Origin: Kofleriaceae bacterium
Lineage (GTDB): Bacteria > Myxococcota_A > Polyangia > Haliangiales > Haliangiaceae
Assembly (NCBI GenBank): GCA_046597055.1
Contig: JBKJLC010000131.1
Span: forward strand, 1 to 64,000
Direction of reading: 5' to 3'
Length of the DNA stretch: 64,000 nt
Part shown: positions 1 through 64,000 of the stretch, in pieces
Layout of the letters: every line of letters starts with the position of its first letter
How positions within the stretch are numbered: position 1 is the stretch's first letter
Position numbers and translations under genes: made by a program
The notes under the pieces: model-generated
The model's input: the letters and a program-made list of their open reading frames with translations, nothing else
Databases searched by the model: none
What the model was told of the DNA's origin: nothing

Positions 1-2
1 GC

Positions 3-614
3 GACGCGCTCCGGCTCGGTCGCATCCTCGCCGGGCTGATGCCGGACGAGCCCGAGGTCCTCGGGCTGCTCGCGCTCATGGAGATCCAGGCCTCGCGGGC
101 CGCGGCCCGCACCGGCGGGGATGGCGCGCCGATCTTGCTGCAAGATCAGGATCGCGCGCGCTGGGATCCGCTGCTGGTCCACCGCGGCCTGGCCGGGCTC
201 GCGCGCGCCGAGGCGCTCGACCCCGTGCGCGGGCCGTATACGCTGCAGGCGGCGATCGCGGCGTGTCACGCGCGGGCGCGCACGGTCGACGCGACCGACT
301 GGGCCGGCATGGTCGCGCTGTACGACGAGCTGGCGCGGGTCGCGCCGTCACCGGTCGTCGAGCTCAACCGCGCGGTCGCGGTCGCGATGGCGGACGGGCC
401 GGCGGCCGGGCTCGCGTGCCTCGACCGGCTCGTCGCCGCGCCGAGCCTGGCCCACTACCACCGGCTACCGGCGGTGCGCGCCGATCTGCTGTACCGGCTC
501 GGCCGCTTCGACGAGGCGCGCGTCGAGCTGGCGCGCGCCGCGGCGCTGGCCCGCAACGAGCGCGAGCGGGCGTTCTTGCTCGAGCGTGCCGCCGCGTGTC
601 CGCGCGAAGGGTGA
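3..614 (+). CDS. ECF RNA polymerase sigma factor with C-terminal DUF6596/TPR-like extension (5'-partial)
   Basis: PEVLGLLALM..QASR..AR, LQDQDRARWD, GPYTLQAAIAACH, TDW..MVALYDEL, SPVVELNRAVA motifs are typical of this ECF group; the frame is open to the window edge. Confidence 0.85.
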   Translation, partial: DALRLGRILAGLMPDEPEVLGLLALMEIQASRAAARTGGDGAPILLQDQDRARWDPLLVHRGLAGLARAEALDPVRGPYTLQAAIAACHARARTVDATDWAGMVALYDELARVAPSPVVELNRAVAVAMADGPAAGLACLDRLVAAPSLAHYHRLPAVRADLLYRLGRFDEARVELARAAALARNERERAFLLERAAACPREG

Positions 615-891
615 GCGCGGGTTCACCACGCCCAGGCCGGACAGGTAAGCGAGCCCGACGCCGACGCCACCAGCGTGCGGCACAGGTCGACCCGCAGGCC
701 CCCCCAGTCGAACCGCGCCGGCGAGACGCCCTCGCCCATCGGCGGTAGCAGGGTGCCGGCTCGCCATGCCGCGTCGAACCCCGCGATTGCTCGCACGCCA
801 CGGCCCCGTCGGGCGAGCCAGTTGTCTGATGACCAGGCGAATCGGCCAGTCAACCGGGCCGTGACGGTTCCGGGTGCACGCCGCGCTGCGG

Positions 892-1818
892 TTACGGCAA
901 CCGGCGCAGCTGCTCGTTGATCGAGTCCAGATCGAACGCCTCGGCCTCGAACGGCTCACCCAGCCAGTCGAGCAAGCGCGTGCGCTCGGGGTGCTCCGGA
1001 TCCTGCATCGACTCGACCAGATCGGCGTAGCCGGGGCCGCCGCCACAGTCCTCCGGTGGGCAGGCCCGTGCGCCGTCCGTGCAGCGGGGCGTGCGGCCCA
1101 CGCCCTGCGGCGACCGGATCTCTTCCACCACGATCTCGTGCTGCCACGAGTCCCCGAAGTCATACTCGTAGCGGAAGCGGCTACCGACCTCGGGCGCGAA
1201 CGAGCGCAGCTTCACCTTGCCCTCGTCGCGCGCGTGATCGAGCCCGAACCGCGGGTCCGATGCCACGTCCTTGCCGTCCGCGCTGGCGAACTGGTGCAGG
1301 TGGCTGTCGGTCCATCCCATGGTGACCTGGATGATCCGGTGCAGCTTCTTGAGGCTCAGGTTTCCGGACGCGAGCACCGTGCGCCAGATCGGGGGCGTCA
1401 CGCCCTCGAGCGTGATCCGGAGCTGGAAGATCGGCATGCGCTGGGTGACCATGTCGCGGGCCGCCATCGTCGCGGAGGCCGGCTTGCGCTTGGCAGGGCG
1501 CGGGCCCGGCGAGGTTCGCCCTGCTTCCGGCTCGTCCAGATCACGGAGCTCGATCGTCGGGATCGCAAAGAGGTCGGCGGCGGGGACGAACACGAGCCGC
1601 ATGCCCCAGCCAGCATGACTGGTCAACATGCGACCCAGCTCGCGGAGCGACAGCCGCCGGCCGTCGATCTCGACGGTGGCCTCGCCGTCGGGACCACCGT
1701 CACCGACGATGCCCCGGATCACGTCGCCCCGAGGCACCCACGTGTCACCGGCAACGTCATACTCGAGCTGCGGGTAGCCGGGCGGCACTTCGAACGAGAC
1801 CCTCGGGACCTTCTTCAT
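892..1818 (-). CDS. pRiA4b ORF-3 (IS1096 passenger TnpR-like) family protein with an extra N-terminal DUF7713-like domain
   Basis: C-half has FQLRITL..PPIWR, LHRIIQ..MGWTDSHLHQF, YEYDFGDSWQH, GARACPPEDCGG; N-half has WVPRGDV..IDGRRLSLRELGRML..AGWGMRLVFVP; start taken at MKKVP. Confidence 0.85.
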   Translation of the reverse strand: MKKVPRVSFEVPPGYPQLEYDVAGDTWVPRGDVIRGIVGDGGPDGEATVEIDGRRLSLRELGRMLTSHAGWGMRLVFVPAADLFAIPTIELRDLDEPEAGRTSPGPRPAKRKPASATMAARDMVTQRMPIFQLRITLEGVTPPIWRTVLASGNLSLKKLHRIIQVTMGWTDSHLHQFASADGKDVASDPRFGLDHARDEGKVKLRSFAPEVGSRFRYEYDFGDSWQHEIVVEEIRSPQGVGRTPRCTDGARACPPEDCGGGPGYADLVESMQDPEHPERTRLLDWLGEPFEAEAFDLDSINEQLRRLP

Positions 1819-1954
1819 CACCTGGCGGCTGATACCACGGGCCCCCCGTGGATCACCCTGAACACGGCGACGCTGCGGGTGGTCCCGGCCCGTAGCAGCC
1901 GCGTCTGCCAAGGCGGTGAAATGAGACGGTTTCTGACCTCTCGGCCATCGCCTG

Positions 1955-4900
1955 GTGCCGCTCGCAGATAGTTCGCAACCGGGGCGGGGCGTTCGCGATA
2001 GTGATGGGGTGATTGACCGAGAGGGCCGCCGCAGCGGCACGACGTCGGGGCCGACGCGTGAGGTCGGCAGCCCGGCTCCCGGGAAGCGGTCGGTGACGGA
2101 GGGGCTGGTGCAGCGGCGGGCTGGGTCCGCGGCCGCCGGCGCGGCGGTGGTCAACCGGGTCGAGCCGGCTGGCGACGAGGCCTTTGCGGGGGAGCCGGCG
2201 CCGCCGATCTCGTTCATCGACCAGCTGCTGCAGCCGATCCAGCGCAAGGCGGCCGGTGGCGACGGGCCGGACGGCGACGTCTACGAACGGCACGCGGATG
2301 CGGTGGCCGACGCGGTGGTGCGCGGGGCGTCGGCCGCACCCCTGCTGGCGGCGGGCCCGACCGGCGCGGCCGGCGCGGTGCAGCGCAAGGCGCCCGGGGC
2401 GGGTGGTGCGCCGCCCAAGGAGCCCGCGGACGAGCTGCCGCCCGACCGCGACTATCAGCGGCTGGCCGGATCGATGAGCTTCCTGGTGCGGCGGTCGTGG
2501 CTCGAGTCGGAGCCCGAGCCCCGGGCCGGTGGGAACGGGACGATCACGCCGACGCGGACGCGCACGCTGCTCGACGAGCTCGTGCGCGCCGGCCTGCTCG
2601 GCTGGGCGCGGCCCGACCGGCTGACGCTGGCCGCCAACCGGCTGGTGCTGCTCGGGGCCGGCGCGGGCCAGGCGGTCGTGCGGGTCTCGATGGGCGCGGG
2701 GGTCTACAACATCATCGGGCTGCCACCGGGGACCGGCGCCATGGTGTCGCGACGGCAGGGCGGGCTCGAGCTGACCGTGCAGGCGGAGGGGCTCGAGGCC
2801 GACGGCGTGGAGGTCCCGCTCGACGCGACGCAGCTCGGCGATGCGCTCGACGCGGTGGAGCGGTTCACCGGGCTCGCCATCCCGACCGCGCGCCGGAGCG
2901 ACATCGTGATCAATGCGCGCGGGGGGACCGGCACGTTCAACCTGTTCCTGTCGGCCGCGAACATGGCGGACCTGGTCGGGGCCGACGCGTGGCGGGCGTA
3001 CCGCGAGCGCGACGGCGCCGCCGACGGGGCCCGCGGGGTCGGCAGCGCCGCAGCGTCGGTCAACGGCGACCTGACCGACCTGGAGCTCGGCCGCGCCAAG
3101 GACTGGCTGCGCACGCACCTGCCGGCCAGCAAGGACGAAGGCGTCCGGATCGACCGCGCGCTGCTCGAGCTGATCCTCACGATCGAGCGCAGCCCGCACA
3201 AGGCCCGCATCGTGGCCGCCCTGGCCGGCAGCGAGGGCGGCGCCGCGCTGACGGCGATCTCGTTCGAGTCGATCATGAACGAGGCCACGTTCGAGGCGGA
3301 GCGCGACGCCAGCGGCGTGACCACACCCCGGCCGACCGCCAACCTCGACCCGGTCCACGACACCCCGCTGCCCGCGCGCATCGTCCAGCACGCGTCGAAG
3401 ATCGCCGCCGGCGACACCGTGCCGTTCACGATCGAGGTCGACTGGCCGCCGGTGTTCATCGATCGCGCCGAGGGCAACGAGTACCGGTACCGCCAGTTCG
3501 TCACCCACGTCGACTGGGTGTTCGAGAAGTCGACGACGCACGAGAAGGCGTTCGCCCGCCAGCGCTACACCGGCGGGCACGACGCGCAGCACCACGTCTT
3601 CCAGCTCGCGCCCGGCGAGGACGAGGCCACGTGGATCGTCCACGCGTTCGTGCGCCACAGCCACTTCGCGCCGACCCACGAGCAGCGCGCGGTCGTGGTC
3701 CAGACCGAGGCGGCGCTGATGCGCGACCTGCGCGCGGATGCGACCCAGGGCATGGGGGTGCTCGACCAGGAGGGCGCGAAGAACTTCGACACCGGCGTGG
3801 TCAACAACCACGCAGGCTCGACGGCACAGGACCAGGGGCTCGAGCTGCACGGTCGGCTGCCGCGCGACTTCAAGCCGAAGAGCGACAGCCAGCGGGGCCA
3901 GGGCCGCGACCAGGAGATGGACCAGGTCCGCGCGGTGATCGCGCACCTGCGCGGCCGCGACATCCACAACGACGACGCGATCGAGGCGGCCGAGCGCTAC
4001 CTCGCCAACCTGGTGCGCGCCGATCGCGCGATCGAGGCCGACCTGCGCGCGACCTGGCAGTCGTTCGAGGTCCGCGGCACGCTGCGGTCGAGCCAGGCGG
4101 GCGTCGACGATGGCGCGCTGCAGCTCCACGGCGCGGTGCGCTGGGGCAGCGACGGGTCGGTCGAGGTGCAGCTGCGCGACCTGTCGCGTCGGTTCGGCGC
4201 CGAAGACCTCCGCACCGAGGGTAGCGGTGCCACGTTCGCGAGCGCGCTCGAGGGCGCGTTCGTGCCGCTGTGCAAGGCGTATCCGGCGGGCCGCCTGTTC
4301 GTCCTCGCCCAGGACCACCAGGGCATGAACCCGCTGCCGACCACGATCGGCTTCGAGCTGGACACCGGCACGATCGGCGAGGACATCAAGGCCAAGGTCT
4401 GGGATCCCGCCGTCAAGATGGCCGTGAACGTCGCCGGGATGGTCGCGACCCTGGCCGGGTTCGGCGCCATCGCGATCCCGCTGCTGGTCGTCTACAACGG
4501 CCTCGAGACGATCGATCAGATCCACGAGGAGTACCAGCGGGGCACGCTGACCTCGACCGACGTCGGGCTCGGGCTGGGCAGCCTCGTGCTCGACCTGCTG
4601 CCGGCGGCGGGCGGGATCAAGGCGGTCGGGTCGAGCGCGCGGTTGATGTACGCGCTCCACCTCGCCGACCTGGCGGGCGAGGCGCTGTACATGACCGCGG
4701 CGGCGCACCACGCGATCAACGACCTCGAGGAGCTGCACGTCGTGCAGCTGGTCGAGCGGTGGGAGCGCATGACCGAGCTGCAGCGCACGACCGATGCCGC
4801 GGACCCCGCGATGATCGCGATGCGGGCGGAGTTCGACGCGCAGGCCGAGAAGGTCAAGGAAGCCAGCACCGGGGTGCTGCTCGCGCTGGTTCGCGACCGC

Positions 4901-6283
4901 GCGATCTTCGTCGCGGCGAAGCACCTCGCGATGGGCGGGGGCGGGCCCAAGGTCGGGACGCCGTACAACGAGCTCCACCGGGACGGTCTGGTGGTCGCGA
5001 CGGTGGGCGGCGAGCCGTATTACGATCCGGCCCGCGGCCAGATCGTCGGCGACCCGAACCGGATGAAGGGCCCCCGGCTCGAAGGGCTGCAGGCCGAGCA
5101 CGCCAATCACATGCGGTTGATGGCGACCCAGCTGGCCGAGCGGCTCGGGCTACCGATCACGGATGTCGAGGTCATGGTCGGCGACCGGGTCGGGGTCACG
5201 ATCGGGACCTCGGGCAGCGTGACCGCGACCTACCAGCCGGGGATGCCGCCGGCGAAGGCCCAGGCGTCGTGGCAGGAGCTGTACGACGAGAAGATGGAGG
5301 CGCGTGGGGGCGGCGCGGGCGGGCCGGGGCGCGGGCGCCTGCACCTGCCGGCGGGCGAACCTGGCGACGGCCGGCCGCGGCGGAACCGAGAGCAGCCGCA
5401 TGGCGAGATCCATCGCGACCCGGGCGCGACGACGCCGGATGCGCCGCCGCTACCGACGCCCTACCGCCACGATGCGAAGCACGAGCTCGACTCGTCGACG
5501 GAGTTATCGATCGCGATCCGCCAGCAGTGGGCGGAGGTCGAGGTCCTGCTGTCGGCGGGGGCGCCGGGCAGCCGGGGCGTGCCGATCGGCCGGGTGCTCG
5601 AGACCGCAGCCGAGGGTCACCGGCTGTTCCAGCGGATCGTGCGCCGTGATCGGGGCGTGCTCGACGATCTGGGCATGCAGGGCGTGCCGAAGGACTTCGA
5701 TACGATGCAGCAGGAGTGGTCCCTGATCGAGACCAGCGATGGCTTCGTGATCGTGGCCGGCGACTACGGCAACGTGACCGCGCCCGGCCGGGTGCGCGTC
5801 CTGGCGCACGTCCACCCGGCGCCGCTGAAAGCCGGTTCCGAGGGTGCAACGACGACCACGGTCCTGGACGTGCGCCGTGGCGGGAAGAGCTACGATCAGA
5901 TCCTGCTCAGCGAAGCGAACGCGAAGCAGAGCGGGATCACGCCGTCAGCCGAGGACATCCACTCGATTTCGGACGGCGGCGCTCATGTGCTCTACACTCG
6001 TTATGTCAACGAGGGGAACGGCCTCATCGGCAATCCGCAGCCGGACGACCCGCGGCCTCGGATTGAGATTCATATGGCGGGCGTGCAGACGCGACGCTGG
6101 AATTCAGAGGCAAAGAAGTACGTGTACGAGGTCGACGTCCGCGTCAAAGACTCGGACGGCGAGATTCTGTGGGTCGGCAAAATGTTTGCGAACTGGAATG
6201 CTGTGAACAAGAAGGGCAACGTGCACTTCACCAGCCCAGACAGTCTCGCCGACCCGCTGGAAAAAGGATGGAAGGAACTGTGA
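1955..6283 (+). CDS. Large polymorphic-toxin-like protein: eCIS/DUF4157-like N-terminal motifs, hydrophobic middle segment, JAB-like C-terminal domain
   Basis: 1442-aa ORF with coding-like codon bias; [10 protein letters not shown], repeated (I/V)QR(K/R)[14 protein letters not shown]; hydrophobic helices near 4420-4630; EW..HVHP..PSAED tip; start uncertain (1955 or 2009). Confidence 0.7.
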
Positions 6284-7134
6284 CCTCCTTGCGCGATCCC
6301 GGCAGCTGGGGTGACGGGGCGTTTCGCGCTGACCGGTTCCTTCGGGGTCTCTGGGTGCGCGGACTGTTCGCGGGACATCGCACCTCCGACGGTCTGCGAG
6401 TCTTCATGGCACGATGTCCGCATCACATCAGCATTCTCGGCCGCCTCGACTACGAGGTGCCCGGCATCGCACCGCAACTCGGCGTCCACGGGCTCGACGG
6501 GCTCCCTGCCGGCGGCGCACCTTCCGTCTTGGTCGAGGTGCAGCCACGCGGCTCGTTTCTGCAGGCCTTTCGCGGGCAGGGGACCTCGGAGGACTGCGTC
6601 CGCATCGGTTGCGCGCTGGCGCGGGCGGTCGTGTCCGCCTGCGAGCGTTCAATCTTGATCGAGGGCCTCCGACCCGAGACCGTATTTCTGGAAGGAACGC
6701 CCGGTGCACTCGACCTCACGGGGGTGACGCCGCGATCTGCAGCTGTAATCGGACAAGGCCCCCTCTATGCCGAGGTGCCCGCGTTCGGGTGGGACCAGTT
6801 CGACCCCGAACAGTTTGCCGGGGAACAGCCGGAGCGCGCGGCCTACTCTGTCGCGCTGGTGCTCTGGGTGCTGCATCAGCCGGATCACCCGTACGGAAAC
6901 TACTATGGCGAGAGCGCCCACCGCGCGCGTGAAGGCATGCGCGATCCGTGGACCGGCCCGCCCGAGCTCGGCCGCATCCTCGAACCGATGCTCGCGTACC
7001 GGCTCGCAGACCGGCCGTCGCCGCAGTGGATGCTGGCCGAGCTGGAGGAGCTCGCCCGACAGTGGGGCATCGAGCTGCCACCCTTCCCACCAGCCTGGCC
7101 GGCGCCGCCGACCGAGACCGGCCCCTACCGCTGA
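6280..7134 (+). CDS. Degenerate Hanks-type kinase-fold protein (pseudokinase), putative immunity or partner protein
   Basis: GTGA overlap with the upstream stop; colinear kinase-subdomain echoes ([31 protein letters not shown]...RPS) without the catalytic residues. Confidence 0.7.
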
Positions 7135-7161
7135 CGCTCCGGCCGAAACGGGCATGCCGGG

Positions 7162-7395
7162 CTACCAGGGGATGGCAACCCGGCGGTACCGGAGGCCCGG
7201 CTCAAAACTGGTTCGCGGTCCACTCCATCGCATCGTCCGTCGCCGACACCGCGGCGGCGTGCGCTGGTCCTCGACTTCGGCGCCGAGGTACGCGCGCAGG
7301 TGCTTGCAGGTCCGCAGGTTGATGCCGCGGCGCTGGTTGCGCCAGGCCGGGCAGGTGCACGCACAGCGGCACCGGCACAGCGGGCTTTTCTCAGC
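7162..7395 (-). pseudogene. SWIM zinc-finger fragment without a standard start codon
   Basis: Translates CACTCPAWRNQRRGINLRTCKHL (CxC..CxH SWIM pattern), in frame directly after the stop of the 7396-7803 gene. Confidence 0.55.
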
Positions 7396-7803
7396 TCACG
7401 AGATCTCGACGCGCTTCGCCAGCTCGGCGTCGGACATCTTCGTGTAGTCGCCGTCGTGGCTTCCCACCACGCAGGCCGCGAGCGGCGCCTGGAGCTCGCC
7501 GCGGAGCTGGCCGAGGAACTTGGGCGGCGCCACCAGCACCAGGCGCTCGAAGCTGCCGCCCTGCCGCTTGGTCTCGAGCGCGCCGGCGACCAGCCGCGCG
7601 AAGTCGTGCTCGCCGCGGTCCTCGTGCGACTCGGCGCGGGTGGTCTTCTCCCGGCTGTGCTCGCGATCGAGCTGCTCCACGAGCTGCCAGGGCTGGGCCG
7701 GGCCCTCGGTCTGGAAGAGGCGGGCATGGCTGCCGTCGGCGACGATGATCCAGGTTTGTGTCATCGGCACCTGTAGCACGCGGATCTCGTCCATGCGGCC
7801 CAT
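7396..7803 (-). CDS. Host attachment protein / baeRF12-like family
   Basis: TWIIVADGSHARLF, FARLVA..L, FERLVLVAPPKFLGQLR..L, DYTK motifs; start may be 7803, 7794 or 7764. Confidence 0.85.
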   Translation of the reverse strand: MGRMDEIRVLQVPMTQTWIIVADGSHARLFQTEGPAQPWQLVEQLDREHSREKTTRAESHEDRGEHDFARLVAGALETKRQGGSFERLVLVAPPKFLGQLRGELQAPLAACVVGSHDGDYTKMSDAELAKRVEIS

Positions 7804-8013
7804 CGCCTCGCGCCGGCCGCCATGCGTCGCTACGAGCCCCCGCGCAGGGACACCGGAAGGTTGTGCGTGCGTCGCGCTCGGGGAACCAGGGCGCCGATGG
7901 CTTGCCAGGTCGTGCCGACGCTCGCCAGCCGCCCGGGCGGGCGGACACCAGGAACGGACGTCGAGTCTCCAGCTGCGACGTCGTCGCGAGAGCAAATCGG
8001 TGACGTTGCCGAT

Positions 8014-8029
8014 CGGCATGGCGGTTGCT
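8014..8029 (+). promoter_or_regulatory. Putative sigma-54 (-24/-12) promoter
   Basis: CGGCATGGCGGTTGCT: GG-N10-GC, upstream of the 8073 gene. Confidence 0.5.
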
Positions 8030-8072
8030 GAAGGAGTGAGCACCCGCAACCCTCTCCCCGCAGGTATCACCC

Positions 8073-8792
8073 ATGCGCCTCGTCCTGACTCTCTCCGCCG
8101 CCCTGCTCCTCCCGCTGATGGCCTGCGCCGGCAGCAGCACCGACGACCCGGCCGGCGGCGGCGACGATGTCGTCGACGCCGCGGTCGCCCCGTCGACCTG
8201 CACGGTGCCCAGCACCTTCGGCGGGCCCCGCGACTACCGCGGCACCGCGCAGTTCGGCGCGGCTCCGATGAACCCGGCGCTCTACGGAGTGTCCATCGGG
8301 ATGGATCTCGATGGCGCGCCCCAGTTCGATGGCCTCACCATCGACATCCTGACCGGCTTCGCGCCGTTCGGGACCCAGGCGAGCCCGACGCCGATCGTCG
8401 CCGGGACCTACCCGCTGACCGGCGACCAGGCCCAGTACAAGACCTGCGGCGTGTGCACGCGGATCATCTCCGACATCGATCCGGTCGCGCAGAAGGCGGG
8501 CCCGACCTACCTGGCCACCGGCGGCACCCTCGAGATCACGCAGGCCGGCACGGCGCTCGGCCAGCCGTTCGCGATCAAGCTCACCAACGTGACGTTGGAG
8601 CAGGTCAACATCGCCGCGGATCTGACCTCGACCCCGGCCGGCACCGGCTGCACCACGACCATCCCGACCGCGACCTTCACCGGCACGCTCGGCACTGGCG
8701 CGATGGCCGCGCGCGTGGCGCCCGCGGGCGCAGCCGGCAAGGCCGCGACCGGATTCGACCTCGACCGCGCTGCCACTCACCGGGTCTACTGA
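8073..8792 (+). CDS. Hypothetical lipoprotein
   Basis: Signal peptide with lipobox LMAC; Thr/Gly-rich beta-type sequence with several Cys. Confidence 0.75.
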   Translation: MRLVLTLSAALLLPLMACAGSSTDDPAGGGDDVVDAAVAPSTCTVPSTFGGPRDYRGTAQFGAAPMNPALYGVSIGMDLDGAPQFDGLTIDILTGFAPFGTQASPTPIVAGTYPLTGDQAQYKTCGVCTRIISDIDPVAQKAGPTYLATGGTLEITQAGTALGQPFAIKLTNVTLEQVNIAADLTSTPAGTGCTTTIPTATFTGTLGTGAMAARVAPAGAAGKAATGFDLDRAATHRVY

Positions 8793-8814
8793 CCCGGCGG
8801 GCGCGCGGCGAGCC

Positions 8815-9639
8815 TCACAGCGCGAAGGTGACGTCGCGGCAGTTGCCGCCGACCCAGACGCGGAAGCTCTCGTTGCACGACGGCCCGCGATCGGGCGTCA
8901 GCGGCAGCTTGCAGTTGAACGTCGTGCCCGGCGCCGGGCAGACCAGCGGCAGGCACAGCGCGGTGTCGGTGCTCTCGTCGCAGTACGTGTTGGTCGCGCA
9001 CAGGACGGCCGCGCACGACACCCGCGTGTCGGGCAGACAGACCGGCTCGCCGCTCGAGTCGTCGCAGATGAAGCCATCGCGGCAGTCGACCAGCGCGCAG
9101 GTCGGCGGCTCGAGGCAATCGTTCGCGAACCGACCGTTGGACACGCTGAACATCGCCGAGGCCGGGCGGACCGGCTTGCGGAACGCGACCACGACGTAGG
9201 GGCGGGTCAGCGCCTGGGTGGTGATGCAGTTCTCACCGGGCGTCACGAGCTGGGTCACGAACCGGATCTTGTTCGTGTTGCGGACCGTGATGTCGAGGAT
9301 CGAGGCGATGTAGCCACCGGTCGACTGCTCGCCGGCCTGGTAGACGAACACCCACTGGTTGCTGAAGTTGACGTCGAGCCGGAAGTTGCTGCGCAGGCCG
9401 TAGTGCTCGAGGAACGCGCGGCGGGTCTTGAAGACGAGGAACGCGCGGTCGTCGACGGCCGCGTACGGCAGGGCCGCGTCGACGACCCGGAACTCGGTCG
9501 TACCATCGCGCTTGGCGCTGGCGGCCGTGGCGGTCGTGGCGACCTCGTCCTGGTCGGCAACGAAGACCGTGTCGGGATCGTCGGTCATGCAGGCAGAGGC
9601 GAGAACGGCGAGGAGGGTCGAGAGTACGAGGGTCTTCAC
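8815..9639 (-). CDS. Lipoprotein with PrcB C-terminal-like domain and Cys-rich tail
   Basis: Lipobox ASAC; VNFS..VFV..AGEQSTGGY..I..PG..C.TTQALTRPYVVV (PrcB_C pattern); multiple Cys repeats. Confidence 0.75.
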   Translation of the reverse strand: MKTLVLSTLLAVLASACMTDDPDTVFVADQDEVATTATAASAKRDGTTEFRVVDAALPYAAVDDRAFLVFKTRRAFLEHYGLRSNFRLDVNFSNQWVFVYQAGEQSTGGYIASILDITVRNTNKIRFVTQLVTPGENCITTQALTRPYVVVAFRKPVRPASAMFSVSNGRFANDCLEPPTCALVDCRDGFICDDSSGEPVCLPDTRVSCAAVLCATNTYCDESTDTALCLPLVCPAPGTTFNCKLPLTPDRGPSCNESFRVWVGGNCRDVTFAL

Positions 9640-9734
9640 GGGGGTCCTTTGGCGGAGAGGGGGGAGAAGGAGCGCGTACTATCAGGTGCGCCCACGACGC
9701 ACAAGCTCCTCGGTGTAGGCACTTCACCCCCGGC

Positions 9735-11696
9735 TCAGCGGGCGGTGCCGGCCGCCCGCAGCAGCGCGGTGACCAGCCCGTCGGGGTCCATCGCCTCGAA
9801 GTACGCGACATCCGCCACGATCACGAGCTTCCCGCGGGCGCGGGAGATGCTGACGTTCAGCAGATTCGGCGCGTCGGCGAGCAGCGCGCTCGGCCGCATC
9901 GGCGCGGCGTCGACGAGGTCGATCAGCACGACGTCGCACTCGCGGCCCTGGAAGCGATGGATGGTGCTGCACTCGACCGCGTTGCGGATCCGGCGCGCCG
10001 CGAGCAGCCGGCGGATCTCGGCCGCCTGCGCCGCGTAGGGTGTGATCACCGCGATCGAGGCGGCCCCGCCGCGCACGGCCTCGTGGGCCAGCTCCGCCGT
10101 GAGCTCGGCCGAGCCGCGATTGATCCGCGACGAGCCCTTGGCGGAGCGCTCGCAGGTCGTACGCGCCGCGGTGTCGACGACCACCACCGGCTGGCCCGGG
10201 AACGGCGCGCGCGCGGCGATCGCGGCGGTGGCGACCGGGTCGGCGCAGTGGACCAGCCGGTCGCCGTAGAACAGCCGGCCGACGATCGAGCCGATCGCGG
10301 GATGCATCCGGTACTGGGTCTCGAGCATCGCGACCATCGGCGACCGGGTCGGATCCGGCACCGTCACGTCGAAGATGCTGCGGCCGATGGCGCGGCGGAT
10401 CCGGTCGTCGTTCGATTGCACGATCGGCGGCAGCTGGCGGGGATCCCCGACCATGATCGCCCGCGCGCGGCACAGGCAGGCGGCGTGGAACAGCGCCGGC
10501 AAGGTCGCCATGCCGGCCTCCTCGGCGATCAGGACGTCGAAGCGCTGCTCGACCATGAGCGGCGACAGGTACGCGGTGGTCAGCGTGCACATCACCACCC
10601 GCGCGTCGGCCACCACGCGCGCCGCGAGGTCGCGGTCGGCGGCCGCGTGCGCCGCGACCCGGGCCCGCGCCAGCGTGCGGACCCGCTCGAGCCGGGCGAT
10701 GCGGGTCTCCAGCGCGCGCAGCTGCGCCCGCGGCGCGCGGGTCGCGATCACCTCGCCCAGCCCGGGCCCGAACAGCCGGTCCAGCGCGGCCGTGCGCAGC
10801 CGCGGCGGCTCGGCGAACAGCGACTGCTGCGGCGACAGCGCCGCGGCCAGCTCGCCGACCAGCGCGGTGCCGTAGCGCACCCGCTGCTCGACGTCGTCGA
10901 TCCGCGCGCGCAGGCGGACCCGCGCGGTGCCGTGGGCGTCGCGGCGCCGGGCCACGACGTCGCCGAGCTCGGCGCCGAAGGTCTCGGCGGTGCTGCGGCC
11001 AAGCCGGATCGCGGTGCCAGCCTCGACCGCGGCGACGAACCACGGCCGGGTCGACAGCTTCGCGAGCACCTCGTCGATCGCCGCGTTGGTCGTCGACGCC
11101 AGCAGGATGCGCTGGCCCTGCGCGAGCAGCTCCTCGACCACGTGGGTGAGCGTCACGGTCTTGCCGGTGCCCGGCGGTCCCCACACGAACGCGAGGCTGC
11201 TATCGCTGCACAGCTGGACCGCGGCGCGCTGGCTCGTGTCGAGCGCGCGGTGGTCGCCGCGCAGCAGGGTCGTCGTGCGCGCGGGCGGCCGCCGGCCGAA
11301 CAGCGTCAACCCCAGCTCGACCCCGTGGCGGTCCGGATCGAGGCGCGCCAGCGCGCCGTGCAGGCGGTCGTAGAGAAACCACGGGGCCACCAGGAGCGCG
11401 GCCGGCGCGGTGAGATCGATCGCGTGGGTCGCGGCCAGCGCGAGCCGCCCGTCGGCGGCCGACAGCCGCTCGATGGTCACGCTCTGCTCACCGAGCGGCG
11501 TGCGCAGCACGCACACGGCGCCCACGGTGAGCCGGTCGGCTCCGGCGGGGAGCTCGAAGCTGTAGTGGTAGGTGCCGAGGTCGAGGCCCTGCACGAGCGG
11601 GATCTCGAACGCCTCCGCCGCCGCGCGCATCGCGGCGACCTCGCCCTCGATGCCGCGCTGGAACGCGGCCACGAACCTGGCGAGCAGCTCGATCAT
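9735..11696 (-). CDS. Superfamily 1 helicase, DNA2/NAM7 (AAA_11/AAA_12) type
   Basis: WGPPGTGKT, STTNAAID, EEAGM, VGDPRQLPP, LETQYRMHP, VITPYAAQ, TIHRFQGRE, NVSISRAR. Confidence 0.9.
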   Translation of the reverse strand: MIELLARFVAAFQRGIEGEVAAMRAAAEAFEIPLVQGLDLGTYHYSFELPAGADRLTVGAVCVLRTPLGEQSVTIERLSAADGRLALAATHAIDLTAPAALLVAPWFLYDRLHGALARLDPDRHGVELGLTLFGRRPPARTTTLLRGDHRALDTSQRAAVQLCSDSSLAFVWGPPGTGKTVTLTHVVEELLAQGQRILLASTTNAAIDEVLAKLSTRPWFVAAVEAGTAIRLGRSTAETFGAELGDVVARRRDAHGTARVRLRARIDDVEQRVRYGTALVGELAAALSPQQSLFAEPPRLRTAALDRLFGPGLGEVIATRAPRAQLRALETRIARLERVRTLARARVAAHAAADRDLAARVVADARVVMCTLTTAYLSPLMVEQRFDVLIAEEAGMATLPALFHAACLCRARAIMVGDPRQLPPIVQSNDDRIRRAIGRSIFDVTVPDPTRSPMVAMLETQYRMHPAIGSIVGRLFYGDRLVHCADPVATAAIAARAPFPGQPVVVVDTAARTTCERSAKGSSRINRGSAELTAELAHEAVRGGAASIAVITPYAAQAAEIRRLLAARRIRNAVECSTIHRFQGRECDVVLIDLVDAAPMRPSALLADAPNLLNVSISRARGKLVIVADVAYFEAMDPDGLVTALLRAAGTAR

Positions 11697-11884
11697 GGAG
11701 CCCTCACCGTGCGCTGCTCCGCGTCCGCTGCCCACTTTTTCACCCCCCCCTCGTCGCCGACCTACCGCGCCAGGTCGGCGCGAGGACGAGGGATCTGATC
11801 CTCGTCCTCGCGCATGGAACGCGCGAGCGATTCCTCGAGCCGTGGCCCCCCGCGTCGGTCCGCCACCCGCGCCACCCGCGCCCG

Positions 11885-12343
11885 TCAAATGCTGATGTAG
11901 CCGAACCAGCCTTGTCGGCCAGCAGCGAGGATTTCGTCGTAGACGCTCCGGAAGCTAGCCATGGTCGGGGCGAGCTTCTCGGCAGCCTCGCGCGCCGTCT
12001 CGTCATCCGACCATATGAGGCCAGCTTCAAAGTGGATCAACAGCTCGCGTATGCTCGCGAGATCCGAGGTCCGCGCGCGCACGGCGCGATCGAAGTCGGA
12101 ATGCAACGCAGCGAGCTCGGGGATGTGCCTTCGCAATTGTACGGCTACCTCCGAATGTTCGGCGGAGCACGGTGCCGATTGGCAATGCCGTGACGAGTCG
12201 CTCCAGGAGGGGGGCGGCAACCGCATGGTGTGTATCGGAAGCTGACGACGCCGAGGGAAACGCGCGCGCTGCCGTCGCTCGTCCTCGTCGGAGCTGACGG
12301 CGTGCCTTAGGTTCCGCTGCGCGGGCGAGGTGTGGGTGGCCAT
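11885..12343 (-). CDS. Hypothetical protein in lower-GC patch (start uncertain)
   Basis: C-terminal ~80 aa look like a genuine helical protein; N-terminus is doubtful. Confidence 0.35.
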   Translation of the reverse strand: MATHTSPAQRNLRHAVSSDEDERRQRARFPRRRQLPIHTMRLPPPSWSDSSRHCQSAPCSAEHSEVAVQLRRHIPELAALHSDFDRAVRARTSDLASIRELLIHFEAGLIWSDDETAREAAEKLAPTMASFRSVYDEILAAGRQGWFGYISI

Positions 12344-12445
12344 CCAGGGCGGCGCGGATCCGGTGGCGGGACCGCAAGGGGCGACGCCGATGTTCTGCGC
12401 CGAGTTCGTACTTTGAGCAGAGGGCGAAGCGCGAATAGACGAGGA

Positions 12446-12727
12446 TCAGCGCGCGCGGATGCGTGGGCGGTAGCTCGCGCCATAGACGATCCGCGACAGC
12501 CCCCACAAGCCGAAGAGGATGGCGAACCCGGGGCCCCAGTAGTAAGGGCCTGGCTTGAGTCGCCACTCGTTGAGACGTTCGACTTGGAGGCCAAATACCG
12601 CGTCGCCGGCGAGGCGTAGGAGGTCGCCGTCAGTCCACGGCTTGTGAGCGGGCAGCCAAGACAGCAACGCCCAGAGCGCCACGCCCACCAACAGTACACC
12701 GAAGACGATCGATCCCGTCTTCGGCAT
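12446..12727 (-). CDS. Small two-TM membrane protein
   Basis: Two hydrophobic segments (IVFGVLLVGVALWALL; PGFAILFGLWGL). Confidence 0.55.
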   Translation of the reverse strand: MPKTGSIVFGVLLVGVALWALLSWLPAHKPWTDGDLLRLAGDAVFGLQVERLNEWRLKPGPYYWGPGFAILFGLWGLSRIVYGASYRPRIRAR

Positions 12728-12945
12728 TACGGGCCCATAGGCCCAACCGGTCGCTTGCGCCGGCGCGGCTGCGATCGGAGCGATGGGCGGTGGCGTGTAG
12801 GAGGCTGGAACGCGGTTCCGGTCAGCTCGCGAAGGTTTTCTACGCCTGGACCGAAACCGGGGGGTCAGTGCGTGGCCCTGGGCGTCGCCGCCGTGCTGAG
12901 CTGCTCCGGCGGATGCGCCACGGGGGCGACACCGCGGCGGCGCGC

Positions 12946-13020
12946 GGACTCCTGGTGAAGACCCGGCTCCTCACCGGCGCGCGGGTCGCCGAGTTCGTTT
13001 CGCTGCGGGCCGAGGATCTC
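12946..13020 (+). pseudogene. Tyrosine recombinase/integrase remnant (box I)
   Basis: GLLVKTRLLTGARVAEFVSLRAEDL resembles the L..TG.R.SE...L...D box I motif; the rest of the gene is absent. Confidence 0.55.
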
Positions 13021-15277
13021 AGAGCGACGGGGTGACGCCCAGCTCGGTCAGGACGTGGTCGGCCTGATCGACCGCGTCGGCGACCCACAGGATGTAGCGG
13101 ATATCGGTGGCGATGCTGCGCGTGGTCTCGGCCTTGAAGTACACCTCCGACGCGACGCCCTCCTTGTTGCGGTCGAAGTGGAGGCCGACCAGGCGACCGT
13201 GGGCGTCAAGGATCGGCGAGCCCGAGTTGCCCCCGGTGGTGTCGACGTCGGACAGGAAGTCGACCGGGACCACGCCGAGCGCGGCGGGCGCGTAGGGGCC
13301 CCAGGTGCCGGCGCGGACCGCGGTCAGCAGCTTCGCCGGCGCGTCGAACGGCTCGACGCCGGTGTGCTTGCCGACCAGCTCGGCGACGGTGGTGAACGGC
13401 AGGTAGGTCGGCGCCGCCGGCTGCGGGCGGTAGCCGCGCACGATCCCGTACGAGAGCCGCAGCGTGGAGTTGGCGTCGGGCGCGACCCGGCCTCCGGCGT
13501 GGGCCAGCAGCCCCTCGGCATGGACCGGCGCCAGCAGCAGGAGCTCGCCGCGATCGGCGTCGTCCCGCGCGATCATGGCCTCGATCTGCGGATGCAGCGC
13601 CACCGCCAGCGCGATGAACGGGTCCTTCGACGCGGCCAGCGCCTTCGGGGTGGCGTCGACCAGCGCCAGCCGGTGCGCGGGGTCCTCGAGCTTGGTCTTC
13701 GCGTAGAACCGGTCGAGCGCCGCGTCGAGCGCCGGCTCGTCGACCGGCTTGCCGCGGGCGATCCCGAGCATGGGCCGCAGCCACGCCGCCGCCGCCGGCT
13801 CAGCCGCCGCGCGGGTCAACATGAGCTTCCACAGCGTGCGATCGAGGGTGCGGTCGAACCGCTTGGCGAACGTCTGGTGACCGGCCACGATCAGCGAGCG
13901 ATCGCGGTCCTGGAAGCCGGGCTTGCGGTCGGCGTCGGGCTTGCGGTGCTCGTGCGCCCAGCGGACGAAGAAGATCGCGTCGGACAGGAGGGTCGAGCCG
14001 TAGACCGCGTCGTCCCAGGCCTCCTCGGCGTCGTCGAGCTTCCACATCGCGGCGAGCTTGGCGTCGTGAGCAGCCAGGGCGTCGACGAAGCGCTGCCGCG
14101 ACGGGTCGGCGGCCGCCCAGGTCCGGTAGGCCTGCTCGTCGGTATCCTTGCGCCCGATGCGATCGGAGGCCCGCAGCGTGTCGAGGATGCCGCCGATCTT
14201 CTCGAGCCCGTTCTGGACCCGCTGGCGCATCACCCCGGCCTTGATCGCGGTCTCGCCCGGCGTCGCCTGCAGCGCGGCCAGCAGCGCCATCTTCTGGTTC
14301 GACTTCTCGATGTAGCGCGGGTACGACCACGCCGACTGCCGGCGCAGCTCGGCGACGGTCTGGTGGCGACTGGTCCGGCCCGGATAGCCGGCGACGAAGA
14401 CCAGGTCGTCCGCGGCCACGCCCGGCCCCAGCCGCAGGTGCGCGGCCGGCGTGAACGGCACGTTGTCGGGCGACGGATCGGCGGGCTGGCCATCCTTGCC
14501 GACGTAGGCGCGCAGGAACGCGAAGTCGCCGGTGTGGCGCGGCCAGGACCAGTTGTCGATCTCGCCGCCGTAGTTGCCGACCGAGCGTTCGGGCACGTAG
14601 ACCATCCGCACGTCGCGGATCTCGAGGTACTCGATGAGCTGCCACTCGAAGCCGGCGAAGAACGAAGCGACCTTGCACTTCACCGCGGGTCGCCCCGCCT
14701 CGCAGGCCGCGACCAGGGCCTTCTCGCGGCCCTCGACGGCGAGCGCGCGCTGGCGTGGATCGGCGATCGCCTCGATCCCCGTCAAGATCTCCCGAGAGAC
14801 GTCGCGCACCTTCTGCGCCACGTAGATCCGCTGGGTCGCGCCGGCCGGCTTCTCGTCGGCCCGGGTCGCGGCGAGGAACCCGCGCTCGACCAGGTTGTCG
14901 CTCGGGGTCGAACCCAGCTGCAGCGCGCCCTGGACGCAGTGGTGGTTCGTGATCACCAGGCCGTGGGGCGAGACGAACGAACCGGTGCAACCGCCGAGGC
15001 TGACCACCGCCGACAGCGGCGGCGCGGTCAGATCGGACAGCGTGGCCGGGTCGACCGCGAGCCCGAGCCCGGCGAGGAGCTTGCCCTGCTCGCCGAGCTG
15101 GCGCGGCATCCACATGCCACCCGGATTGGCGAACGCCTGGCGCCGGGCCAGCGCCTGCTCGACCGGGGGAGATCGGACGCCGCGGCCAGCGGGGCCGTCG
15201 CCGCCCGTTGGCGGTCGCGACGGGGCGCTGCACGCGACGAGGAGCAGGAGCGCAGGCAGGAGGCGTTCCGTGGACAT
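13019..15277 (-). CDS. S46 family dipeptidyl peptidase (lipoprotein)
   Basis: GGMWMP, GGCTGSFVS..GLVITNHHC, DNWSWPRHTGDF, DTTGGNSGSP; lipobox LVAC. Confidence 0.95.
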   Translation of the reverse strand: MSTERLLPALLLLVACSAPSRPPTGGDGPAGRGVRSPPVEQALARRQAFANPGGMWMPRQLGEQGKLLAGLGLAVDPATLSDLTAPPLSAVVSLGGCTGSFVSPHGLVITNHHCVQGALQLGSTPSDNLVERGFLAATRADEKPAGATQRIYVAQKVRDVSREILTGIEAIADPRQRALAVEGREKALVAACEAGRPAVKCKVASFFAGFEWQLIEYLEIRDVRMVYVPERSVGNYGGEIDNWSWPRHTGDFAFLRAYVGKDGQPADPSPDNVPFTPAAHLRLGPGVAADDLVFVAGYPGRTSRHQTVAELRRQSAWSYPRYIEKSNQKMALLAALQATPGETAIKAGVMRQRVQNGLEKIGGILDTLRASDRIGRKDTDEQAYRTWAAADPSRQRFVDALAAHDAKLAAMWKLDDAEEAWDDAVYGSTLLSDAIFFVRWAHEHRKPDADRKPGFQDRDRSLIVAGHQTFAKRFDRTLDRTLWKLMLTRAAAEPAAAAWLRPMLGIARGKPVDEPALDAALDRFYAKTKLEDPAHRLALVDATPKALAASKDPFIALAVALHPQIEAMIARDDADRGELLLLAPVHAEGLLAHAGGRVAPDANSTLRLSYGIVRGYRPQPAAPTYLPFTTVAELVGKHTGVEPFDAPAKLLTAVRAGTWGPYAPAALGVVPVDFLSDVDTTGGNSGSPILDAHGRLVGLHFDRNKEGVASEVYFKAETTRSIATDIRYILWVADAVDQADHVLTELGVTPSL

Positions 15278-15363
15278 CACGCCGCGGATACTAGCGACCG
15301 CCCCTGCCCCTGCCTACCGCGCCGCGCAGTTTGGGCCCCGCGGCGCGTCGCCGGGGCTCGCCA

Positions 15364-16425
15364 CTACCGCGCCTGCGGACGGAGCGAGGCGAGGTCGATC
15401 ACGAACCGGTACTTGACGTCGCTCGCGAGCATGCGCTCGTACGCCTGGTTGATCTCGGCGATGTCGATCACCTCGACGTCGGCGGTGATCCCGTGGGCGG
15501 CGCAGAAGTCGAGCATCTCCTGGGTCTCGGCGATGCCGCCGATGATCGACCCGGCCACCGCCTTGCGCCCCAGGATCAGCGGCACGCTGGCGAGCGCGGG
15601 CTCGATCGGCCCCAGGTAGCCGACCAGCACGAGCGTGCCGTTGACCGCGAGCGTGGGCAGGTAGGGGTTGAGGTCGTGCTGGTACGGGACGGTGTCGATG
15701 ATCAGATCGAACTCGCCGCGCACGGCCGCCATCTGCGCCGGGTCGGTCGACAGCACGATGCGCTCGGCGCCGAGCCGCCGGGCGTCGTCGCCCTTCTGCG
15801 GCGACCGCGTGAACAGCGTGACCCGGGCGCCCAGCGCCTTGCCGAGCTTGAGCGCCATGTGCCCGAGCCCGCCGAGCCCGATCACGGCCAGCGTCGTGCC
15901 CTCCCCGACCTTCCAGTGCCGCAGCGGCGACCACGTCGTGATCCCGGCGCACAGGAGCGGCGCCGCGGCCTTGAGGTCGCAGCCGTCCGGGATCGTCACG
16001 ACGAACTTCTCGTTGACCACGATCGCCTGGGAGTACCCGCCCTGGGTCGGCTGCCCGTCCTTGGGGTCGACGCCGTTGTAGGTCAGCACCATGCCCGGGC
16101 AGTACTGCTCGTGGCCCCGCGCGCACGACGCGCAGCGCTGGCACGAATCGACCAGGCACCCGACCCCGACCTCATCACCGCGCTTCACCCGCGTCACCTC
16201 GGCCCCGACGCTGACGACCCGCCCGACGATCTCGTGGCCGGGCACCATCGGGTGCACCGCGCCGCCCCAGTCGTTGCGGACGCTGTGGACGTCCGAGTGG
16301 CAGACCCCGCAGTACAGGATCTCGATCACCACGTCGTCGGGCCGCGGCTCGCGGCGCTCGAAGGAGAACGGGACCAGCGGCGTGGTGGCGGAGTGAGCGG
16401 CGTACCCGAGCACGTTCGTCGTCAT
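15364..16425 (-). CDS. Zn-dependent NAD(P) alcohol dehydrogenase (YahK/cinnamyl-ADH type)
   Basis: CGVCHSD, GHEIVG, structural-Zn Cys cluster, LLCAGITT, GLGGLGHM, YRFVID. Confidence 0.95.
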   Translation of the reverse strand: MTTNVLGYAAHSATTPLVPFSFERREPRPDDVVIEILYCGVCHSDVHSVRNDWGGAVHPMVPGHEIVGRVVSVGAEVTRVKRGDEVGVGCLVDSCQRCASCARGHEQYCPGMVLTYNGVDPKDGQPTQGGYSQAIVVNEKFVVTIPDGCDLKAAAPLLCAGITTWSPLRHWKVGEGTTLAVIGLGGLGHMALKLGKALGARVTLFTRSPQKGDDARRLGAERIVLSTDPAQMAAVRGEFDLIIDTVPYQHDLNPYLPTLAVNGTLVLVGYLGPIEPALASVPLILGRKAVAGSIIGGIAETQEMLDFCAAHGITADVEVIDIAEINQAYERMLASDVKYRFVIDLASLRPQAR

Positions 16426-16502
16426 GGCTGCTGTTTACCGCGCAACCGGTCGAGCGATAAGTCCGAGTTGTCGGCATGCGCGCATGCCACCGGTCATGAC
16501 GG

Positions 16503-16528
16503 CGGCGCCGGCACCGGTGCCGGCGCCG
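16503..16528. repeat. Perfect 26-bp palindrome (intergenic hairpin)
   Basis: CGGCGCCGGCACCGGTGCCGGCGCCG; a second palindrome GGCATGCGCGCATGCC lies at 16473-16488. Confidence 0.6.
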
Positions 16529-16555
16529 TCCGCCCCGAGTCACGGGCGCGCCGCG

Positions 16556-19288
16556 CTATGGTGGGCCTGCGGGCGCGGTGATCTGCCCGAGGTCGAACCG
16601 GCGGCCGGCGACGAAGGTCAAGGCCCGGGTCGCCAGCGGCTTGTGGCCGGGCCCGGCGGCGTACACGCTCACCCGGCCCGCCCCCGCGTTGATCCGGCCG
16701 ATCTCGAAGCGGCCGGCGGCGTCGGTGACGATCCCGCCGCCCGACATCGCGGCCCCCATCACGCTGCCGTCGCTCCCGGCGACCACGCGCAGGCCGGGAC
16801 GCGGCGCGCCGGCGGCGTCGACCACCCCGCCGACCACGGACGCCCAGCGAACCAGCGCCAGATCGAGGCGGGTCTGGGTGGCCCCGACCTCGGTCGTGCC
16901 CTGGGCGGCACCGGCGTCGGCGACCACCTCGCAGGCGTAGGTGTACGGCGGCAGATGATCGAGGCGATACCCGCCGTCAGCCGCGCTCACCCGACGGCGG
17001 TACCGCTCGCCACCGCGGCCGCGGCAGGTGAGCTCGTACGCGGTGAGCGGCGTCCCGTCGAGCGTCACCGTGCCGACCAGCGCGCCGGCGCGCTCGAGCC
17101 GCAAGGTCACGGTCGCGCCGAGCGTCACCCCCGGCTGGTGGGCGCGGCCGCCGCCCCTGGTCGCCTCGGCGACGAGGAAGTAGGTGCCGCGGCGCAGCTG
17201 CGTGATCGCGAACCGGCCGTCGTCGTCGCAGAGGACGGTGGTCCCACGGTCGGTGCCCGAGGGGTCGGCGCCGAGATCGCTGTTGAGGGCGGTGACCCAC
17301 GCGTCACGGGCCGGGTTGCCATCCGGGTCGAGCACGAGGCCGCGGATGAGGCCGGCCCGCGCCTCGACGCGCAGGGTCACGCCGCGCCGCTCCTCGGCGG
17401 CCGCGAGGGTCACCTGGGCGGGGGCGTGCGCCGCCGGGTCGGCCCAGCCCAGCGGGACCTGCTCGTCCTCGACCACGAGGGCGAAGCCGCCGGCCTCGAG
17501 CCCACCGATCCGGAAGCTGCCGTCGGGCGCCGTGACCGTGGGGTGCGCGTCGGCCTCGGGCGGCCACCACGTCGTGCGGCGCGCGCCCGACGTGGCGGTG
17601 ACGTTCACGCCGGCGACCGCGGCGCCGGTCGCGTCGACGACCCGGCCCGCGATCGCGCCGCGGGCCTCGAGCGGCACCACCAGGCCGGCCTGATCGGTCG
17701 TGCTGACCACGACCCGCAAGGTGCCCACGCGCCCGTCGCGGGCCTCGGCGACCAGCGTGAACGCCCCCGGCGGCACGTTGCTCAGCGTGAACGCGCCGGT
17801 CGCGTCGCTGTCGCCGCGCACCAGGCTCGCGGCCCAGCCGAGGTAGCCGAAGCGGACCAACGACGCAGGCACCTCGAGCGCCAGCGTCGCGACCGCCCCC
17901 GGCTCGACCCGCCCGCGCAGGGTGACGCCGGCGTCGACCGTCAGGATCACGTCGGTGACGTCGTGATCGACGACCTCGATGATCTCGCCCCGGGTCGGCA
18001 TCGCGCCGCCGCCGGTCATGGACGTCATGTAGGAGCCCGGCGCCAGCCCGGTGATCTCGAAGTAGCCGTCGGCCCCGCTCGACGGCGCGACCGCGGTCTG
18101 GGTCCCGCCTTGCGAGCCCACCGACACCTCCACGCCGGGGACGCCCTCACCGGGCGCGCCGGCGCGCACCACGAAGCCCGCCACCGTGTAGGCGCGCTCG
18201 ACCAGGAGCTCGACGCCATCGAGCTCTTCGCCGATCCCGAGCTCGACCACGGTCGGTCCGCCCGACGCGTGACCGCGCGCGGTCGCCTCCAGCGAGACCG
18301 TGCCCGAGGCCACGCCGCGCAGCGTGAAGGTTCCATCGGCGGCGGTGACGGTCGCGCCCTCGTAGTCGCGGCGATGCCGGGCGCCGCCGCGGTGGCCCCC
18401 GCGGGCGATGACCTTGGCGCCGGCGACCGGCTCGCGGGTGTCGCGCGCGAGGACCTGGCCCCGGATGACCGCGCCGGGCGTGAGCGTGAAGTCGAGCGTG
18501 ACCGGGTGCTCGGCGAGCACGATCGAGTGGGTGGCCGCGGTGTACTCGGCGTGGGTCGCGGACCCGCGCCAGCTCCCGTCGGCCAGCCGCAGCCGGTAGC
18601 GACCGTCGTCGCCGGTGACCGTGACGTACCCGGGATCGTCGTCACGCCCACCCAGCTCGGCCGGGCTGAACCGCACCTGGGCACCGGCGATCCCGCCACC
18701 GCCGATGTCGCTGACCATGCCGCTGACCGGCGTGCCGCCGGCCTCGAGCAACAACTCGACCCCGGTCCGGGCGGTCCCGGCCACGAGCGCGACGTCGACC
18801 CGGGCCGGCAACAGGTCCGCGACCGACGCGGTCACGACGTACGCGCCGGGCGGCATCGACGGCGCCGACCACGCGCCGGTCGCGTCGGTGATGACGATCA
18901 GGGCGTCCTCGTACCGCTGGCCGGGGCCGCTCGAGCTGCCGTGGGATCGGCCGGTGATCGCGACCACCGCGCCGTCGACCGCGCGGCCGTCGGCGCGGCG
19001 CCGCACGTGGCCCGCCAGCGACGCCGGCTGCCGGTCGACCGCCGCGCCGACGCGGGCCGCGCGCTCGCGAGCGGCGAACGCGCCCGCGCTGCCGTCGGCG
19101 AGGCCGGGCGCGTGACCGGGCGCCGCCGTCACCGGCCGCGCCGGCGCGTCGGCGCCGAGCGGCCACCAGACCAGCCCGGCCAGGACGAGCGCGAGCAGCG
19201 CGAGCACGGCCGCTATCCGGACGCGGGTCCGGCTGCCCGCGCGCCGCGCTCGATCTGCTTCGCTCCCCGACCGGCCCGCCTCTGACAT
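16556..19288 (-). CDS. Membrane-anchored protein with multiple carboxypeptidase-regulatory-like (Cna-B type) domains
   Basis: N-terminal TM, then repeated GxVxD..G.PV.GA.V / TD..G.F.L..L..G.Y units. Confidence 0.85.
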   Translation of the reverse strand: MSEAGRSGSEADRARRAGSRTRVRIAAVLALLALVLAGLVWWPLGADAPARPVTAAPGHAPGLADGSAGAFAARERAARVGAAVDRQPASLAGHVRRRADGRAVDGAVVAITGRSHGSSSGPGQRYEDALIVITDATGAWSAPSMPPGAYVVTASVADLLPARVDVALVAGTARTGVELLLEAGGTPVSGMVSDIGGGGIAGAQVRFSPAELGGRDDDPGYVTVTGDDGRYRLRLADGSWRGSATHAEYTAATHSIVLAEHPVTLDFTLTPGAVIRGQVLARDTREPVAGAKVIARGGHRGGARHRRDYEGATVTAADGTFTLRGVASGTVSLEATARGHASGGPTVVELGIGEELDGVELLVERAYTVAGFVVRAGAPGEGVPGVEVSVGSQGGTQTAVAPSSGADGYFEITGLAPGSYMTSMTGGGAMPTRGEIIEVVDHDVTDVILTVDAGVTLRGRVEPGAVATLALEVPASLVRFGYLGWAASLVRGDSDATGAFTLSNVPPGAFTLVAEARDGRVGTLRVVVSTTDQAGLVVPLEARGAIAGRVVDATGAAVAGVNVTATSGARRTTWWPPEADAHPTVTAPDGSFRIGGLEAGGFALVVEDEQVPLGWADPAAHAPAQVTLAAAEERRGVTLRVEARAGLIRGLVLDPDGNPARDAWVTALNSDLGADPSGTDRGTTVLCDDDGRFAITQLRRGTYFLVAEATRGGGRAHQPGVTLGATVTLRLERAGALVGTVTLDGTPLTAYELTCRGRGGERYRRRVSAADGGYRLDHLPPYTYACEVVADAGAAQGTTEVGATQTRLDLALVRWASVVGGVVDAAGAPRPGLRVVAGSDGSVMGAAMSGGGIVTDAAGRFEIGRINAGAGRVSVYAAGPGHKPLATRALTFVAGRRFDLGQITAPAGPP

Positions 19289-19402
19289 GCAAGGAGTAGT
19301 ACGACCGCGGCGGCCCGATTGCGACCTGCGCTTGCTCACGAACGTAGATCACCGCCCGGTCGACCGACCGCAACCGAGGTGGGCCAGCCGTGTCCAGCGA
19401 GG

Positions 19403-19960
19403 ATGACCCACCTTCGCGCCGGCCGCTCGCGCGCCATTCTCGCTGGGGTGGCGCTCGCGGTGCTTCCGCTGGGCGCGCTCGGCGCGCTGCTGGGAGCGGG
19501 CGCCGCCGGCACTCTCGACTCCGACGATCTCGCGCCCGACCTCTTCGCCGTCACTGTCCAAGGCCAGATGGGCCCGGCGCCGTCATCACAGGTGTGCGGG
19601 GAACCAGCACCGATGGTCGTGGTCGTCGTGGACCACCAGGACGTGCAGATGCACGTCACACGGATCCTGATCGCGCCCGTCACCGTGCGTCGCACCGCGG
19701 ACGGTTGGGCGCGCGTCGCCGACCACCTCGCGGTGCTGAAGTCAGAGAGGGCCTTCGTCGAGCGCAATGACATCCTGATCGTGCCGGGGGCACCCGACCT
19801 GCCACTCCAGGACCTGGTCGCGGCGTTCGATGCCGCCGGCAGCGTTGGCTTCGATGGCTTCGGACTGGCCGTCAACTTCGCTGCCACCCACCTGCCACGG
19901 CGCGACCACCCCGACCTCGCGCACCGCCTGCGCTGGCTGCCAGCCGGCCGCCTGGATTGA
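19403..19960 (+). CDS. ExbD/TolR-like protein
   Basis: N-terminal TM; C-terminal ILIVP...LPLQDLVAAFDAA..VGF pattern. Confidence 0.5.
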   Translation: MTHLRAGRSRAILAGVALAVLPLGALGALLGAGAAGTLDSDDLAPDLFAVTVQGQMGPAPSSQVCGEPAPMVVVVVDHQDVQMHVTRILIAPVTVRRTADGWARVADHLAVLKSERAFVERNDILIVPGAPDLPLQDLVAAFDAAGSVGFDGFGLAVNFAATHLPRRDHPDLAHRLRWLPAGRLD

Positions 19961-20087
19961 CGCGGATCGAGTGGGGCGAGGACGAGGTGTGAATCAACCC
20001 CACGCACCAGACGCTCGTCCGCCGACCCGGAGTTGCGCGTGACGAGCCACGGATTGCCGTGGGTGGCCGGGATCCGCGGGGTGGCGA

Positions 20088-23000
20088 TTGTGGCAAGGTC
20101 CAGCGGAGTTGGCCGAGCGCGACGACCTCGATGTGACCGCGACCGCCGCGCCGACCTCGCACAGCGTCGGCACCGACACCACCGTCGGGCTCGAACCGGC
20201 CGTCCGGTACGACGACCTGCCCGACGACGGGTTGCCGGTGTACCGGGTCACCGGCGAGCTCGGTCGCGGCGGCATGGGCCACGTGATGCGCGCCGAGGAT
20301 CCCCGGCTGGGCCGCGAGGTCGCGGTCAAGCGGCTGATCTCGAGCGCCGCGGGGGCGCGGGCGCGGTTCGAGCGCGAGGCGCGCATCACCGCGCGGCTGC
20401 AACACCCGGCGATCGTGCCGATCTACGAGGCGGGCATCGACGCGAACGGGATTCCGTTCTACGCCATGCGGCTGATCACGGGTCGGACGCTGGCCGACGC
20501 GATCCGCGCGACCACGACGCTCGACGAGCGGCTCGGCCTGCTGCGCAACGTCATCGCGGTTGCCGAGGCGCTCGCCTACGCCCACAGCCGGCGCGTGATC
20601 CACCGCGACCTCAAGGCGTCGAACGTCGTGGTCGGGGAGTTCGGCGAGACGATCGTGATCGACTGGGGGCTGGCCAAGGACCTCGCCGCCAGCGATGCCC
20701 CCGAGCTGCCGACGGCGCCGACCGCCGAGCCGGCGGTCGCTGACGGCGAGCTGACCTGCGCGGGCGCCGTGATGGGCACCCCGGCGTACATGCCGCCCGA
20801 GCAGGCCGAGGGCGACCCGGTCGACGAGCGCGCCGACGTCTATGCGCTCGGGGTGATGCTGTACCACCTGCTGGCCGGCCAGATGCCGTACCGCGCCAAG
20901 ACGGCCGTCGACGTGCTGGCCGCGCTCCGCGCGGGCCCCCCCGAGCCGATCACGCAGCGGGTCGCCGGTGTCCCCAGCGATCTGGCAGCGATCATCGCGA
21001 AGGGGATGGCGCGGGCGCCGGCCGATCGCTATCCGACCGCGAAGGAGATGGCCCTCGAGCTCGAGCGGTTCGAGGCCGGCCAGCTGGTCGCGTCGCACGC
21101 CTACACCCGGCGCGAGCTGCTCGCGCGCTGGATCCACCGCCACCGCACCGCGGTGATCGTCGGACTGGTCGCGCTGGTCACCACCGGCGTCGGGGGCGCG
21201 ATGGCGATCGAAGAGATCGTCGAGGAGCGCCGTCATGCCGAGCACGAGCGCGACGTCGCGGTGCAGGCACGGTCCGCCGAGGTCGCGCGCGCCGACGAGG
21301 CGGTGCTGGCGCGCGCCCGAGATCTGGTCGACGAGCAGCCGCGCGGTGCGCTCGAGCAGCTGCGCGAGCTGTCCGCGGGCTCGCCGCAGTGGGCGCGCGC
21401 GCGCGCGATCGCGGCCGACGCGATGGCGCGCGGCGTGGTCCGCCGGGTCGGCCAGCTCGGCGACGCCGGCCTCCAGCTCGCGGTCGGCCGCGACGGGACG
21501 ACGCTCGCGACCTCCGCCGGCGAGCTGCTGTGGACCCGGCCTGGCGGCGGCCGGTGGATCACGCCGGCGACGAAGCCGGCGCTCGCCGCCGACGGATCGG
21601 CCTACGCCTGGCTCGACGGCGACCAGGCCGTGATCGGCGACGGCACCCGGGTGGCCGGCGAGCCGCCGTGGGGGCGGCACCGGGTCTCGGTGCCGGCCGG
21701 CACGACCGGGCTGGCGGTGACGCCCGGCGGCGCGGCGGTGTTCGCGATCACCGGCGATCGGGTCTACCGGATCGCGGTGCCATCGGGCACCCGCCGCGAT
21801 CTCGGCGCGGCGCCGGCCGGCTTCGGTCCCGCTGACGTCTCGAGCGCGATGCCCGGCTTCGTCGTCGCTGCGGCGAGCGCCCGCCGCGAGGGCAAGCTCA
21901 CCCGGGTCGCGCGGGCGTGGCGGTACGACGGAACCGAGCTGGTCGTGCCGCGCCTGTCGATGGCCGCCGAGGCACCGGGCGGTGCGCTGATCGCGCTCGT
22001 GATCGAGGACCGCGTGATCGTGCGCGACGTCGCCCGCGGGACCGACGCGACCGTCGCGAGCGGCCTGGAGATGGCCTCGCCCCGGATCGGCGCCGGCGGG
22101 CGCTGGCTGGCGTGGAGCCAGCTCAGCGATCCGGTGGTCCACCTGCGCGACCTGCAGAGGTCGAAGGACTTCGAGCTGCGCGGCCACACGGGCCTGTACA
22201 TCATCAGCGAGTTCTCGAGCGACGGCCGCTGGCTCGCGACCGCCGGAGGCGACGGCCATGTCCGGCTGTGGGATCTCGAGGTGCTCGCCGAGGAGCAGCC
22301 GAAGGGTGCGCTGCCACGCGCCGAGCCGACCCTGGTCGTCGACGCCAGCGACACCGTGCACGCGCTCGCGTTTGCCAGCGACGGTGCCCTGATCGCCCTG
22401 ACCGAAGGCGGCGCGGTGCTGCGCTGGGCGCTACCGACGGTGGTGTCGCGCCGCAACCGCGGTCCCTACCGATCCACCGACCTGACCTGGGAGGCCCACG
22501 TGCACGCCGGCGAGGCCGTCGTGATCCGCGTGGCCGATCGGCTGCGCCGCGCCTTGCCGGGCGTGACCGATCAGTTCGAGCCCGGCGATCCGATCACCCT
22601 CGCCTTCGCCGCGGATCCGCAGGTCGTGGCGGTGGCGGGACGGCGCGAGGTCATGCGCTGGCAACACGAGCGCGGCACGGTCGACCGCTTTCCGATCGAC
22701 GGCGACGTCATCGAGGTCGCGATCGCGCCCGCCGGTGACCAGCTGATCGCGCTGACTCGTGACGGGACCGCGTGGCTGGCCGGGGTCGGCCCGACCCGCA
22801 CGCTGGCGACCGGCTTCGGGATCACGGGCGCCCGTCCCCGGTTTGCCTCCGACGGACGCCACGTCGGGTTGCACGCACGTGCCGCGCGGCTGTTCCGGGT
22901 CGCGGACGGCGCCGAGCTGCCCGTGCCCGCCGGGAGGTACCTCGCGTTCACGCGCGACGGGCGCGGCGTCGCGATCGCCAGCGAGCTGCGCGTCGAGCGC

Positions 23001-23417
23001 TGCGAGCTCGCGTCGCTGCGGTGCGACCCACTCGACGACAGCCAGCATGCGGCGATCCTCACCTTCGGGCCGGCCGGCGAGCTGGCCGCGACCCGCCGCG
23101 GGCTGGAGGTGGTGATGTGGGCGGCTGACACGCGGACCCCGACCGTGGTCGGGCGTCACCGCGCCGGCATCAGCCGGATCGCCTTCTCGCCCGACGGGAA
23201 ATCCCTGGTGACCAGCGGCCAGGGCCCCGAGGTGCAGCTCATCGATGTCGCGACCACCGAGCATCGGCGGCTGTTCGTCCACGACGACCCGGTCGGAGCC
23301 CGCCACGACGGCGACCGGGTCTGGGTCACCGACTGGTTTCGCACCTACCAGCACCCCGACGACCTGCCGCGCGACGAGGCCGGGCTGCGCGCGCGGATCG
23401 AGCAGCTCCTCGAGTGA
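20088..23417 (+). CDS. Ser/Thr protein kinase with TM and WD40-like repeats
   Basis: LGRGGMG, VAVK, HRDLKASN, DWGLAK, GTPAYMPPEQ; GHT..FSSDGRWLATAGGDGHVRLWD. Confidence 0.92.
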   Translation: MWQGPAELAERDDLDVTATAAPTSHSVGTDTTVGLEPAVRYDDLPDDGLPVYRVTGELGRGGMGHVMRAEDPRLGREVAVKRLISSAAGARARFEREARITARLQHPAIVPIYEAGIDANGIPFYAMRLITGRTLADAIRATTTLDERLGLLRNVIAVAEALAYAHSRRVIHRDLKASNVVVGEFGETIVIDWGLAKDLAASDAPELPTAPTAEPAVADGELTCAGAVMGTPAYMPPEQAEGDPVDERADVYALGVMLYHLLAGQMPYRAKTAVDVLAALRAGPPEPITQRVAGVPSDLAAIIAKGMARAPADRYPTAKEMALELERFEAGQLVASHAYTRRELLARWIHRHRTAVIVGLVALVTTGVGGAMAIEEIVEERRHAEHERDVAVQARSAEVARADEAVLARARDLVDEQPRGALEQLRELSAGSPQWARARAIAADAMARGVVRRVGQLGDAGLQLAVGRDGTTLATSAGELLWTRPGGGRWITPATKPALAADGSAYAWLDGDQAVIGDGTRVAGEPPWGRHRVSVPAGTTGLAVTPGGAAVFAITGDRVYRIAVPSGTRRDLGAAPAGFGPADVSSAMPGFVVAAASARREGKLTRVARAWRYDGTELVVPRLSMAAEAPGGALIALVIEDRVIVRDVARGTDATVASGLEMASPRIGAGGRWLAWSQLSDPVVHLRDLQRSKDFELRGHTGLYIISEFSSDGRWLATAGGDGHVRLWDLEVLAEEQPKGALPRAEPTLVVDASDTVHALAFASDGALIALTEGGAVLRWALPTVVSRRNRGPYRSTDLTWEAHVHAGEAVVIRVADRLRRALPGVTDQFEPGDPITLAFAADPQVVAVAGRREVMRWQHERGTVDRFPIDGDVIEVAIAPAGDQLIALTRDGTAWLAGVGPTRTLATGFGITGARPRFASDGRHVGLHARAARLFRVADGAELPVPAGRYLAFTRDGRGVAIASELRVERCELASLRCDPLDDSQHAAILTFGPAGELAATRRGLEVVMWAADTRTPTVVGRHRAGISRIAFSPDGKSLVTSGQGPEVQLIDVATTEHRRLFVHDDPVGARHDGDRVWVTDWFRTYQHPDDLPRDEAGLRARIEQLLE

Positions 23418-23496
23418 GCCCGACCGGGGCGTCGCGGCCACCGCAGTTTTCCTGCCTGTGCCGTGCGCGGCGCTGCCCCGTCGGCGATGATGCCGC

Positions 23497-24072
23497 ATGT
23501 CGCCGCCGCCGCTCCGGCCCCGCTCCGCGTGGTTCCTGCTGATCGTCGTCCCGCTCGGGCTCGCCGGGTTGTTCGTCGCGAAGTTCGCGTTCGGCATGGT
23601 CGACGAGGTTCGCGGCATGGCGCGCGTCGTCGTGCCCGGTAGCGGCGAGGTCCGACTCGAGGCTGGCTCGTACGTCGTGTACGGCGAGACCCGGAGCGTC
23701 GTCGAGGACGAGTCGTACTTCACGACGTCGATGTCGATGCGCTGCAACGTCGTCGACAGCGCCAGCGGCGCGCCGGTCCCGCTCGAGTCGACCACGGGCT
23801 CGTCGTCGTACACCATGGGCGGCTTCGAGGGCCGATCGATGTTCGAGCTGGCGGTGCCGCGCGCCGGCGCCTACCGCGTGACCTGCGAGGGCGACGGCGG
23901 ACCGGCGACGATCGCGTTCGGTCGCGGCATCGGCCGTGCGATCTTCCAGCTGCTCGGCGCCATCGGCGGCGGCATCGCCGGCGCGGTCGTCATCGCCGTG
24001 GTGATCGATCGCATGCGCAGCAAGGCGCGCAAGGCGCAGGCGCGCGCGGCCATCACGCCGGGACCAGCGTGA
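23497..24072 (+). CDS. Hypothetical membrane protein
   Basis: Two TM segments flanking a beta-rich domain. Confidence 0.7.
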   Translation: MSPPPLRPRSAWFLLIVVPLGLAGLFVAKFAFGMVDEVRGMARVVVPGSGEVRLEAGSYVVYGETRSVVEDESYFTTSMSMRCNVVDSASGAPVPLESTTGSSSYTMGGFEGRSMFELAVPRAGAYRVTCEGDGGPATIAFGRGIGRAIFQLLGAIGGGIAGAVVIAVVIDRMRSKARKAQARAAITPGPA

Positions 24073-24724
24073 TGCGGGTGATCTCGCAGCGGGTGCCGAC
24101 CCGCAGCGGGGGGCCCCAGTACCCGGTGCCGTCGCTCACGTAGAGCCACGTGCGTCCGAACCGGGCCAGGCCGGACACCTTGGGGTCGAACAGGCGCGCG
24201 AGCCAGCCGTAGGGCAGCAGCTGACCGCCGTGGGTGTGGCCCGACAGCTGGAGGTCGGCGCCGGCGGCGATCGCCCGCGTGATCGTGCGCGGGCGGCAGG
24301 CGAGCAAGATCAGCGGCAGGCCCGGATCGCGGCCCGCCACCGCGCGCGGCACGTCCTCGGTCGGACCGCGGGCGACGTTGACCAGGCCCGCGACGACGAC
24401 CGCGATCGCCGCCGCGCCGCACACCATCGCGGCGTCGCGCGCGCCGGCGCCGAGCGCGTCCGCGACGTGGCTCGCGATCGCGCCGAGCAGCAAGTAGGTC
24501 GCGAGCCCGAACCAGAGATACCCGACCAGCAGCCAGGGCCGCGCCCGCTCGCGCGGGAGTCGCCGCGAGAGCGGCACCGTGACGGGAAACACGGGCGCCA
24601 GCCCCAGCATCAACGCCGTGCTGAGCTGCCACCACGGCGATGGCAGCGGCCACGCCAGCCGCCACCATATGTAGGCGTGCGCCCCTGCCAGGATCGCGAG
24701 CGCGACCAGGAAACGACGGCGCAT
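24053..24724 (-). CDS. Internally deleted YkuE/YaeI-like membrane metallophosphoesterase (probably inactive)
   Basis: TM N-terminus and DLQLSGHTHGGQ, LYVS.GTGYWGPPLRVG..EIT C-terminus are present; DxH, GD and GNH motifs are absent. Confidence 0.75.
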   Translation of the reverse strand: MRRRFLVALAILAGAHAYIWWRLAWPLPSPWWQLSTALMLGLAPVFPVTVPLSRRLPRERARPWLLVGYLWFGLATYLLLGAIASHVADALGAGARDAAMVCGAAAIAVVVAGLVNVARGPTEDVPRAVAGRDPGLPLILLACRPRTITRAIAAGADLQLSGHTHGGQLLPYGWLARLFDPKVSGLARFGRTWLYVSDGTGYWGPPLRVGTRCEITRITLVPA

Positions 24725-24957
24725 GTCCGCGATCTAGCACCGGATCGGGGGCCGGCGCCGGCACTCGAGGGCCCCGCGTGTGGGCGCTTCGCGTCCCTCG
24801 CCGCGAGCCCCTGGCCAGCACCGTCCGCGACCGTGAGCCTGACTTCGCGCGCAGCCGATGGGGAACATCCAACGGCGCTGGTGAACAATGTGTCGAGCCG
24901 GCGCACCACGCCCGCGCGTTGGCGCGCACTTCCGGACGTCTATTCGCGGGCTTCCGT

Positions 24958-24973
24958 CGGCACGCAGCTTGCT
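24958..24973 (+). promoter_or_regulatory. Putative sigma-54 promoter
   Basis: CGGCACGCAGCTTGCT, a near-consensus match. Confidence 0.65.
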
Positions 24974-24985
24974 CAACGTGTCTGC

Positions 24986-25153
24986 ATGAACTCGGACGAC
25001 CTCGAGATTGACCTGAGCGACGACTCCCAGCTGATCAGCGAGCTCGACGACGACCGCTGGATGGAGCGCCTCCTCGTGGAGCTTGGCGACGACGAGCTGC
25101 TCCGCTCGATGCGCGACTTCCGCGACGCCGAGCACGCCTGCGCCGCGAAGTGA
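24986..25153 (+). CDS. Small acidic hypothetical protein (55 aa)
   Basis: MNSDDLEIDLSDD...; good codon bias, directly after the sigma-54 site. Confidence 0.6.
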   Translation: MNSDDLEIDLSDDSQLISELDDDRWMERLLVELGDDELLRSMRDFRDAEHACAAK

Positions 25154-25261
25154 GCCGAGCTCGGTCCGTCGTGATGGCAGCCGGCGCCCTTCGCCAGGGC
25201 CTGGCCACCGAGCTTTTCATGCAGGCGCGCACCAAGCCGACCCAGCGCTAAGCTTCTCCGA

Positions 25262-25290
25262 TTGCCGATAGTAGCTCGCTACGCTACAAG
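25262..25290 (+). promoter_or_regulatory. Putative sigma-70 promoter with palindrome in spacer (candidate BlaI operator)
   Basis: TTGCCG-N17-TACAAG, with GTG 7 nt downstream; GTAGC-TC-GCTAC at 25271-25282. Confidence 0.45.
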
Positions 25291-25296
25291 TGCTCG

Positions 25297-25689
25297 GTGC
25301 GAACTTTCGCGGACGCCTCGCAGGTCCTTGGCGAGCTCGAGCAGCGCCTGATGGACCTGCTGTGGCAGGAGCACCCGCTGTCGGTCCGCGACGTGAAGGC
25401 CCGGCTCGGTCGGGTCAAGCTCGCGTACACCACGGTGATGACGACGCTCGACCGCCTCTACAAGAAGGGGCTGCTCGCGCGGACCAAGAACGGCCTCGCC
25501 TTCGTCTACCAGCCGGCCATCGATCGCGCCGAGTACCAGCGGCGCGTGGTGCAGGCGGCGCTCGTTCCCTTGCTGGCGCAGGGGCCGGGGCCGGTGTTGG
25601 CGGCGTTCATCGATGTGGCGGCTGGCGCCGACGACGAGAACCTGACGCGCCTCGAGACCCTGATCGCGGCCCACCGGAAGAAGCGGTGA
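25297..25689 (+). CDS. BlaI/MecI/CopY family transcriptional repressor
   Basis: LGELEQRLMDLLW, LAYTTVMTTLDRLYKKGLL.R. Confidence 0.93.
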   Translation: MRTFADASQVLGELEQRLMDLLWQEHPLSVRDVKARLGRVKLAYTTVMTTLDRLYKKGLLARTKNGLAFVYQPAIDRAEYQRRVVQAALVPLLAQGPGPVLAAFIDVAAGADDENLTRLETLIAAHRKKR

Positions 25690-25693
25690 CGCC

Positions 25694-26638
25694 ATGATGG
25701 GCTTCGCGCTGGTGTTCGTGCTCGTCGTGACGGCCCTGTCGTTGTGCATGGCGATCGCGGTGCGCTGCGCCGGACCCTCGCTACGGCGGCGCGGTGCGCA
25801 GGTCGAACGCCAGGCGGTAGCACTCGCCGCCGGGCTCCCGGTGGCCCTGGCCACCGCGCTGGTGGCGACCCTCGTGGTCGCGGGCTACCTGGGCGATGAT
25901 CATTGCGGCGTCCACGATCACCACGCGCACCTGTGTCTCGCGCACGGGGACGCGTGGGGACGGCAGCCGTGGGTGGTCGTCGTGCTGGCGGCGGCGGGCG
26001 CGACCGTGCTGGCTCGTCTCGCCGTCCTCATCGGCCAGCATGGTCGGGCGGCGAGCGCCGTCGCTCGGCTGCGCGAGGTCGGCTCGACGACGGGAGACGT
26101 GACCCTGGTCGACTCGGCCCGCGCGTTCTGCTTCGTCGCCGGGCTCTGGCGACCCCGGATCTACGCCTCGACCGCCGCATGGAGCGGGCTCACCGACGAC
26201 GAGCGGGCCGCCATGCTCGCCCACGAGCGCGGGCACATCACGTACCACGATCTGACGCGGCGCCTGGGTCTCGAGCTCCTGCTCGCCCTCTCGGCGCCCT
26301 TCGTGACCGGCATCCTCATGCCGCGCTGGGCGCGCGCGACCGAGCGCCTCCGCGATGGCGATGCGGCGCGGGCCGTGGGCGACCCGGAGCCGGTGGCGCG
26401 CGCGATGGTCCATCTGTGTCGGCTCGAGCTCGCGGCGACCGCACCGGGGTTCCGGTTTGCCGCCAGCGGGGACGACCTGTCCGACCGCGTCGAGGCGCTG
26501 CTCGCGAACGAATCCAGTGGCCGCCGTGCCGCCCGGGTCCTCGCGCTGGCGCTGGTCGGCGCCGCGGTCCTGGTGGCCATGGCCGTCGCGGTCCAGGCCG
26601 ATCCGCTGCATCACGCCCTCGAGACCCTGCTCGGTTGA
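25694..26638 (+). CDS. M56 family membrane metallopeptidase (BlaR1-like, no penicillin-binding domain)
   Basis: FVAGLWRPRIY.S, MLAHERGH (HExxH), ERL.D; His/Cys loop DDHCGVHDHHAHLCLAH. Confidence 0.88.
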   Translation: MMGFALVFVLVVTALSLCMAIAVRCAGPSLRRRGAQVERQAVALAAGLPVALATALVATLVVAGYLGDDHCGVHDHHAHLCLAHGDAWGRQPWVVVVLAAAGATVLARLAVLIGQHGRAASAVARLREVGSTTGDVTLVDSARAFCFVAGLWRPRIYASTAAWSGLTDDERAAMLAHERGHITYHDLTRRLGLELLLALSAPFVTGILMPRWARATERLRDGDAARAVGDPEPVARAMVHLCRLELAATAPGFRFAASGDDLSDRVEALLANESSGRRAARVLALALVGAAVLVAMAVAVQADPLHHALETLLG

Positions 26639-26669
26639 GCAGGCTCGGCATGTTCGCGAAGGAGATCCC

Positions 26670-27920
26670 GTGGGCTCGAGATTACTACTGCTGATAGTCG
26701 CCACGTCCGCGGCGATGCTGTCGTCGACTGCGGCTGGCGACGATGGGGTCGCCGCCGAGGTCGTCGCGATCGACGAGGCGCACTTCCTCGCACAGCTCAG
26801 GCAGGTCGACCCTCGGTTCGAGCGCCTGGCGGCGGAGGTCGCGAACGCCCGCGCCGAGGTCATGGCGGCCGGGGTTCGCCCGGAGCCGCAGATCGCCCTC
26901 GATCGGGAAGCGGTCTTCGCAAATGGTGGGGCCGCGACCAGCTACGCCCGTGTCACCGTGCCGATCGACGTGTCGGGCCGGCGCGGGCGGCGGATCTCCG
27001 CGGCGCGCACGACGGTCGATGCGGTCACCGCCGAAGGCGATCGGACCCAGGTCGAGATCGTGGTGGAGGCCATGCGGGTCTTCGAGGACGCGGCCTACGC
27101 CCGCAACCTGGTGGCGACCCTGGCTCGCGAGCGCGACGCGCTGGTCCGGCTGGTCGACGTCGTGCGCAAGCGCGCCGGCGCGGGCGCCGCCAGCGGGTAC
27201 GATGTGCAGCGCTTCGAGCTCGAGCTGACCGGCTATGACGATCGGGTCGCCTCGGCGGAGAGCCGGCTGCTCGAGGCGCGCACCCAGCTCGCGGCCCTGA
27301 TCGGTCGACCGGAACAGCTGGTCGACGCTTCGTCCGGGCTGGAGCTGCCGGCCCGCCCGGCGCCGCTCGCCACCCTGGCATCCACGGTGCTCGACGGTCG
27401 CGGCGACTATCAGGCGGCACGCCTGCGCGGCCAGAGCGCCGCCCAGCTCGTCCGCGAGGCCGACCGCGCGTGGATACCCGGGCTCACCCTGTCCGGGGGC
27501 GTGATGTCCCAGGACGTCGGCACCGAGACCGCGTTCGGCTACACGGCCGGGGTCTCGCTCTCGCTGCCCATCTTCGACCGTGGCCGCGCCGCCCGGGCGC
27601 GCGCGATCGCGGCCGGCCGGGCTGCCAGCGCCGACGCCCGCGTGCTCGAGCGCGGGATCCCGGCCGCCCTGCGCGCGAAGCACGCCACGCTGGTTGGTCG
27701 GATCGATCAGGCCGAGCGGCTCGCTGCCAACCAGCTGGCGCGCCTCGACGACCTCCTGCGTGCGGCCGAGACCGGCTACCGCGAGGGGGCCAGCAGCGTC
27801 GTCGAGCTGCTCGATGCCCACGAGACCGCGCGCGATGCCCGCCTTCATGATCTCGAGCTCCGGCGCGACGCGCGCCTCGCCGTGCTCGACCTTTGGCTCG
27901 TTCTTGGACGCCGCCCGTGA
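26670..27920 (+). CDS. TolC/CzcC family outer membrane factor
   Basis: GTG after AAGGAG; GVSLSLPIFDRGR, YREG.SSVVELLDA. Confidence 0.88.
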   Translation: MGSRLLLLIVATSAAMLSSTAAGDDGVAAEVVAIDEAHFLAQLRQVDPRFERLAAEVANARAEVMAAGVRPEPQIALDREAVFANGGAATSYARVTVPIDVSGRRGRRISAARTTVDAVTAEGDRTQVEIVVEAMRVFEDAAYARNLVATLARERDALVRLVDVVRKRAGAGAASGYDVQRFELELTGYDDRVASAESRLLEARTQLAALIGRPEQLVDASSGLELPARPAPLATLASTVLDGRGDYQAARLRGQSAAQLVREADRAWIPGLTLSGGVMSQDVGTETAFGYTAGVSLSLPIFDRGRAARARAIAAGRAASADARVLERGIPAALRAKHATLVGRIDQAERLAANQLARLDDLLRAAETGYREGASSVVELLDAHETARDARLHDLELRRDARLAVLDLWLVLGRRP

Positions 27921-27928
27921 GGTTCACC

Positions 27929-29539
27929 ATGTCTGCTGTCTTCGCCCACCACGCCACCCTCGTGAGCCTGCTTGGCCTCGTGACGCTGCTCCCCGGCTGC
28001 GGCGGGGGCAAGCACGACGACGGCCAGGCCGATCATGGTGCCGGTGGCCATGCTGACCACGGCGCCGGCGGTGAAGCCGAGGAGGAGCTGCCGGGCCAGT
28101 CGGTGACGCTTTGGACCGAGCGCACCGAGCTGTTCGCCGAGTACCGACCGCTCGTCGTCGGGCAGAAGAGCGGCTTTGCCGCCCACGTGACCGAGATGGC
28201 CAGCTTCAAGGCGGTGACGGCCGGCTCGGTGACGATCACGCTCCGGTACGCCGATGGCAAATCGATCGCGGGCACGTCCGGACCGCCCTCGAACCCCGGC
28301 ATCTTCCGGCCTACGCTCACGCCGGATCGCGCCGGCCCCTGCGAGCTGTCGATGTCGGTGACCGGTCCGCAGCTGACCGACTCGTTCACGATCGGGCCCT
28401 GCGTGGTCTACCCCGACGCTGCCGCGGCTCGGACCGCGCTCGGCGCGGAGGAGGAGACGCCCGGCCGGATCGGGTACCTCAAGGAGCAGCAGTGGAAGAC
28501 CGACTTCGCGCTCGCCCTGATCGGCGAGCGTGATCTGCAGGACGGCGTGCGCGCCACCGGCGAGATCCGGCCGGTCGCCGGACGCGAGGCCAAGGTCACC
28601 GCGCCCGCGTCGGGACGGGTCGTGCTCGCCAGCCCGGTCCCGCTGCTCGGCATGCCGCTGACCCAGGGCCAGGTCCTGGCCTCGGTCGCGCCCCGACTCT
28701 CCTCGGGCGGCGACCGCGCCACGATGGCGGCCGACGTCGGTGCGTTCGCCGCCGAGGTCGACGCCGCCCGGGCCGAGCTGGCGCGGGCCGAGCGGCTGGT
28801 CGCGGACCAGGCGGCCCCGGCCCGTACGGTCGACGAGGCACGAACCCGGCTGCGGGTCGCCGAGGCGCGCCTGACCGGGGCCCGCGGCCGGCTCGGCCAG
28901 TTCGATACCGGCGCCGCCGGCGGCGGTGGCGGGCGCCAGTTCCAGATCCGGTCGCCGATCGCCGGCACCCTGGTCTCGCTCGAGATCGCCTCGGGCCAGG
29001 CCGTCGAGGAAGGCCAGCCGCTGTTCGACGTCATCGATCTCGATCGGGTGTGGCTGGTCGCGCGGGTGTTCGAGCCCGACGTGCCGAAGGTCGAGGGCGC
29101 CCGCTCGGCGTGGTTCACGATCCAGGGCTATCCCCAGGCGTTCACGGTCGACGAGACCAACGCCCGGCTGGTCACCGTCGGCCGCGTCATCGATCCGAAA
29201 ACCCGCACGGTGCCGGTGATCTTCGATCTCGACAACCAGGCCGGTCGCCTGCGCATCGGCAACTTCGCCAAGGTGGTGATCGCCACCGGGGCGCCGCGCA
29301 AGGCGCTCGCGATTCCCGACCGCGCGATCGTCGACGATGCCGGCCGCTCGATCGCCTACGTCATGGTCGAGGGCGAAGCCTTCGAGCGCCGGCCGCTCCG
29401 GCTGGGCGTCCGCTCGAACGGCTGGGTCGAGGTGCTCGAGGGCGTCGTCGCCGGGGAGCGGGTCGTGACCACGGGTGCGTACGAGATCAAGCTAGCGTCG
29501 GCGGCCGGCTCGGTGCCGGCGCACGGCCACGCTCACTAG
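27929..29539 (+). CDS. RND periplasmic adaptor (CzcB-like lipoprotein)
   Basis: Lipobox, His-rich linker, IRSPIAG, IDPKTRTVPV, GERVVTTGAY; ends HGHAH. Confidence 0.92.
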   Translation: MSAVFAHHATLVSLLGLVTLLPGCGGGKHDDGQADHGAGGHADHGAGGEAEEELPGQSVTLWTERTELFAEYRPLVVGQKSGFAAHVTEMASFKAVTAGSVTITLRYADGKSIAGTSGPPSNPGIFRPTLTPDRAGPCELSMSVTGPQLTDSFTIGPCVVYPDAAAARTALGAEEETPGRIGYLKEQQWKTDFALALIGERDLQDGVRATGEIRPVAGREAKVTAPASGRVVLASPVPLLGMPLTQGQVLASVAPRLSSGGDRATMAADVGAFAAEVDAARAELARAERLVADQAAPARTVDEARTRLRVAEARLTGARGRLGQFDTGAAGGGGGRQFQIRSPIAGTLVSLEIASGQAVEEGQPLFDVIDLDRVWLVARVFEPDVPKVEGARSAWFTIQGYPQAFTVDETNARLVTVGRVIDPKTRTVPVIFDLDNQAGRLRIGNFAKVVIATGAPRKALAIPDRAIVDDAGRSIAYVMVEGEAFERRPLRLGVRSNGWVEVLEGVVAGERVVTTGAYEIKLASAAGSVPAHGHAH

Positions 29540-29542
29540 GGC

Positions 29543-32668
<3,126 letters not shown>

Positions 32669-32672
32669 GCCG

Positions 32673-33725
32673 GTGACCGGGCCCAACCCCATCACGCGCG
32701 GCGTCGTCCTCGCCGCGCTGGCGGCGCTCGCCTTTGGCGTCGCCACGCCCATCGTGGCGTGGGCCGGCCGCGGGGTCGGCGCGTTCACGACCGCCGCGCT
32801 GCTCTACGCTGGTGCGGCGGTGACCGCGCTGGTCCTGCGGCTGAGCGCGGGCCGGTCCGACGCACGCCTGCGGCGAGCCGACCTGCCGCGGGTGCTCGCG
32901 GTGGCGCTGGCCGGTGGCGCGATCGCGCCAACCCTGCTGGCGTGGGGGCTTCAGCGCTCGGGCGCCACGCTGGGCGCGCTGGTGCTGAACCTCGAAGCGG
33001 TGTTCACCGTGCTCCTGGCGCGCGCGGTCTATCGCGAGCCGATCGGAGCCCGGGTCGCCGTGGCGGTGGTCGTGATGGCCGCCGGTGGCGCGGCCCTGAC
33101 GCTCGATGCCTGGCGCGGCGCGAGCTGGGGCCTGCTGGGCCTCGCGGCCGTCGGCGGCGCGACCGTGGCCTGGGCGCTCGACAACACGCTGACCCGACCG
33201 CTCGCCGAACGCGATCCTCTCGAGGTCGTCGCGGCCAAGGGCCTCGTCGGCGGCGCGATCACGCTCGTCGCCGCGATCATCGCGCATGACCCGATGCCCC
33301 GGACCAACGCGATCGTCGTGCTGCTCGTGTGCGGCGGGACCGGCTACGGCTTGAGTCTGCGTCTCTATCTGCTCGCGCAGCGACGCATCGGCGCTGGGCG
33401 GACCGGCTCCGTCTTCGCGCTGGCGCCGTTCGTCGGGGCGGCGCTCGCCTTCGCGTTCGGCGACCGGACCGGCGGCGCCTTCACGCTGCTCGCCGCCGCG
33501 CTCTTTGGCCTGGGCGTATTCCTGCATGTCACCGAGCGACACGTCCATGGACATGCCCACCCGCCGCAAGTGCACGAACATCCGCATCGTCACGACGACG
33601 GGCATCACACCCATCGCCACGACCCGCCGGTGATCGGTGAGCACACCCACGACCATGGCCATGAACCGGTCGAGCACGACCACGAGCACGCCCCCGACAT
33701 CCACCACGGCCACGGGCACGACTGA
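32673..33725 (+). CDS. DMT/EamA family transporter with poly-His C-terminal tail
   Basis: About 10 TM segments, LNLEAVFT, WALDNTLTR; 24 His in the last 66 aa. Confidence 0.9.
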   Translation: MTGPNPITRGVVLAALAALAFGVATPIVAWAGRGVGAFTTAALLYAGAAVTALVLRLSAGRSDARLRRADLPRVLAVALAGGAIAPTLLAWGLQRSGATLGALVLNLEAVFTVLLARAVYREPIGARVAVAVVVMAAGGAALTLDAWRGASWGLLGLAAVGGATVAWALDNTLTRPLAERDPLEVVAAKGLVGGAITLVAAIIAHDPMPRTNAIVVLLVCGGTGYGLSLRLYLLAQRRIGAGRTGSVFALAPFVGAALAFAFGDRTGGAFTLLAAALFGLGVFLHVTERHVHGHAHPPQVHEHPHRHDDGHHTHRHDPPVIGEHTHDHGHEPVEHDHEHAPDIHHGHGHD

Positions 33726-33727
33726 AC

Positions 33728-33928
33728 TCACCGCGGCGGGTCGTCCGCCTCGATGATCAGCCTGAGGTCGGCTGGCCGCGGCATCGCCTGGGCGATCGGC
33801 GCGCGCGCCCGGCCGGTGTTGCCGACCGGGTAGCGGCCCAGCGCCGAACCCAACCCTGCGACGGCCAGGCGGACGACCTGGCCGATCAGCTCCCGGACGT
33901 GACCGGCCCGCTTGAACGAAGCGGTCAT
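33728..33928 (-). pseudogene. DUF3703-like protein, C-terminal half only
   Basis: ELIGQVVRL...G.YPVGNTG.A...MP.PADL pattern; in-frame stop just upstream of the start. Confidence 0.6.
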
Positions 33929-34012
33929 CCGCGACGCTCGTCAGGCTCGCCCCAGACCGAGCCGACCACCACCAGGTGCGGCAGGATGCCGACGGGCTCA
34001 GAGATTCGAGGT

Positions 34013-34041
34013 TTGACGAACCCGTGCGTCGCGTCTACCCT
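34013..34041 (+). promoter_or_regulatory. Sigma-70 promoter, leaderless
   Basis: TTGACG-N17-TACCCT, with ATG 7 nt downstream at 34048. Confidence 0.65.
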
Positions 34042-34047
34042 GACCCC

Positions 34048-34380
34048 ATGTGGTCGCGGATCCTCGCGTTGATCCTGGTGCTGGCCTTGTGGCCGGCGCT
34101 GGGCGAGACCGTCGAGATCGCGATGCACCTCGCCCAGCACGGTGACCTCGCCCACGAGCCCACCGACCACCATGACGGCTCGCCCCTGGGCGCCGACGAG
34201 CACGGCTGTTCGGGGACGTTTCACCTGTGTGCGTCCGGGCACGTCAGCGCGCTGTCCGCACCACGGGTGACCGTGGTCGTGACCCGGCCGTCTCGCACGC
34301 CCGCGCCTGCCATCGCGGCCCCGCTCGACGAGCTCGGTCGCGACGCTCCCATCCCGCCGATCCGTCCTCCGATCGCGTAG
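34048..34380 (+). CDS. Secreted His/Cys uORF with C-terminal RPP (CzcI/DUF2946-like leader)
   Basis: Signal peptide, HGCSGTFHLC, Pro-rich end PPIRPPIA; precedes czcCBA. Confidence 0.75.
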   Translation: MWSRILALILVLALWPALGETVEIAMHLAQHGDLAHEPTDHHDGSPLGADEHGCSGTFHLCASGHVSALSAPRVTVVVTRPSRTPAPAIAAPLDELGRDAPIPPIRPPIA

Positions 34381-34470
34381 CGGTTTGCTCGCGTGCCCGG
34401 GCTTGCCTGGGCTCACCCGATCGAACACCTCGTGGGCACCGCTTGAACGGCGGCGCCGCACCGGAGGACC

Positions 34471-35712
34471 ATGCGACGCCACGGCTGGATAGCTACGATC
34501 ACGCTTCTTCTTGGGCTCGCCGCCGAGCGCGGCCATGCAGATCCGATCACCCTGGACCAGGCGGTTGCGCGCGCTGCGCGACGACCCGGGGTGTCGATGG
34601 CGGGCGAAGACGTCGCCGCCGCACGCGGGCTGGCCGCCAGCGCGCGGCAGCCGACATACAACCCCGAGCTCGGGGCCGCGGTCGGCCCTCGCTTCGTCGG
34701 CGGCACCACCGGCGTCGCGGTCGACGTCTCGCTGGCCCAGACGTTCGAGCTGGGCGGCAAGCGTGCGGCCCGCGCCGCGGTCGCCGATGCCCGCACACGC
34801 GCGGCGATGGCCGGGCTCGCGGTGGCGACCCGCGACGCGGAGCTCGCGACCCGCCGCACCTTCCAGCTCGCCCTGGTGGCGCGGGCCCGCCTCGACGCAT
34901 CCCGACAGGCCGAGGAGCTCGCGACCCAGATGGCGACCGCGACTCGCGAACGCCAGGAGCTCGGGGCCGGAACCCAGCTGCAGGTCAACCTCGCCACCGC
35001 GGAGGTCGGGCGGGCTCGCCATGACCGGGTCGACGCCGAGAACCTGTACGAGGCGGCCATCGCCATGCTGGCGGCCGCGGCCGGCGCCGGCCCCGACGAG
35101 CGGCTCGAGCCTGCCGGCGAGCTCGGGGCCCTTCCGGAATCGCCGTGGACCAGGTCGGAGCTGGTCCGACGCGCGCTCGAACGCCGCCCCGAGCTCGTCC
35201 AGACCCGGTCGGAGCGCGAGGCCGCCAGCGCCGAGGTGAAGCTAGCTGACGCGCTGGCGCGCCCGGATCTGACGCTGGGTGTCTCGTACGGCTTCGAGCA
35301 GGACACCGACGTCACCGCCCAGACGGTGCGGGTCTCGGCCTCGATCCCCCTGCCGTTCCGCAACCGGAACCAGGGTAACCGCACCGCGAGCCGGGCCCGA
35401 TTGCGGCGCGCCCAGCTCGATGAAGGTCGCCAGCGCACCGCGATCGTTCGCGAGGCGCACCTGAGCCTGCAGAGCTACGCCCGCGCCCGTGAGGGCGTGC
35501 TCGGCTTCGATCGCGAGATCAACGAGCGCCTGTTCGAGAACCTCGAGCTGGCACGGCAGTCGTTCGAGAGCGGCAAGATCGATTACTTCGAATTCAACGT
35601 GGTGCGCCGCGAGCTGATCGCGAGCCGGACCGCATACCTCGACGCCGTCACCGAGGCTGTCGATGCCTGGCACGCGCTCGTGCGCGCCGCCGGCGAGGAA
35701 CCGACCCGATGA
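34471..35712 (+). CDS. czcC: Outer membrane factor CzcC/TolC
   Basis: NPEL, QTFELGGKR.AR, SIPLPFRNRNQG; RBS GGAGG. Confidence 0.9.
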   Translation: MRRHGWIATITLLLGLAAERGHADPITLDQAVARAARRPGVSMAGEDVAAARGLAASARQPTYNPELGAAVGPRFVGGTTGVAVDVSLAQTFELGGKRAARAAVADARTRAAMAGLAVATRDAELATRRTFQLALVARARLDASRQAEELATQMATATRERQELGAGTQLQVNLATAEVGRARHDRVDAENLYEAAIAMLAAAAGAGPDERLEPAGELGALPESPWTRSELVRRALERRPELVQTRSEREAASAEVKLADALARPDLTLGVSYGFEQDTDVTAQTVRVSASIPLPFRNRNQGNRTASRARLRRAQLDEGRQRTAIVREAHLSLQSYARAREGVLGFDREINERLFENLELARQSFESGKIDYFEFNVVRRELIASRTAYLDAVTEAVDAWHALVRAAGEEPTR

Positions 35713-36959
35713 GCGTATTCGCGCGCACCATCACCGCGGTGACGCTCGCGCTGGCCGCGGCAGCCTGCGGCAAGAGCGAGCCCGCCAAGCCCGCAGCCGA
35801 GGAGGGCCACGACGAGAAGGCCCACGACGAGAAGGCCCACGACGACCGCAAAGGTGAGCACGCTGGCGAGGAGGCCGGCGAGGGCGACGAGGAGGGCATG
35901 GTGACCCTCACCCCCGAGCAGATGGCCAGCGCCAAGATCACGGTGGCGAACCTCGAGAAGCGGGCGGTCGCATCCGAGATCACCGCGACCGGTGAGCTGG
36001 CACCGCCCGACGACGGGCTCGCCCGGCTGGGTGCGAAGCTGTCCGGCCGGGTCACGAAGCTCAACGCGGGCGTCGGTGACCAGGTCAAGGCCGGTCAGGT
36101 CCTCGGCATCATCGACTCCCCCGAGCTCGGGCGCGCGAAGGCCGACTACATCGCGGCCGCCGCGAGCGCTGCGGTGGCGCGCGAGACCGCGGATCGGGAG
36201 AAGGCGCTGTGGGAGAAGAAGATCTCGGCGGAGCGCGACTATCGCGTCGCCCAGGCCGAGGCAACCAAGACCCGGGCTGAAAAAGAAGCGGCCGAGGTTC
36301 GACTTCACACGCTCGGCCTGTCCGACGCGCAGCTCAAGCGGCTCACCGCCGACCAGCATCATGGGTCGTCCGTGACGCTGATCGCGCCGATCGCCGGCGT
36401 CGTCGTCGAGCGGCCCGTGACCCTCGGTCAGATGATCGATCCGAGCGTCACGACCTTCGTGATCATGGACCTGCGCAAGGTCTGGATCCAGGTCGACATC
36501 TACGAACGCGATCTCGCGCAGATCAAGCCGGGGGCCAAGGTCGAGGCGCGGGTCAAGGCCTGGGCCGATCGCGTCTTCGTCGGGACCATCGACTCGATCG
36601 GCGCGATCGTCGAGTCGCGCACCCGTACGATCAAGGTGCGGGTCGCGGTCGACAACGCGGACGGGGCCCTCAAGCCGGGGATGTTCGCGACCGTGAAGCT
36701 GGCCGGGAGCACCGGCGAGGCCCGGGACGGGCTGTTCGTGCCAGCGACGGCGGTCCAGCGCGACGGTGAGCAGGCGATCGTGTTCGTGCCGGTCGGCGAG
36801 CGCGAGTTCCAGCTCCGCCCGATCGAGGTCGGGATCCGCACCAACGAATGGGTCGAGGTGACCAGGGGCCTGGCGCCCGGTGAACGGGTGGTGACCACCG
36901 GTTCGTTCCAGCTCAAGTCCGAGGCTCGCCGCGAGAGCTTCGGCGGGCACGAGCACTAG
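35709..36959 (+). CDS. czcB: RND periplasmic adaptor CzcB
   Basis: Lipobox AAAC, HDEKA repeats, APIAG.V, LKPGMF; ends GHEH; ATGA overlap with czcC. Confidence 0.92.
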   Translation: MSVFARTITAVTLALAAAACGKSEPAKPAAEEGHDEKAHDEKAHDDRKGEHAGEEAGEGDEEGMVTLTPEQMASAKITVANLEKRAVASEITATGELAPPDDGLARLGAKLSGRVTKLNAGVGDQVKAGQVLGIIDSPELGRAKADYIAAAASAAVARETADREKALWEKKISAERDYRVAQAEATKTRAEKEAAEVRLHTLGLSDAQLKRLTADQHHGSSVTLIAPIAGVVVERPVTLGQMIDPSVTTFVIMDLRKVWIQVDIYERDLAQIKPGAKVEARVKAWADRVFVGTIDSIGAIVESRTRTIKVRVAVDNADGALKPGMFATVKLAGSTGEARDGLFVPATAVQRDGEQAIVFVPVGEREFQLRPIEVGIRTNEWVEVTRGLAPGERVVTTGSFQLKSEARRESFGGHEH

Positions 36960-36968
36960 GAGCCGACC

Positions 36969-39900
36969 ATGATCGAACGCTTGCTCGAGTGGTCGCTCAA
37001 CAACCGGGTGATGGTCATCATCGCCTCGCTCTTGCTGGTGGTCGGCGGGTTGAACGCGATGTCGCGGCTGCCCATCGACGCCGTTCCCGACGTCACCAAC
37101 GTCCAGGTCCAGATCCTCACCACCTCGCCCGCGCTCGGCCCCGAGGAGGTCGAGAAGTTCGTGACCACCCCGATCGAACAGGCGATGAGCGGATTGCCCG
37201 ACCTGGTCGAGGTCCGGTCGACGTCTAAGTTCGGCCTGTCGGCGGTCACCGTCGTCTTCGAGGACGACACCGATATCTACTTCGCGCGTCAGCAGATCAG
37301 CGAGCGCCTGGGCGCCGCCAAGGAGGCGATCCCGCCGGGCTATGGCGAGCCCGAGATGGGGCCGGTCTCGACCGGCCTCGGCGAGATCTTCCAGTTCGAG
37401 GTCAAGGGCGAAGGCAAGACCGCGATGGAGCTCCGCACGATCCTCGAGTGGGAGATCGCGCCGCGCCTGCGGGCGGTGCCCGGCGTGGTCGAGGTCAACT
37501 CGTTCGGTGGGGAGCTCAAGACCTACGAGGTCCGGCTCCGTCCCGACGACCTGGCCCGGCTCGACGTGTCGCTCGCCCAGGTGGTCGAGGCGCTCGAGCG
37601 CAACAACGCCAACGCCGGCGGCGCCTACATCGAGCAGAACGCGGAGCAGTACCTGGTGCGCGGCGAGGGCCTCATCACCTCGAAGGAGGACATCGGCGAC
37701 ATCGTCGTGTTCGCCGACGACGACGGCACGCCGGTGTACCTGCGTCACGTCGCGTCGGTCGAGCTGGCGGCCATGGTGCGCCAGGGCGCGGTCACCCGCG
37801 ATGGTCGCGGCGAGGTCGTCACCGGGATCGTGATGATGCGCATGGGCGCGAACTCGCGCCAGGTCGTCATGGACGTGAAGGACGCGATCGTGCGCATCGA
37901 ACCGTCCCTCACCAAGCTCGGCGTCTCGATCGATCCCTTCTACGACCGCACCGAGCTGATCCAGAAGACGATCTACACGGTCGCCAAGAGCCTGATCGAA
38001 GGCGGGCTCCTCGTGGTGGTCGTCCTGTTCCTGATGCTGCGGAACCTGCGGGCGGGCCTCCTGGTGTCGATGGTGATCCCGCTGTCGATGCTGGTCGCGT
38101 TCCTCGGCATGCGGCAGTTCGACGTCTCGGGCAACCTGATGTCGCTGGGGGCGATCGACTTCGGCCTGATCGTCGACGGAGCGGTCATCGTGATCGAGAA
38201 CTCGGTCCGGCTGCTGGCCGAACGTTCGCACCAGCTGGGTCGACCGGTCACCTCGGCCGAACGCACGGAGATCGTGCGCCAGGCCAGCCGCGAGGTGCTG
38301 CGGTCGGCGACCTTCGGCGTGTTCATCATCGCGATCGTCTACCTGCCGATCCTGTCGCTCACCGGCATCGAGGGCAAGATGTTCAAGCCCATGGCGCTGA
38401 CGGTGCTGTTCGCGCTCGCGGGCGCCCTGGTGCTGGCGATGACCTTCATCCCGGCGGTCGCGTCGCTGCTGCTGCCGAAGCAGCTGTCCGAGAAGGAGAG
38501 CTTCATCGTCGCGGGCGTACGCCGCGTCTACGAGCCCGCGCTTCGGGCCGCGCTGCGGGCGCGCTGGGTCGTGGTCGGCGTGGCCACCGTGGTGCTGGTG
38601 GGCGCCGGCCTGGTGGCCACCCGACTCGGCTCCGAGTTCGTGCCCAAGCTCGACGAGGGCGCGATCGCCCTGCAGGCGATCCGGCTGCCGAGCGTCTCGC
38701 TCGAGGAGTCGGTGCGACAGACGACCGCGATGGAGAAGGTGTTGCAGCAGTTCCCGGAGGTGACCACCGTCATCTCGAAGACGGGGCGAGCCGAGATCGC
38801 GACCGATCCGATGGGTGTGGAGATCTCCGACATCTTCGTGATGCTCAAGCCCCACGACGAGTGGACGACCGCCGACACCCGCGAAGGCCTGGTCGCGAAG
38901 ATGGAAGCCGCGCTGAAGCAGTCGATCCCCGGCCAGAACTTCAGCTTCTCGCAGCCGATCGAGCTCCGGGTCGCCGAGCTGATCTCGGGAGTCCGCTCCG
39001 ACGTCGCCCTCAAGATCTATGGCGACGACATGGTCGCCCTCGAGCGGATCGCGCAGGAAGCGGTGTCGGTGCTGTCCAAGGTGCCGGGGGCTGCCGACGT
39101 GAAGGCCGAGCAGACCGCAGGGCTCCCGGTGCTGCGTGTCGTGATCGACCGGCGCGCGATCGCGCGCTTCGGGCTCAACGCAGCCGACGTCCTCGACGTG
39201 GTCTCGACCGTCGGCGGGCGCCAGGTTGGCGTCGTCCTCGAAGGCCAGCGTCGCTTCGACCTGACGGTCCGGTTCGAACCCAGCGTTCGCGACTCGGTGC
39301 ACAAGGTCGCCGACCTCAAGGTGCGGGCCCCGTCAGGAGCGCTGGTCCGGCTCGACGAGCTGGCCGACATCCGCATCGAGGACGGCCCGGCGCAGATCAG
39401 CCACGAGATGGGCCGGCGCCGCGTGACGGTCGAGCTCAACGTGCGCGGCCGCGATCTGGGCGGGTTCGTCGCCGACGCGCGCGCCGCGCTCGACCGCTCG
39501 GGCGTGATCCCCGCCGGCTACTTCACCGACTGGGGTGGTCAGTTCGAGAACTTGCAGGAGGCGACCCGACGTCTTGCGATCGTCGTGCCGCTCGCGCTGG
39601 CGCTCATCTTCGTGATGCTGTTCGCGGCCAATGGCTCGGCGAAGCTGGCGGCGATCATCTACCTGAACGTGCCGTTCGCCGTGACCGGTGGCCTGTTCGC
39701 GCTGGCGCTTCGCGGCTTGCCGCTCTCGATCTCCGCCGGCGTCGGCTTCATCGCGCTGTTCGGGGTCGCCGTGCTCAACGGGCTGGTGCTCGTCAGTTAC
39801 CTCGAGGAGCGGCGCCGCGGCGGGCTGCCGGCCGCAGCAGCGGCCTACGAGGGGGCACGGGTCCGGTTGCGGCCGGTGCTCATGACCGCGCTGGTCGCGT

Positions 39901-40142
39901 CGCTCGGCTTCATCCCGATGGCGGTCGCGTCCGGCGCGGGCGCCGAGGTGCAGAAGCCGCTGGCCACGGTGGTCATCGGTGGGCTGGTGACGTCGACCCT
40001 GCTGACGTTGCTGGTCCTCCCCACCATCTACGCCTGGCTCATGGCTCGGGCGGATCCCCCCCGTCCACTCGGATCGCTGGCAGCCCACCCGCCCGTGACG
40101 CCGTCCGAGCCGGTCGAGACCGAACCGACGGAGGTGCCGTGA
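36969..40142 (+). CDS. czcA: CzcA heavy-metal RND permease
   Basis: [49 protein letters not shown]. Confidence 0.95.
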
Positions 40143-40608
40143 TGGCGCAGGTCCCAGCAACATCGCTGGCCAGCTCGGGATCACCGAGGCGCGGGGCGAT
40201 CTGCTGCCCGAGGACAAGGTCGCCGCGATCGCCGAGCTGGCGCGCTCGGCAGACGCGGTCGCGATGGTCGGCGACGGCGTCAATGACGCGCCCGCGATGG
40301 CCAAGGCCACGGTCGGGATCACGATGGGCGCCGGCGGCTCCGACGTCGCGATGGAGACCGCAGATGTCGCGTTGATGGCCGACGATCTGCGGGCGCTACC
40401 GTTCGCGGTCGGCCTGAGCCGCGCCTGCCGGCGGATCATTCGTCAGAATCTGTGGGCCAGTCTTGGCATGGTCGGGTTTCTCATCCCGGCCACGCTGTTC
40501 GGGTTCGCCGGCATCGGCATCGCGGTGGCCCTCCACGAGGGCTCCACGCTGGTGGTGGTCGCCAACGCGCTGCGGTTGCTCGCCCACCGCGATCCACGCG
40601 CGAGCTGA
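40142..40608 (+). pseudogene. Heavy-metal P1B-type ATPase, C-terminal remnant
   Basis: [59 protein letters not shown] and the N-terminal ~80% are missing. Confidence 0.85.
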
Positions 40609-40731
40609 TCCCGGTCAGCGCTCGCGGTCCCGCGGCCGGCGAAACCTCACCGGCGCGCACGGCGTGGTGACGCGGGCCGGTGAGCGCATGGTCGAGCGCG
40701 CTCGACCTGTCGGCAGGATCCGGAATCGTCC

Positions 40732-40775
40732 TTGACCGGGTGCCGCCGGTGCCGTATTCAAGAAATCAATTGAAT
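40732..40775 (+). promoter_or_regulatory. Promoter with ArsR-type inverted-repeat operator
   Basis: TTGACC-N17-TATTCA; ATTCAA-N8-TTGAAT at 40756-40775 overlaps the -10 and the start codon; AT-rich patch. Confidence 0.7.
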
Positions 40776-41460
40776 GCTGAGTAGCTCACCGCCCCATGCT
40801 GCCAAGCAGCGCATCTACGAGCAGTTCGCCCGTATCGCGAAGGCGCTGGCCTCCCCGGCCCGCCTCGAGCTGCTGGATCTCCTCGCCCAGGGCGAGCGCT
40901 CGGTCGACGCGCTCGCCCGCGCGACCGAGCTGTCGGTTGCCAACACGTCGCAGCACCTGCAGGTGCTTGCGGCCGCCCGCCTGACCGAGTCGCGCCGCGA
41001 CGGTCAGCGCGTCGTCTACCGGGTCGCCGACGCCTCCGTCGAGACGCTGTGGCACGCGCTCCGCCACACCGCCGAGCGCCAGCTCGCCGAGCTCGACGGC
41101 GTGGCCCGTGACTACCTGATCGGGCGCGATGACTACCAGCCCATCGATCGCCAGGAGCTGGCCCGGCGCCTGCGCGCTGGCACGGTCACGCTGATCGACG
41201 TGCGCCCGGCGGAGGAGTACCAGCAGGCGCACATCGACGGCGCGATCTCGGTTCCGATCGACCAGCTACCGACGTGGGTCCGTACCGCCCCGAAGCGCCG
41301 CCAGGTGGTCGCGTACTGCCGAGGCCCGTACTGCGTGTACGCGCTGCAGGCGGTCGCCGCCCTTCGCAAGCGCGGCATCGCCGCCGTGCGTGCCGAGGAC
41401 GGCGTGTCCGAGTGGCGCGCCGCCGGGCTTCCCATCGCCGCCGGGGCGGGCGCGCCATGA
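40774..41460 (+). CDS. ArsR/SmtB repressor fused to a rhodanese domain
   Basis: KALASPARLELL..L.QGERSV, NTSQHLQVL; DVRP.EEY..AHI.GA, YCRGPYC. Confidence 0.93.
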   Translation: MLSSSPPHAAKQRIYEQFARIAKALASPARLELLDLLAQGERSVDALARATELSVANTSQHLQVLAAARLTESRRDGQRVVYRVADASVETLWHALRHTAERQLAELDGVARDYLIGRDDYQPIDRQELARRLRAGTVTLIDVRPAEEYQQAHIDGAISVPIDQLPTWVRTAPKRRQVVAYCRGPYCVYALQAVAALRKRGIAAVRAEDGVSEWRAAGLPIAAGAGAP

Positions 41461-42191
41461 TCTTTCGACCGTTCTATCGCTTCGAGACCGGATGTGCCGC
41501 GTACGTCTTCGGCTGCGGCGGCCAGGGCCTGGCGTGCGTGGTGGACCCGCAGGAGTCCGAGGTCGAGGCGTACGTCGCGTTCGCCGCGTCCAAGGGCATG
41601 CGCATCACGCACGTCTTCGACACCCACGTGCACGCCGACCATCGGTCGGGCGGTCGGGCGTTGGCCGCGCGCACCGGCGCCACCTACGGCCTGCACCGCA
41701 GCGCCGACGTGGCCTACCCGTTCGAGCCGCTCGACGACGGCCAGGTGATCGCGCTCGGCAACACGATCGTCAGCGTCCTGCACACGCCGGGGCACACCGC
41801 CGAGAGCATCTGCCTGGTCGTCAGCGATCTCCGCCGAGGCCCGTCGCCGTGGTTCGTGTGCACAGGCGACACGTTGTTCGTCGGTGCGGTGGGCCGTCCC
41901 GATCTGCCGGGACACGAGCGCGAGAACGCGGCGACGCTCCATCGGAGCATCCGCGATCGGCTGCTCGTCCTCGGCGACGAGGTCGAGATCTACCCGGCGC
42001 ACTTTGCGGGCTCGGCGTGCGGCGCGGGGATGAGCGGCAAGCCGAGCAGCACGATCGCCTTCGAGCGGCGCTGGAACCCGCTGCTCGGCCTCGACGAGTC
42101 CGCGTTCATCGACGAGCTCGCGACCACCGTCGCGCCCAAGCCGGCCGAGATGGCGGCGATCCTGCTCGCGAATCGTGGCAAGGCACCATGA
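41457..42191 (+). CDS. MBL-fold hydrolase, persulfide dioxygenase-like
   Basis: DTHVHADHRSG, HTPGHT, TGDTLFVG.VGRPDL, YPAH, STI.FE. Confidence 0.9.
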   Translation: MIFRPFYRFETGCAAYVFGCGGQGLACVVDPQESEVEAYVAFAASKGMRITHVFDTHVHADHRSGGRALAARTGATYGLHRSADVAYPFEPLDDGQVIALGNTIVSVLHTPGHTAESICLVVSDLRRGPSPWFVCTGDTLFVGAVGRPDLPGHERENAATLHRSIRDRLLVLGDEVEIYPAHFAGSACGAGMSGKPSSTIAFERRWNPLLGLDESAFIDELATTVAPKPAEMAAILLANRGKAP

Positions 42192-43453
42192 ACCCGCCCC
42201 GCGTTCACCTCGGGATCCGGGAGAACCTCGGGCAGTTCTCGCTGCTCGTCGTCGTCAACGCCTTCGTCGGCGCGATGATCGGGCTCGAGCGCAGCATCTT
42301 GCCGGCGATCGCCGAGGCGGACTTCGGGCTGGCCGCGAAGAGCGCGATCCTTTCCTTCATCGTGGCGTTCGGGGTCACCAAGGCGCTGACCAACTACGTC
42401 GCCGGCCGCCTGTCGGATCGCATCGGCCGCAAGCCGGTGCTGATCGCCGGCTGGCTGGTCGCGGTGCCGGTACCGCTGCTCCTGATGTGGGCGCCGACCT
42501 GGGGTTGGGTGCTGGTCGCGAACGGGTTCCTCGGCGTCAGCCAGGGGCTCACCTGGTCGACGACCGTGATCATGAAGATCGATCTCGCGGGCGCCAAGCG
42601 CCGCGGCCTGGCGATGGGGCTCAACGAGTTCGCCGGCTACTTCGCCGTGGCGGTGAGCGCGCTCGCGACCGGCTGGATCGCGGCCCGCTACGGCCTGCGA
42701 CCGGAGCCGTTTTATCTCGGGGTCGGTTATGTGGCCCTGGGCCTGGGCCTGTCGGTGTTCCTGGTGCGCGAGACGATCGGCCACGTGAACCACGAATCGC
42801 GAGTCCACGGTGAGCTGCCGTCGGACGGAGCCCCCACCCAGCGCGAGGTGTTCTGGCGGACGACGCTCTTCGACCGGAACTTGTCGAGCGTCACCCAGGC
42901 CGGGCTCGTCAACAACCTGAACGACGGCATGGCGTGGGGCCTGTTCCCGCTGTTCTTCGCGGCCGCGAAGATGAGCCTCGACCAGATCGCGATCCTCGCG
43001 GCGATCTATCCGGCGACCTGGGGCCTGGCCCAGCTGGGGACCGGCGCGTGGTCCGATCACGTCGGGCGCAAGCGGCTGATCGTCGCCGGCATGTGGATCC
43101 AGGCAGTCGGCATCGTCGTGGTGGTGCTGGCGGGCGGCTTCCTCGGGTTCGCGGCCGGGGCCGCGCTGCTGGGGGTCGGCACGGCCTTTGTCTACCCGAC
43201 GCTGCTCGCGGCGATCGGCGATGTCGCCCATCCGTCGTGGCGCGCGTCGTCGGTGGGCGTGTATCGCCTGTGGCGCGACCTCGGCTACGCGATCGGTGCC
43301 GTGCTGGCCGGCCTCGCCGCCGATGCGTTCGGGCTGTCGGCCGCGATGGGGATCATCGCCGGCCTGACGTTCGTCTCGGGTGCGCTGGTGGCGCTTCGCA
43401 TGACCGAGACGCTGCCGCGCGCCCCAGCAGGGCAAGCCGCCTTGCGCGCCTGA
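42188..43453 (+). CDS. MFS transporter
   Basis: About 12 TM segments, GRLSDRIGRK and WSDHVGRK motifs; ATGA overlap. Confidence 0.92.
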   Translation: MNPPRVHLGIRENLGQFSLLVVVNAFVGAMIGLERSILPAIAEADFGLAAKSAILSFIVAFGVTKALTNYVAGRLSDRIGRKPVLIAGWLVAVPVPLLLMWAPTWGWVLVANGFLGVSQGLTWSTTVIMKIDLAGAKRRGLAMGLNEFAGYFAVAVSALATGWIAARYGLRPEPFYLGVGYVALGLGLSVFLVRETIGHVNHESRVHGELPSDGAPTQREVFWRTTLFDRNLSSVTQAGLVNNLNDGMAWGLFPLFFAAAKMSLDQIAILAAIYPATWGLAQLGTGAWSDHVGRKRLIVAGMWIQAVGIVVVVLAGGFLGFAAGAALLGVGTAFVYPTLLAAIGDVAHPSWRASSVGVYRLWRDLGYAIGAVLAGLAADAFGLSAAMGIIAGLTFVSGALVALRMTETLPRAPAGQAALRA

Positions 43454-43527
43454 ACCCTGCCATCGGTGTTCGCCATCGGGCAGTCGGAAGCTGGCTGGCA
43501 GGTCGTCCGGGGCGAACGGGAGAGACC

Positions 43528-43556
43528 TTGCTGCGGCGGCATCGGTCCGGTACAAC
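43528..43556 (+). promoter_or_regulatory. Putative sigma-70 promoter, leaderless
   Basis: TTGCTG-N17-TACAAC, with ATG 7 nt downstream at 43563. Confidence 0.45.
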
Positions 43557-43559
43557 CGC

Positions 43560-43883
43560 ATGATGGTTCGGGCCTTTCTCGTCCTCGTGCTGACCGTCCT
43601 GGTCGGCTGCGGGTTCGTGGGCACGGGCCTCGACGGTGCCTGCACCGTCGACGATTGCGAGGCCGAGCGCGGCGACGACGACCCGGGCGCGGGTGCGGGT
43701 CAGGGCGAGTCGGACGATTGCCCCCCGTTCTGCAGTGGTTGCGTGCGCTTGCCGGTGCACACCGTCCCGCGCGTCGCGATCCAGGACGTGCCGGTTCGCG
43801 TGGCACCGATCACGACCGTGAGCCTCGTGGTGACGCCCTCGGCTCCTCCTCGGAGCGGGTTGTTCCGACCGCCGCGCGCCTGA
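43560..43883 (+). CDS. Secreted Cys-rich uORF with C-terminal RPP (CzcI/DUF2946-like leader)
   Basis: Hydrophobic N-terminus, CPPFCSGC, ends LFRPPRA; precedes the third RND operon. Confidence 0.78.
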   Translation: MMVRAFLVLVLTVLVGCGFVGTGLDGACTVDDCEAERGDDDPGAGAGQGESDDCPPFCSGCVRLPVHTVPRVAIQDVPVRVAPITTVSLVVTPSAPPRSGLFRPPRA

Positions 43884-43929
43884 GCGCGTCGCGAACCCAT
43901 CGGATATCAATCGTCTCGAGGAGAAGACC

Positions 43930-44289
43930 ATGAAGCGTCTCATCGTCATCGCGTTTTCGGCCGTCATGTCACTCGCCGCCTGCGACAAGGGCGGCGGCCA
44001 AGCCACCAAGCATACCGAGGCCGCTGGCGCGGCTGGGAAACCCGCGCAACCTGCTGGCACGCCGGCTCAGCCCGCCCAGCACGCCGCGGCGGCGGTGAAG
44101 CCCGGCTCGCACGAGGACTGGTGCGGCGAGCACGCCGTGGCCGAGTCGCAGTGCACCCGCTGCAACGCGGAGCTCACGCCGGCGTTCAAGGCGACCGGCG
44201 ACTGGTGCGAAGAGCACGGGTTGCCCGAGTCGCAGTGCCTCAAGTGCAACCCGGACCTCAAGATCGTCCGGCCGCCCAAGGCCGAGTAG
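43930..44289 (+). CDS. Small lipoprotein with two CxEHx3Ex2Cx2C repeats (putative metallochaperone)
   Basis: Lipobox LAAC; WCGEHAVAESQCTRC and WCEEHGLPESQCLKC. Confidence 0.85.
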   Translation: MKRLIVIAFSAVMSLAACDKGGGQATKHTEAAGAAGKPAQPAGTPAQPAQHAAAAVKPGSHEDWCGEHAVAESQCTRCNAELTPAFKATGDWCEEHGLPESQCLKCNPDLKIVRPPKAE

Positions 44290-44292
44290 CCG

Positions 44293-45639
44293 ATGCGCTC
44301 GAAACGTCTGGGCGCGGCCGCGATGATCATCGCGGTGCTGGGCACGCTCGCGTGCGGACCGGGCTCCCCCGCCGAGCAGCAGCCGGCCGCGCAAGCGGCG
44401 GCGGTCGAGGGTGCCATGTGCGCGGAGCACGGCGTGCTCGAGGCGATCTGCACCAAGTGCAACCCGAAGTTGATCCCGGTGTTCCAGGCCAAGGGCGACT
44501 GGTGCCCGGAGCACGGCTTCCCGGAGTCGATCTGCCCCATCTGTCATCCCGAGCGTGGCGGCAAGCCGGCCGGCGACGTCGGCAGCGATGCTGCGCCCGC
44601 CGATGGGACCAAGGTCCGGCTGAAGTCGCCGGACACGGCGCGGGTCGCGGGCATCACCACCATGACCGCCGAGGCCTCGCGCGAGGGCGCGCGACTCGAG
44701 GTGGTGGCGACCCTCTCGTATGACGCGCGGAAGCGCGCCGAGGTCAACGCGCGTGCGGCCGGGGTCGTGCGCACGCTGCACGTGGATGTCGGCGAGGTCG
44801 TCAAGGCGGGCGCCCCGCTCGCCACGATCGACAGCGCGTCGGTCGGCACCGATCGCTCGCGGCTGGCGGCGTCGTCGTCGCGGGTCCGGATCGCCGAGCA
44901 GAACCACGAGCGCGAAACGGCGCTCGAGCGCACGGGCGTGTCGTCGCAGCGCGAGGTGCTCGATGCGCTGCAGGAGCTCGAGGCGGCGCGGGCCGACCGG
45001 CTCGGCGCGGTCGCGGCCCTGGGCGCGGTCGGCGGCGGCGCCCACGGCAGCAGCTACGTGCTGCGAAGCCCGCTCACCGGCACCGTCACCGGGCGCCAGG
45101 CCACGATCGGTCACATGGTCGACCTCGAGGAGATCCTGTTCGAGATCGTCGACGTCTCCAGCATGCGCGCCGAGCTCGAGATCCCGGAGTCCGAGCTCGG
45201 CCTGGTCCGGGTCGGACAGGCGGTGACCCTGGTCGTCGACGGCCTGGGCGAGCGCGAGCTGGCCGGACGGATCGACTACATCGCCCCCGAGATCGGCCGC
45301 GAGACCCGCACGGCGAAGGCGCGCGTGATCCTCGACAACCCCGACGGCGCCCTGCGCGCGAACATGTTCGCCCGCGCCCGGATCGCGCTCGGCGCAGCGC
45401 GGCCCAGCGTGATGATCTCGCGGGACGCGCTCCAGCGCGCCGGCGCGGTCCCGCTCGCGTTCGTCGAGCTCGCGGTCGGCGAGTACGAGACCCGCCGGGT
45501 CAAGGTCGGGCGCACCGACGGCGACCAGGTCGAGATCCTCACCGGCGTGAAGCCCGGGGAGCGGGTGGTCATCAAGGGAAGCTTCCTGCTCAAGACCGAG
45601 ACGCTGAAGGGCAGCATCGGCGCCGGCTGCTGCGAGTGA
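44293..45639 (+). CDS. RND periplasmic adaptor with N-terminal Cys/His repeats
   Basis: Lipobox; two CxEH..CxxC repeats; LRSPLTG, TRTAKARV..DNPDG.LR.NMF; ends GAGCCE. Confidence 0.92.
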   Translation: MRSKRLGAAAMIIAVLGTLACGPGSPAEQQPAAQAAAVEGAMCAEHGVLEAICTKCNPKLIPVFQAKGDWCPEHGFPESICPICHPERGGKPAGDVGSDAAPADGTKVRLKSPDTARVAGITTMTAEASREGARLEVVATLSYDARKRAEVNARAAGVVRTLHVDVGEVVKAGAPLATIDSASVGTDRSRLAASSSRVRIAEQNHERETALERTGVSSQREVLDALQELEAARADRLGAVAALGAVGGGAHGSSYVLRSPLTGTVTGRQATIGHMVDLEEILFEIVDVSSMRAELEIPESELGLVRVGQAVTLVVDGLGERELAGRIDYIAPEIGRETRTAKARVILDNPDGALRANMFARARIALGAARPSVMISRDALQRAGAVPLAFVELAVGEYETRRVKVGRTDGDQVEILTGVKPGERVVIKGSFLLKTETLKGSIGAGCCE

Positions 45640-45646
45640 GCGCGTC

Positions 45647-48711
<3,065 letters not shown>

Positions 48712-48715
<4 letters not shown>

Positions 48716-49260
48716 GACGGCCGGTCCGGATCGCCGCGATCGCGCTCGCGGTGATCGCGCTCCAGGCCGTGGCCGTGGTCGGCTACCTCCGGATCGAGGG
48801 CGCGCGCCGGGTCGCGTCCGGGTTCGCGGTGACCCGGTTGCCCGGCACGCCGGCGCCGTCGCTCATCGTCCTGCGACCGGACGGCACCGAGCTCGACCTG
48901 GCGACCCCACGCCCCCGCGTGCGCCTGGTCCACTTCTGGGCGACCTGGTGCGGACCGTGCCGCACCGAGCTGCCCGCGCTGCTGGCGCGCGCCGCCGAGG
49001 TCGACGGGCTCGAGCTGCTCGCGGTGTCGGTCGACGACGACTGGGACGTCGTCCGCGGGTTCTTCCCGCGCGGCCTGCCCGCCGAGGTGGTGCGCCTGCG
49101 CGACCCCGGCGCGCACCGCCGCTACGGCACCCAGGCCCTGCCCGACTCGTACGTCCTCACCCCCGATGGCCGCGTGGTCGAGCAGATCGCTGGCGCCCGT
49201 GACTGGTCCCGCCCTGACGCCCGCCAGTACCTCCGCGCGCTGGCGACCCGGTGGCCATGA
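48712..49260 (+). CDS. TlpA/ResA-like thiol-disulfide oxidoreductase
   Basis: N-terminal TM, HFWATWCGPC..ELP, LP.SY. Confidence 0.88.
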
Positions 49261-49294
49261 CCCGCCGCACGCGCGTCGCCGCGAGGCGGCCCGC

Positions 49295-49675
49295 TCAACG
49301 ATAGGGCGCGCCCGGCGGTCGGCCCGGCAGCCGCGAGATCCGCTCGCCGTCGACCGGGATCGTCCCCGGATCCTTCACGTACCACTCGATGAGGCCGCAC
49401 CCGGCGCAGATGTACGCCTCGATGAGGCCGATCGGCTTCGGGGTCCAGTTGTCCGTCTGGGCGATCGCCATCGGCGCCGGGATGCCCAGGTGGCTGCGAT
49501 CGAGCATCTTGTCGGCGCGCAGGATGACGTCGCCGTCACACGCGCGACACCGGCCCTGGGCTCGCATCGTCCGATCGCGGACGGCGTGGGCCTCGTCGAG
49601 CTGCGCGCGCAACGAGGCGAGCTCGGTCTCGAGCGCGGCCAGCCGCGCGATCACGGGGTCGTCAGAGTTGGCCAT
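49295..49675 (-). CDS. Zinc-ribbon hypothetical protein
   Basis: Coiled-coil N-terminus, CRAC...CAGCGLIEWY. Confidence 0.7.
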   Translation of the reverse strand: MANSDDPVIARLAALETELASLRAQLDEAHAVRDRTMRAQGRCRACDGDVILRADKMLDRSHLGIPAPMAIAQTDNWTPKPIGLIEAYICAGCGLIEWYVKDPGTIPVDGERISRLPGRPPGAPYR

Positions 49676-49727
49676 GGCATCGCGGTACCTCGGGCGCCCG
49701 AGGTCGTCAACCGTGGACCGTCGACGG

Positions 49728-52700
49728 TCAGAACCGACCGGACAGCACGAGGCCGCCGCCGCCGCGACCGACCACCGGGGTGACCTTCACGCCGTGGACC
49801 GCAGGGGCCTGGGCGCGTCGCTCCTGACGCTGGTTGTACGCCTCGGCGATGGCGCGCAGCTCGTCCTGGTCCGGGATGCCGCGCGGCATCACCGTGCTGC
49901 TGGCGGCGGCGAGGCCGCCGATCAGGACCAACCCGACGGCGCGCTGGCTCACCCCGCTGTTGTGGGCCTCGCAGGCGGCCTCCTCGCGAGCCGGCAATGA
50001 CTTGCAGTCGTCCTGCGTGTACGCGGCGACCGCGGCGCCCGCGATCGTCGCGATCCCACCGACCAGCATCCCGCGTCGCAGCCAGTGGTAGTTGCGCATC
50101 CGGTCCCGCACGTCGTCGCGTCCGCCGATGTGGAGGAACTCGCCGAGGGTGAGCTTCCGGTCGCCGAGGAAGAAGCCGTCTTCGCGGGGGCCGCGAATCG
50201 CGTCCTTGCTGCCCAGCGCCAGGCGCGGGCCCGGCTCGGCCGCCGCGGGCCCGGGGGTCGGCGCGGGCGGCGCGGTCGGCGCGGGCGGCGCGGTCGGCCG
50301 GTCGGTCGCGGGCGGCGACTCGGTCGCGGGCGCCGCGGCGCGGTGCGAGGCGAGCCGCTCGGGCTCGACCTGCAGGCTCGCGAACGCGCGGTCGAGCGTC
50401 GCGCGGCGCCCGCGCAACTGCACGACCATGCGGGCCTCGGCCAGATCGGCCGTGGCGACGCGGCCGAGCGCGGCCGGCGTCAGGGCCGCGACCTCGCGCG
50501 CCAGCTGGGCCGCGTACTCGCTCGACAGCTGACGTTCGGCCAGATCGGCGCGCTGCGCGGCGATCGCGCGGGCGCCGCCGGTCCGCGCCAGCACCTCGCC
50601 GAGGACCTTGCGGCGGGCCCGCACGAACGACGCGCGCTCGCCGGCCGCGCCGTCGCGCAGGCGTGCGATCCCGGAGAGCACGCGGCTGGCGGCGGCGCCG
50701 GCCTGCTGCTCGTCGACGTCACCGTGGACCACCAGCGCGTGACCGGCGGCGCCGCCGATGTAGGCGGCGTGGATCCCGTAGCTGGCGCCCATCCCCTCGC
50801 GCACGACGCGGACCTCGTCGCCGAGCATCTCGGCGAGCACCGCCCGCGCCGCGGCATCGCGCATCGGATCCGAGGCGGCCGCGAAGCCGATGGTCAGGCC
50901 GACCTGCACGCGGCCGGACTCCTCGAGGGCCAACCAGCTCGGACCGGCGGCCGGCCGGGTGGTCGGGATCGCCGGACGCGCTGCCGGCGCGCGCCCCGAC
51001 CACGGCCCGAACAGCTCGTCGATCTCGCGCTTCATCTTCACCGGGTCGAACCCACCGCTCACGATCAGCGTCGCGCTGCGCGCGCGATAGTGGGCGTCGC
51101 GCCACGCCTGCAGGTCGCGGGCCCGCAGGCGCAGGAACGCCGCCCCGGTGGCCGGCGGCGCCGCCACGTAGGGGTGGCCCTCGCCGAACAGCCGGCTGGC
51201 GAACGTGCGCGCCTCGGCCGACCCGTCGTCCTGGGCGTCGCGGCGCTGCTCGGCGCGGGTCAGGTCCCGGCCGACCCGGTGCAGCGCCTGGATGTGCACG
51301 TCGTTGTAGCGGCCCTGCTCGAGCAGCCACGACAGGTACCAGACGTGCCAGTCGGACCACTGGGCGACGCCGCCGACCGAGAAGGTGGTCGCGGTCTCCG
51401 ACACGTCGACGTCGGTGGCGGTGCCGCGCGACATCGCGTACCCGAGCTTCCGGATCTCGGCGTCGTCGTAGTACCCCTCGATGTCGTTGTGGAGCATCAC
51501 CGCGGCGGCGGTCGCCAGGTGCGGCCGGTCGCGCGGCTCGTCGGCGCGCCCGATCGGGAAGACCAGGCGGGCGTCGAGCACCGGGCTGGACGGGTCGGGC
51601 GCGAGCTCCACGGTCAGGCCGTTGGCGAGCTGGTATCGTTCGATGCGGCGGTCGAGCGGCTGCTCGCTCACGGCCAGCGACCGGTCGGCCTCGGCGGCAT
51701 CGACCGGCGCCCGCCACGGCACCTGATCGTGCGAGCCGGCCGGGATCGCCTTGGCCGTCGTGCCGGTCCGCGCCGCGGCGCTCGGCATCAGCAGCGCGAC
51801 GTGGCTGTTGGCGAGCGTGAACCGGGCGCGCACCGCCCGGCTGGCGTCCCGCCAGTCGTGGGCGTCGAGCGCGCGCATCTCCTGCAACATGAACGAGTTG
51901 TGATTCGCGTACTGCAAGAAGTCGGCGAGCCAGGCGCCGCGCGCGCCCTGCTCGTCCCAGGTCTGCAGGTAGCTCAGCTGTAGGTCGGGATCGGGTTTCA
52001 GCCGCAGCCGGGCGCAGCGCGCAAAGATCTTCTCGGCGGCGGCGTCGAGGTACCCCGCGCTGGTGACCTCGACCGCGGCGACCAGCACCGGGTGACGCCC
52101 CCCACCGAGGACGAAGACGCTGGTGTCGGCGATCCACGCGTGCGCGTCGTCGGCGTCGGCCAGCGCGGCCGCGAGCGCCCGGCGCGCCAGCATGTAGGTG
52201 GCCGTGTCGTCGGCGTGGAGGCTCGGGAACGGCAGGAACACCATCGCGGTGGGGCGCTGGATCGGCGCGGCATGCCGGCTGATCGTCCCGTCGAGCTTGG
52301 GCATCGCGACCGCCGCGCGGCGACCGCTGCGGCGGGTGAGCGGGCCGAACGCGTTGCCGATGGTCTGGGCCAGCACGTCGGGGTCGAACGGTCCGGTGAC
52401 GACCAGGATCGCGCGGTCAGGTGCGTAGTGCGTGTGTATGAAGGCGCAGGCATCGGCCCGGGTCGCGGTCGCGACCTCGGCGGAGGCGATCTTGCGCGCA
52501 TAGGGGTGGTCGGCGCCGCCGTAGACATCGGCGAGCACACCGAACAACGCGTCGGCGAGCGGCGACCGGCCCTCGGCCTCCTCGGCGAGCACCACGTCGC
52601 GCTCGCGCTGAAACGTCGCCTCGTCGAGCTGGGCGCACGAGGCGCGCATGCGCTGCGCTTCGAGGGCGATGACCTCGTCGAGGCGCTCGATCGGCACCGT

Positions 52701-53096
52701 CGCGGTGAAGTGCGTCGAATCCCACGTCGTCGAGGCGTTCGAGTGGAGCGTGCGCTCGCCGAGCTCGGCGCCGAGCGTCGGACCGCCGGGGCGGGCCCGC
52801 ACCTCGAACAGCAGGTGCTCCACCAGGTGCGCGAGGCCGGCCTTGCCGGCGGGGTCCTCGGCCGCCCCGACCAGGTAGCGCATGTCGACGGTGGCGAGGT
52901 TGGTGCGATCGTCGCGGAGCAGCGCGACCCGCATGCCGCTCTTGACCCTGAACAGCTGGATGTCGTGCTTGAAGCTGAACGGGCGCGCGTCGCGGACCAG
53001 GCTCCCGTAGCGCGGGGCCGCCGCCCACCGCGCGCAGGACGCGGTCGAGACCACGAGGACGAGGGCGAGCAGCAGGCGGACGGTCGTGCCGGACAT
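49728..53096 (-). CDS. M16 family (insulinase-like) metallopeptidase with extra C-terminal module
   Basis: DP.GK.GLAHLVEHLLF (HxxEH), NA.T..D.T.F, second M16 half LANGLTV; tail GGGGLVLSGRF. Confidence 0.9.
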   Translation of the reverse strand: MSGTTVRLLLALVLVVSTASCARWAAAPRYGSLVRDARPFSFKHDIQLFRVKSGMRVALLRDDRTNLATVDMRYLVGAAEDPAGKAGLAHLVEHLLFEVRARPGGPTLGAELGERTLHSNASTTWDSTHFTATVPIERLDEVIALEAQRMRASCAQLDEATFQRERDVVLAEEAEGRSPLADALFGVLADVYGGADHPYARKIASAEVATATRADACAFIHTHYAPDRAILVVTGPFDPDVLAQTIGNAFGPLTRRSGRRAAVAMPKLDGTISRHAAPIQRPTAMVFLPFPSLHADDTATYMLARRALAAALADADDAHAWIADTSVFVLGGGRHPVLVAAVEVTSAGYLDAAAEKIFARCARLRLKPDPDLQLSYLQTWDEQGARGAWLADFLQYANHNSFMLQEMRALDAHDWRDASRAVRARFTLANSHVALLMPSAAARTGTTAKAIPAGSHDQVPWRAPVDAAEADRSLAVSEQPLDRRIERYQLANGLTVELAPDPSSPVLDARLVFPIGRADEPRDRPHLATAAAVMLHNDIEGYYDDAEIRKLGYAMSRGTATDVDVSETATTFSVGGVAQWSDWHVWYLSWLLEQGRYNDVHIQALHRVGRDLTRAEQRRDAQDDGSAEARTFASRLFGEGHPYVAAPPATGAAFLRLRARDLQAWRDAHYRARSATLIVSGGFDPVKMKREIDELFGPWSGRAPAARPAIPTTRPAAGPSWLALEESGRVQVGLTIGFAAASDPMRDAAARAVLAEMLGDEVRVVREGMGASYGIHAAYIGGAAGHALVVHGDVDEQQAGAAASRVLSGIARLRDGAAGERASFVRARRKVLGEVLARTGGARAIAAQRADLAERQLSSEYAAQLAREVAALTPAALGRVATADLAEARMVVQLRGRRATLDRAFASLQVEPERLASHRAAAPATESPPATDRPTAPPAPTAPPAPTPGPAAAEPGPRLALGSKDAIRGPREDGFFLGDRKLTLGEFLHIGGRDDVRDRMRNYHWLRRGMLVGGIATIAGAAVAAYTQDDCKSLPAREEAACEAHNSGVSQRAVGLVLIGGLAAASSTVMPRGIPDQDELRAIAEAYNQRQERRAQAPAVHGVKVTPVVGRGGGGLVLSGRF

Positions 53097-53216
53097 GACC
53101 GCGTATACCGAGTGATCGGGACCGGTCGACAGTTGCGACAGGCGGCAACCGACGGCAGTCGACGGCACTCGCAGGGCTCGTGGCCGTTGCCGATCGATCG
53201 TCGGCGCGAGGCGGCG

Positions 53217-54797
53217 CTACGGCGCAGGGGCGGTTGCCGGCGCGGGTGCCGCGGGCGTCCCCGCGGCTCCGTCGGGCGACGCGGCGGCGGCCTCGGCGGC
53301 CAGCCGCGCCTCCTTGAGGCGCTTCTCTCGCTTCCGGATCGTCACACGCTCCTTGGCCTCCTTCACATAGTCGAAGACCGGCGGATCGGGAGTCTTGGCG
53401 TCGTACACGCGCACGACCATCGATCCCTCCACCGGCACCTCGACCTCGCTCCACCCGGCCGGCATGACGGGCTCGGTCCATTGGTATACCCATTTCGCGT
53501 CGAGCGCCGACAGGTTCACGCAGCCGTGGCTGTTCACGTGGCCGAAGCGGTCGTGCCAGTACGCCGCGTGGAAATAGAGGCCCGATCGGAAGCGCGTCGC
53601 CCACGGGACCTCGGACACCTCGTAGTGGGAGGTCTCGCGCTCCTCGGCAGACATCCTGGTGAGCGCCGACTTGGAACGGATCCGGTAGATCGCGGGCGGC
53701 GTGTCCTTCTTGCGCCGGCCCGACGAGAAGAGCGTCACGAAGACCGGCGTGTCGCCGTCGTACGCAATCATCACCTGTTCGTCGCGATCGAGGTCGATCC
53801 ACTTGGCGTGCGCGCCGGCGACGGCGGGCCGCGGCCGGACGCGGGCGACGCGGAGGCTCTTGCGATCGATCCACTGGCCGTCCGCGACGCGGACGAACCC
53901 ACCGACCTCCTCGAGCACCGGCACGGTCGCGCGGTGCTCGAACCTCCCGGCCTCCGGCGCCTTCTTGTCGGCCGCCCCGCGCGCGGTCACCGTCTTGCGA
54001 TCGGCCGCGTACACCCACGCGAACGGCCATGCCGGCGGTGGCGTCGCGACGACGTCGATGCCGGTGAACGTCGACGGACGGAACTTCGTCAGGTCGGTCG
54101 ACGCCACCAGCCCGACGCTGGTCTTCACGTAGTCGACGCCGTCGATGTCGACCGTGTTCTTGTCGTCCTTCGTGACCATGTAGGTCGACTGGGTCTTGGG
54201 CTCGGGCAGCGTGGTTCCGGCGCGCACGGCGTCTTCGGTCGCGTAGCGCGGGGCAGCCTTGTCGATGCTGTAGTAGTCCTGCGGGACGAGCCGCCCGGCG
54301 GGGACGATCGGCAGGCCGGCGGCCAGCGGCGGCTTGGGGCTCGGCCTGGCGTGACGCGCGCACAGCCAGCCGCGCGGCGCGGCAGCGAGCCAGACCTTGC
54401 ACCGCTTGTCGCCGTCGACCGCCACGCCCACCGGCAGCCTGGTCCCCTCGACGATCTTGCCCAGCGGCTCCGACGTCAGATCCGGTTCCGCGTGCGAATG
54501 GGCGTCGCGGCGCAGGACGAGCGAGGCCGTCGTCGTCGGCCATTCGAGCTTCTCCAGCGTCGCGGCATCCGGTGGGGGCGGCACCAGTTCGGGGGCGGCT
54601 GCTGGGGGGCCGGCGGACGCGGCCGGGGGGGGCGCGACGGGCGCGGCGGGCGCCGCATCGGTGGGCGGCTTCGGCGTCGCGACCTGCGGTTGGGTGACCA
54701 CGTCGACGTCGAGGTCGGGACCGGCGGGTCCGCGCTCCCGGCCACCGCCACCACATGCCAGGAGCGCCAGTACCAGGCACGATCCCAGGCGAGTCAT
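53217..54797 (-). CDS. L,D-transpeptidase (YkuD domain) lipoprotein
   Basis: Lipobox LLAC; WIDLD..EQ, TPP..YRI, FHAAYWH..FG..SHGCVNL. Confidence 0.92.
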   Translation of the reverse strand: MTRLGSCLVLALLACGGGGRERGPAGPDLDVDVVTQPQVATPKPPTDAAPAAPVAPPPAASAGPPAAAPELVPPPPDAATLEKLEWPTTTASLVLRRDAHSHAEPDLTSEPLGKIVEGTRLPVGVAVDGDKRCKVWLAAAPRGWLCARHARPSPKPPLAAGLPIVPAGRLVPQDYYSIDKAAPRYATEDAVRAGTTLPEPKTQSTYMVTKDDKNTVDIDGVDYVKTSVGLVASTDLTKFRPSTFTGIDVVATPPPAWPFAWVYAADRKTVTARGAADKKAPEAGRFEHRATVPVLEEVGGFVRVADGQWIDRKSLRVARVRPRPAVAGAHAKWIDLDRDEQVMIAYDGDTPVFVTLFSSGRRKKDTPPAIYRIRSKSALTRMSAEERETSHYEVSEVPWATRFRSGLYFHAAYWHDRFGHVNSHGCVNLSALDAKWVYQWTEPVMPAGWSEVEVPVEGSMVVRVYDAKTPDPPVFDYVKEAKERVTIRKREKRLKEARLAAEAAAASPDGAAGTPAAPAPATAPAP

Positions 54798-54890
54798 TCG
54801 ACCAGTCTCCCACATCTCGCCAGCCCCGATCGGCGCGGATGCGATCGAGCTGTGCCCTCACGCACGCGCAAGCCACCGACACGGGCACGG

Positions 54891-55367
54891 CTACTTGCTC
54901 GTCTCCCCCGTTCCAACCGGTGCCGGGTTCGTTCGGTTCCAGAAGTGGACCCACGGCACCAGCGTCGTCGGATCAGGCGGCGGCGGGCCCGCGCCATCGG
55001 GCTCGCCAGACGACTTGGCCCTCGGCTTGATGGGCGGAATCGGCGCCGTACGGTTCTCGTCGATCGACCACTGTACTCCTGACAGGGTCGTCTTGGACGT
55101 CGAGAACAGGCTCCCGATGATCGCCGCGCCCGTCGCCGCGACGGTCTCCAGCCGACGTGCGCGCCGCGACAACCCCTTGCGGTTCTCGGCGGTCGGCCGT
55201 GCCGACGAGGCCGCCAGCTCCTCGTTGGCCTTGATCGGGTCGGGCGACAGCGTCGACAGATCCCGCTGCACGCCCGGAGTCGCCGAGCCGACGCACCCAC
55301 CGATCAGGACGAGGACCGCGAGCGAGACACCGCGCCGCGACAGCGACCGATCCAATCGGGCACGCAT
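54891..55367 (-). CDS. Hypothetical lipoprotein
   Basis: LAVLVLIGGC lipobox-like; sigma-54 site upstream. Confidence 0.55.
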   Translation of the reverse strand: MRARLDRSLSRRGVSLAVLVLIGGCVGSATPGVQRDLSTLSPDPIKANEELAASSARPTAENRKGLSRRARRLETVAATGAAIIGSLFSTSKTTLSGVQWSIDENRTAPIPPIKPRAKSSGEPDGAGPPPPDPTTLVPWVHFWNRTNPAPVGTGETSK

Positions 55368-55380
55368 GGGCTCTTGTCGA

Positions 55381-55396
55381 TGCAGAGCGGGTGCCA
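55381..55396 (-). promoter_or_regulatory. Putative sigma-54 promoter
   Basis: Minus strand TGGCACCCGCTCTGCA (GG-N10-GC). Confidence 0.5.
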
Positions 55397-55898
55397 GCGA
55401 GCGCCCCGAGTGATGACGGTTGGTTCCAGGCCCCTGGACTCGCCGGTCGTGGGTGTCGGTTGCAACACTGTGGTGCGCGCGCGACATGCCGACCCGCTCA
55501 GCCGCCGCGCGACGCGGCCCCTCCTGGTGGCCGGCGCGCGAGGATCACGCGCCATCGCCGGCGCCGGCGCGAGCGTCACGATCGCTTGTGCCACCCACCG
55601 TAGACCGTCACCACGGGCGGAGCGTCGCTGCTGTGGGCCGCAGGATCGTGGCGGCGCCCGCGGAGCGATTGCCGTGCGTTGCCGTGCCGATGCGTTGTGG
55701 GGAGGCGCGGGTTCATCGAGGTGGTTCACATGCACGCCGATCGTGTTCGAACCCATCGAGCCGGCGATCCCGGCGTCCTTGTCGGAAGACGGCGTGTTCG
55801 CGACTGCGTCGGTCGCCTACGCGCAAGGCGGCCCGCTCGAGCGCATCGCGCAGGCTCTCCGCCGCGTCCTCGAACTGATCGAGCGCGGATCCGCGCTA

Positions 55899-56357
55899 TC
55901 AGCGCGTCGGGGATCGGCGGCGCACCGCACGACTCGCAGTACGCGTGCAGGTGACCGCCTTGACGATCCGCGCGAGTTCGCCGGGTAGGTCGACCGCGGA
56001 GCTTGCCTGCGCGGCGTCGGCCGCATCCTCGCCCTCTGGGTTTACAACCACGCCGGCGAGGATGCGACCGGTCGCGCTCCACCGGTTGCCGGCGGCGGAC
56101 GGCGTGCCGAGCCCGACGTCGCCGAACACCTCGGCGCCGCCGAGCGTGAACCGCTGGCCGCCGGCGCCAACACCACCGCCGGCGGCGCCGCCGCCCACCC
56201 GGCCCCGCGCACGCTCGGCGTAGTAGCCGGCGCCAACCATGCCGCGGAAGCCGGCGCCATCGTTCGAGTCGTCGCGCGACCCGATGGCGCCCGCGCCGAC
56301 ATGCGCGTAACACCCGGGCGCGAGCGCGAGTAGCGCCAGCGCGGCCGTCGCCTTCAC
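55899..56357 (-). CDS. Gly-rich hypothetical lipoprotein, possibly C-terminally truncated
   Basis: RBS AGGAGG, lipobox APGC, beta-strand-like sequence; the tail looks non-coding. Confidence 0.5.
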   Translation of the reverse strand: MKATAALALLALAPGCYAHVGAGAIGSRDDSNDGAGFRGMVGAGYYAERARGRVGGGAAGGGVGAGGQRFTLGGAEVFGDVGLGTPSAAGNRWSATGRILAGVVVNPEGEDAADAAQASSAVDLPGELARIVKAVTCTRTASRAVRRRSPTR

Positions 56358-56536
56358 GCGACCTCCTGGGGATCGGGCTCATCGGCGGCATCGAGCGCGA
56401 CCCGATGCTGCCTGTACGGCTGCGCCGCCATCAGCGCCTCGGGCCAGGGCCGCACCGGCGGCCCACCCGCCGGGCCGAAGCGACCCTCATCGGCGGTTGG
56501 GGGGAGGTGGGCGTAGAGCTGGGAGTAAACGCTCCG

Positions 56537-56578
56537 AAAACAGTTACGGCCAGTTAAGCCATCGCCTAACCGGCCGTA
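56537..56578 (-). terminator. Rho-independent terminator after tRNA-Gly
   Basis: TACGGCCGGTTAGGC-GATG-GCTTAACTGGCCGTA hairpin followed by ACTGTTTT. Confidence 0.7.
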
Positions 56579-56596
56579 CTCCCTGGTAAATTCTTG

Positions 56597-56668
<72 letters not shown>

Positions 56669-56680
56669 AACTCGCCGGGG

Positions 56681-56708
56681 AATCTATCGCAACCGGGCCG
56701 CGAGTCAA
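56681..56708 (-). promoter_or_regulatory. Sigma-70 promoter of tRNA-Gly
   Basis: TTGACT-N16-TAGATT. Confidence 0.7.
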
Positions 56709-56779
56709 GCCGGCGGGGCGGGCGAGACCGGCCCGCGCCGTGCGCACCGGCCGCGGAACGGGTCAGCCGGCGGGGTGGC

Positions 56780-57766
56780 TCAGAAGCGGCCGGTGACGAC
56801 CAGGCCGGCGCTGTCGTCGGTGACGCGGGGCGCGAAGGCCATGCCGGCCTCGGCGGTCTCGGGGCCGCCGATGAGCCAGAGGACGACGCCGGTGGCGACC
56901 GCCGCGCCGCCGATGCCTGCGGCGACGGTGGCGTAGAGCCGCTTCTGGTTGGCGGAGTCGAGAAGGCTGCTGCGCTCGGAGACCGTGGTGGCCGCGACCG
57001 CGTCGTCGTAGGCGCTGCGCGCGCCGAGCTCGAAGACCAGGCCGGCGCCCAGGCCGACCGCCCCGACCGCCCAGAGGCCGACGGCGGCCTTGCGCTTGCC
57101 AGTGAATGAGGACGGACGCTCGGTCGGGCCCACGCCGGCACCGGCACCGGCGGTGCCGCCCGCGACGGTGGCCGCGACGGCCTGCTCGGGCAGCTCGCGG
57201 AAGCGGGGCACGTTGACCGACTGCTTATCCTTCTCGACGCCGACCGTGACCGGCGTCGACCAGGCCTCGAACGCCGGCGCCTTGCCCTCGATGGTGTAGG
57301 TACCGCCGTCGACGGGGATGTCGCGGTTCCACTCGGCCGGATCGACCTCGACGCCGTTGCGAGAGATCGTCAGGCCGTCGACGCGCGCCTCGTCAGGGAC
57401 GTTGATGATCAGGTACGAGAGGCGGCTCTCGAGCTTCCCGGCGCGGGTGCGCGCGGTGGTATTGAGATTGGCCTGGTCGGACTTGCCGCGCGTCATGCGC
57501 TCGGCCTCGATGAACTGCCCCCACGCGCTCGCGTACTGCTCGTTCTTCTCGCGGCAGTTCGCGAGGTTGAGCAGTGTCGAGACCGCCGGGTCCTTGCGGT
57601 AGCTGCCCTCGAAGGCGTTGCACGCCTCCTTGATCTTGCCCGCGTCCATCAGCTTCTTGCCGTCACGGAAGAGCTGTTCAGCGACGCCGGTCGTCGCTGG
57701 CTGCGCCGCGACGGGCGCAGCCGTGATCAACATCGAACCTACGAATACGATCGCTATTGCCCGCAT
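56780..57766 (-). CDS. Myxobacterial TPR + PEGA-like secreted protein
   Basis: Signal peptide, AEQLF..GK.LM, TLLNLA.C.EK, PVDGG.Y.IE.KAP, two hydrophobic helices, ends GLVVTGRF. Confidence 0.85.
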   Translation of the reverse strand: MRAIAIVFVGSMLITAAPVAAQPATTGVAEQLFRDGKKLMDAGKIKEACNAFEGSYRKDPAVSTLLNLANCREKNEQYASAWGQFIEAERMTRGKSDQANLNTTARTRAGKLESRLSYLIINVPDEARVDGLTISRNGVEVDPAEWNRDIPVDGGTYTIEGKAPAFEAWSTPVTVGVEKDKQSVNVPRFRELPEQAVAATVAGGTAGAGAGVGPTERPSSFTGKRKAAVGLWAVGAVGLGAGLVFELGARSAYDDAVAATTVSERSSLLDSANQKRLYATVAAGIGGAAVATGVVLWLIGGPETAEAGMAFAPRVTDDSAGLVVTGRF

Positions 57767-57796
57767 ATCTGCCTCCGAGACTACCGCGACCACGCC

Positions 57797-59413
<1,617 letters not shown>

Positions 59414-59701
59414 TGTCTTGCGGGCCTTCCTGTCGGCCAGGCCGCGCCGCGGTTGCGCGAAGAATTTCAGTAATTTATTTCGGTAACTTGCGGCGCACAT
59501 GCGGAGTGCGCCGGGCCTCGGCCAGGCGCGGGGCCGCCCCGCAGGCGGGGTTGGCGCGGGCCCGCGACCGAGTCCCTCGCCCTCCGCGCCGCGCACGTTT
59601 CATGACGCGGCCGCCGCCCCCACCACTACGGCGCCGGCAGCGGCGCATTCTTCACCTACGACTGAAGAACGTGCCGCTGGGCGACGCGCGTGCGGCGCGC
59701 T

Positions 59702-61531
59702 TCAGAGCGCGGTCTGGCCGGCGTTGATCAAGCCGAAGGTCGACGCGCCCTGGAGCCAGTCGGCCTTGTCGTTGTCGTCGCTGTTGTCGACGCGGCGGAT
59801 GCTCTCACCGGCGGCGGTGGTGCCGGTCGCGTCGAGGTCGAGGACCGCATGCTCGCGGAAGAGGTCGTCGACGTAGCCCGTGAGCGGATGGCCGCCGCCC
59901 ACCATCTGCCACTGATTGGCCGTACGAACAATCGCAGCCTGAGCCTCCGTTGCGGCGGCTGCCGTGCCCGCCGCCGCATTGGCGACGAACACCGCGTCGA
60001 GAATCACGTTCGCGCCGTTGTAGAGCGTGATCACGTTGTCGGTATCCGTGATGCCGGTGTCGGTCGAGTACCAGTCGTAGGCCGTATCGTAGTTGCGGGT
60101 GAACGTCGCGACGGGCTGCTGGGCAGGCCCGGTCGTCTCCTGGGTGCCGGTGCCGCCCGGGTTACACATCGTGTTCGCCGTGTTCATGTGGACGACGATC
60201 AGGTCGTTCGTCGCCACGCTGAGGCCGGCGAACGTCACCAGCGTGCCGGCATTACGCTCGCGCAGGTAGAAGCCGTTCATCGAGCCACCGGCCGTCACCC
60301 GGAGCTCGATCAGGTCACAAACGTTCACGGTTTCCGCGGTCTGGATATGTGCGTTGATCTCGTTGATGCGCACGATGGCCTGGTCGGTGAAGCCGGAGAA
60401 GGTCGCCGTGCCGGGCGCCGCGATGGGGGTCATCCGGGTGTCCTGGACCGTGTTCGCGACGGTGACGGTGTATGGGGTGCTGGCGACCTGGGCGCTGGTG
60501 GTCACGGTCACGAGGCGAGCATCGGTGGCGGAGATGGCCGCCGCAGTGACGGTCAGGTTGCTGATGGTGAACTGGCTGCCGTCGGCCAGCAGCGTGGACG
60601 CCAGAACGTTGCGGCTGAAGGTGACCTGGAGCGAGGTCGCCGACAGGGCGACGGCGCTGACCACGGTCGGGGCCGGGCAGCTGGTGACGGCGATATCGCC
60701 AGCGACGTAGACGCCGACCTGGGCCTGCGGGGCCGTGGCGCCGAACCGGCTGATCGGGACGTTGGTCGCGGTGAACGTGCACCCGTTGCCGAGCTCGAGG
60801 GACGTCTTCAGCGTCGCCGGCAGGCGAAGGCGATAGCTGGTGTTGCCGGTGAGCCCGGTGGTGTTGATCGGTGCGCTCTCGAACATGGCGCTGGCGCCGA
60901 CGAAGTCGCCGGCGACCGTGGCGGTGAGGGTGCCCAGCTCGCTGTCGTAGCTCTCGATCGCGGTGACGACATCGGCGGCCGCGGTCAGGTTCTGCGCCAG
61001 CGCGGTGACGTTGGCGCCCTGCGAGTCGCGGGTGAAGCCGGTGACCGCGGTGGCGCGGCGCTGACCGCTCACGGTGGCCATCGTCGTGATCGTGAAGCTG
61101 ACGACGTCGCCCACAATGGGCGGCGGGGTCAGCGTGGACGGGTCGACCGCGATGAACAGCGCGGGGCCGGTCTGGACGATCTGGACGGTGAATCCCGCCG
61201 GGTCGCTGGCCGGGGTGCCGAGGGCCGGCTTCAGGTAGGTCACGGTCGCGCCGACGATCGGCAGCGAAAGACCGGTGCCGTCGGCGGCGGCGCGGGCGAG
61301 CGCGATCCGCTCGGTCGGGGTCGGGATCGCGTCGACCGGGGCGTCGATCGGGGGCGGGGCATCGATCGGGGTGGCGTCGATCTCGGCCGCGTCGGTGGGC
61401 ACCGCGCCGTCGGTGGTGGCGGCGTCGGCCCGACGGCCATCGATGGGTGGGTTGGACCCACCGTCATCTCCACAACCAGCGGCGGTGACGAGCAAGGCGA
61501 GCGCGGCATGAGACAGCAAACGGAGACGCAT
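59702..61531 (-). CDS. Lipoprotein with Ig-like and lamin-tail-like domains
   Basis: Lipobox AAGC, IDA-repeat linker, PTVVSAVA..VTFS, VRINEI..DLIEL. Confidence 0.8.
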   Translation of the reverse strand: MRLRLLSHAALALLVTAAGCGDDGGSNPPIDGRRADAATTDGAVPTDAAEIDATPIDAPPPIDAPVDAIPTPTERIALARAAADGTGLSLPIVGATVTYLKPALGTPASDPAGFTVQIVQTGPALFIAVDPSTLTPPPIVGDVVSFTITTMATVSGQRRATAVTGFTRDSQGANVTALAQNLTAAADVVTAIESYDSELGTLTATVAGDFVGASAMFESAPINTTGLTGNTSYRLRLPATLKTSLELGNGCTFTATNVPISRFGATAPQAQVGVYVAGDIAVTSCPAPTVVSAVALSATSLQVTFSRNVLASTLLADGSQFTISNLTVTAAAISATDARLVTVTTSAQVASTPYTVTVANTVQDTRMTPIAAPGTATFSGFTDQAIVRINEINAHIQTAETVNVCDLIELRVTAGGSMNGFYLRERNAGTLVTFAGLSVATNDLIVVHMNTANTMCNPGGTGTQETTGPAQQPVATFTRNYDTAYDWYSTDTGITDTDNVITLYNGANVILDAVFVANAAAGTAAAATEAQAAIVRTANQWQMVGGGHPLTGYVDDLFREHAVLDLDATGTTAAGESIRRVDNSDDNDKADWLQGASTFGLINAGQTAL

Positions 61532-61623
61532 GGGCCGGGGTTGTACACCAGCGGCATGGCCGTTCAAGCACAAGCTCGCGACGTCGGGGTGGCCCCGAGT
61601 GGGCTCCATCACGGAGTGCTACA

Positions 61624-62853
61624 GTGCCCCCGGTGACTGACCAACGCGCCCAGGGGAATGCCCGCGTCGATGGGCTGGCCTTCGTGATGGACGGGACGAC
61701 CCCGCGCCTCGAGTTCCCTCACGCCCAGATCGACAACCTGCGGGGCGAGGCCGCGGGCCTGGCCTACGGCGCCACCGAGCTGGTGCTCGAGCAGCTGACC
61801 GGCCTGCTCGCCGGCGTCTCCTGGACCACCGAGGCGGCCTCCGCCGGCAAGTTCTGGGTCCGCGATGCCGAGGGCCGCTTCGAGATGACGATCGACCGGA
61901 TCGAGCTCCCGCACGGGCTGCGCGTGACGCAGTCCGCCGCCGGCGGGGTCGAGCTGGTCGCGCCGCACGTGTCGCTGTCGGAGGTGCGGGTGTCGATCCC
62001 CGACCTCGCACAGCTGGGGGGCCCCCCCGGCGAATCGGCGCCGGCCTCGCCCGCCGAGGAGCCGACTGGCCTGCGCCAGGAGCAGCTGCGCTTCCTCGAC
62101 GCGGTGACCGGCGAGATCGCGTTCCGCATCGCGGTGGTCCTCGACCTGCCGGTGATCGGTCACCGCACGCTCGATCAGGCGATCAAGCTCACCGTGGAGG
62201 ACGGCGCGTTCAACTTCGAGAAGCTCGCCAGCGGGCTGTCGTGGCTCGAGGGCCAGTTCCTCGACATCGGCATCGAGGGTGGGCGGTTCCGGATGGCCTG
62301 GGGCGTGCCGCTGTTCGGCACCAACGAGATCGTCTCGTTTGCGCTCGACAGCGACGCGAGCGCGATGGCGGAGCGCGATCGGATCCCGCTCCGCTCGCTG
62401 TTCGACTACCGGATGGCAGGCGGCAATGGCGGCGGCGACGGTGGCAAGAACGGCAAGAGCAGCGACAAACAGGGCCGGCTCAAGTCGCTGACGATCGGTG
62501 ACATCGACGTGAAGCTGTCGCTGGTCGCGCCCCACAACGTCGAGGTCGCGGGGGGCACCGTCCGCTTCGGCGGGGACGACGCGCCCGGCATCGTCGACCT
62601 GACGGTGCACGGCGCGATGACCCATCCACCCGCGCCCGGCGCGATGAAGGCCCAGGCCGGCGCGGTCGACATGACGGTCAAGGACCTCAACCTCGGAGGG
62701 TTGCAGGTGACGGCCGATCGGATCACGGTTGGGCCCGTCGATACCCTGGTGGTCACCTTCGATGGCTTCGAGCCGCGGGCGCTCGTGGCCGTGCTGCACC
62801 GCGTGACCGCGACCAACCTGGCGCTGACGCTGGGCAGCGCCCCGATAACCTGA
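61624..62853 (+). CDS. Hypothetical beta-rich protein
   Basis: 409-aa ORF with strong codon bias; no recognised motif. Confidence 0.7.
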   Translation: MPPVTDQRAQGNARVDGLAFVMDGTTPRLEFPHAQIDNLRGEAAGLAYGATELVLEQLTGLLAGVSWTTEAASAGKFWVRDAEGRFEMTIDRIELPHGLRVTQSAAGGVELVAPHVSLSEVRVSIPDLAQLGGPPGESAPASPAEEPTGLRQEQLRFLDAVTGEIAFRIAVVLDLPVIGHRTLDQAIKLTVEDGAFNFEKLASGLSWLEGQFLDIGIEGGRFRMAWGVPLFGTNEIVSFALDSDASAMAERDRIPLRSLFDYRMAGGNGGGDGGKNGKSSDKQGRLKSLTIGDIDVKLSLVAPHNVEVAGGTVRFGGDDAPGIVDLTVHGAMTHPPAPGAMKAQAGAVDMTVKDLNLGGLQVTADRITVGPVDTLVVTFDGFEPRALVAVLHRVTATNLALTLGSAPIT

Positions 62854-62876
62854 CGCCGCCCGCGTGGCGCCCGGAC

Positions 62877-62917
62877 TGATCGATATCGATCACTTCTGAT
62901 CGGGCGACCGATCGATC
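62877..62917. promoter_or_regulatory. Palindromic operator candidate with GATC cluster
   Basis: TGATCGATATCGATCA (62877-62892); GATC at 62878, 62888, 62898, 62910 and 62914. Confidence 0.5.
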
Positions 62918-63002
62918 GTCCGGACCCGGACAGTGCCCCCGTCCGCAAGTGGCTGACAACGCTCGGCTCCGGGCCGGCACGCCACGTGAAGAAAGGTGGG
63001 TC

Positions 63003-63623
63003 ATGCTCCACACCCTTCCCGCCCTGCCCGCCGACTCGCAGCGTGAGGTCGCCGCGCCGTTCGAGCGCCCGCTCGCCCGGGGGACCGACGCACCCTCGCC
63101 GAGCCTGGACCTCCTGGTCTCGGTGCTCGAGTGCGCCGAGGTCGGCATGGTGGTCGCCGACGTGGCCGGCCGCGCCCTGTACATGAACGCCAGCGCGCGG
63201 GCGGTGCTCGACAGCCCGCTCGGCGTCATGCCCCCGTGGCTGGCCCCGGTGGTGCCGCGCCTGCGCGCGCAGCTCGGCCAGAGCGGCCATGCGCTCGACC
63301 GCGTCGTCAACGGCGAGCTCGCGATCCGGGTGCGGGCGCGCGCGTTACCCCGCCCCGGCGCGATGCTGCTCGAGATCGCGGTCGCGCCCGGCTCGGGTGA
63401 CCGCCAGGTCGCCGAGCAGCTCGCCCGCGGGCTGGGCCTGCAGCTCACCGACGCGCGTCTGCTGGCGCTGCTGTGGCGCGGGCTTTCGAACGACGAGATC
63501 GCCCAGGCCCTGGCGGTGCGGACCGGCACCATCAAGAGCCGGCTGTTCCGCCTGTACCAGAAGCTCGGCGTGAAGAAGCGCCCGGCCGCGGTGCTGCGCG
63601 CGCAAGAAGCGCTCGCATCCTGA
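63003..63623 (+). CDS. LuxR-family HTH regulator with PAS-like N-terminus
   Basis: GMVVAD..GRALYMN.SA; GLSNDEIA..L....GTIKSRL.RLYQKLGV. Confidence 0.85.
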   Translation: MLHTLPALPADSQREVAAPFERPLARGTDAPSPSLDLLVSVLECAEVGMVVADVAGRALYMNASARAVLDSPLGVMPPWLAPVVPRLRAQLGQSGHALDRVVNGELAIRVRARALPRPGAMLLEIAVAPGSGDRQVAEQLARGLGLQLTDARLLALLWRGLSNDEIAQALAVRTGTIKSRLFRLYQKLGVKKRPAAVLRAQEALAS

Positions 63624-63647
63624 CCGGCCGCCGCGGTCGCCGGCCGG

Positions 63648-63998
63648 CTACGGCTCGTCGGCGAGCAGGCTGTCGATCGCGTCGCCGGCGTCGTCGAGCA
63701 CGCCGCGGCGTCCGCCGCGGCCGCCACGCAGGCGGGCCAGGCGGTCGCTGGAGTCGAGGAACTCGGCGTCGCGCTTCACCACCATCTCGAAGTAGTAGAC
63801 CGCCTCGCGCGGGTCGCCCATCTGCTCGTAGGTGGCGCCGATCTCGTAGAGCAGGGTCTGGCGCTCGCGCTCGGTGATCGACGAGGCGTGCAGACCGGCC
63901 TTGAACTGGTGCACCGCCTCCGACAGGTTCGACTGCTCGCGCTGGCACAGCCCGACCATCATGCGGCTCTGCACCTCGCGCCCCGGCGACGAGTGGAA
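63648..63998 (-). CDS. TPR protein C-terminus (5'-partial)
   Basis: MVGLC, EAV.QFK.GL, LLYEIG..YE.MGD..EA..YF..V..D..F.D. Confidence 0.75.
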   Translation of the reverse strand, partial: FHSSPGREVQSRMMVGLCQREQSNLSEAVHQFKAGLHASSITERERQTLLYEIGATYEQMGDPREAVYYFEMVVKRDAEFLDSSDRLARLRGGRGGRRGVLDDAGDAIDSLLADEP

Positions 63999-64000
63999 GA

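Follow-up and report, generated by a model that had tools for sequence, protein, structure and literature searches.

A candidate toxin-tip and pseudokinase immunity cassette of a polymorphic toxin system in a Kofleriaceae bacterium

We analyzed a stretch of 64,000 nucleotides from a Kofleriaceae bacterium (contig JBKJLC010000131.1; hereafter the window), in which two overlapping genes lie on the forward strand. The upstream one (1955..6283) is a large modular toxin-like gene that, according to the ORF list and its translation, encodes 1442 aa from GTG 1955. The database gene call (P0030) begins at 2108, 51 codons after this GTG, and a conserved leader motif (PAPGK..VQRR) lies upstream of the database start. 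The downstream gene (6280..7134), which encodes a pseudokinase, yields 284 aa from GTG 6280 or 288 aa from an alternative start, ATG 6268, which has GAAAAAGG just 5' of it and is the start chosen in the database (P0003). The initial annotation had placed the start of the downstream gene on a GTGA overlap with the stop of the large gene, and this is what the junction sequence GGAACTGTGACC (6275-6286) contains: within the overlap (6280..6283), the stop codon of the 1442-aa frame is TGA at 6281-6283, and the 284-aa frame begins with GTG at 6280-6282. The two genes overlap whichever of the two starts is used. Coding is backed by the GC content at codon positions in both frames. Over the whole large gene GC3 amounts to 0.93, against 0.81 for its last ~600 nt (within the tip) and 0.79 for the pseudokinase gene; the values of tip and pseudokinase, both below that of the whole gene, fit the signature of a cassette.

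The complete 1442-aa protein matched nothing in sequence searches of Pfam, NCBIfam and the PDB. Near its N-terminus, aa 76-149 match the N-termini of relatives bearing an eCIS_core domain (tblastn and BLASTP), and we refer to this region (2072..2389) as a leader remnant. In the relatives, the eCIS_core/DUF4157 domain (HExxH) sits between the leader motifs; Pfam detects it in the proteins of loci L001, L002 and L003 but not in the window protein. A conserved body follows (aa 156-1121, 2420..5317), with a hydrophobic stretch around aa 820-890. Over this region only, the protein is 67% identical to P0130, 38% to P0131 and 33% to P0132, and the C-termini of these three proteins do not align with the tip. 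P0130 can be aligned as far as aa 1121, and homology of the tip begins at about aa 1185; the junction between body and tip is a linker rich in Gly, Pro and Arg (5318..5491). The tip is in turn 34-40% identical to the C-termini of four proteins with other bodies (967-1725 codons, measured as stop-to-stop frames). Pfam finds eCIS_core in three of these four, and the domain is also present in 11 of 20 further tip-bearing representative proteins. The modularity of polymorphic toxins is seen both ways, with one body carrying differing C-termini and one tip placed on differing bodies. The exchange of C-termini bears out the earlier description of the large gene as polymorphic toxin-like, with the qualification that the protein lacks the eCIS_core/DUF4157 domain of most of its relatives.

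The C-terminal tip domain (aa 1180-1442, 5492..6280) is defined by its relatives (100 representative proteins at E <= 1e-3), by an AF2 model (pLDDT 92.5, pTM 0.90) and by invariant residues. These residues are E1254 (5714-5716), H1285 and H1287 in an HVHP motif (5807-5818), S1331 and D1334 in a PSAED motif (5942-5956) and H1344 (5984-5986), or E75, H106, H108, S152, D155 and H165 in tip numbering; together with a G they are invariant in all 38 unique genome copies. They include a JAMM-type E/HxH/SxxD motif, in which 43 residues separate HxH from SxxD, far more than in 22 aligned Prok-JAB sequences, and the model shows a five-strand beta extension after the core of the tip. A VIA-align comparison of the model gave 5ld9_A as best match (Z 4.5, rmsd 3.9, 98 aligned residues), with JAMM/MPN structures in 10 of the 50 rows listed. 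A second comparison gave 6fnn_B (Z 4.3, rmsd 4.1, 109 aligned), with JAMM/MPN structures in 11 of the best 15 rows. Z was below 5 throughout. Foldseek returned nothing at E <= 1e-3 for the model, the tip profile had no match in the PDB, and 23 members of the tip alignment scanned against Pfam at E <= 10 matched no family, including JAB, Toxin-JAB and DUF4329. Using hhalign against the 22 Prok-JAB sequences, we obtained a probability of 4.8%, i.e., no profile similarity to known JAB families. The model suggests, at best weakly, a JAB/MPN-type fold.

The tip-like domain is terminal in 13 of the 38 unique genome copies and internal in the other 25, where it is directly followed by variable extensions at the C-terminus (170-671 aa). 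Among them are CdiA_C, WHH/colicin-DNase and a weak Zeta-like match, and ART and Fic domains occur in the representative proteins. The initial picture is corrected in that the tip is a distinct E/HxH/SxxD domain that in many relatives lies internally, before classic toxin domains.

The product of the downstream gene adopts a kinase fold. An AF2 model (pLDDT 87.0, pTM 0.87) gave at least 500 Foldseek matches in the PDB at E <= 0.001 (top E 1.8e-11, TM about 0.6-0.66), and all of the matches listed are protein kinase or pseudokinase domains. A profile built from 27 family members aligned end to end with PknA (6b2q_A; E 6.1e-9, profile positions 10-260) and likewise with the MLKL pseudokinase (E 8.3e-9). 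Both the sequence profile and the structure search agree with the initial annotation, which had recognized the subdomains of a Hanks kinase along this product. The window's own protein matched no Pfam or NCBIfam family, immunity models included. Among the family members, 12 of 27 matched Pfam Pkinase at E <= 1 (best 1.6e-5), and the only other Pfam matches of the family were PK_Tyr_Ser-Thr and two single matches at chance level.

The residues needed for catalysis are missing, as had also been noted from the sequence for the VAIK Lys, the HRD Asp and DFG. RVFMA occupies the VAIK position, GLRPET (6664-6681) stands in place of HRDLKPEN, and a stretch at 6715-6735 replaces the DFG region, with L-T-G (in DLTG) at the DFG position, so that the VAIK Lys, the HRD Asp, the catalytic-loop Asn and the DFG Asp are all absent; the protein is therefore a pseudokinase and not a kinase. 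The same loss is found across the family. We aligned 76 sequences, comprising 69 family members (27 database relatives and 42 from genomes) and 7 canonical kinases. None of the 69 members has the HRD/N/DFG set; Asp is missing from the HRD position in 68 of them and Asn is present in none, and the family consensus at the HRDLKPEN position is G-[LIV]-R-P-E-[TL]. The 7 lowest scorers of the 76 (at most 68 bits) are the canonical HRDLKPxN kinases, and family members without HRD score at least 61 bits. In the organism's own genome, the family profile gave 303 bits for the 6280-7134 gene versus at most 45 bits for 72 weaker kinase-like matches. Surface motifs are strongly conserved, namely GPPELGR (6955-6975) and, in the terminal subfamily, a C-terminal LARxWxVExPPFPPPGL tail, whose Pro-rich part lies at 7078-7110 in the window. 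One subfamily carries an extra conserved N-terminal domain.

The initial annotation had raised the question of whether homologous pseudokinases consistently follow toxin tips, and the genomic data answer it positively for terminal tips. On public contigs, a tip lies directly upstream in all 8 loci that have a full pseudokinase and upstream DNA; outside this count are three loci cut by contig ends and one with only an 86-aa remnant. Across 401 genomes of the class, a pseudokinase follows 12 of 12 terminal tips (a count that includes the window's locus), on the same strand and with a gap of at most about 90 nt. A family pseudokinase also occurs near 20 of the 25 internal copies, in 18 cases 0.4-3 kb downstream and in two just upstream. 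The remaining five internal-tip loci have none, and three of these have at least 5 kb of downstream DNA. Overall, tip and pseudokinase are linked in 40 of the 45 loci with enough sequence to judge.

Pseudokinases are also found away from tips. In eleven loci with a pseudokinase, the surrounding 5-7 kb are free of a tip, as far as the contig reaches (only 3.2 kb in L130). For instance, the pseudokinases of L128 and L129 lie ~1 kb downstream of poly-immunity proteins on the same strand, one of which combines Imm22, SUKH-1, DMP19 and ankyrin and the other DMP19 and ankyrin. L121 has two pseudokinase genes in tandem, and in L064 the pseudokinase is kept beside a mere remnant of a tip. In a relative tipped with WHH/colicin-DNase, the toxin gene is followed by a SUKH-1 immunity gene (E 3.5e-17) and then by the pseudokinase. 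For another terminal toxin family, L104 and L107 keep the partner as a gene of its own, whereas in L103 it is fused to a pseudokinase (39.5% identity over 301 aa).

From these sequence comparisons, we consider that the two genes probably make up a toxin-tip/immunity cassette belonging to a polymorphic toxin system. A toxin/pseudokinase immunity pair was what the initial annotation had proposed, and the comparative evidence supports it: tip and partner move together, the body occurs with other C-termini, GC3 is lower in both halves, and orphan pseudokinases lie by poly-immunity genes. The large protein would consist of a leader remnant of the eCIS_core/DUF4157 class, a body of ~970 aa, a low-complexity linker and an exchangeable tip of ~250 aa. 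The tip would harm recipient bacteria as a metal-dependent hydrolase, probably of the peptidase or isopeptidase type. The coupled downstream gene would give rise to a cytoplasmic protein with a Hanks-kinase fold, unable to phosphorylate, that would bind the tip and block the putative toxin in the producer. We infer the toxicity and metal catalysis of the tip, its physical binding by the pseudokinase and an export route. The size of the pseudokinase counts against an immunity function, because a complete and well conserved kinase fold of 288 aa is large for an immunity protein and may retain ligand binding. Also counting against this reading are the weak JAB/MPN assignment of the tip, the five internal copies that lack a pseudokinase, the loss of eCIS_core from the large protein and a window free of secretion genes.

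The internal copies must also be considered, because a tip that precedes other domains could be a processing or entry module and not a toxin. The tip would then be a JAB-like processing or release peptidase, or serve in entry, the pseudokinase would be a dedicated inhibitor or regulator that guards against premature cleavage in the producer, and the terminal form in the window would be a leftover C-terminus. This would account for the 25 of 38 copies placed directly before variable extensions, for catalytic residues that are invariant in the internal copies as well, and for the pseudokinase accompanying 20 of these 25 despite a separate candidate immunity gene after the terminal toxin. We nevertheless think it unlikely, since the 13 strictly terminal copies have nothing to release, and since the orphan pseudokinases, two of them beside poly-immunity proteins, are better explained by protection from incoming toxins. 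The pseudokinase could also be a partner without an immunity role. It might act as a chaperone, a loading adaptor or an activator, or be co-delivered as a cargo effector docking on the tip. Cargo effectors encoded after specialized carrier proteins offer a parallel, and strict adjacency, translational coupling, the conserved surface motifs, the full and confidently folded kinase domain (AF2) and the subfamily with an additional N-terminal domain are all compatible with such a partner. Orphan and tandem copies far from any tip count against it, as do the poly-immunity proteins adjoining two orphans, the fusion to the partner of another toxin and the copy kept by a decayed tip; moreover, neither a signal peptide nor a secretion-related domain was detected. 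We regard this explanation as unlikely.

The genome is rich in Hanks kinases (72 weaker profile matches, and two Hanks kinases in the window itself), so the small gene might encode an ordinary, degenerate signalling pseudokinase, as a myxobacterial genome with many kinases could contain, and lie beside the toxin-like gene by chance. This is extremely improbable: the linkage in 40 of 45 judgeable loci already contradicts it, and a sharp divide sets the family apart from canonical kinases (at least 61 bits without HRD versus at most 68 bits with HRDLKPxN). Within the toxin-tip/immunity reading, a more specific and quite unlikely variant has a kinase-fold protein of rival bacteria (e.g., one of the Hanks kinases abundant in myxobacteria) as the target of the JAMM-like tip. 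The pseudokinase would then be a target-derived decoy, a copy of a kinase without its catalysis that binds the toxin cleft, with the conserved Pro-rich tail (PPFPPPGL) perhaps acting as a pseudo-substrate, and a signalling enzyme would have given rise to the immunity protein through target mimicry.

Polymorphic toxin systems are of a known kind, while both halves of the cassette are undescribed families. Systems with an N-terminal PVC-metallopeptidase/DUF4157 (Pfam eCIS_core) domain are treated in passages of Zhang et al. 2012 (PMC3482391) and Geller et al. 2021 (PMC8213781). As characterized in these passages, they share with the window locus a large protein whose N-terminus is conserved, followed by a long linker or body and by exchangeable C-terminal domains, and a partner gene immediately 3'. 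Relatives of the window protein carry eCIS_core, and its own genome has eCIS_core matches. Unlike this class, the window protein itself has lost eCIS_core and lies outside any eCIS operon, and its tip and partner match no Pfam toxin or immunity family. Of the marks of an eCIS-associated toxin given in the relevant passages of Geller et al. 2021 (PMC8213781), eCIS operon adjacency or DUF4157, the window protein shows neither; of the N-terminal trafficking domain (PVC-metallopeptidase/eCIS_core) in the relevant passages on polymorphic toxin systems (PMC3482391), it retains only the flanking leader motifs. The JAB-domain toxins described in the main text of Zhang et al. 2012 (PMC3482391), Tox-JAB-1 (with immunity protein Imm65) and Tox-JAB-2 (partly DUF4329), resemble the tip in being C-terminal domains of toxin proteins with a JAMM-type E/HxH/SxxD motif and a gene in the immunity position. 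The tip differs from both in having no Pfam JAB, Toxin-JAB or DUF4329 match (23 members scanned), in its 43-residue gap and in its five-strand beta extension, and its partner has a kinase fold in place of the Imm65 that this text assigns to Tox-JAB-1.

With MLKL, TYK2 JH2 and PknA/PknB, the pseudokinase shares the kinase fold and recognizable subdomains I-XI. It differs from them as a stand-alone bacterial protein of 288 aa with G-[LIV]-R-P-E-[TL] for HRDLKPEN and without the Lys, the Asn and the DFG Asp, and in a genomic role tied to a toxin domain and not to signalling. SidJ of Legionella is a kinase-fold metaeffector that inactivates the SidE toxin-like effectors; it is an active glutamylase injected into host cells. 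The pseudokinase would resemble SidJ as a kinase-fold protein that neutralizes a toxin-like enzyme of the same organism, but it conserves no catalytic residues and would presumably neutralize by binding. None of the papers that came up in our literature searches describes a kinase-fold immunity protein. In the main text of Zhang et al. 2012 (PMC3482391), the word 'kinase' occurs nine times, each time for a toxin or for the target of one. If confirmed, the cassette would bring in a bacterial pseudokinase that stands alone and has a defined task outside signalling, and its two proteins would make a clean system in which to study the inhibition of an enzyme by a dead kinase scaffold. It would also draw attention to a domain found together with CdiA_C, WHH, ART and Fic toxin domains in very large proteins from environmental bacteria.

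A scan of 40 ORFs found no eCIS structural genes and no secretion genes in the window. The organism's own genome contains 30 matches to eCIS_core, and another of its contigs (C74) carries an eCIS-like locus.

The large gene runs for 1442 codons from a GTG at 1955 to a TGA at 6281-6283 (+), as read from the ORF list and its translation, and the small gene, of 284 codons, begins at a GTG at 6280 (+). The stop of one and the start of the other share the nucleotides GTGA, which bears out the overlap described in the initial annotation. An alternative start for the small gene, an ATG at 6268 (+) preceded by GAAAAAGG, is used in a database gene call (P0003, 288 aa). Both frames look coding by codon-position GC in a window with a G+C content of 72%. 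GC3 reaches 0.93 over the large gene as a whole but falls to 0.81 across that gene's final ~600 nt, and the small gene has 0.79; the tip and the small gene therefore have a common composition, unlike that of the body. A promoter and terminator scan of 1500-7700 gave no signal exceeding shuffled sequences. The pair is flanked by a divergent PRiA4_ORF3/DUF7713 gene (892-2247, -) and, directly after the pseudokinase gene, by a convergent Host_attach/baeRF12 (bacterial eRF1-like family 12) gene (7396-8070, -); neither is related to secretion. As listed, the divergent gene runs into the 5' part of the large gene (1955-2108, +), and its real start is probably further inside. In the database (P0030, 1391 aa) the large gene is called from 2108. 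Starting there would remove a PAPGK..LVQRR motif that relatives keep, which places the true start probably upstream of 2072.

On its own, the window pseudokinase had no match in Pfam, NCBIfam or PDB. Searching 5.8 billion proteins at E <= 0.01 gave a family of 27 proteins of ~290 aa, the window protein included. Used as a profile against PDB, the family alignment matched PknA (6b2q_A, E 6.1e-9, profile positions 10-260) and the MLKL pseudokinase (E 8.3e-9), and 12 of the 27 members reached Pfam Pkinase at E <= 1. The AF2 model of the window protein (pLDDT 87.0, pTM 0.87) had at least 500 Foldseek matches in PDB at E <= 0.001 (top E 1.8e-11), and among the matches listed every one is a protein kinase or pseudokinase domain (for instance TYK2 JH2, TMq 0.65). 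The product of 6280-7134 has a kinase fold, as the initial annotation had proposed to check by structure search, and the Hanks subdomain map drawn there from the sequence is correct. Its active site is dead. Alignment places RVFMA at the VAIK position, GLRPET at HRDLKPEN and DLTG at DFG, in agreement with the earlier reading that the VAIK Lys, the HRD Asp and DFG had been lost.

The same holds across the family. We aligned 76 sequences, namely the 27 family proteins and 49 unique genome matches at >= 55 bits, and the HRD/N/DFG set is absent in 69 of them. The Asp at the HRD position is missing in 68 of these 69, the exception being one locus (L094) with an Asp in LLDIRPEVM. The other seven sequences are canonical HRDLKPxN kinases, all at <= 68 bits. 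When the genome of the window was searched with the pseudokinase profile, the window gene came out at 303 bits, against <= 45 bits for the 72 weaker kinase-like matches. The window also encodes two canonical Hanks kinases (20043-23417, +, and 57797-59599, -), one of them fused to WD40 repeats. In the family alignment, the terminal subfamily keeps a conserved C-terminal tail, LARxWxVExPPFPPPGL, a candidate contact element; the window protein has its version of this tail at 7078-7110. Members of another subfamily (loci L109-L113, L116, L117 and L129) have an additional N-terminal domain of ~170-260 aa, conserved at 37-91% identity among loci. The N-terminal part had no Pfam match in the two pseudokinase frames scanned (L103 and L129).

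The pseudokinase is linked to the tip and behaves with it as a cassette. On public contigs, the tip lies directly upstream in 8 of 8 loci with a full pseudokinase and upstream DNA (L004 and L018 among them may come from one organism); three further loci are truncated at contig ends. Locus L005 was not accepted as a case of a tip-less pseudokinase, since homology is confined to its final 86 aa, and it counts as a remnant. We then consider 401 sampled genomes of the class, with six candidates scored per genome for the tip and pseudokinase profiles. The tip profile gave 38 matches in 21 genomes, and 30 of the 38 were given loci. In 12 of these 30 the tip is terminal (<= 40 aa after the domain), and in all 12 the pseudokinase comes next, on the same strand, with a gap of <= ~90 nt. 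Homologous pseudokinases consistently follow the terminal tips, a point the initial annotation had singled out for checking, with the proviso that these counts are drawn from related genomes and are not independent of each other. Two of the genomes, G343 and G373, are unpublished, and no claim depends on either. Two loci are decay states of the cassette: at L050/L083 (G005:C1) the tip is intact but the pseudokinase after it is broken into two frames, and at L064/L081 (G126:C25) the pseudokinase is intact while ~90 aa remain of the tip in front of it.

The remaining tip matches are internal, with 170-671 residues after the domain. Clustering 18 of these C-terminal extensions gave several unrelated clusters, and the 17 scanned against Pfam included matches to CdiA_C (E 3.3e-15), WHH/colicin-DNase (E 5.7e-15) and, weakly, a Zeta-like domain; in representative proteins, ART or Fic stands behind the tip-like domain. 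Compared with kinases, the extensions gave nothing better than E 0.5, and a fused tip-pseudokinase was therefore rejected. A search for longer, fused pseudokinases returned only two ordinary kinases, which is weak evidence given that it scored just 8000 candidates. In the same class, the pseudokinase profile matched in 38 of the 401 genomes at E <= 1e-15. A family pseudokinase is present in 17 of 17 internal regions chosen because both profiles had matched on one contig, and in 3 of 8 further internal loci. This makes 20 of 25 (a count that leaves out the G343 locus): in 18 the pseudokinase lies downstream, at 0.4-3 kb, and in 2 it comes shortly before the large gene. Two of the five internal loci without a pseudokinase have <1.2 kb of downstream sequence. 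In L118 (G317:C30) and L119 (G059:C1) the pseudokinase gene directly precedes the internal-tip large gene instead of following it. All pseudokinases of these tip-linked loci have G-[LIV]-R-P-E at the HRD place.

When 1.84 billion representative proteins were scanned in full with HMMER, 100 matched the tip at E <= 1e-3. In the best ~25 matches the domain is C-terminal, and in weaker ones it is internal, in proteins of up to 4699 aa. The columns E75, G90, H106, H108, S152, D155 and H165 are invariant in 38 of 38 unique genome copies (one of them from G343). E75, H106/H108 and S152/D155 make up the JAMM residue set, which is also visible in an alignment of 22 Prok-JAB sequences drawn from the genome of the window and those of 18 relatives. 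The residues are the same, but the HxH to SxxD gap is 43 residues in the tip. The AF2 model of the tip (pLDDT 92.5, pTM 0.90) had no Foldseek match in PDB at E <= 1e-3. With VIA-align the best match was 5ld9_A (Z 4.5, rmsd 3.9, 98 aligned), with JAMM/MPN in 10 of the 50 best rows, and in a second look 6fnn_B (Z 4.3, rmsd 4.1, 109 aligned), with MPN/JAB in 11 of the best 15 rows, including Cap3 and BubCD; all Z were <5, a level that can reflect a common arrangement. Structural support for a JAMM/MPN likeness of the modelled tip is weak but consistent. There was no match in Pfam or NCBIfam, none in PDB by sequence or by profile, none in Pfam for 23 family members at E <= 10, and no usable match in ESM Atlas; hhalign of the tip family against the 22 Prok-JAB sequences gave a probability of 4.8%. 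With the profile tests negative, the tip is described as JAB/MPN-like on its motif and topology, outside known JAB families. Membership of a known JAB family was rejected on the Pfam, PDB and hhalign results.

The whole large protein has no sequence match in Pfam, NCBIfam or PDB. Its body (aa 156-1121) is 67%, 38% and 33% identical to the database proteins P0130, P0131 and P0132, respectively; these alignments end at the Gly/Pro-rich linker, and the C-termini beyond it are unlike the tip. Conversely, at four loci (L001-L004; 967-1725 codons as stop-to-stop frames) proteins with a different body end in a region 34-40% identical to the last ~250 aa of the window protein, its tip. Pfam eCIS_core is present in P0131 and P0132 and in three of these four proteins. 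The window protein retains in its leader the motifs that flank eCIS_core in relatives, including PAPGK..VQRR, and the domain itself is absent. For DUF4157 proteins, Geller et al. 2021 (PMC8213781) describe an N-terminal DUF4157, a linker sometimes >1000 aa and a C-terminal toxin, exactly the architecture seen here. The genome has 30 eCIS_core/DUF4157 matches, and so a large arsenal of such proteins. The window ORF scan found no eCIS structural genes; elsewhere in the genome, contig C74 carries an eCIS-like locus with a Pvc16_N tail terminator and two sheath genes (17954-23250, -). Export may go through this system, although the window protein has lost eCIS_core. A hydrophobic Gly/Ala-rich stretch (4412-4630, +; aa ~820-890) is conserved in body relatives and may be a membrane-insertion segment. 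The L001, L002 and L004 proteins have other stretches that are comparably hydrophobic.

How might the two products act together? The tip would be a metal-dependent hydrolase harmful to recipient bacteria, and the cytoplasmic pseudokinase would bind and block it in the producer. The immunity pair proposed in the initial annotation fits the comparative patterns. At eleven loci the pseudokinase stands with no tip inside a range of 5-7 kb (the L130 contig allows only 3.2 kb). One of these copies (L120), at 270 bits, follows an EF-G-like gene, and L121 holds two copies in tandem. Upstream of two such orphans (L128 and L129), at ~1 kb and on the same strand, are multi-domain proteins composed of Imm22/DUF4284, SUKH-1, DMP19 and ankyrin domains, which match the poly-immunity proteins described by Zhang et al. 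2012 (PMC3482391). At L109, a WHH-tipped relative is followed by a SUKH-1 gene (E 3.5e-17) and then by the pseudokinase, thus two toxin-protein domains and then two partner genes. One terminal-extension family occurs in L051, L052 and L056; the gene that follows it stands apart from the pseudokinase gene in L107 and L104, and at L103 is fused to the pseudokinase N-terminus (39.5% identity over 301 aa). The orphans, their immunity neighbours, the gene order and the fusion point towards the behaviour of an immunity gene, and suit a chaperone or co-effector less well. The tip-like domain is internal in most relatives, so it could instead be a processing or entry module, with the pseudokinase as its inhibitor.

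In the literature searched at listing and abstract level we found no pseudokinase immunity protein or antitoxin; the word 'pseudokinase' turned up there for YukC/EssB, a component of T7SSb, and for Legionella effectors. Zhang et al. 2012 (PMC3482391) use 'kinase' nine times in the main text, each time for a toxin or the target of one, and the supplementary files of that paper may list further families. Judged by its sequences, the cassette is of the polymorphic toxin type, with a putative toxin tip and a putative kinase-fold immunity protein that both belong to undescribed families.

Elsewhere in the window there are RND efflux sets at 25252-32668 and 34447-40142 (+), each with OEP, HlyD and AcrB-type genes, and another at 44290-48715 (+) in which the frames scanned showed just HlyD and AcrB-type genes. 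A BlaI/BlaR-like pair (Penicillinase_R and Peptidase_M56) precedes the set at 25252-32668.
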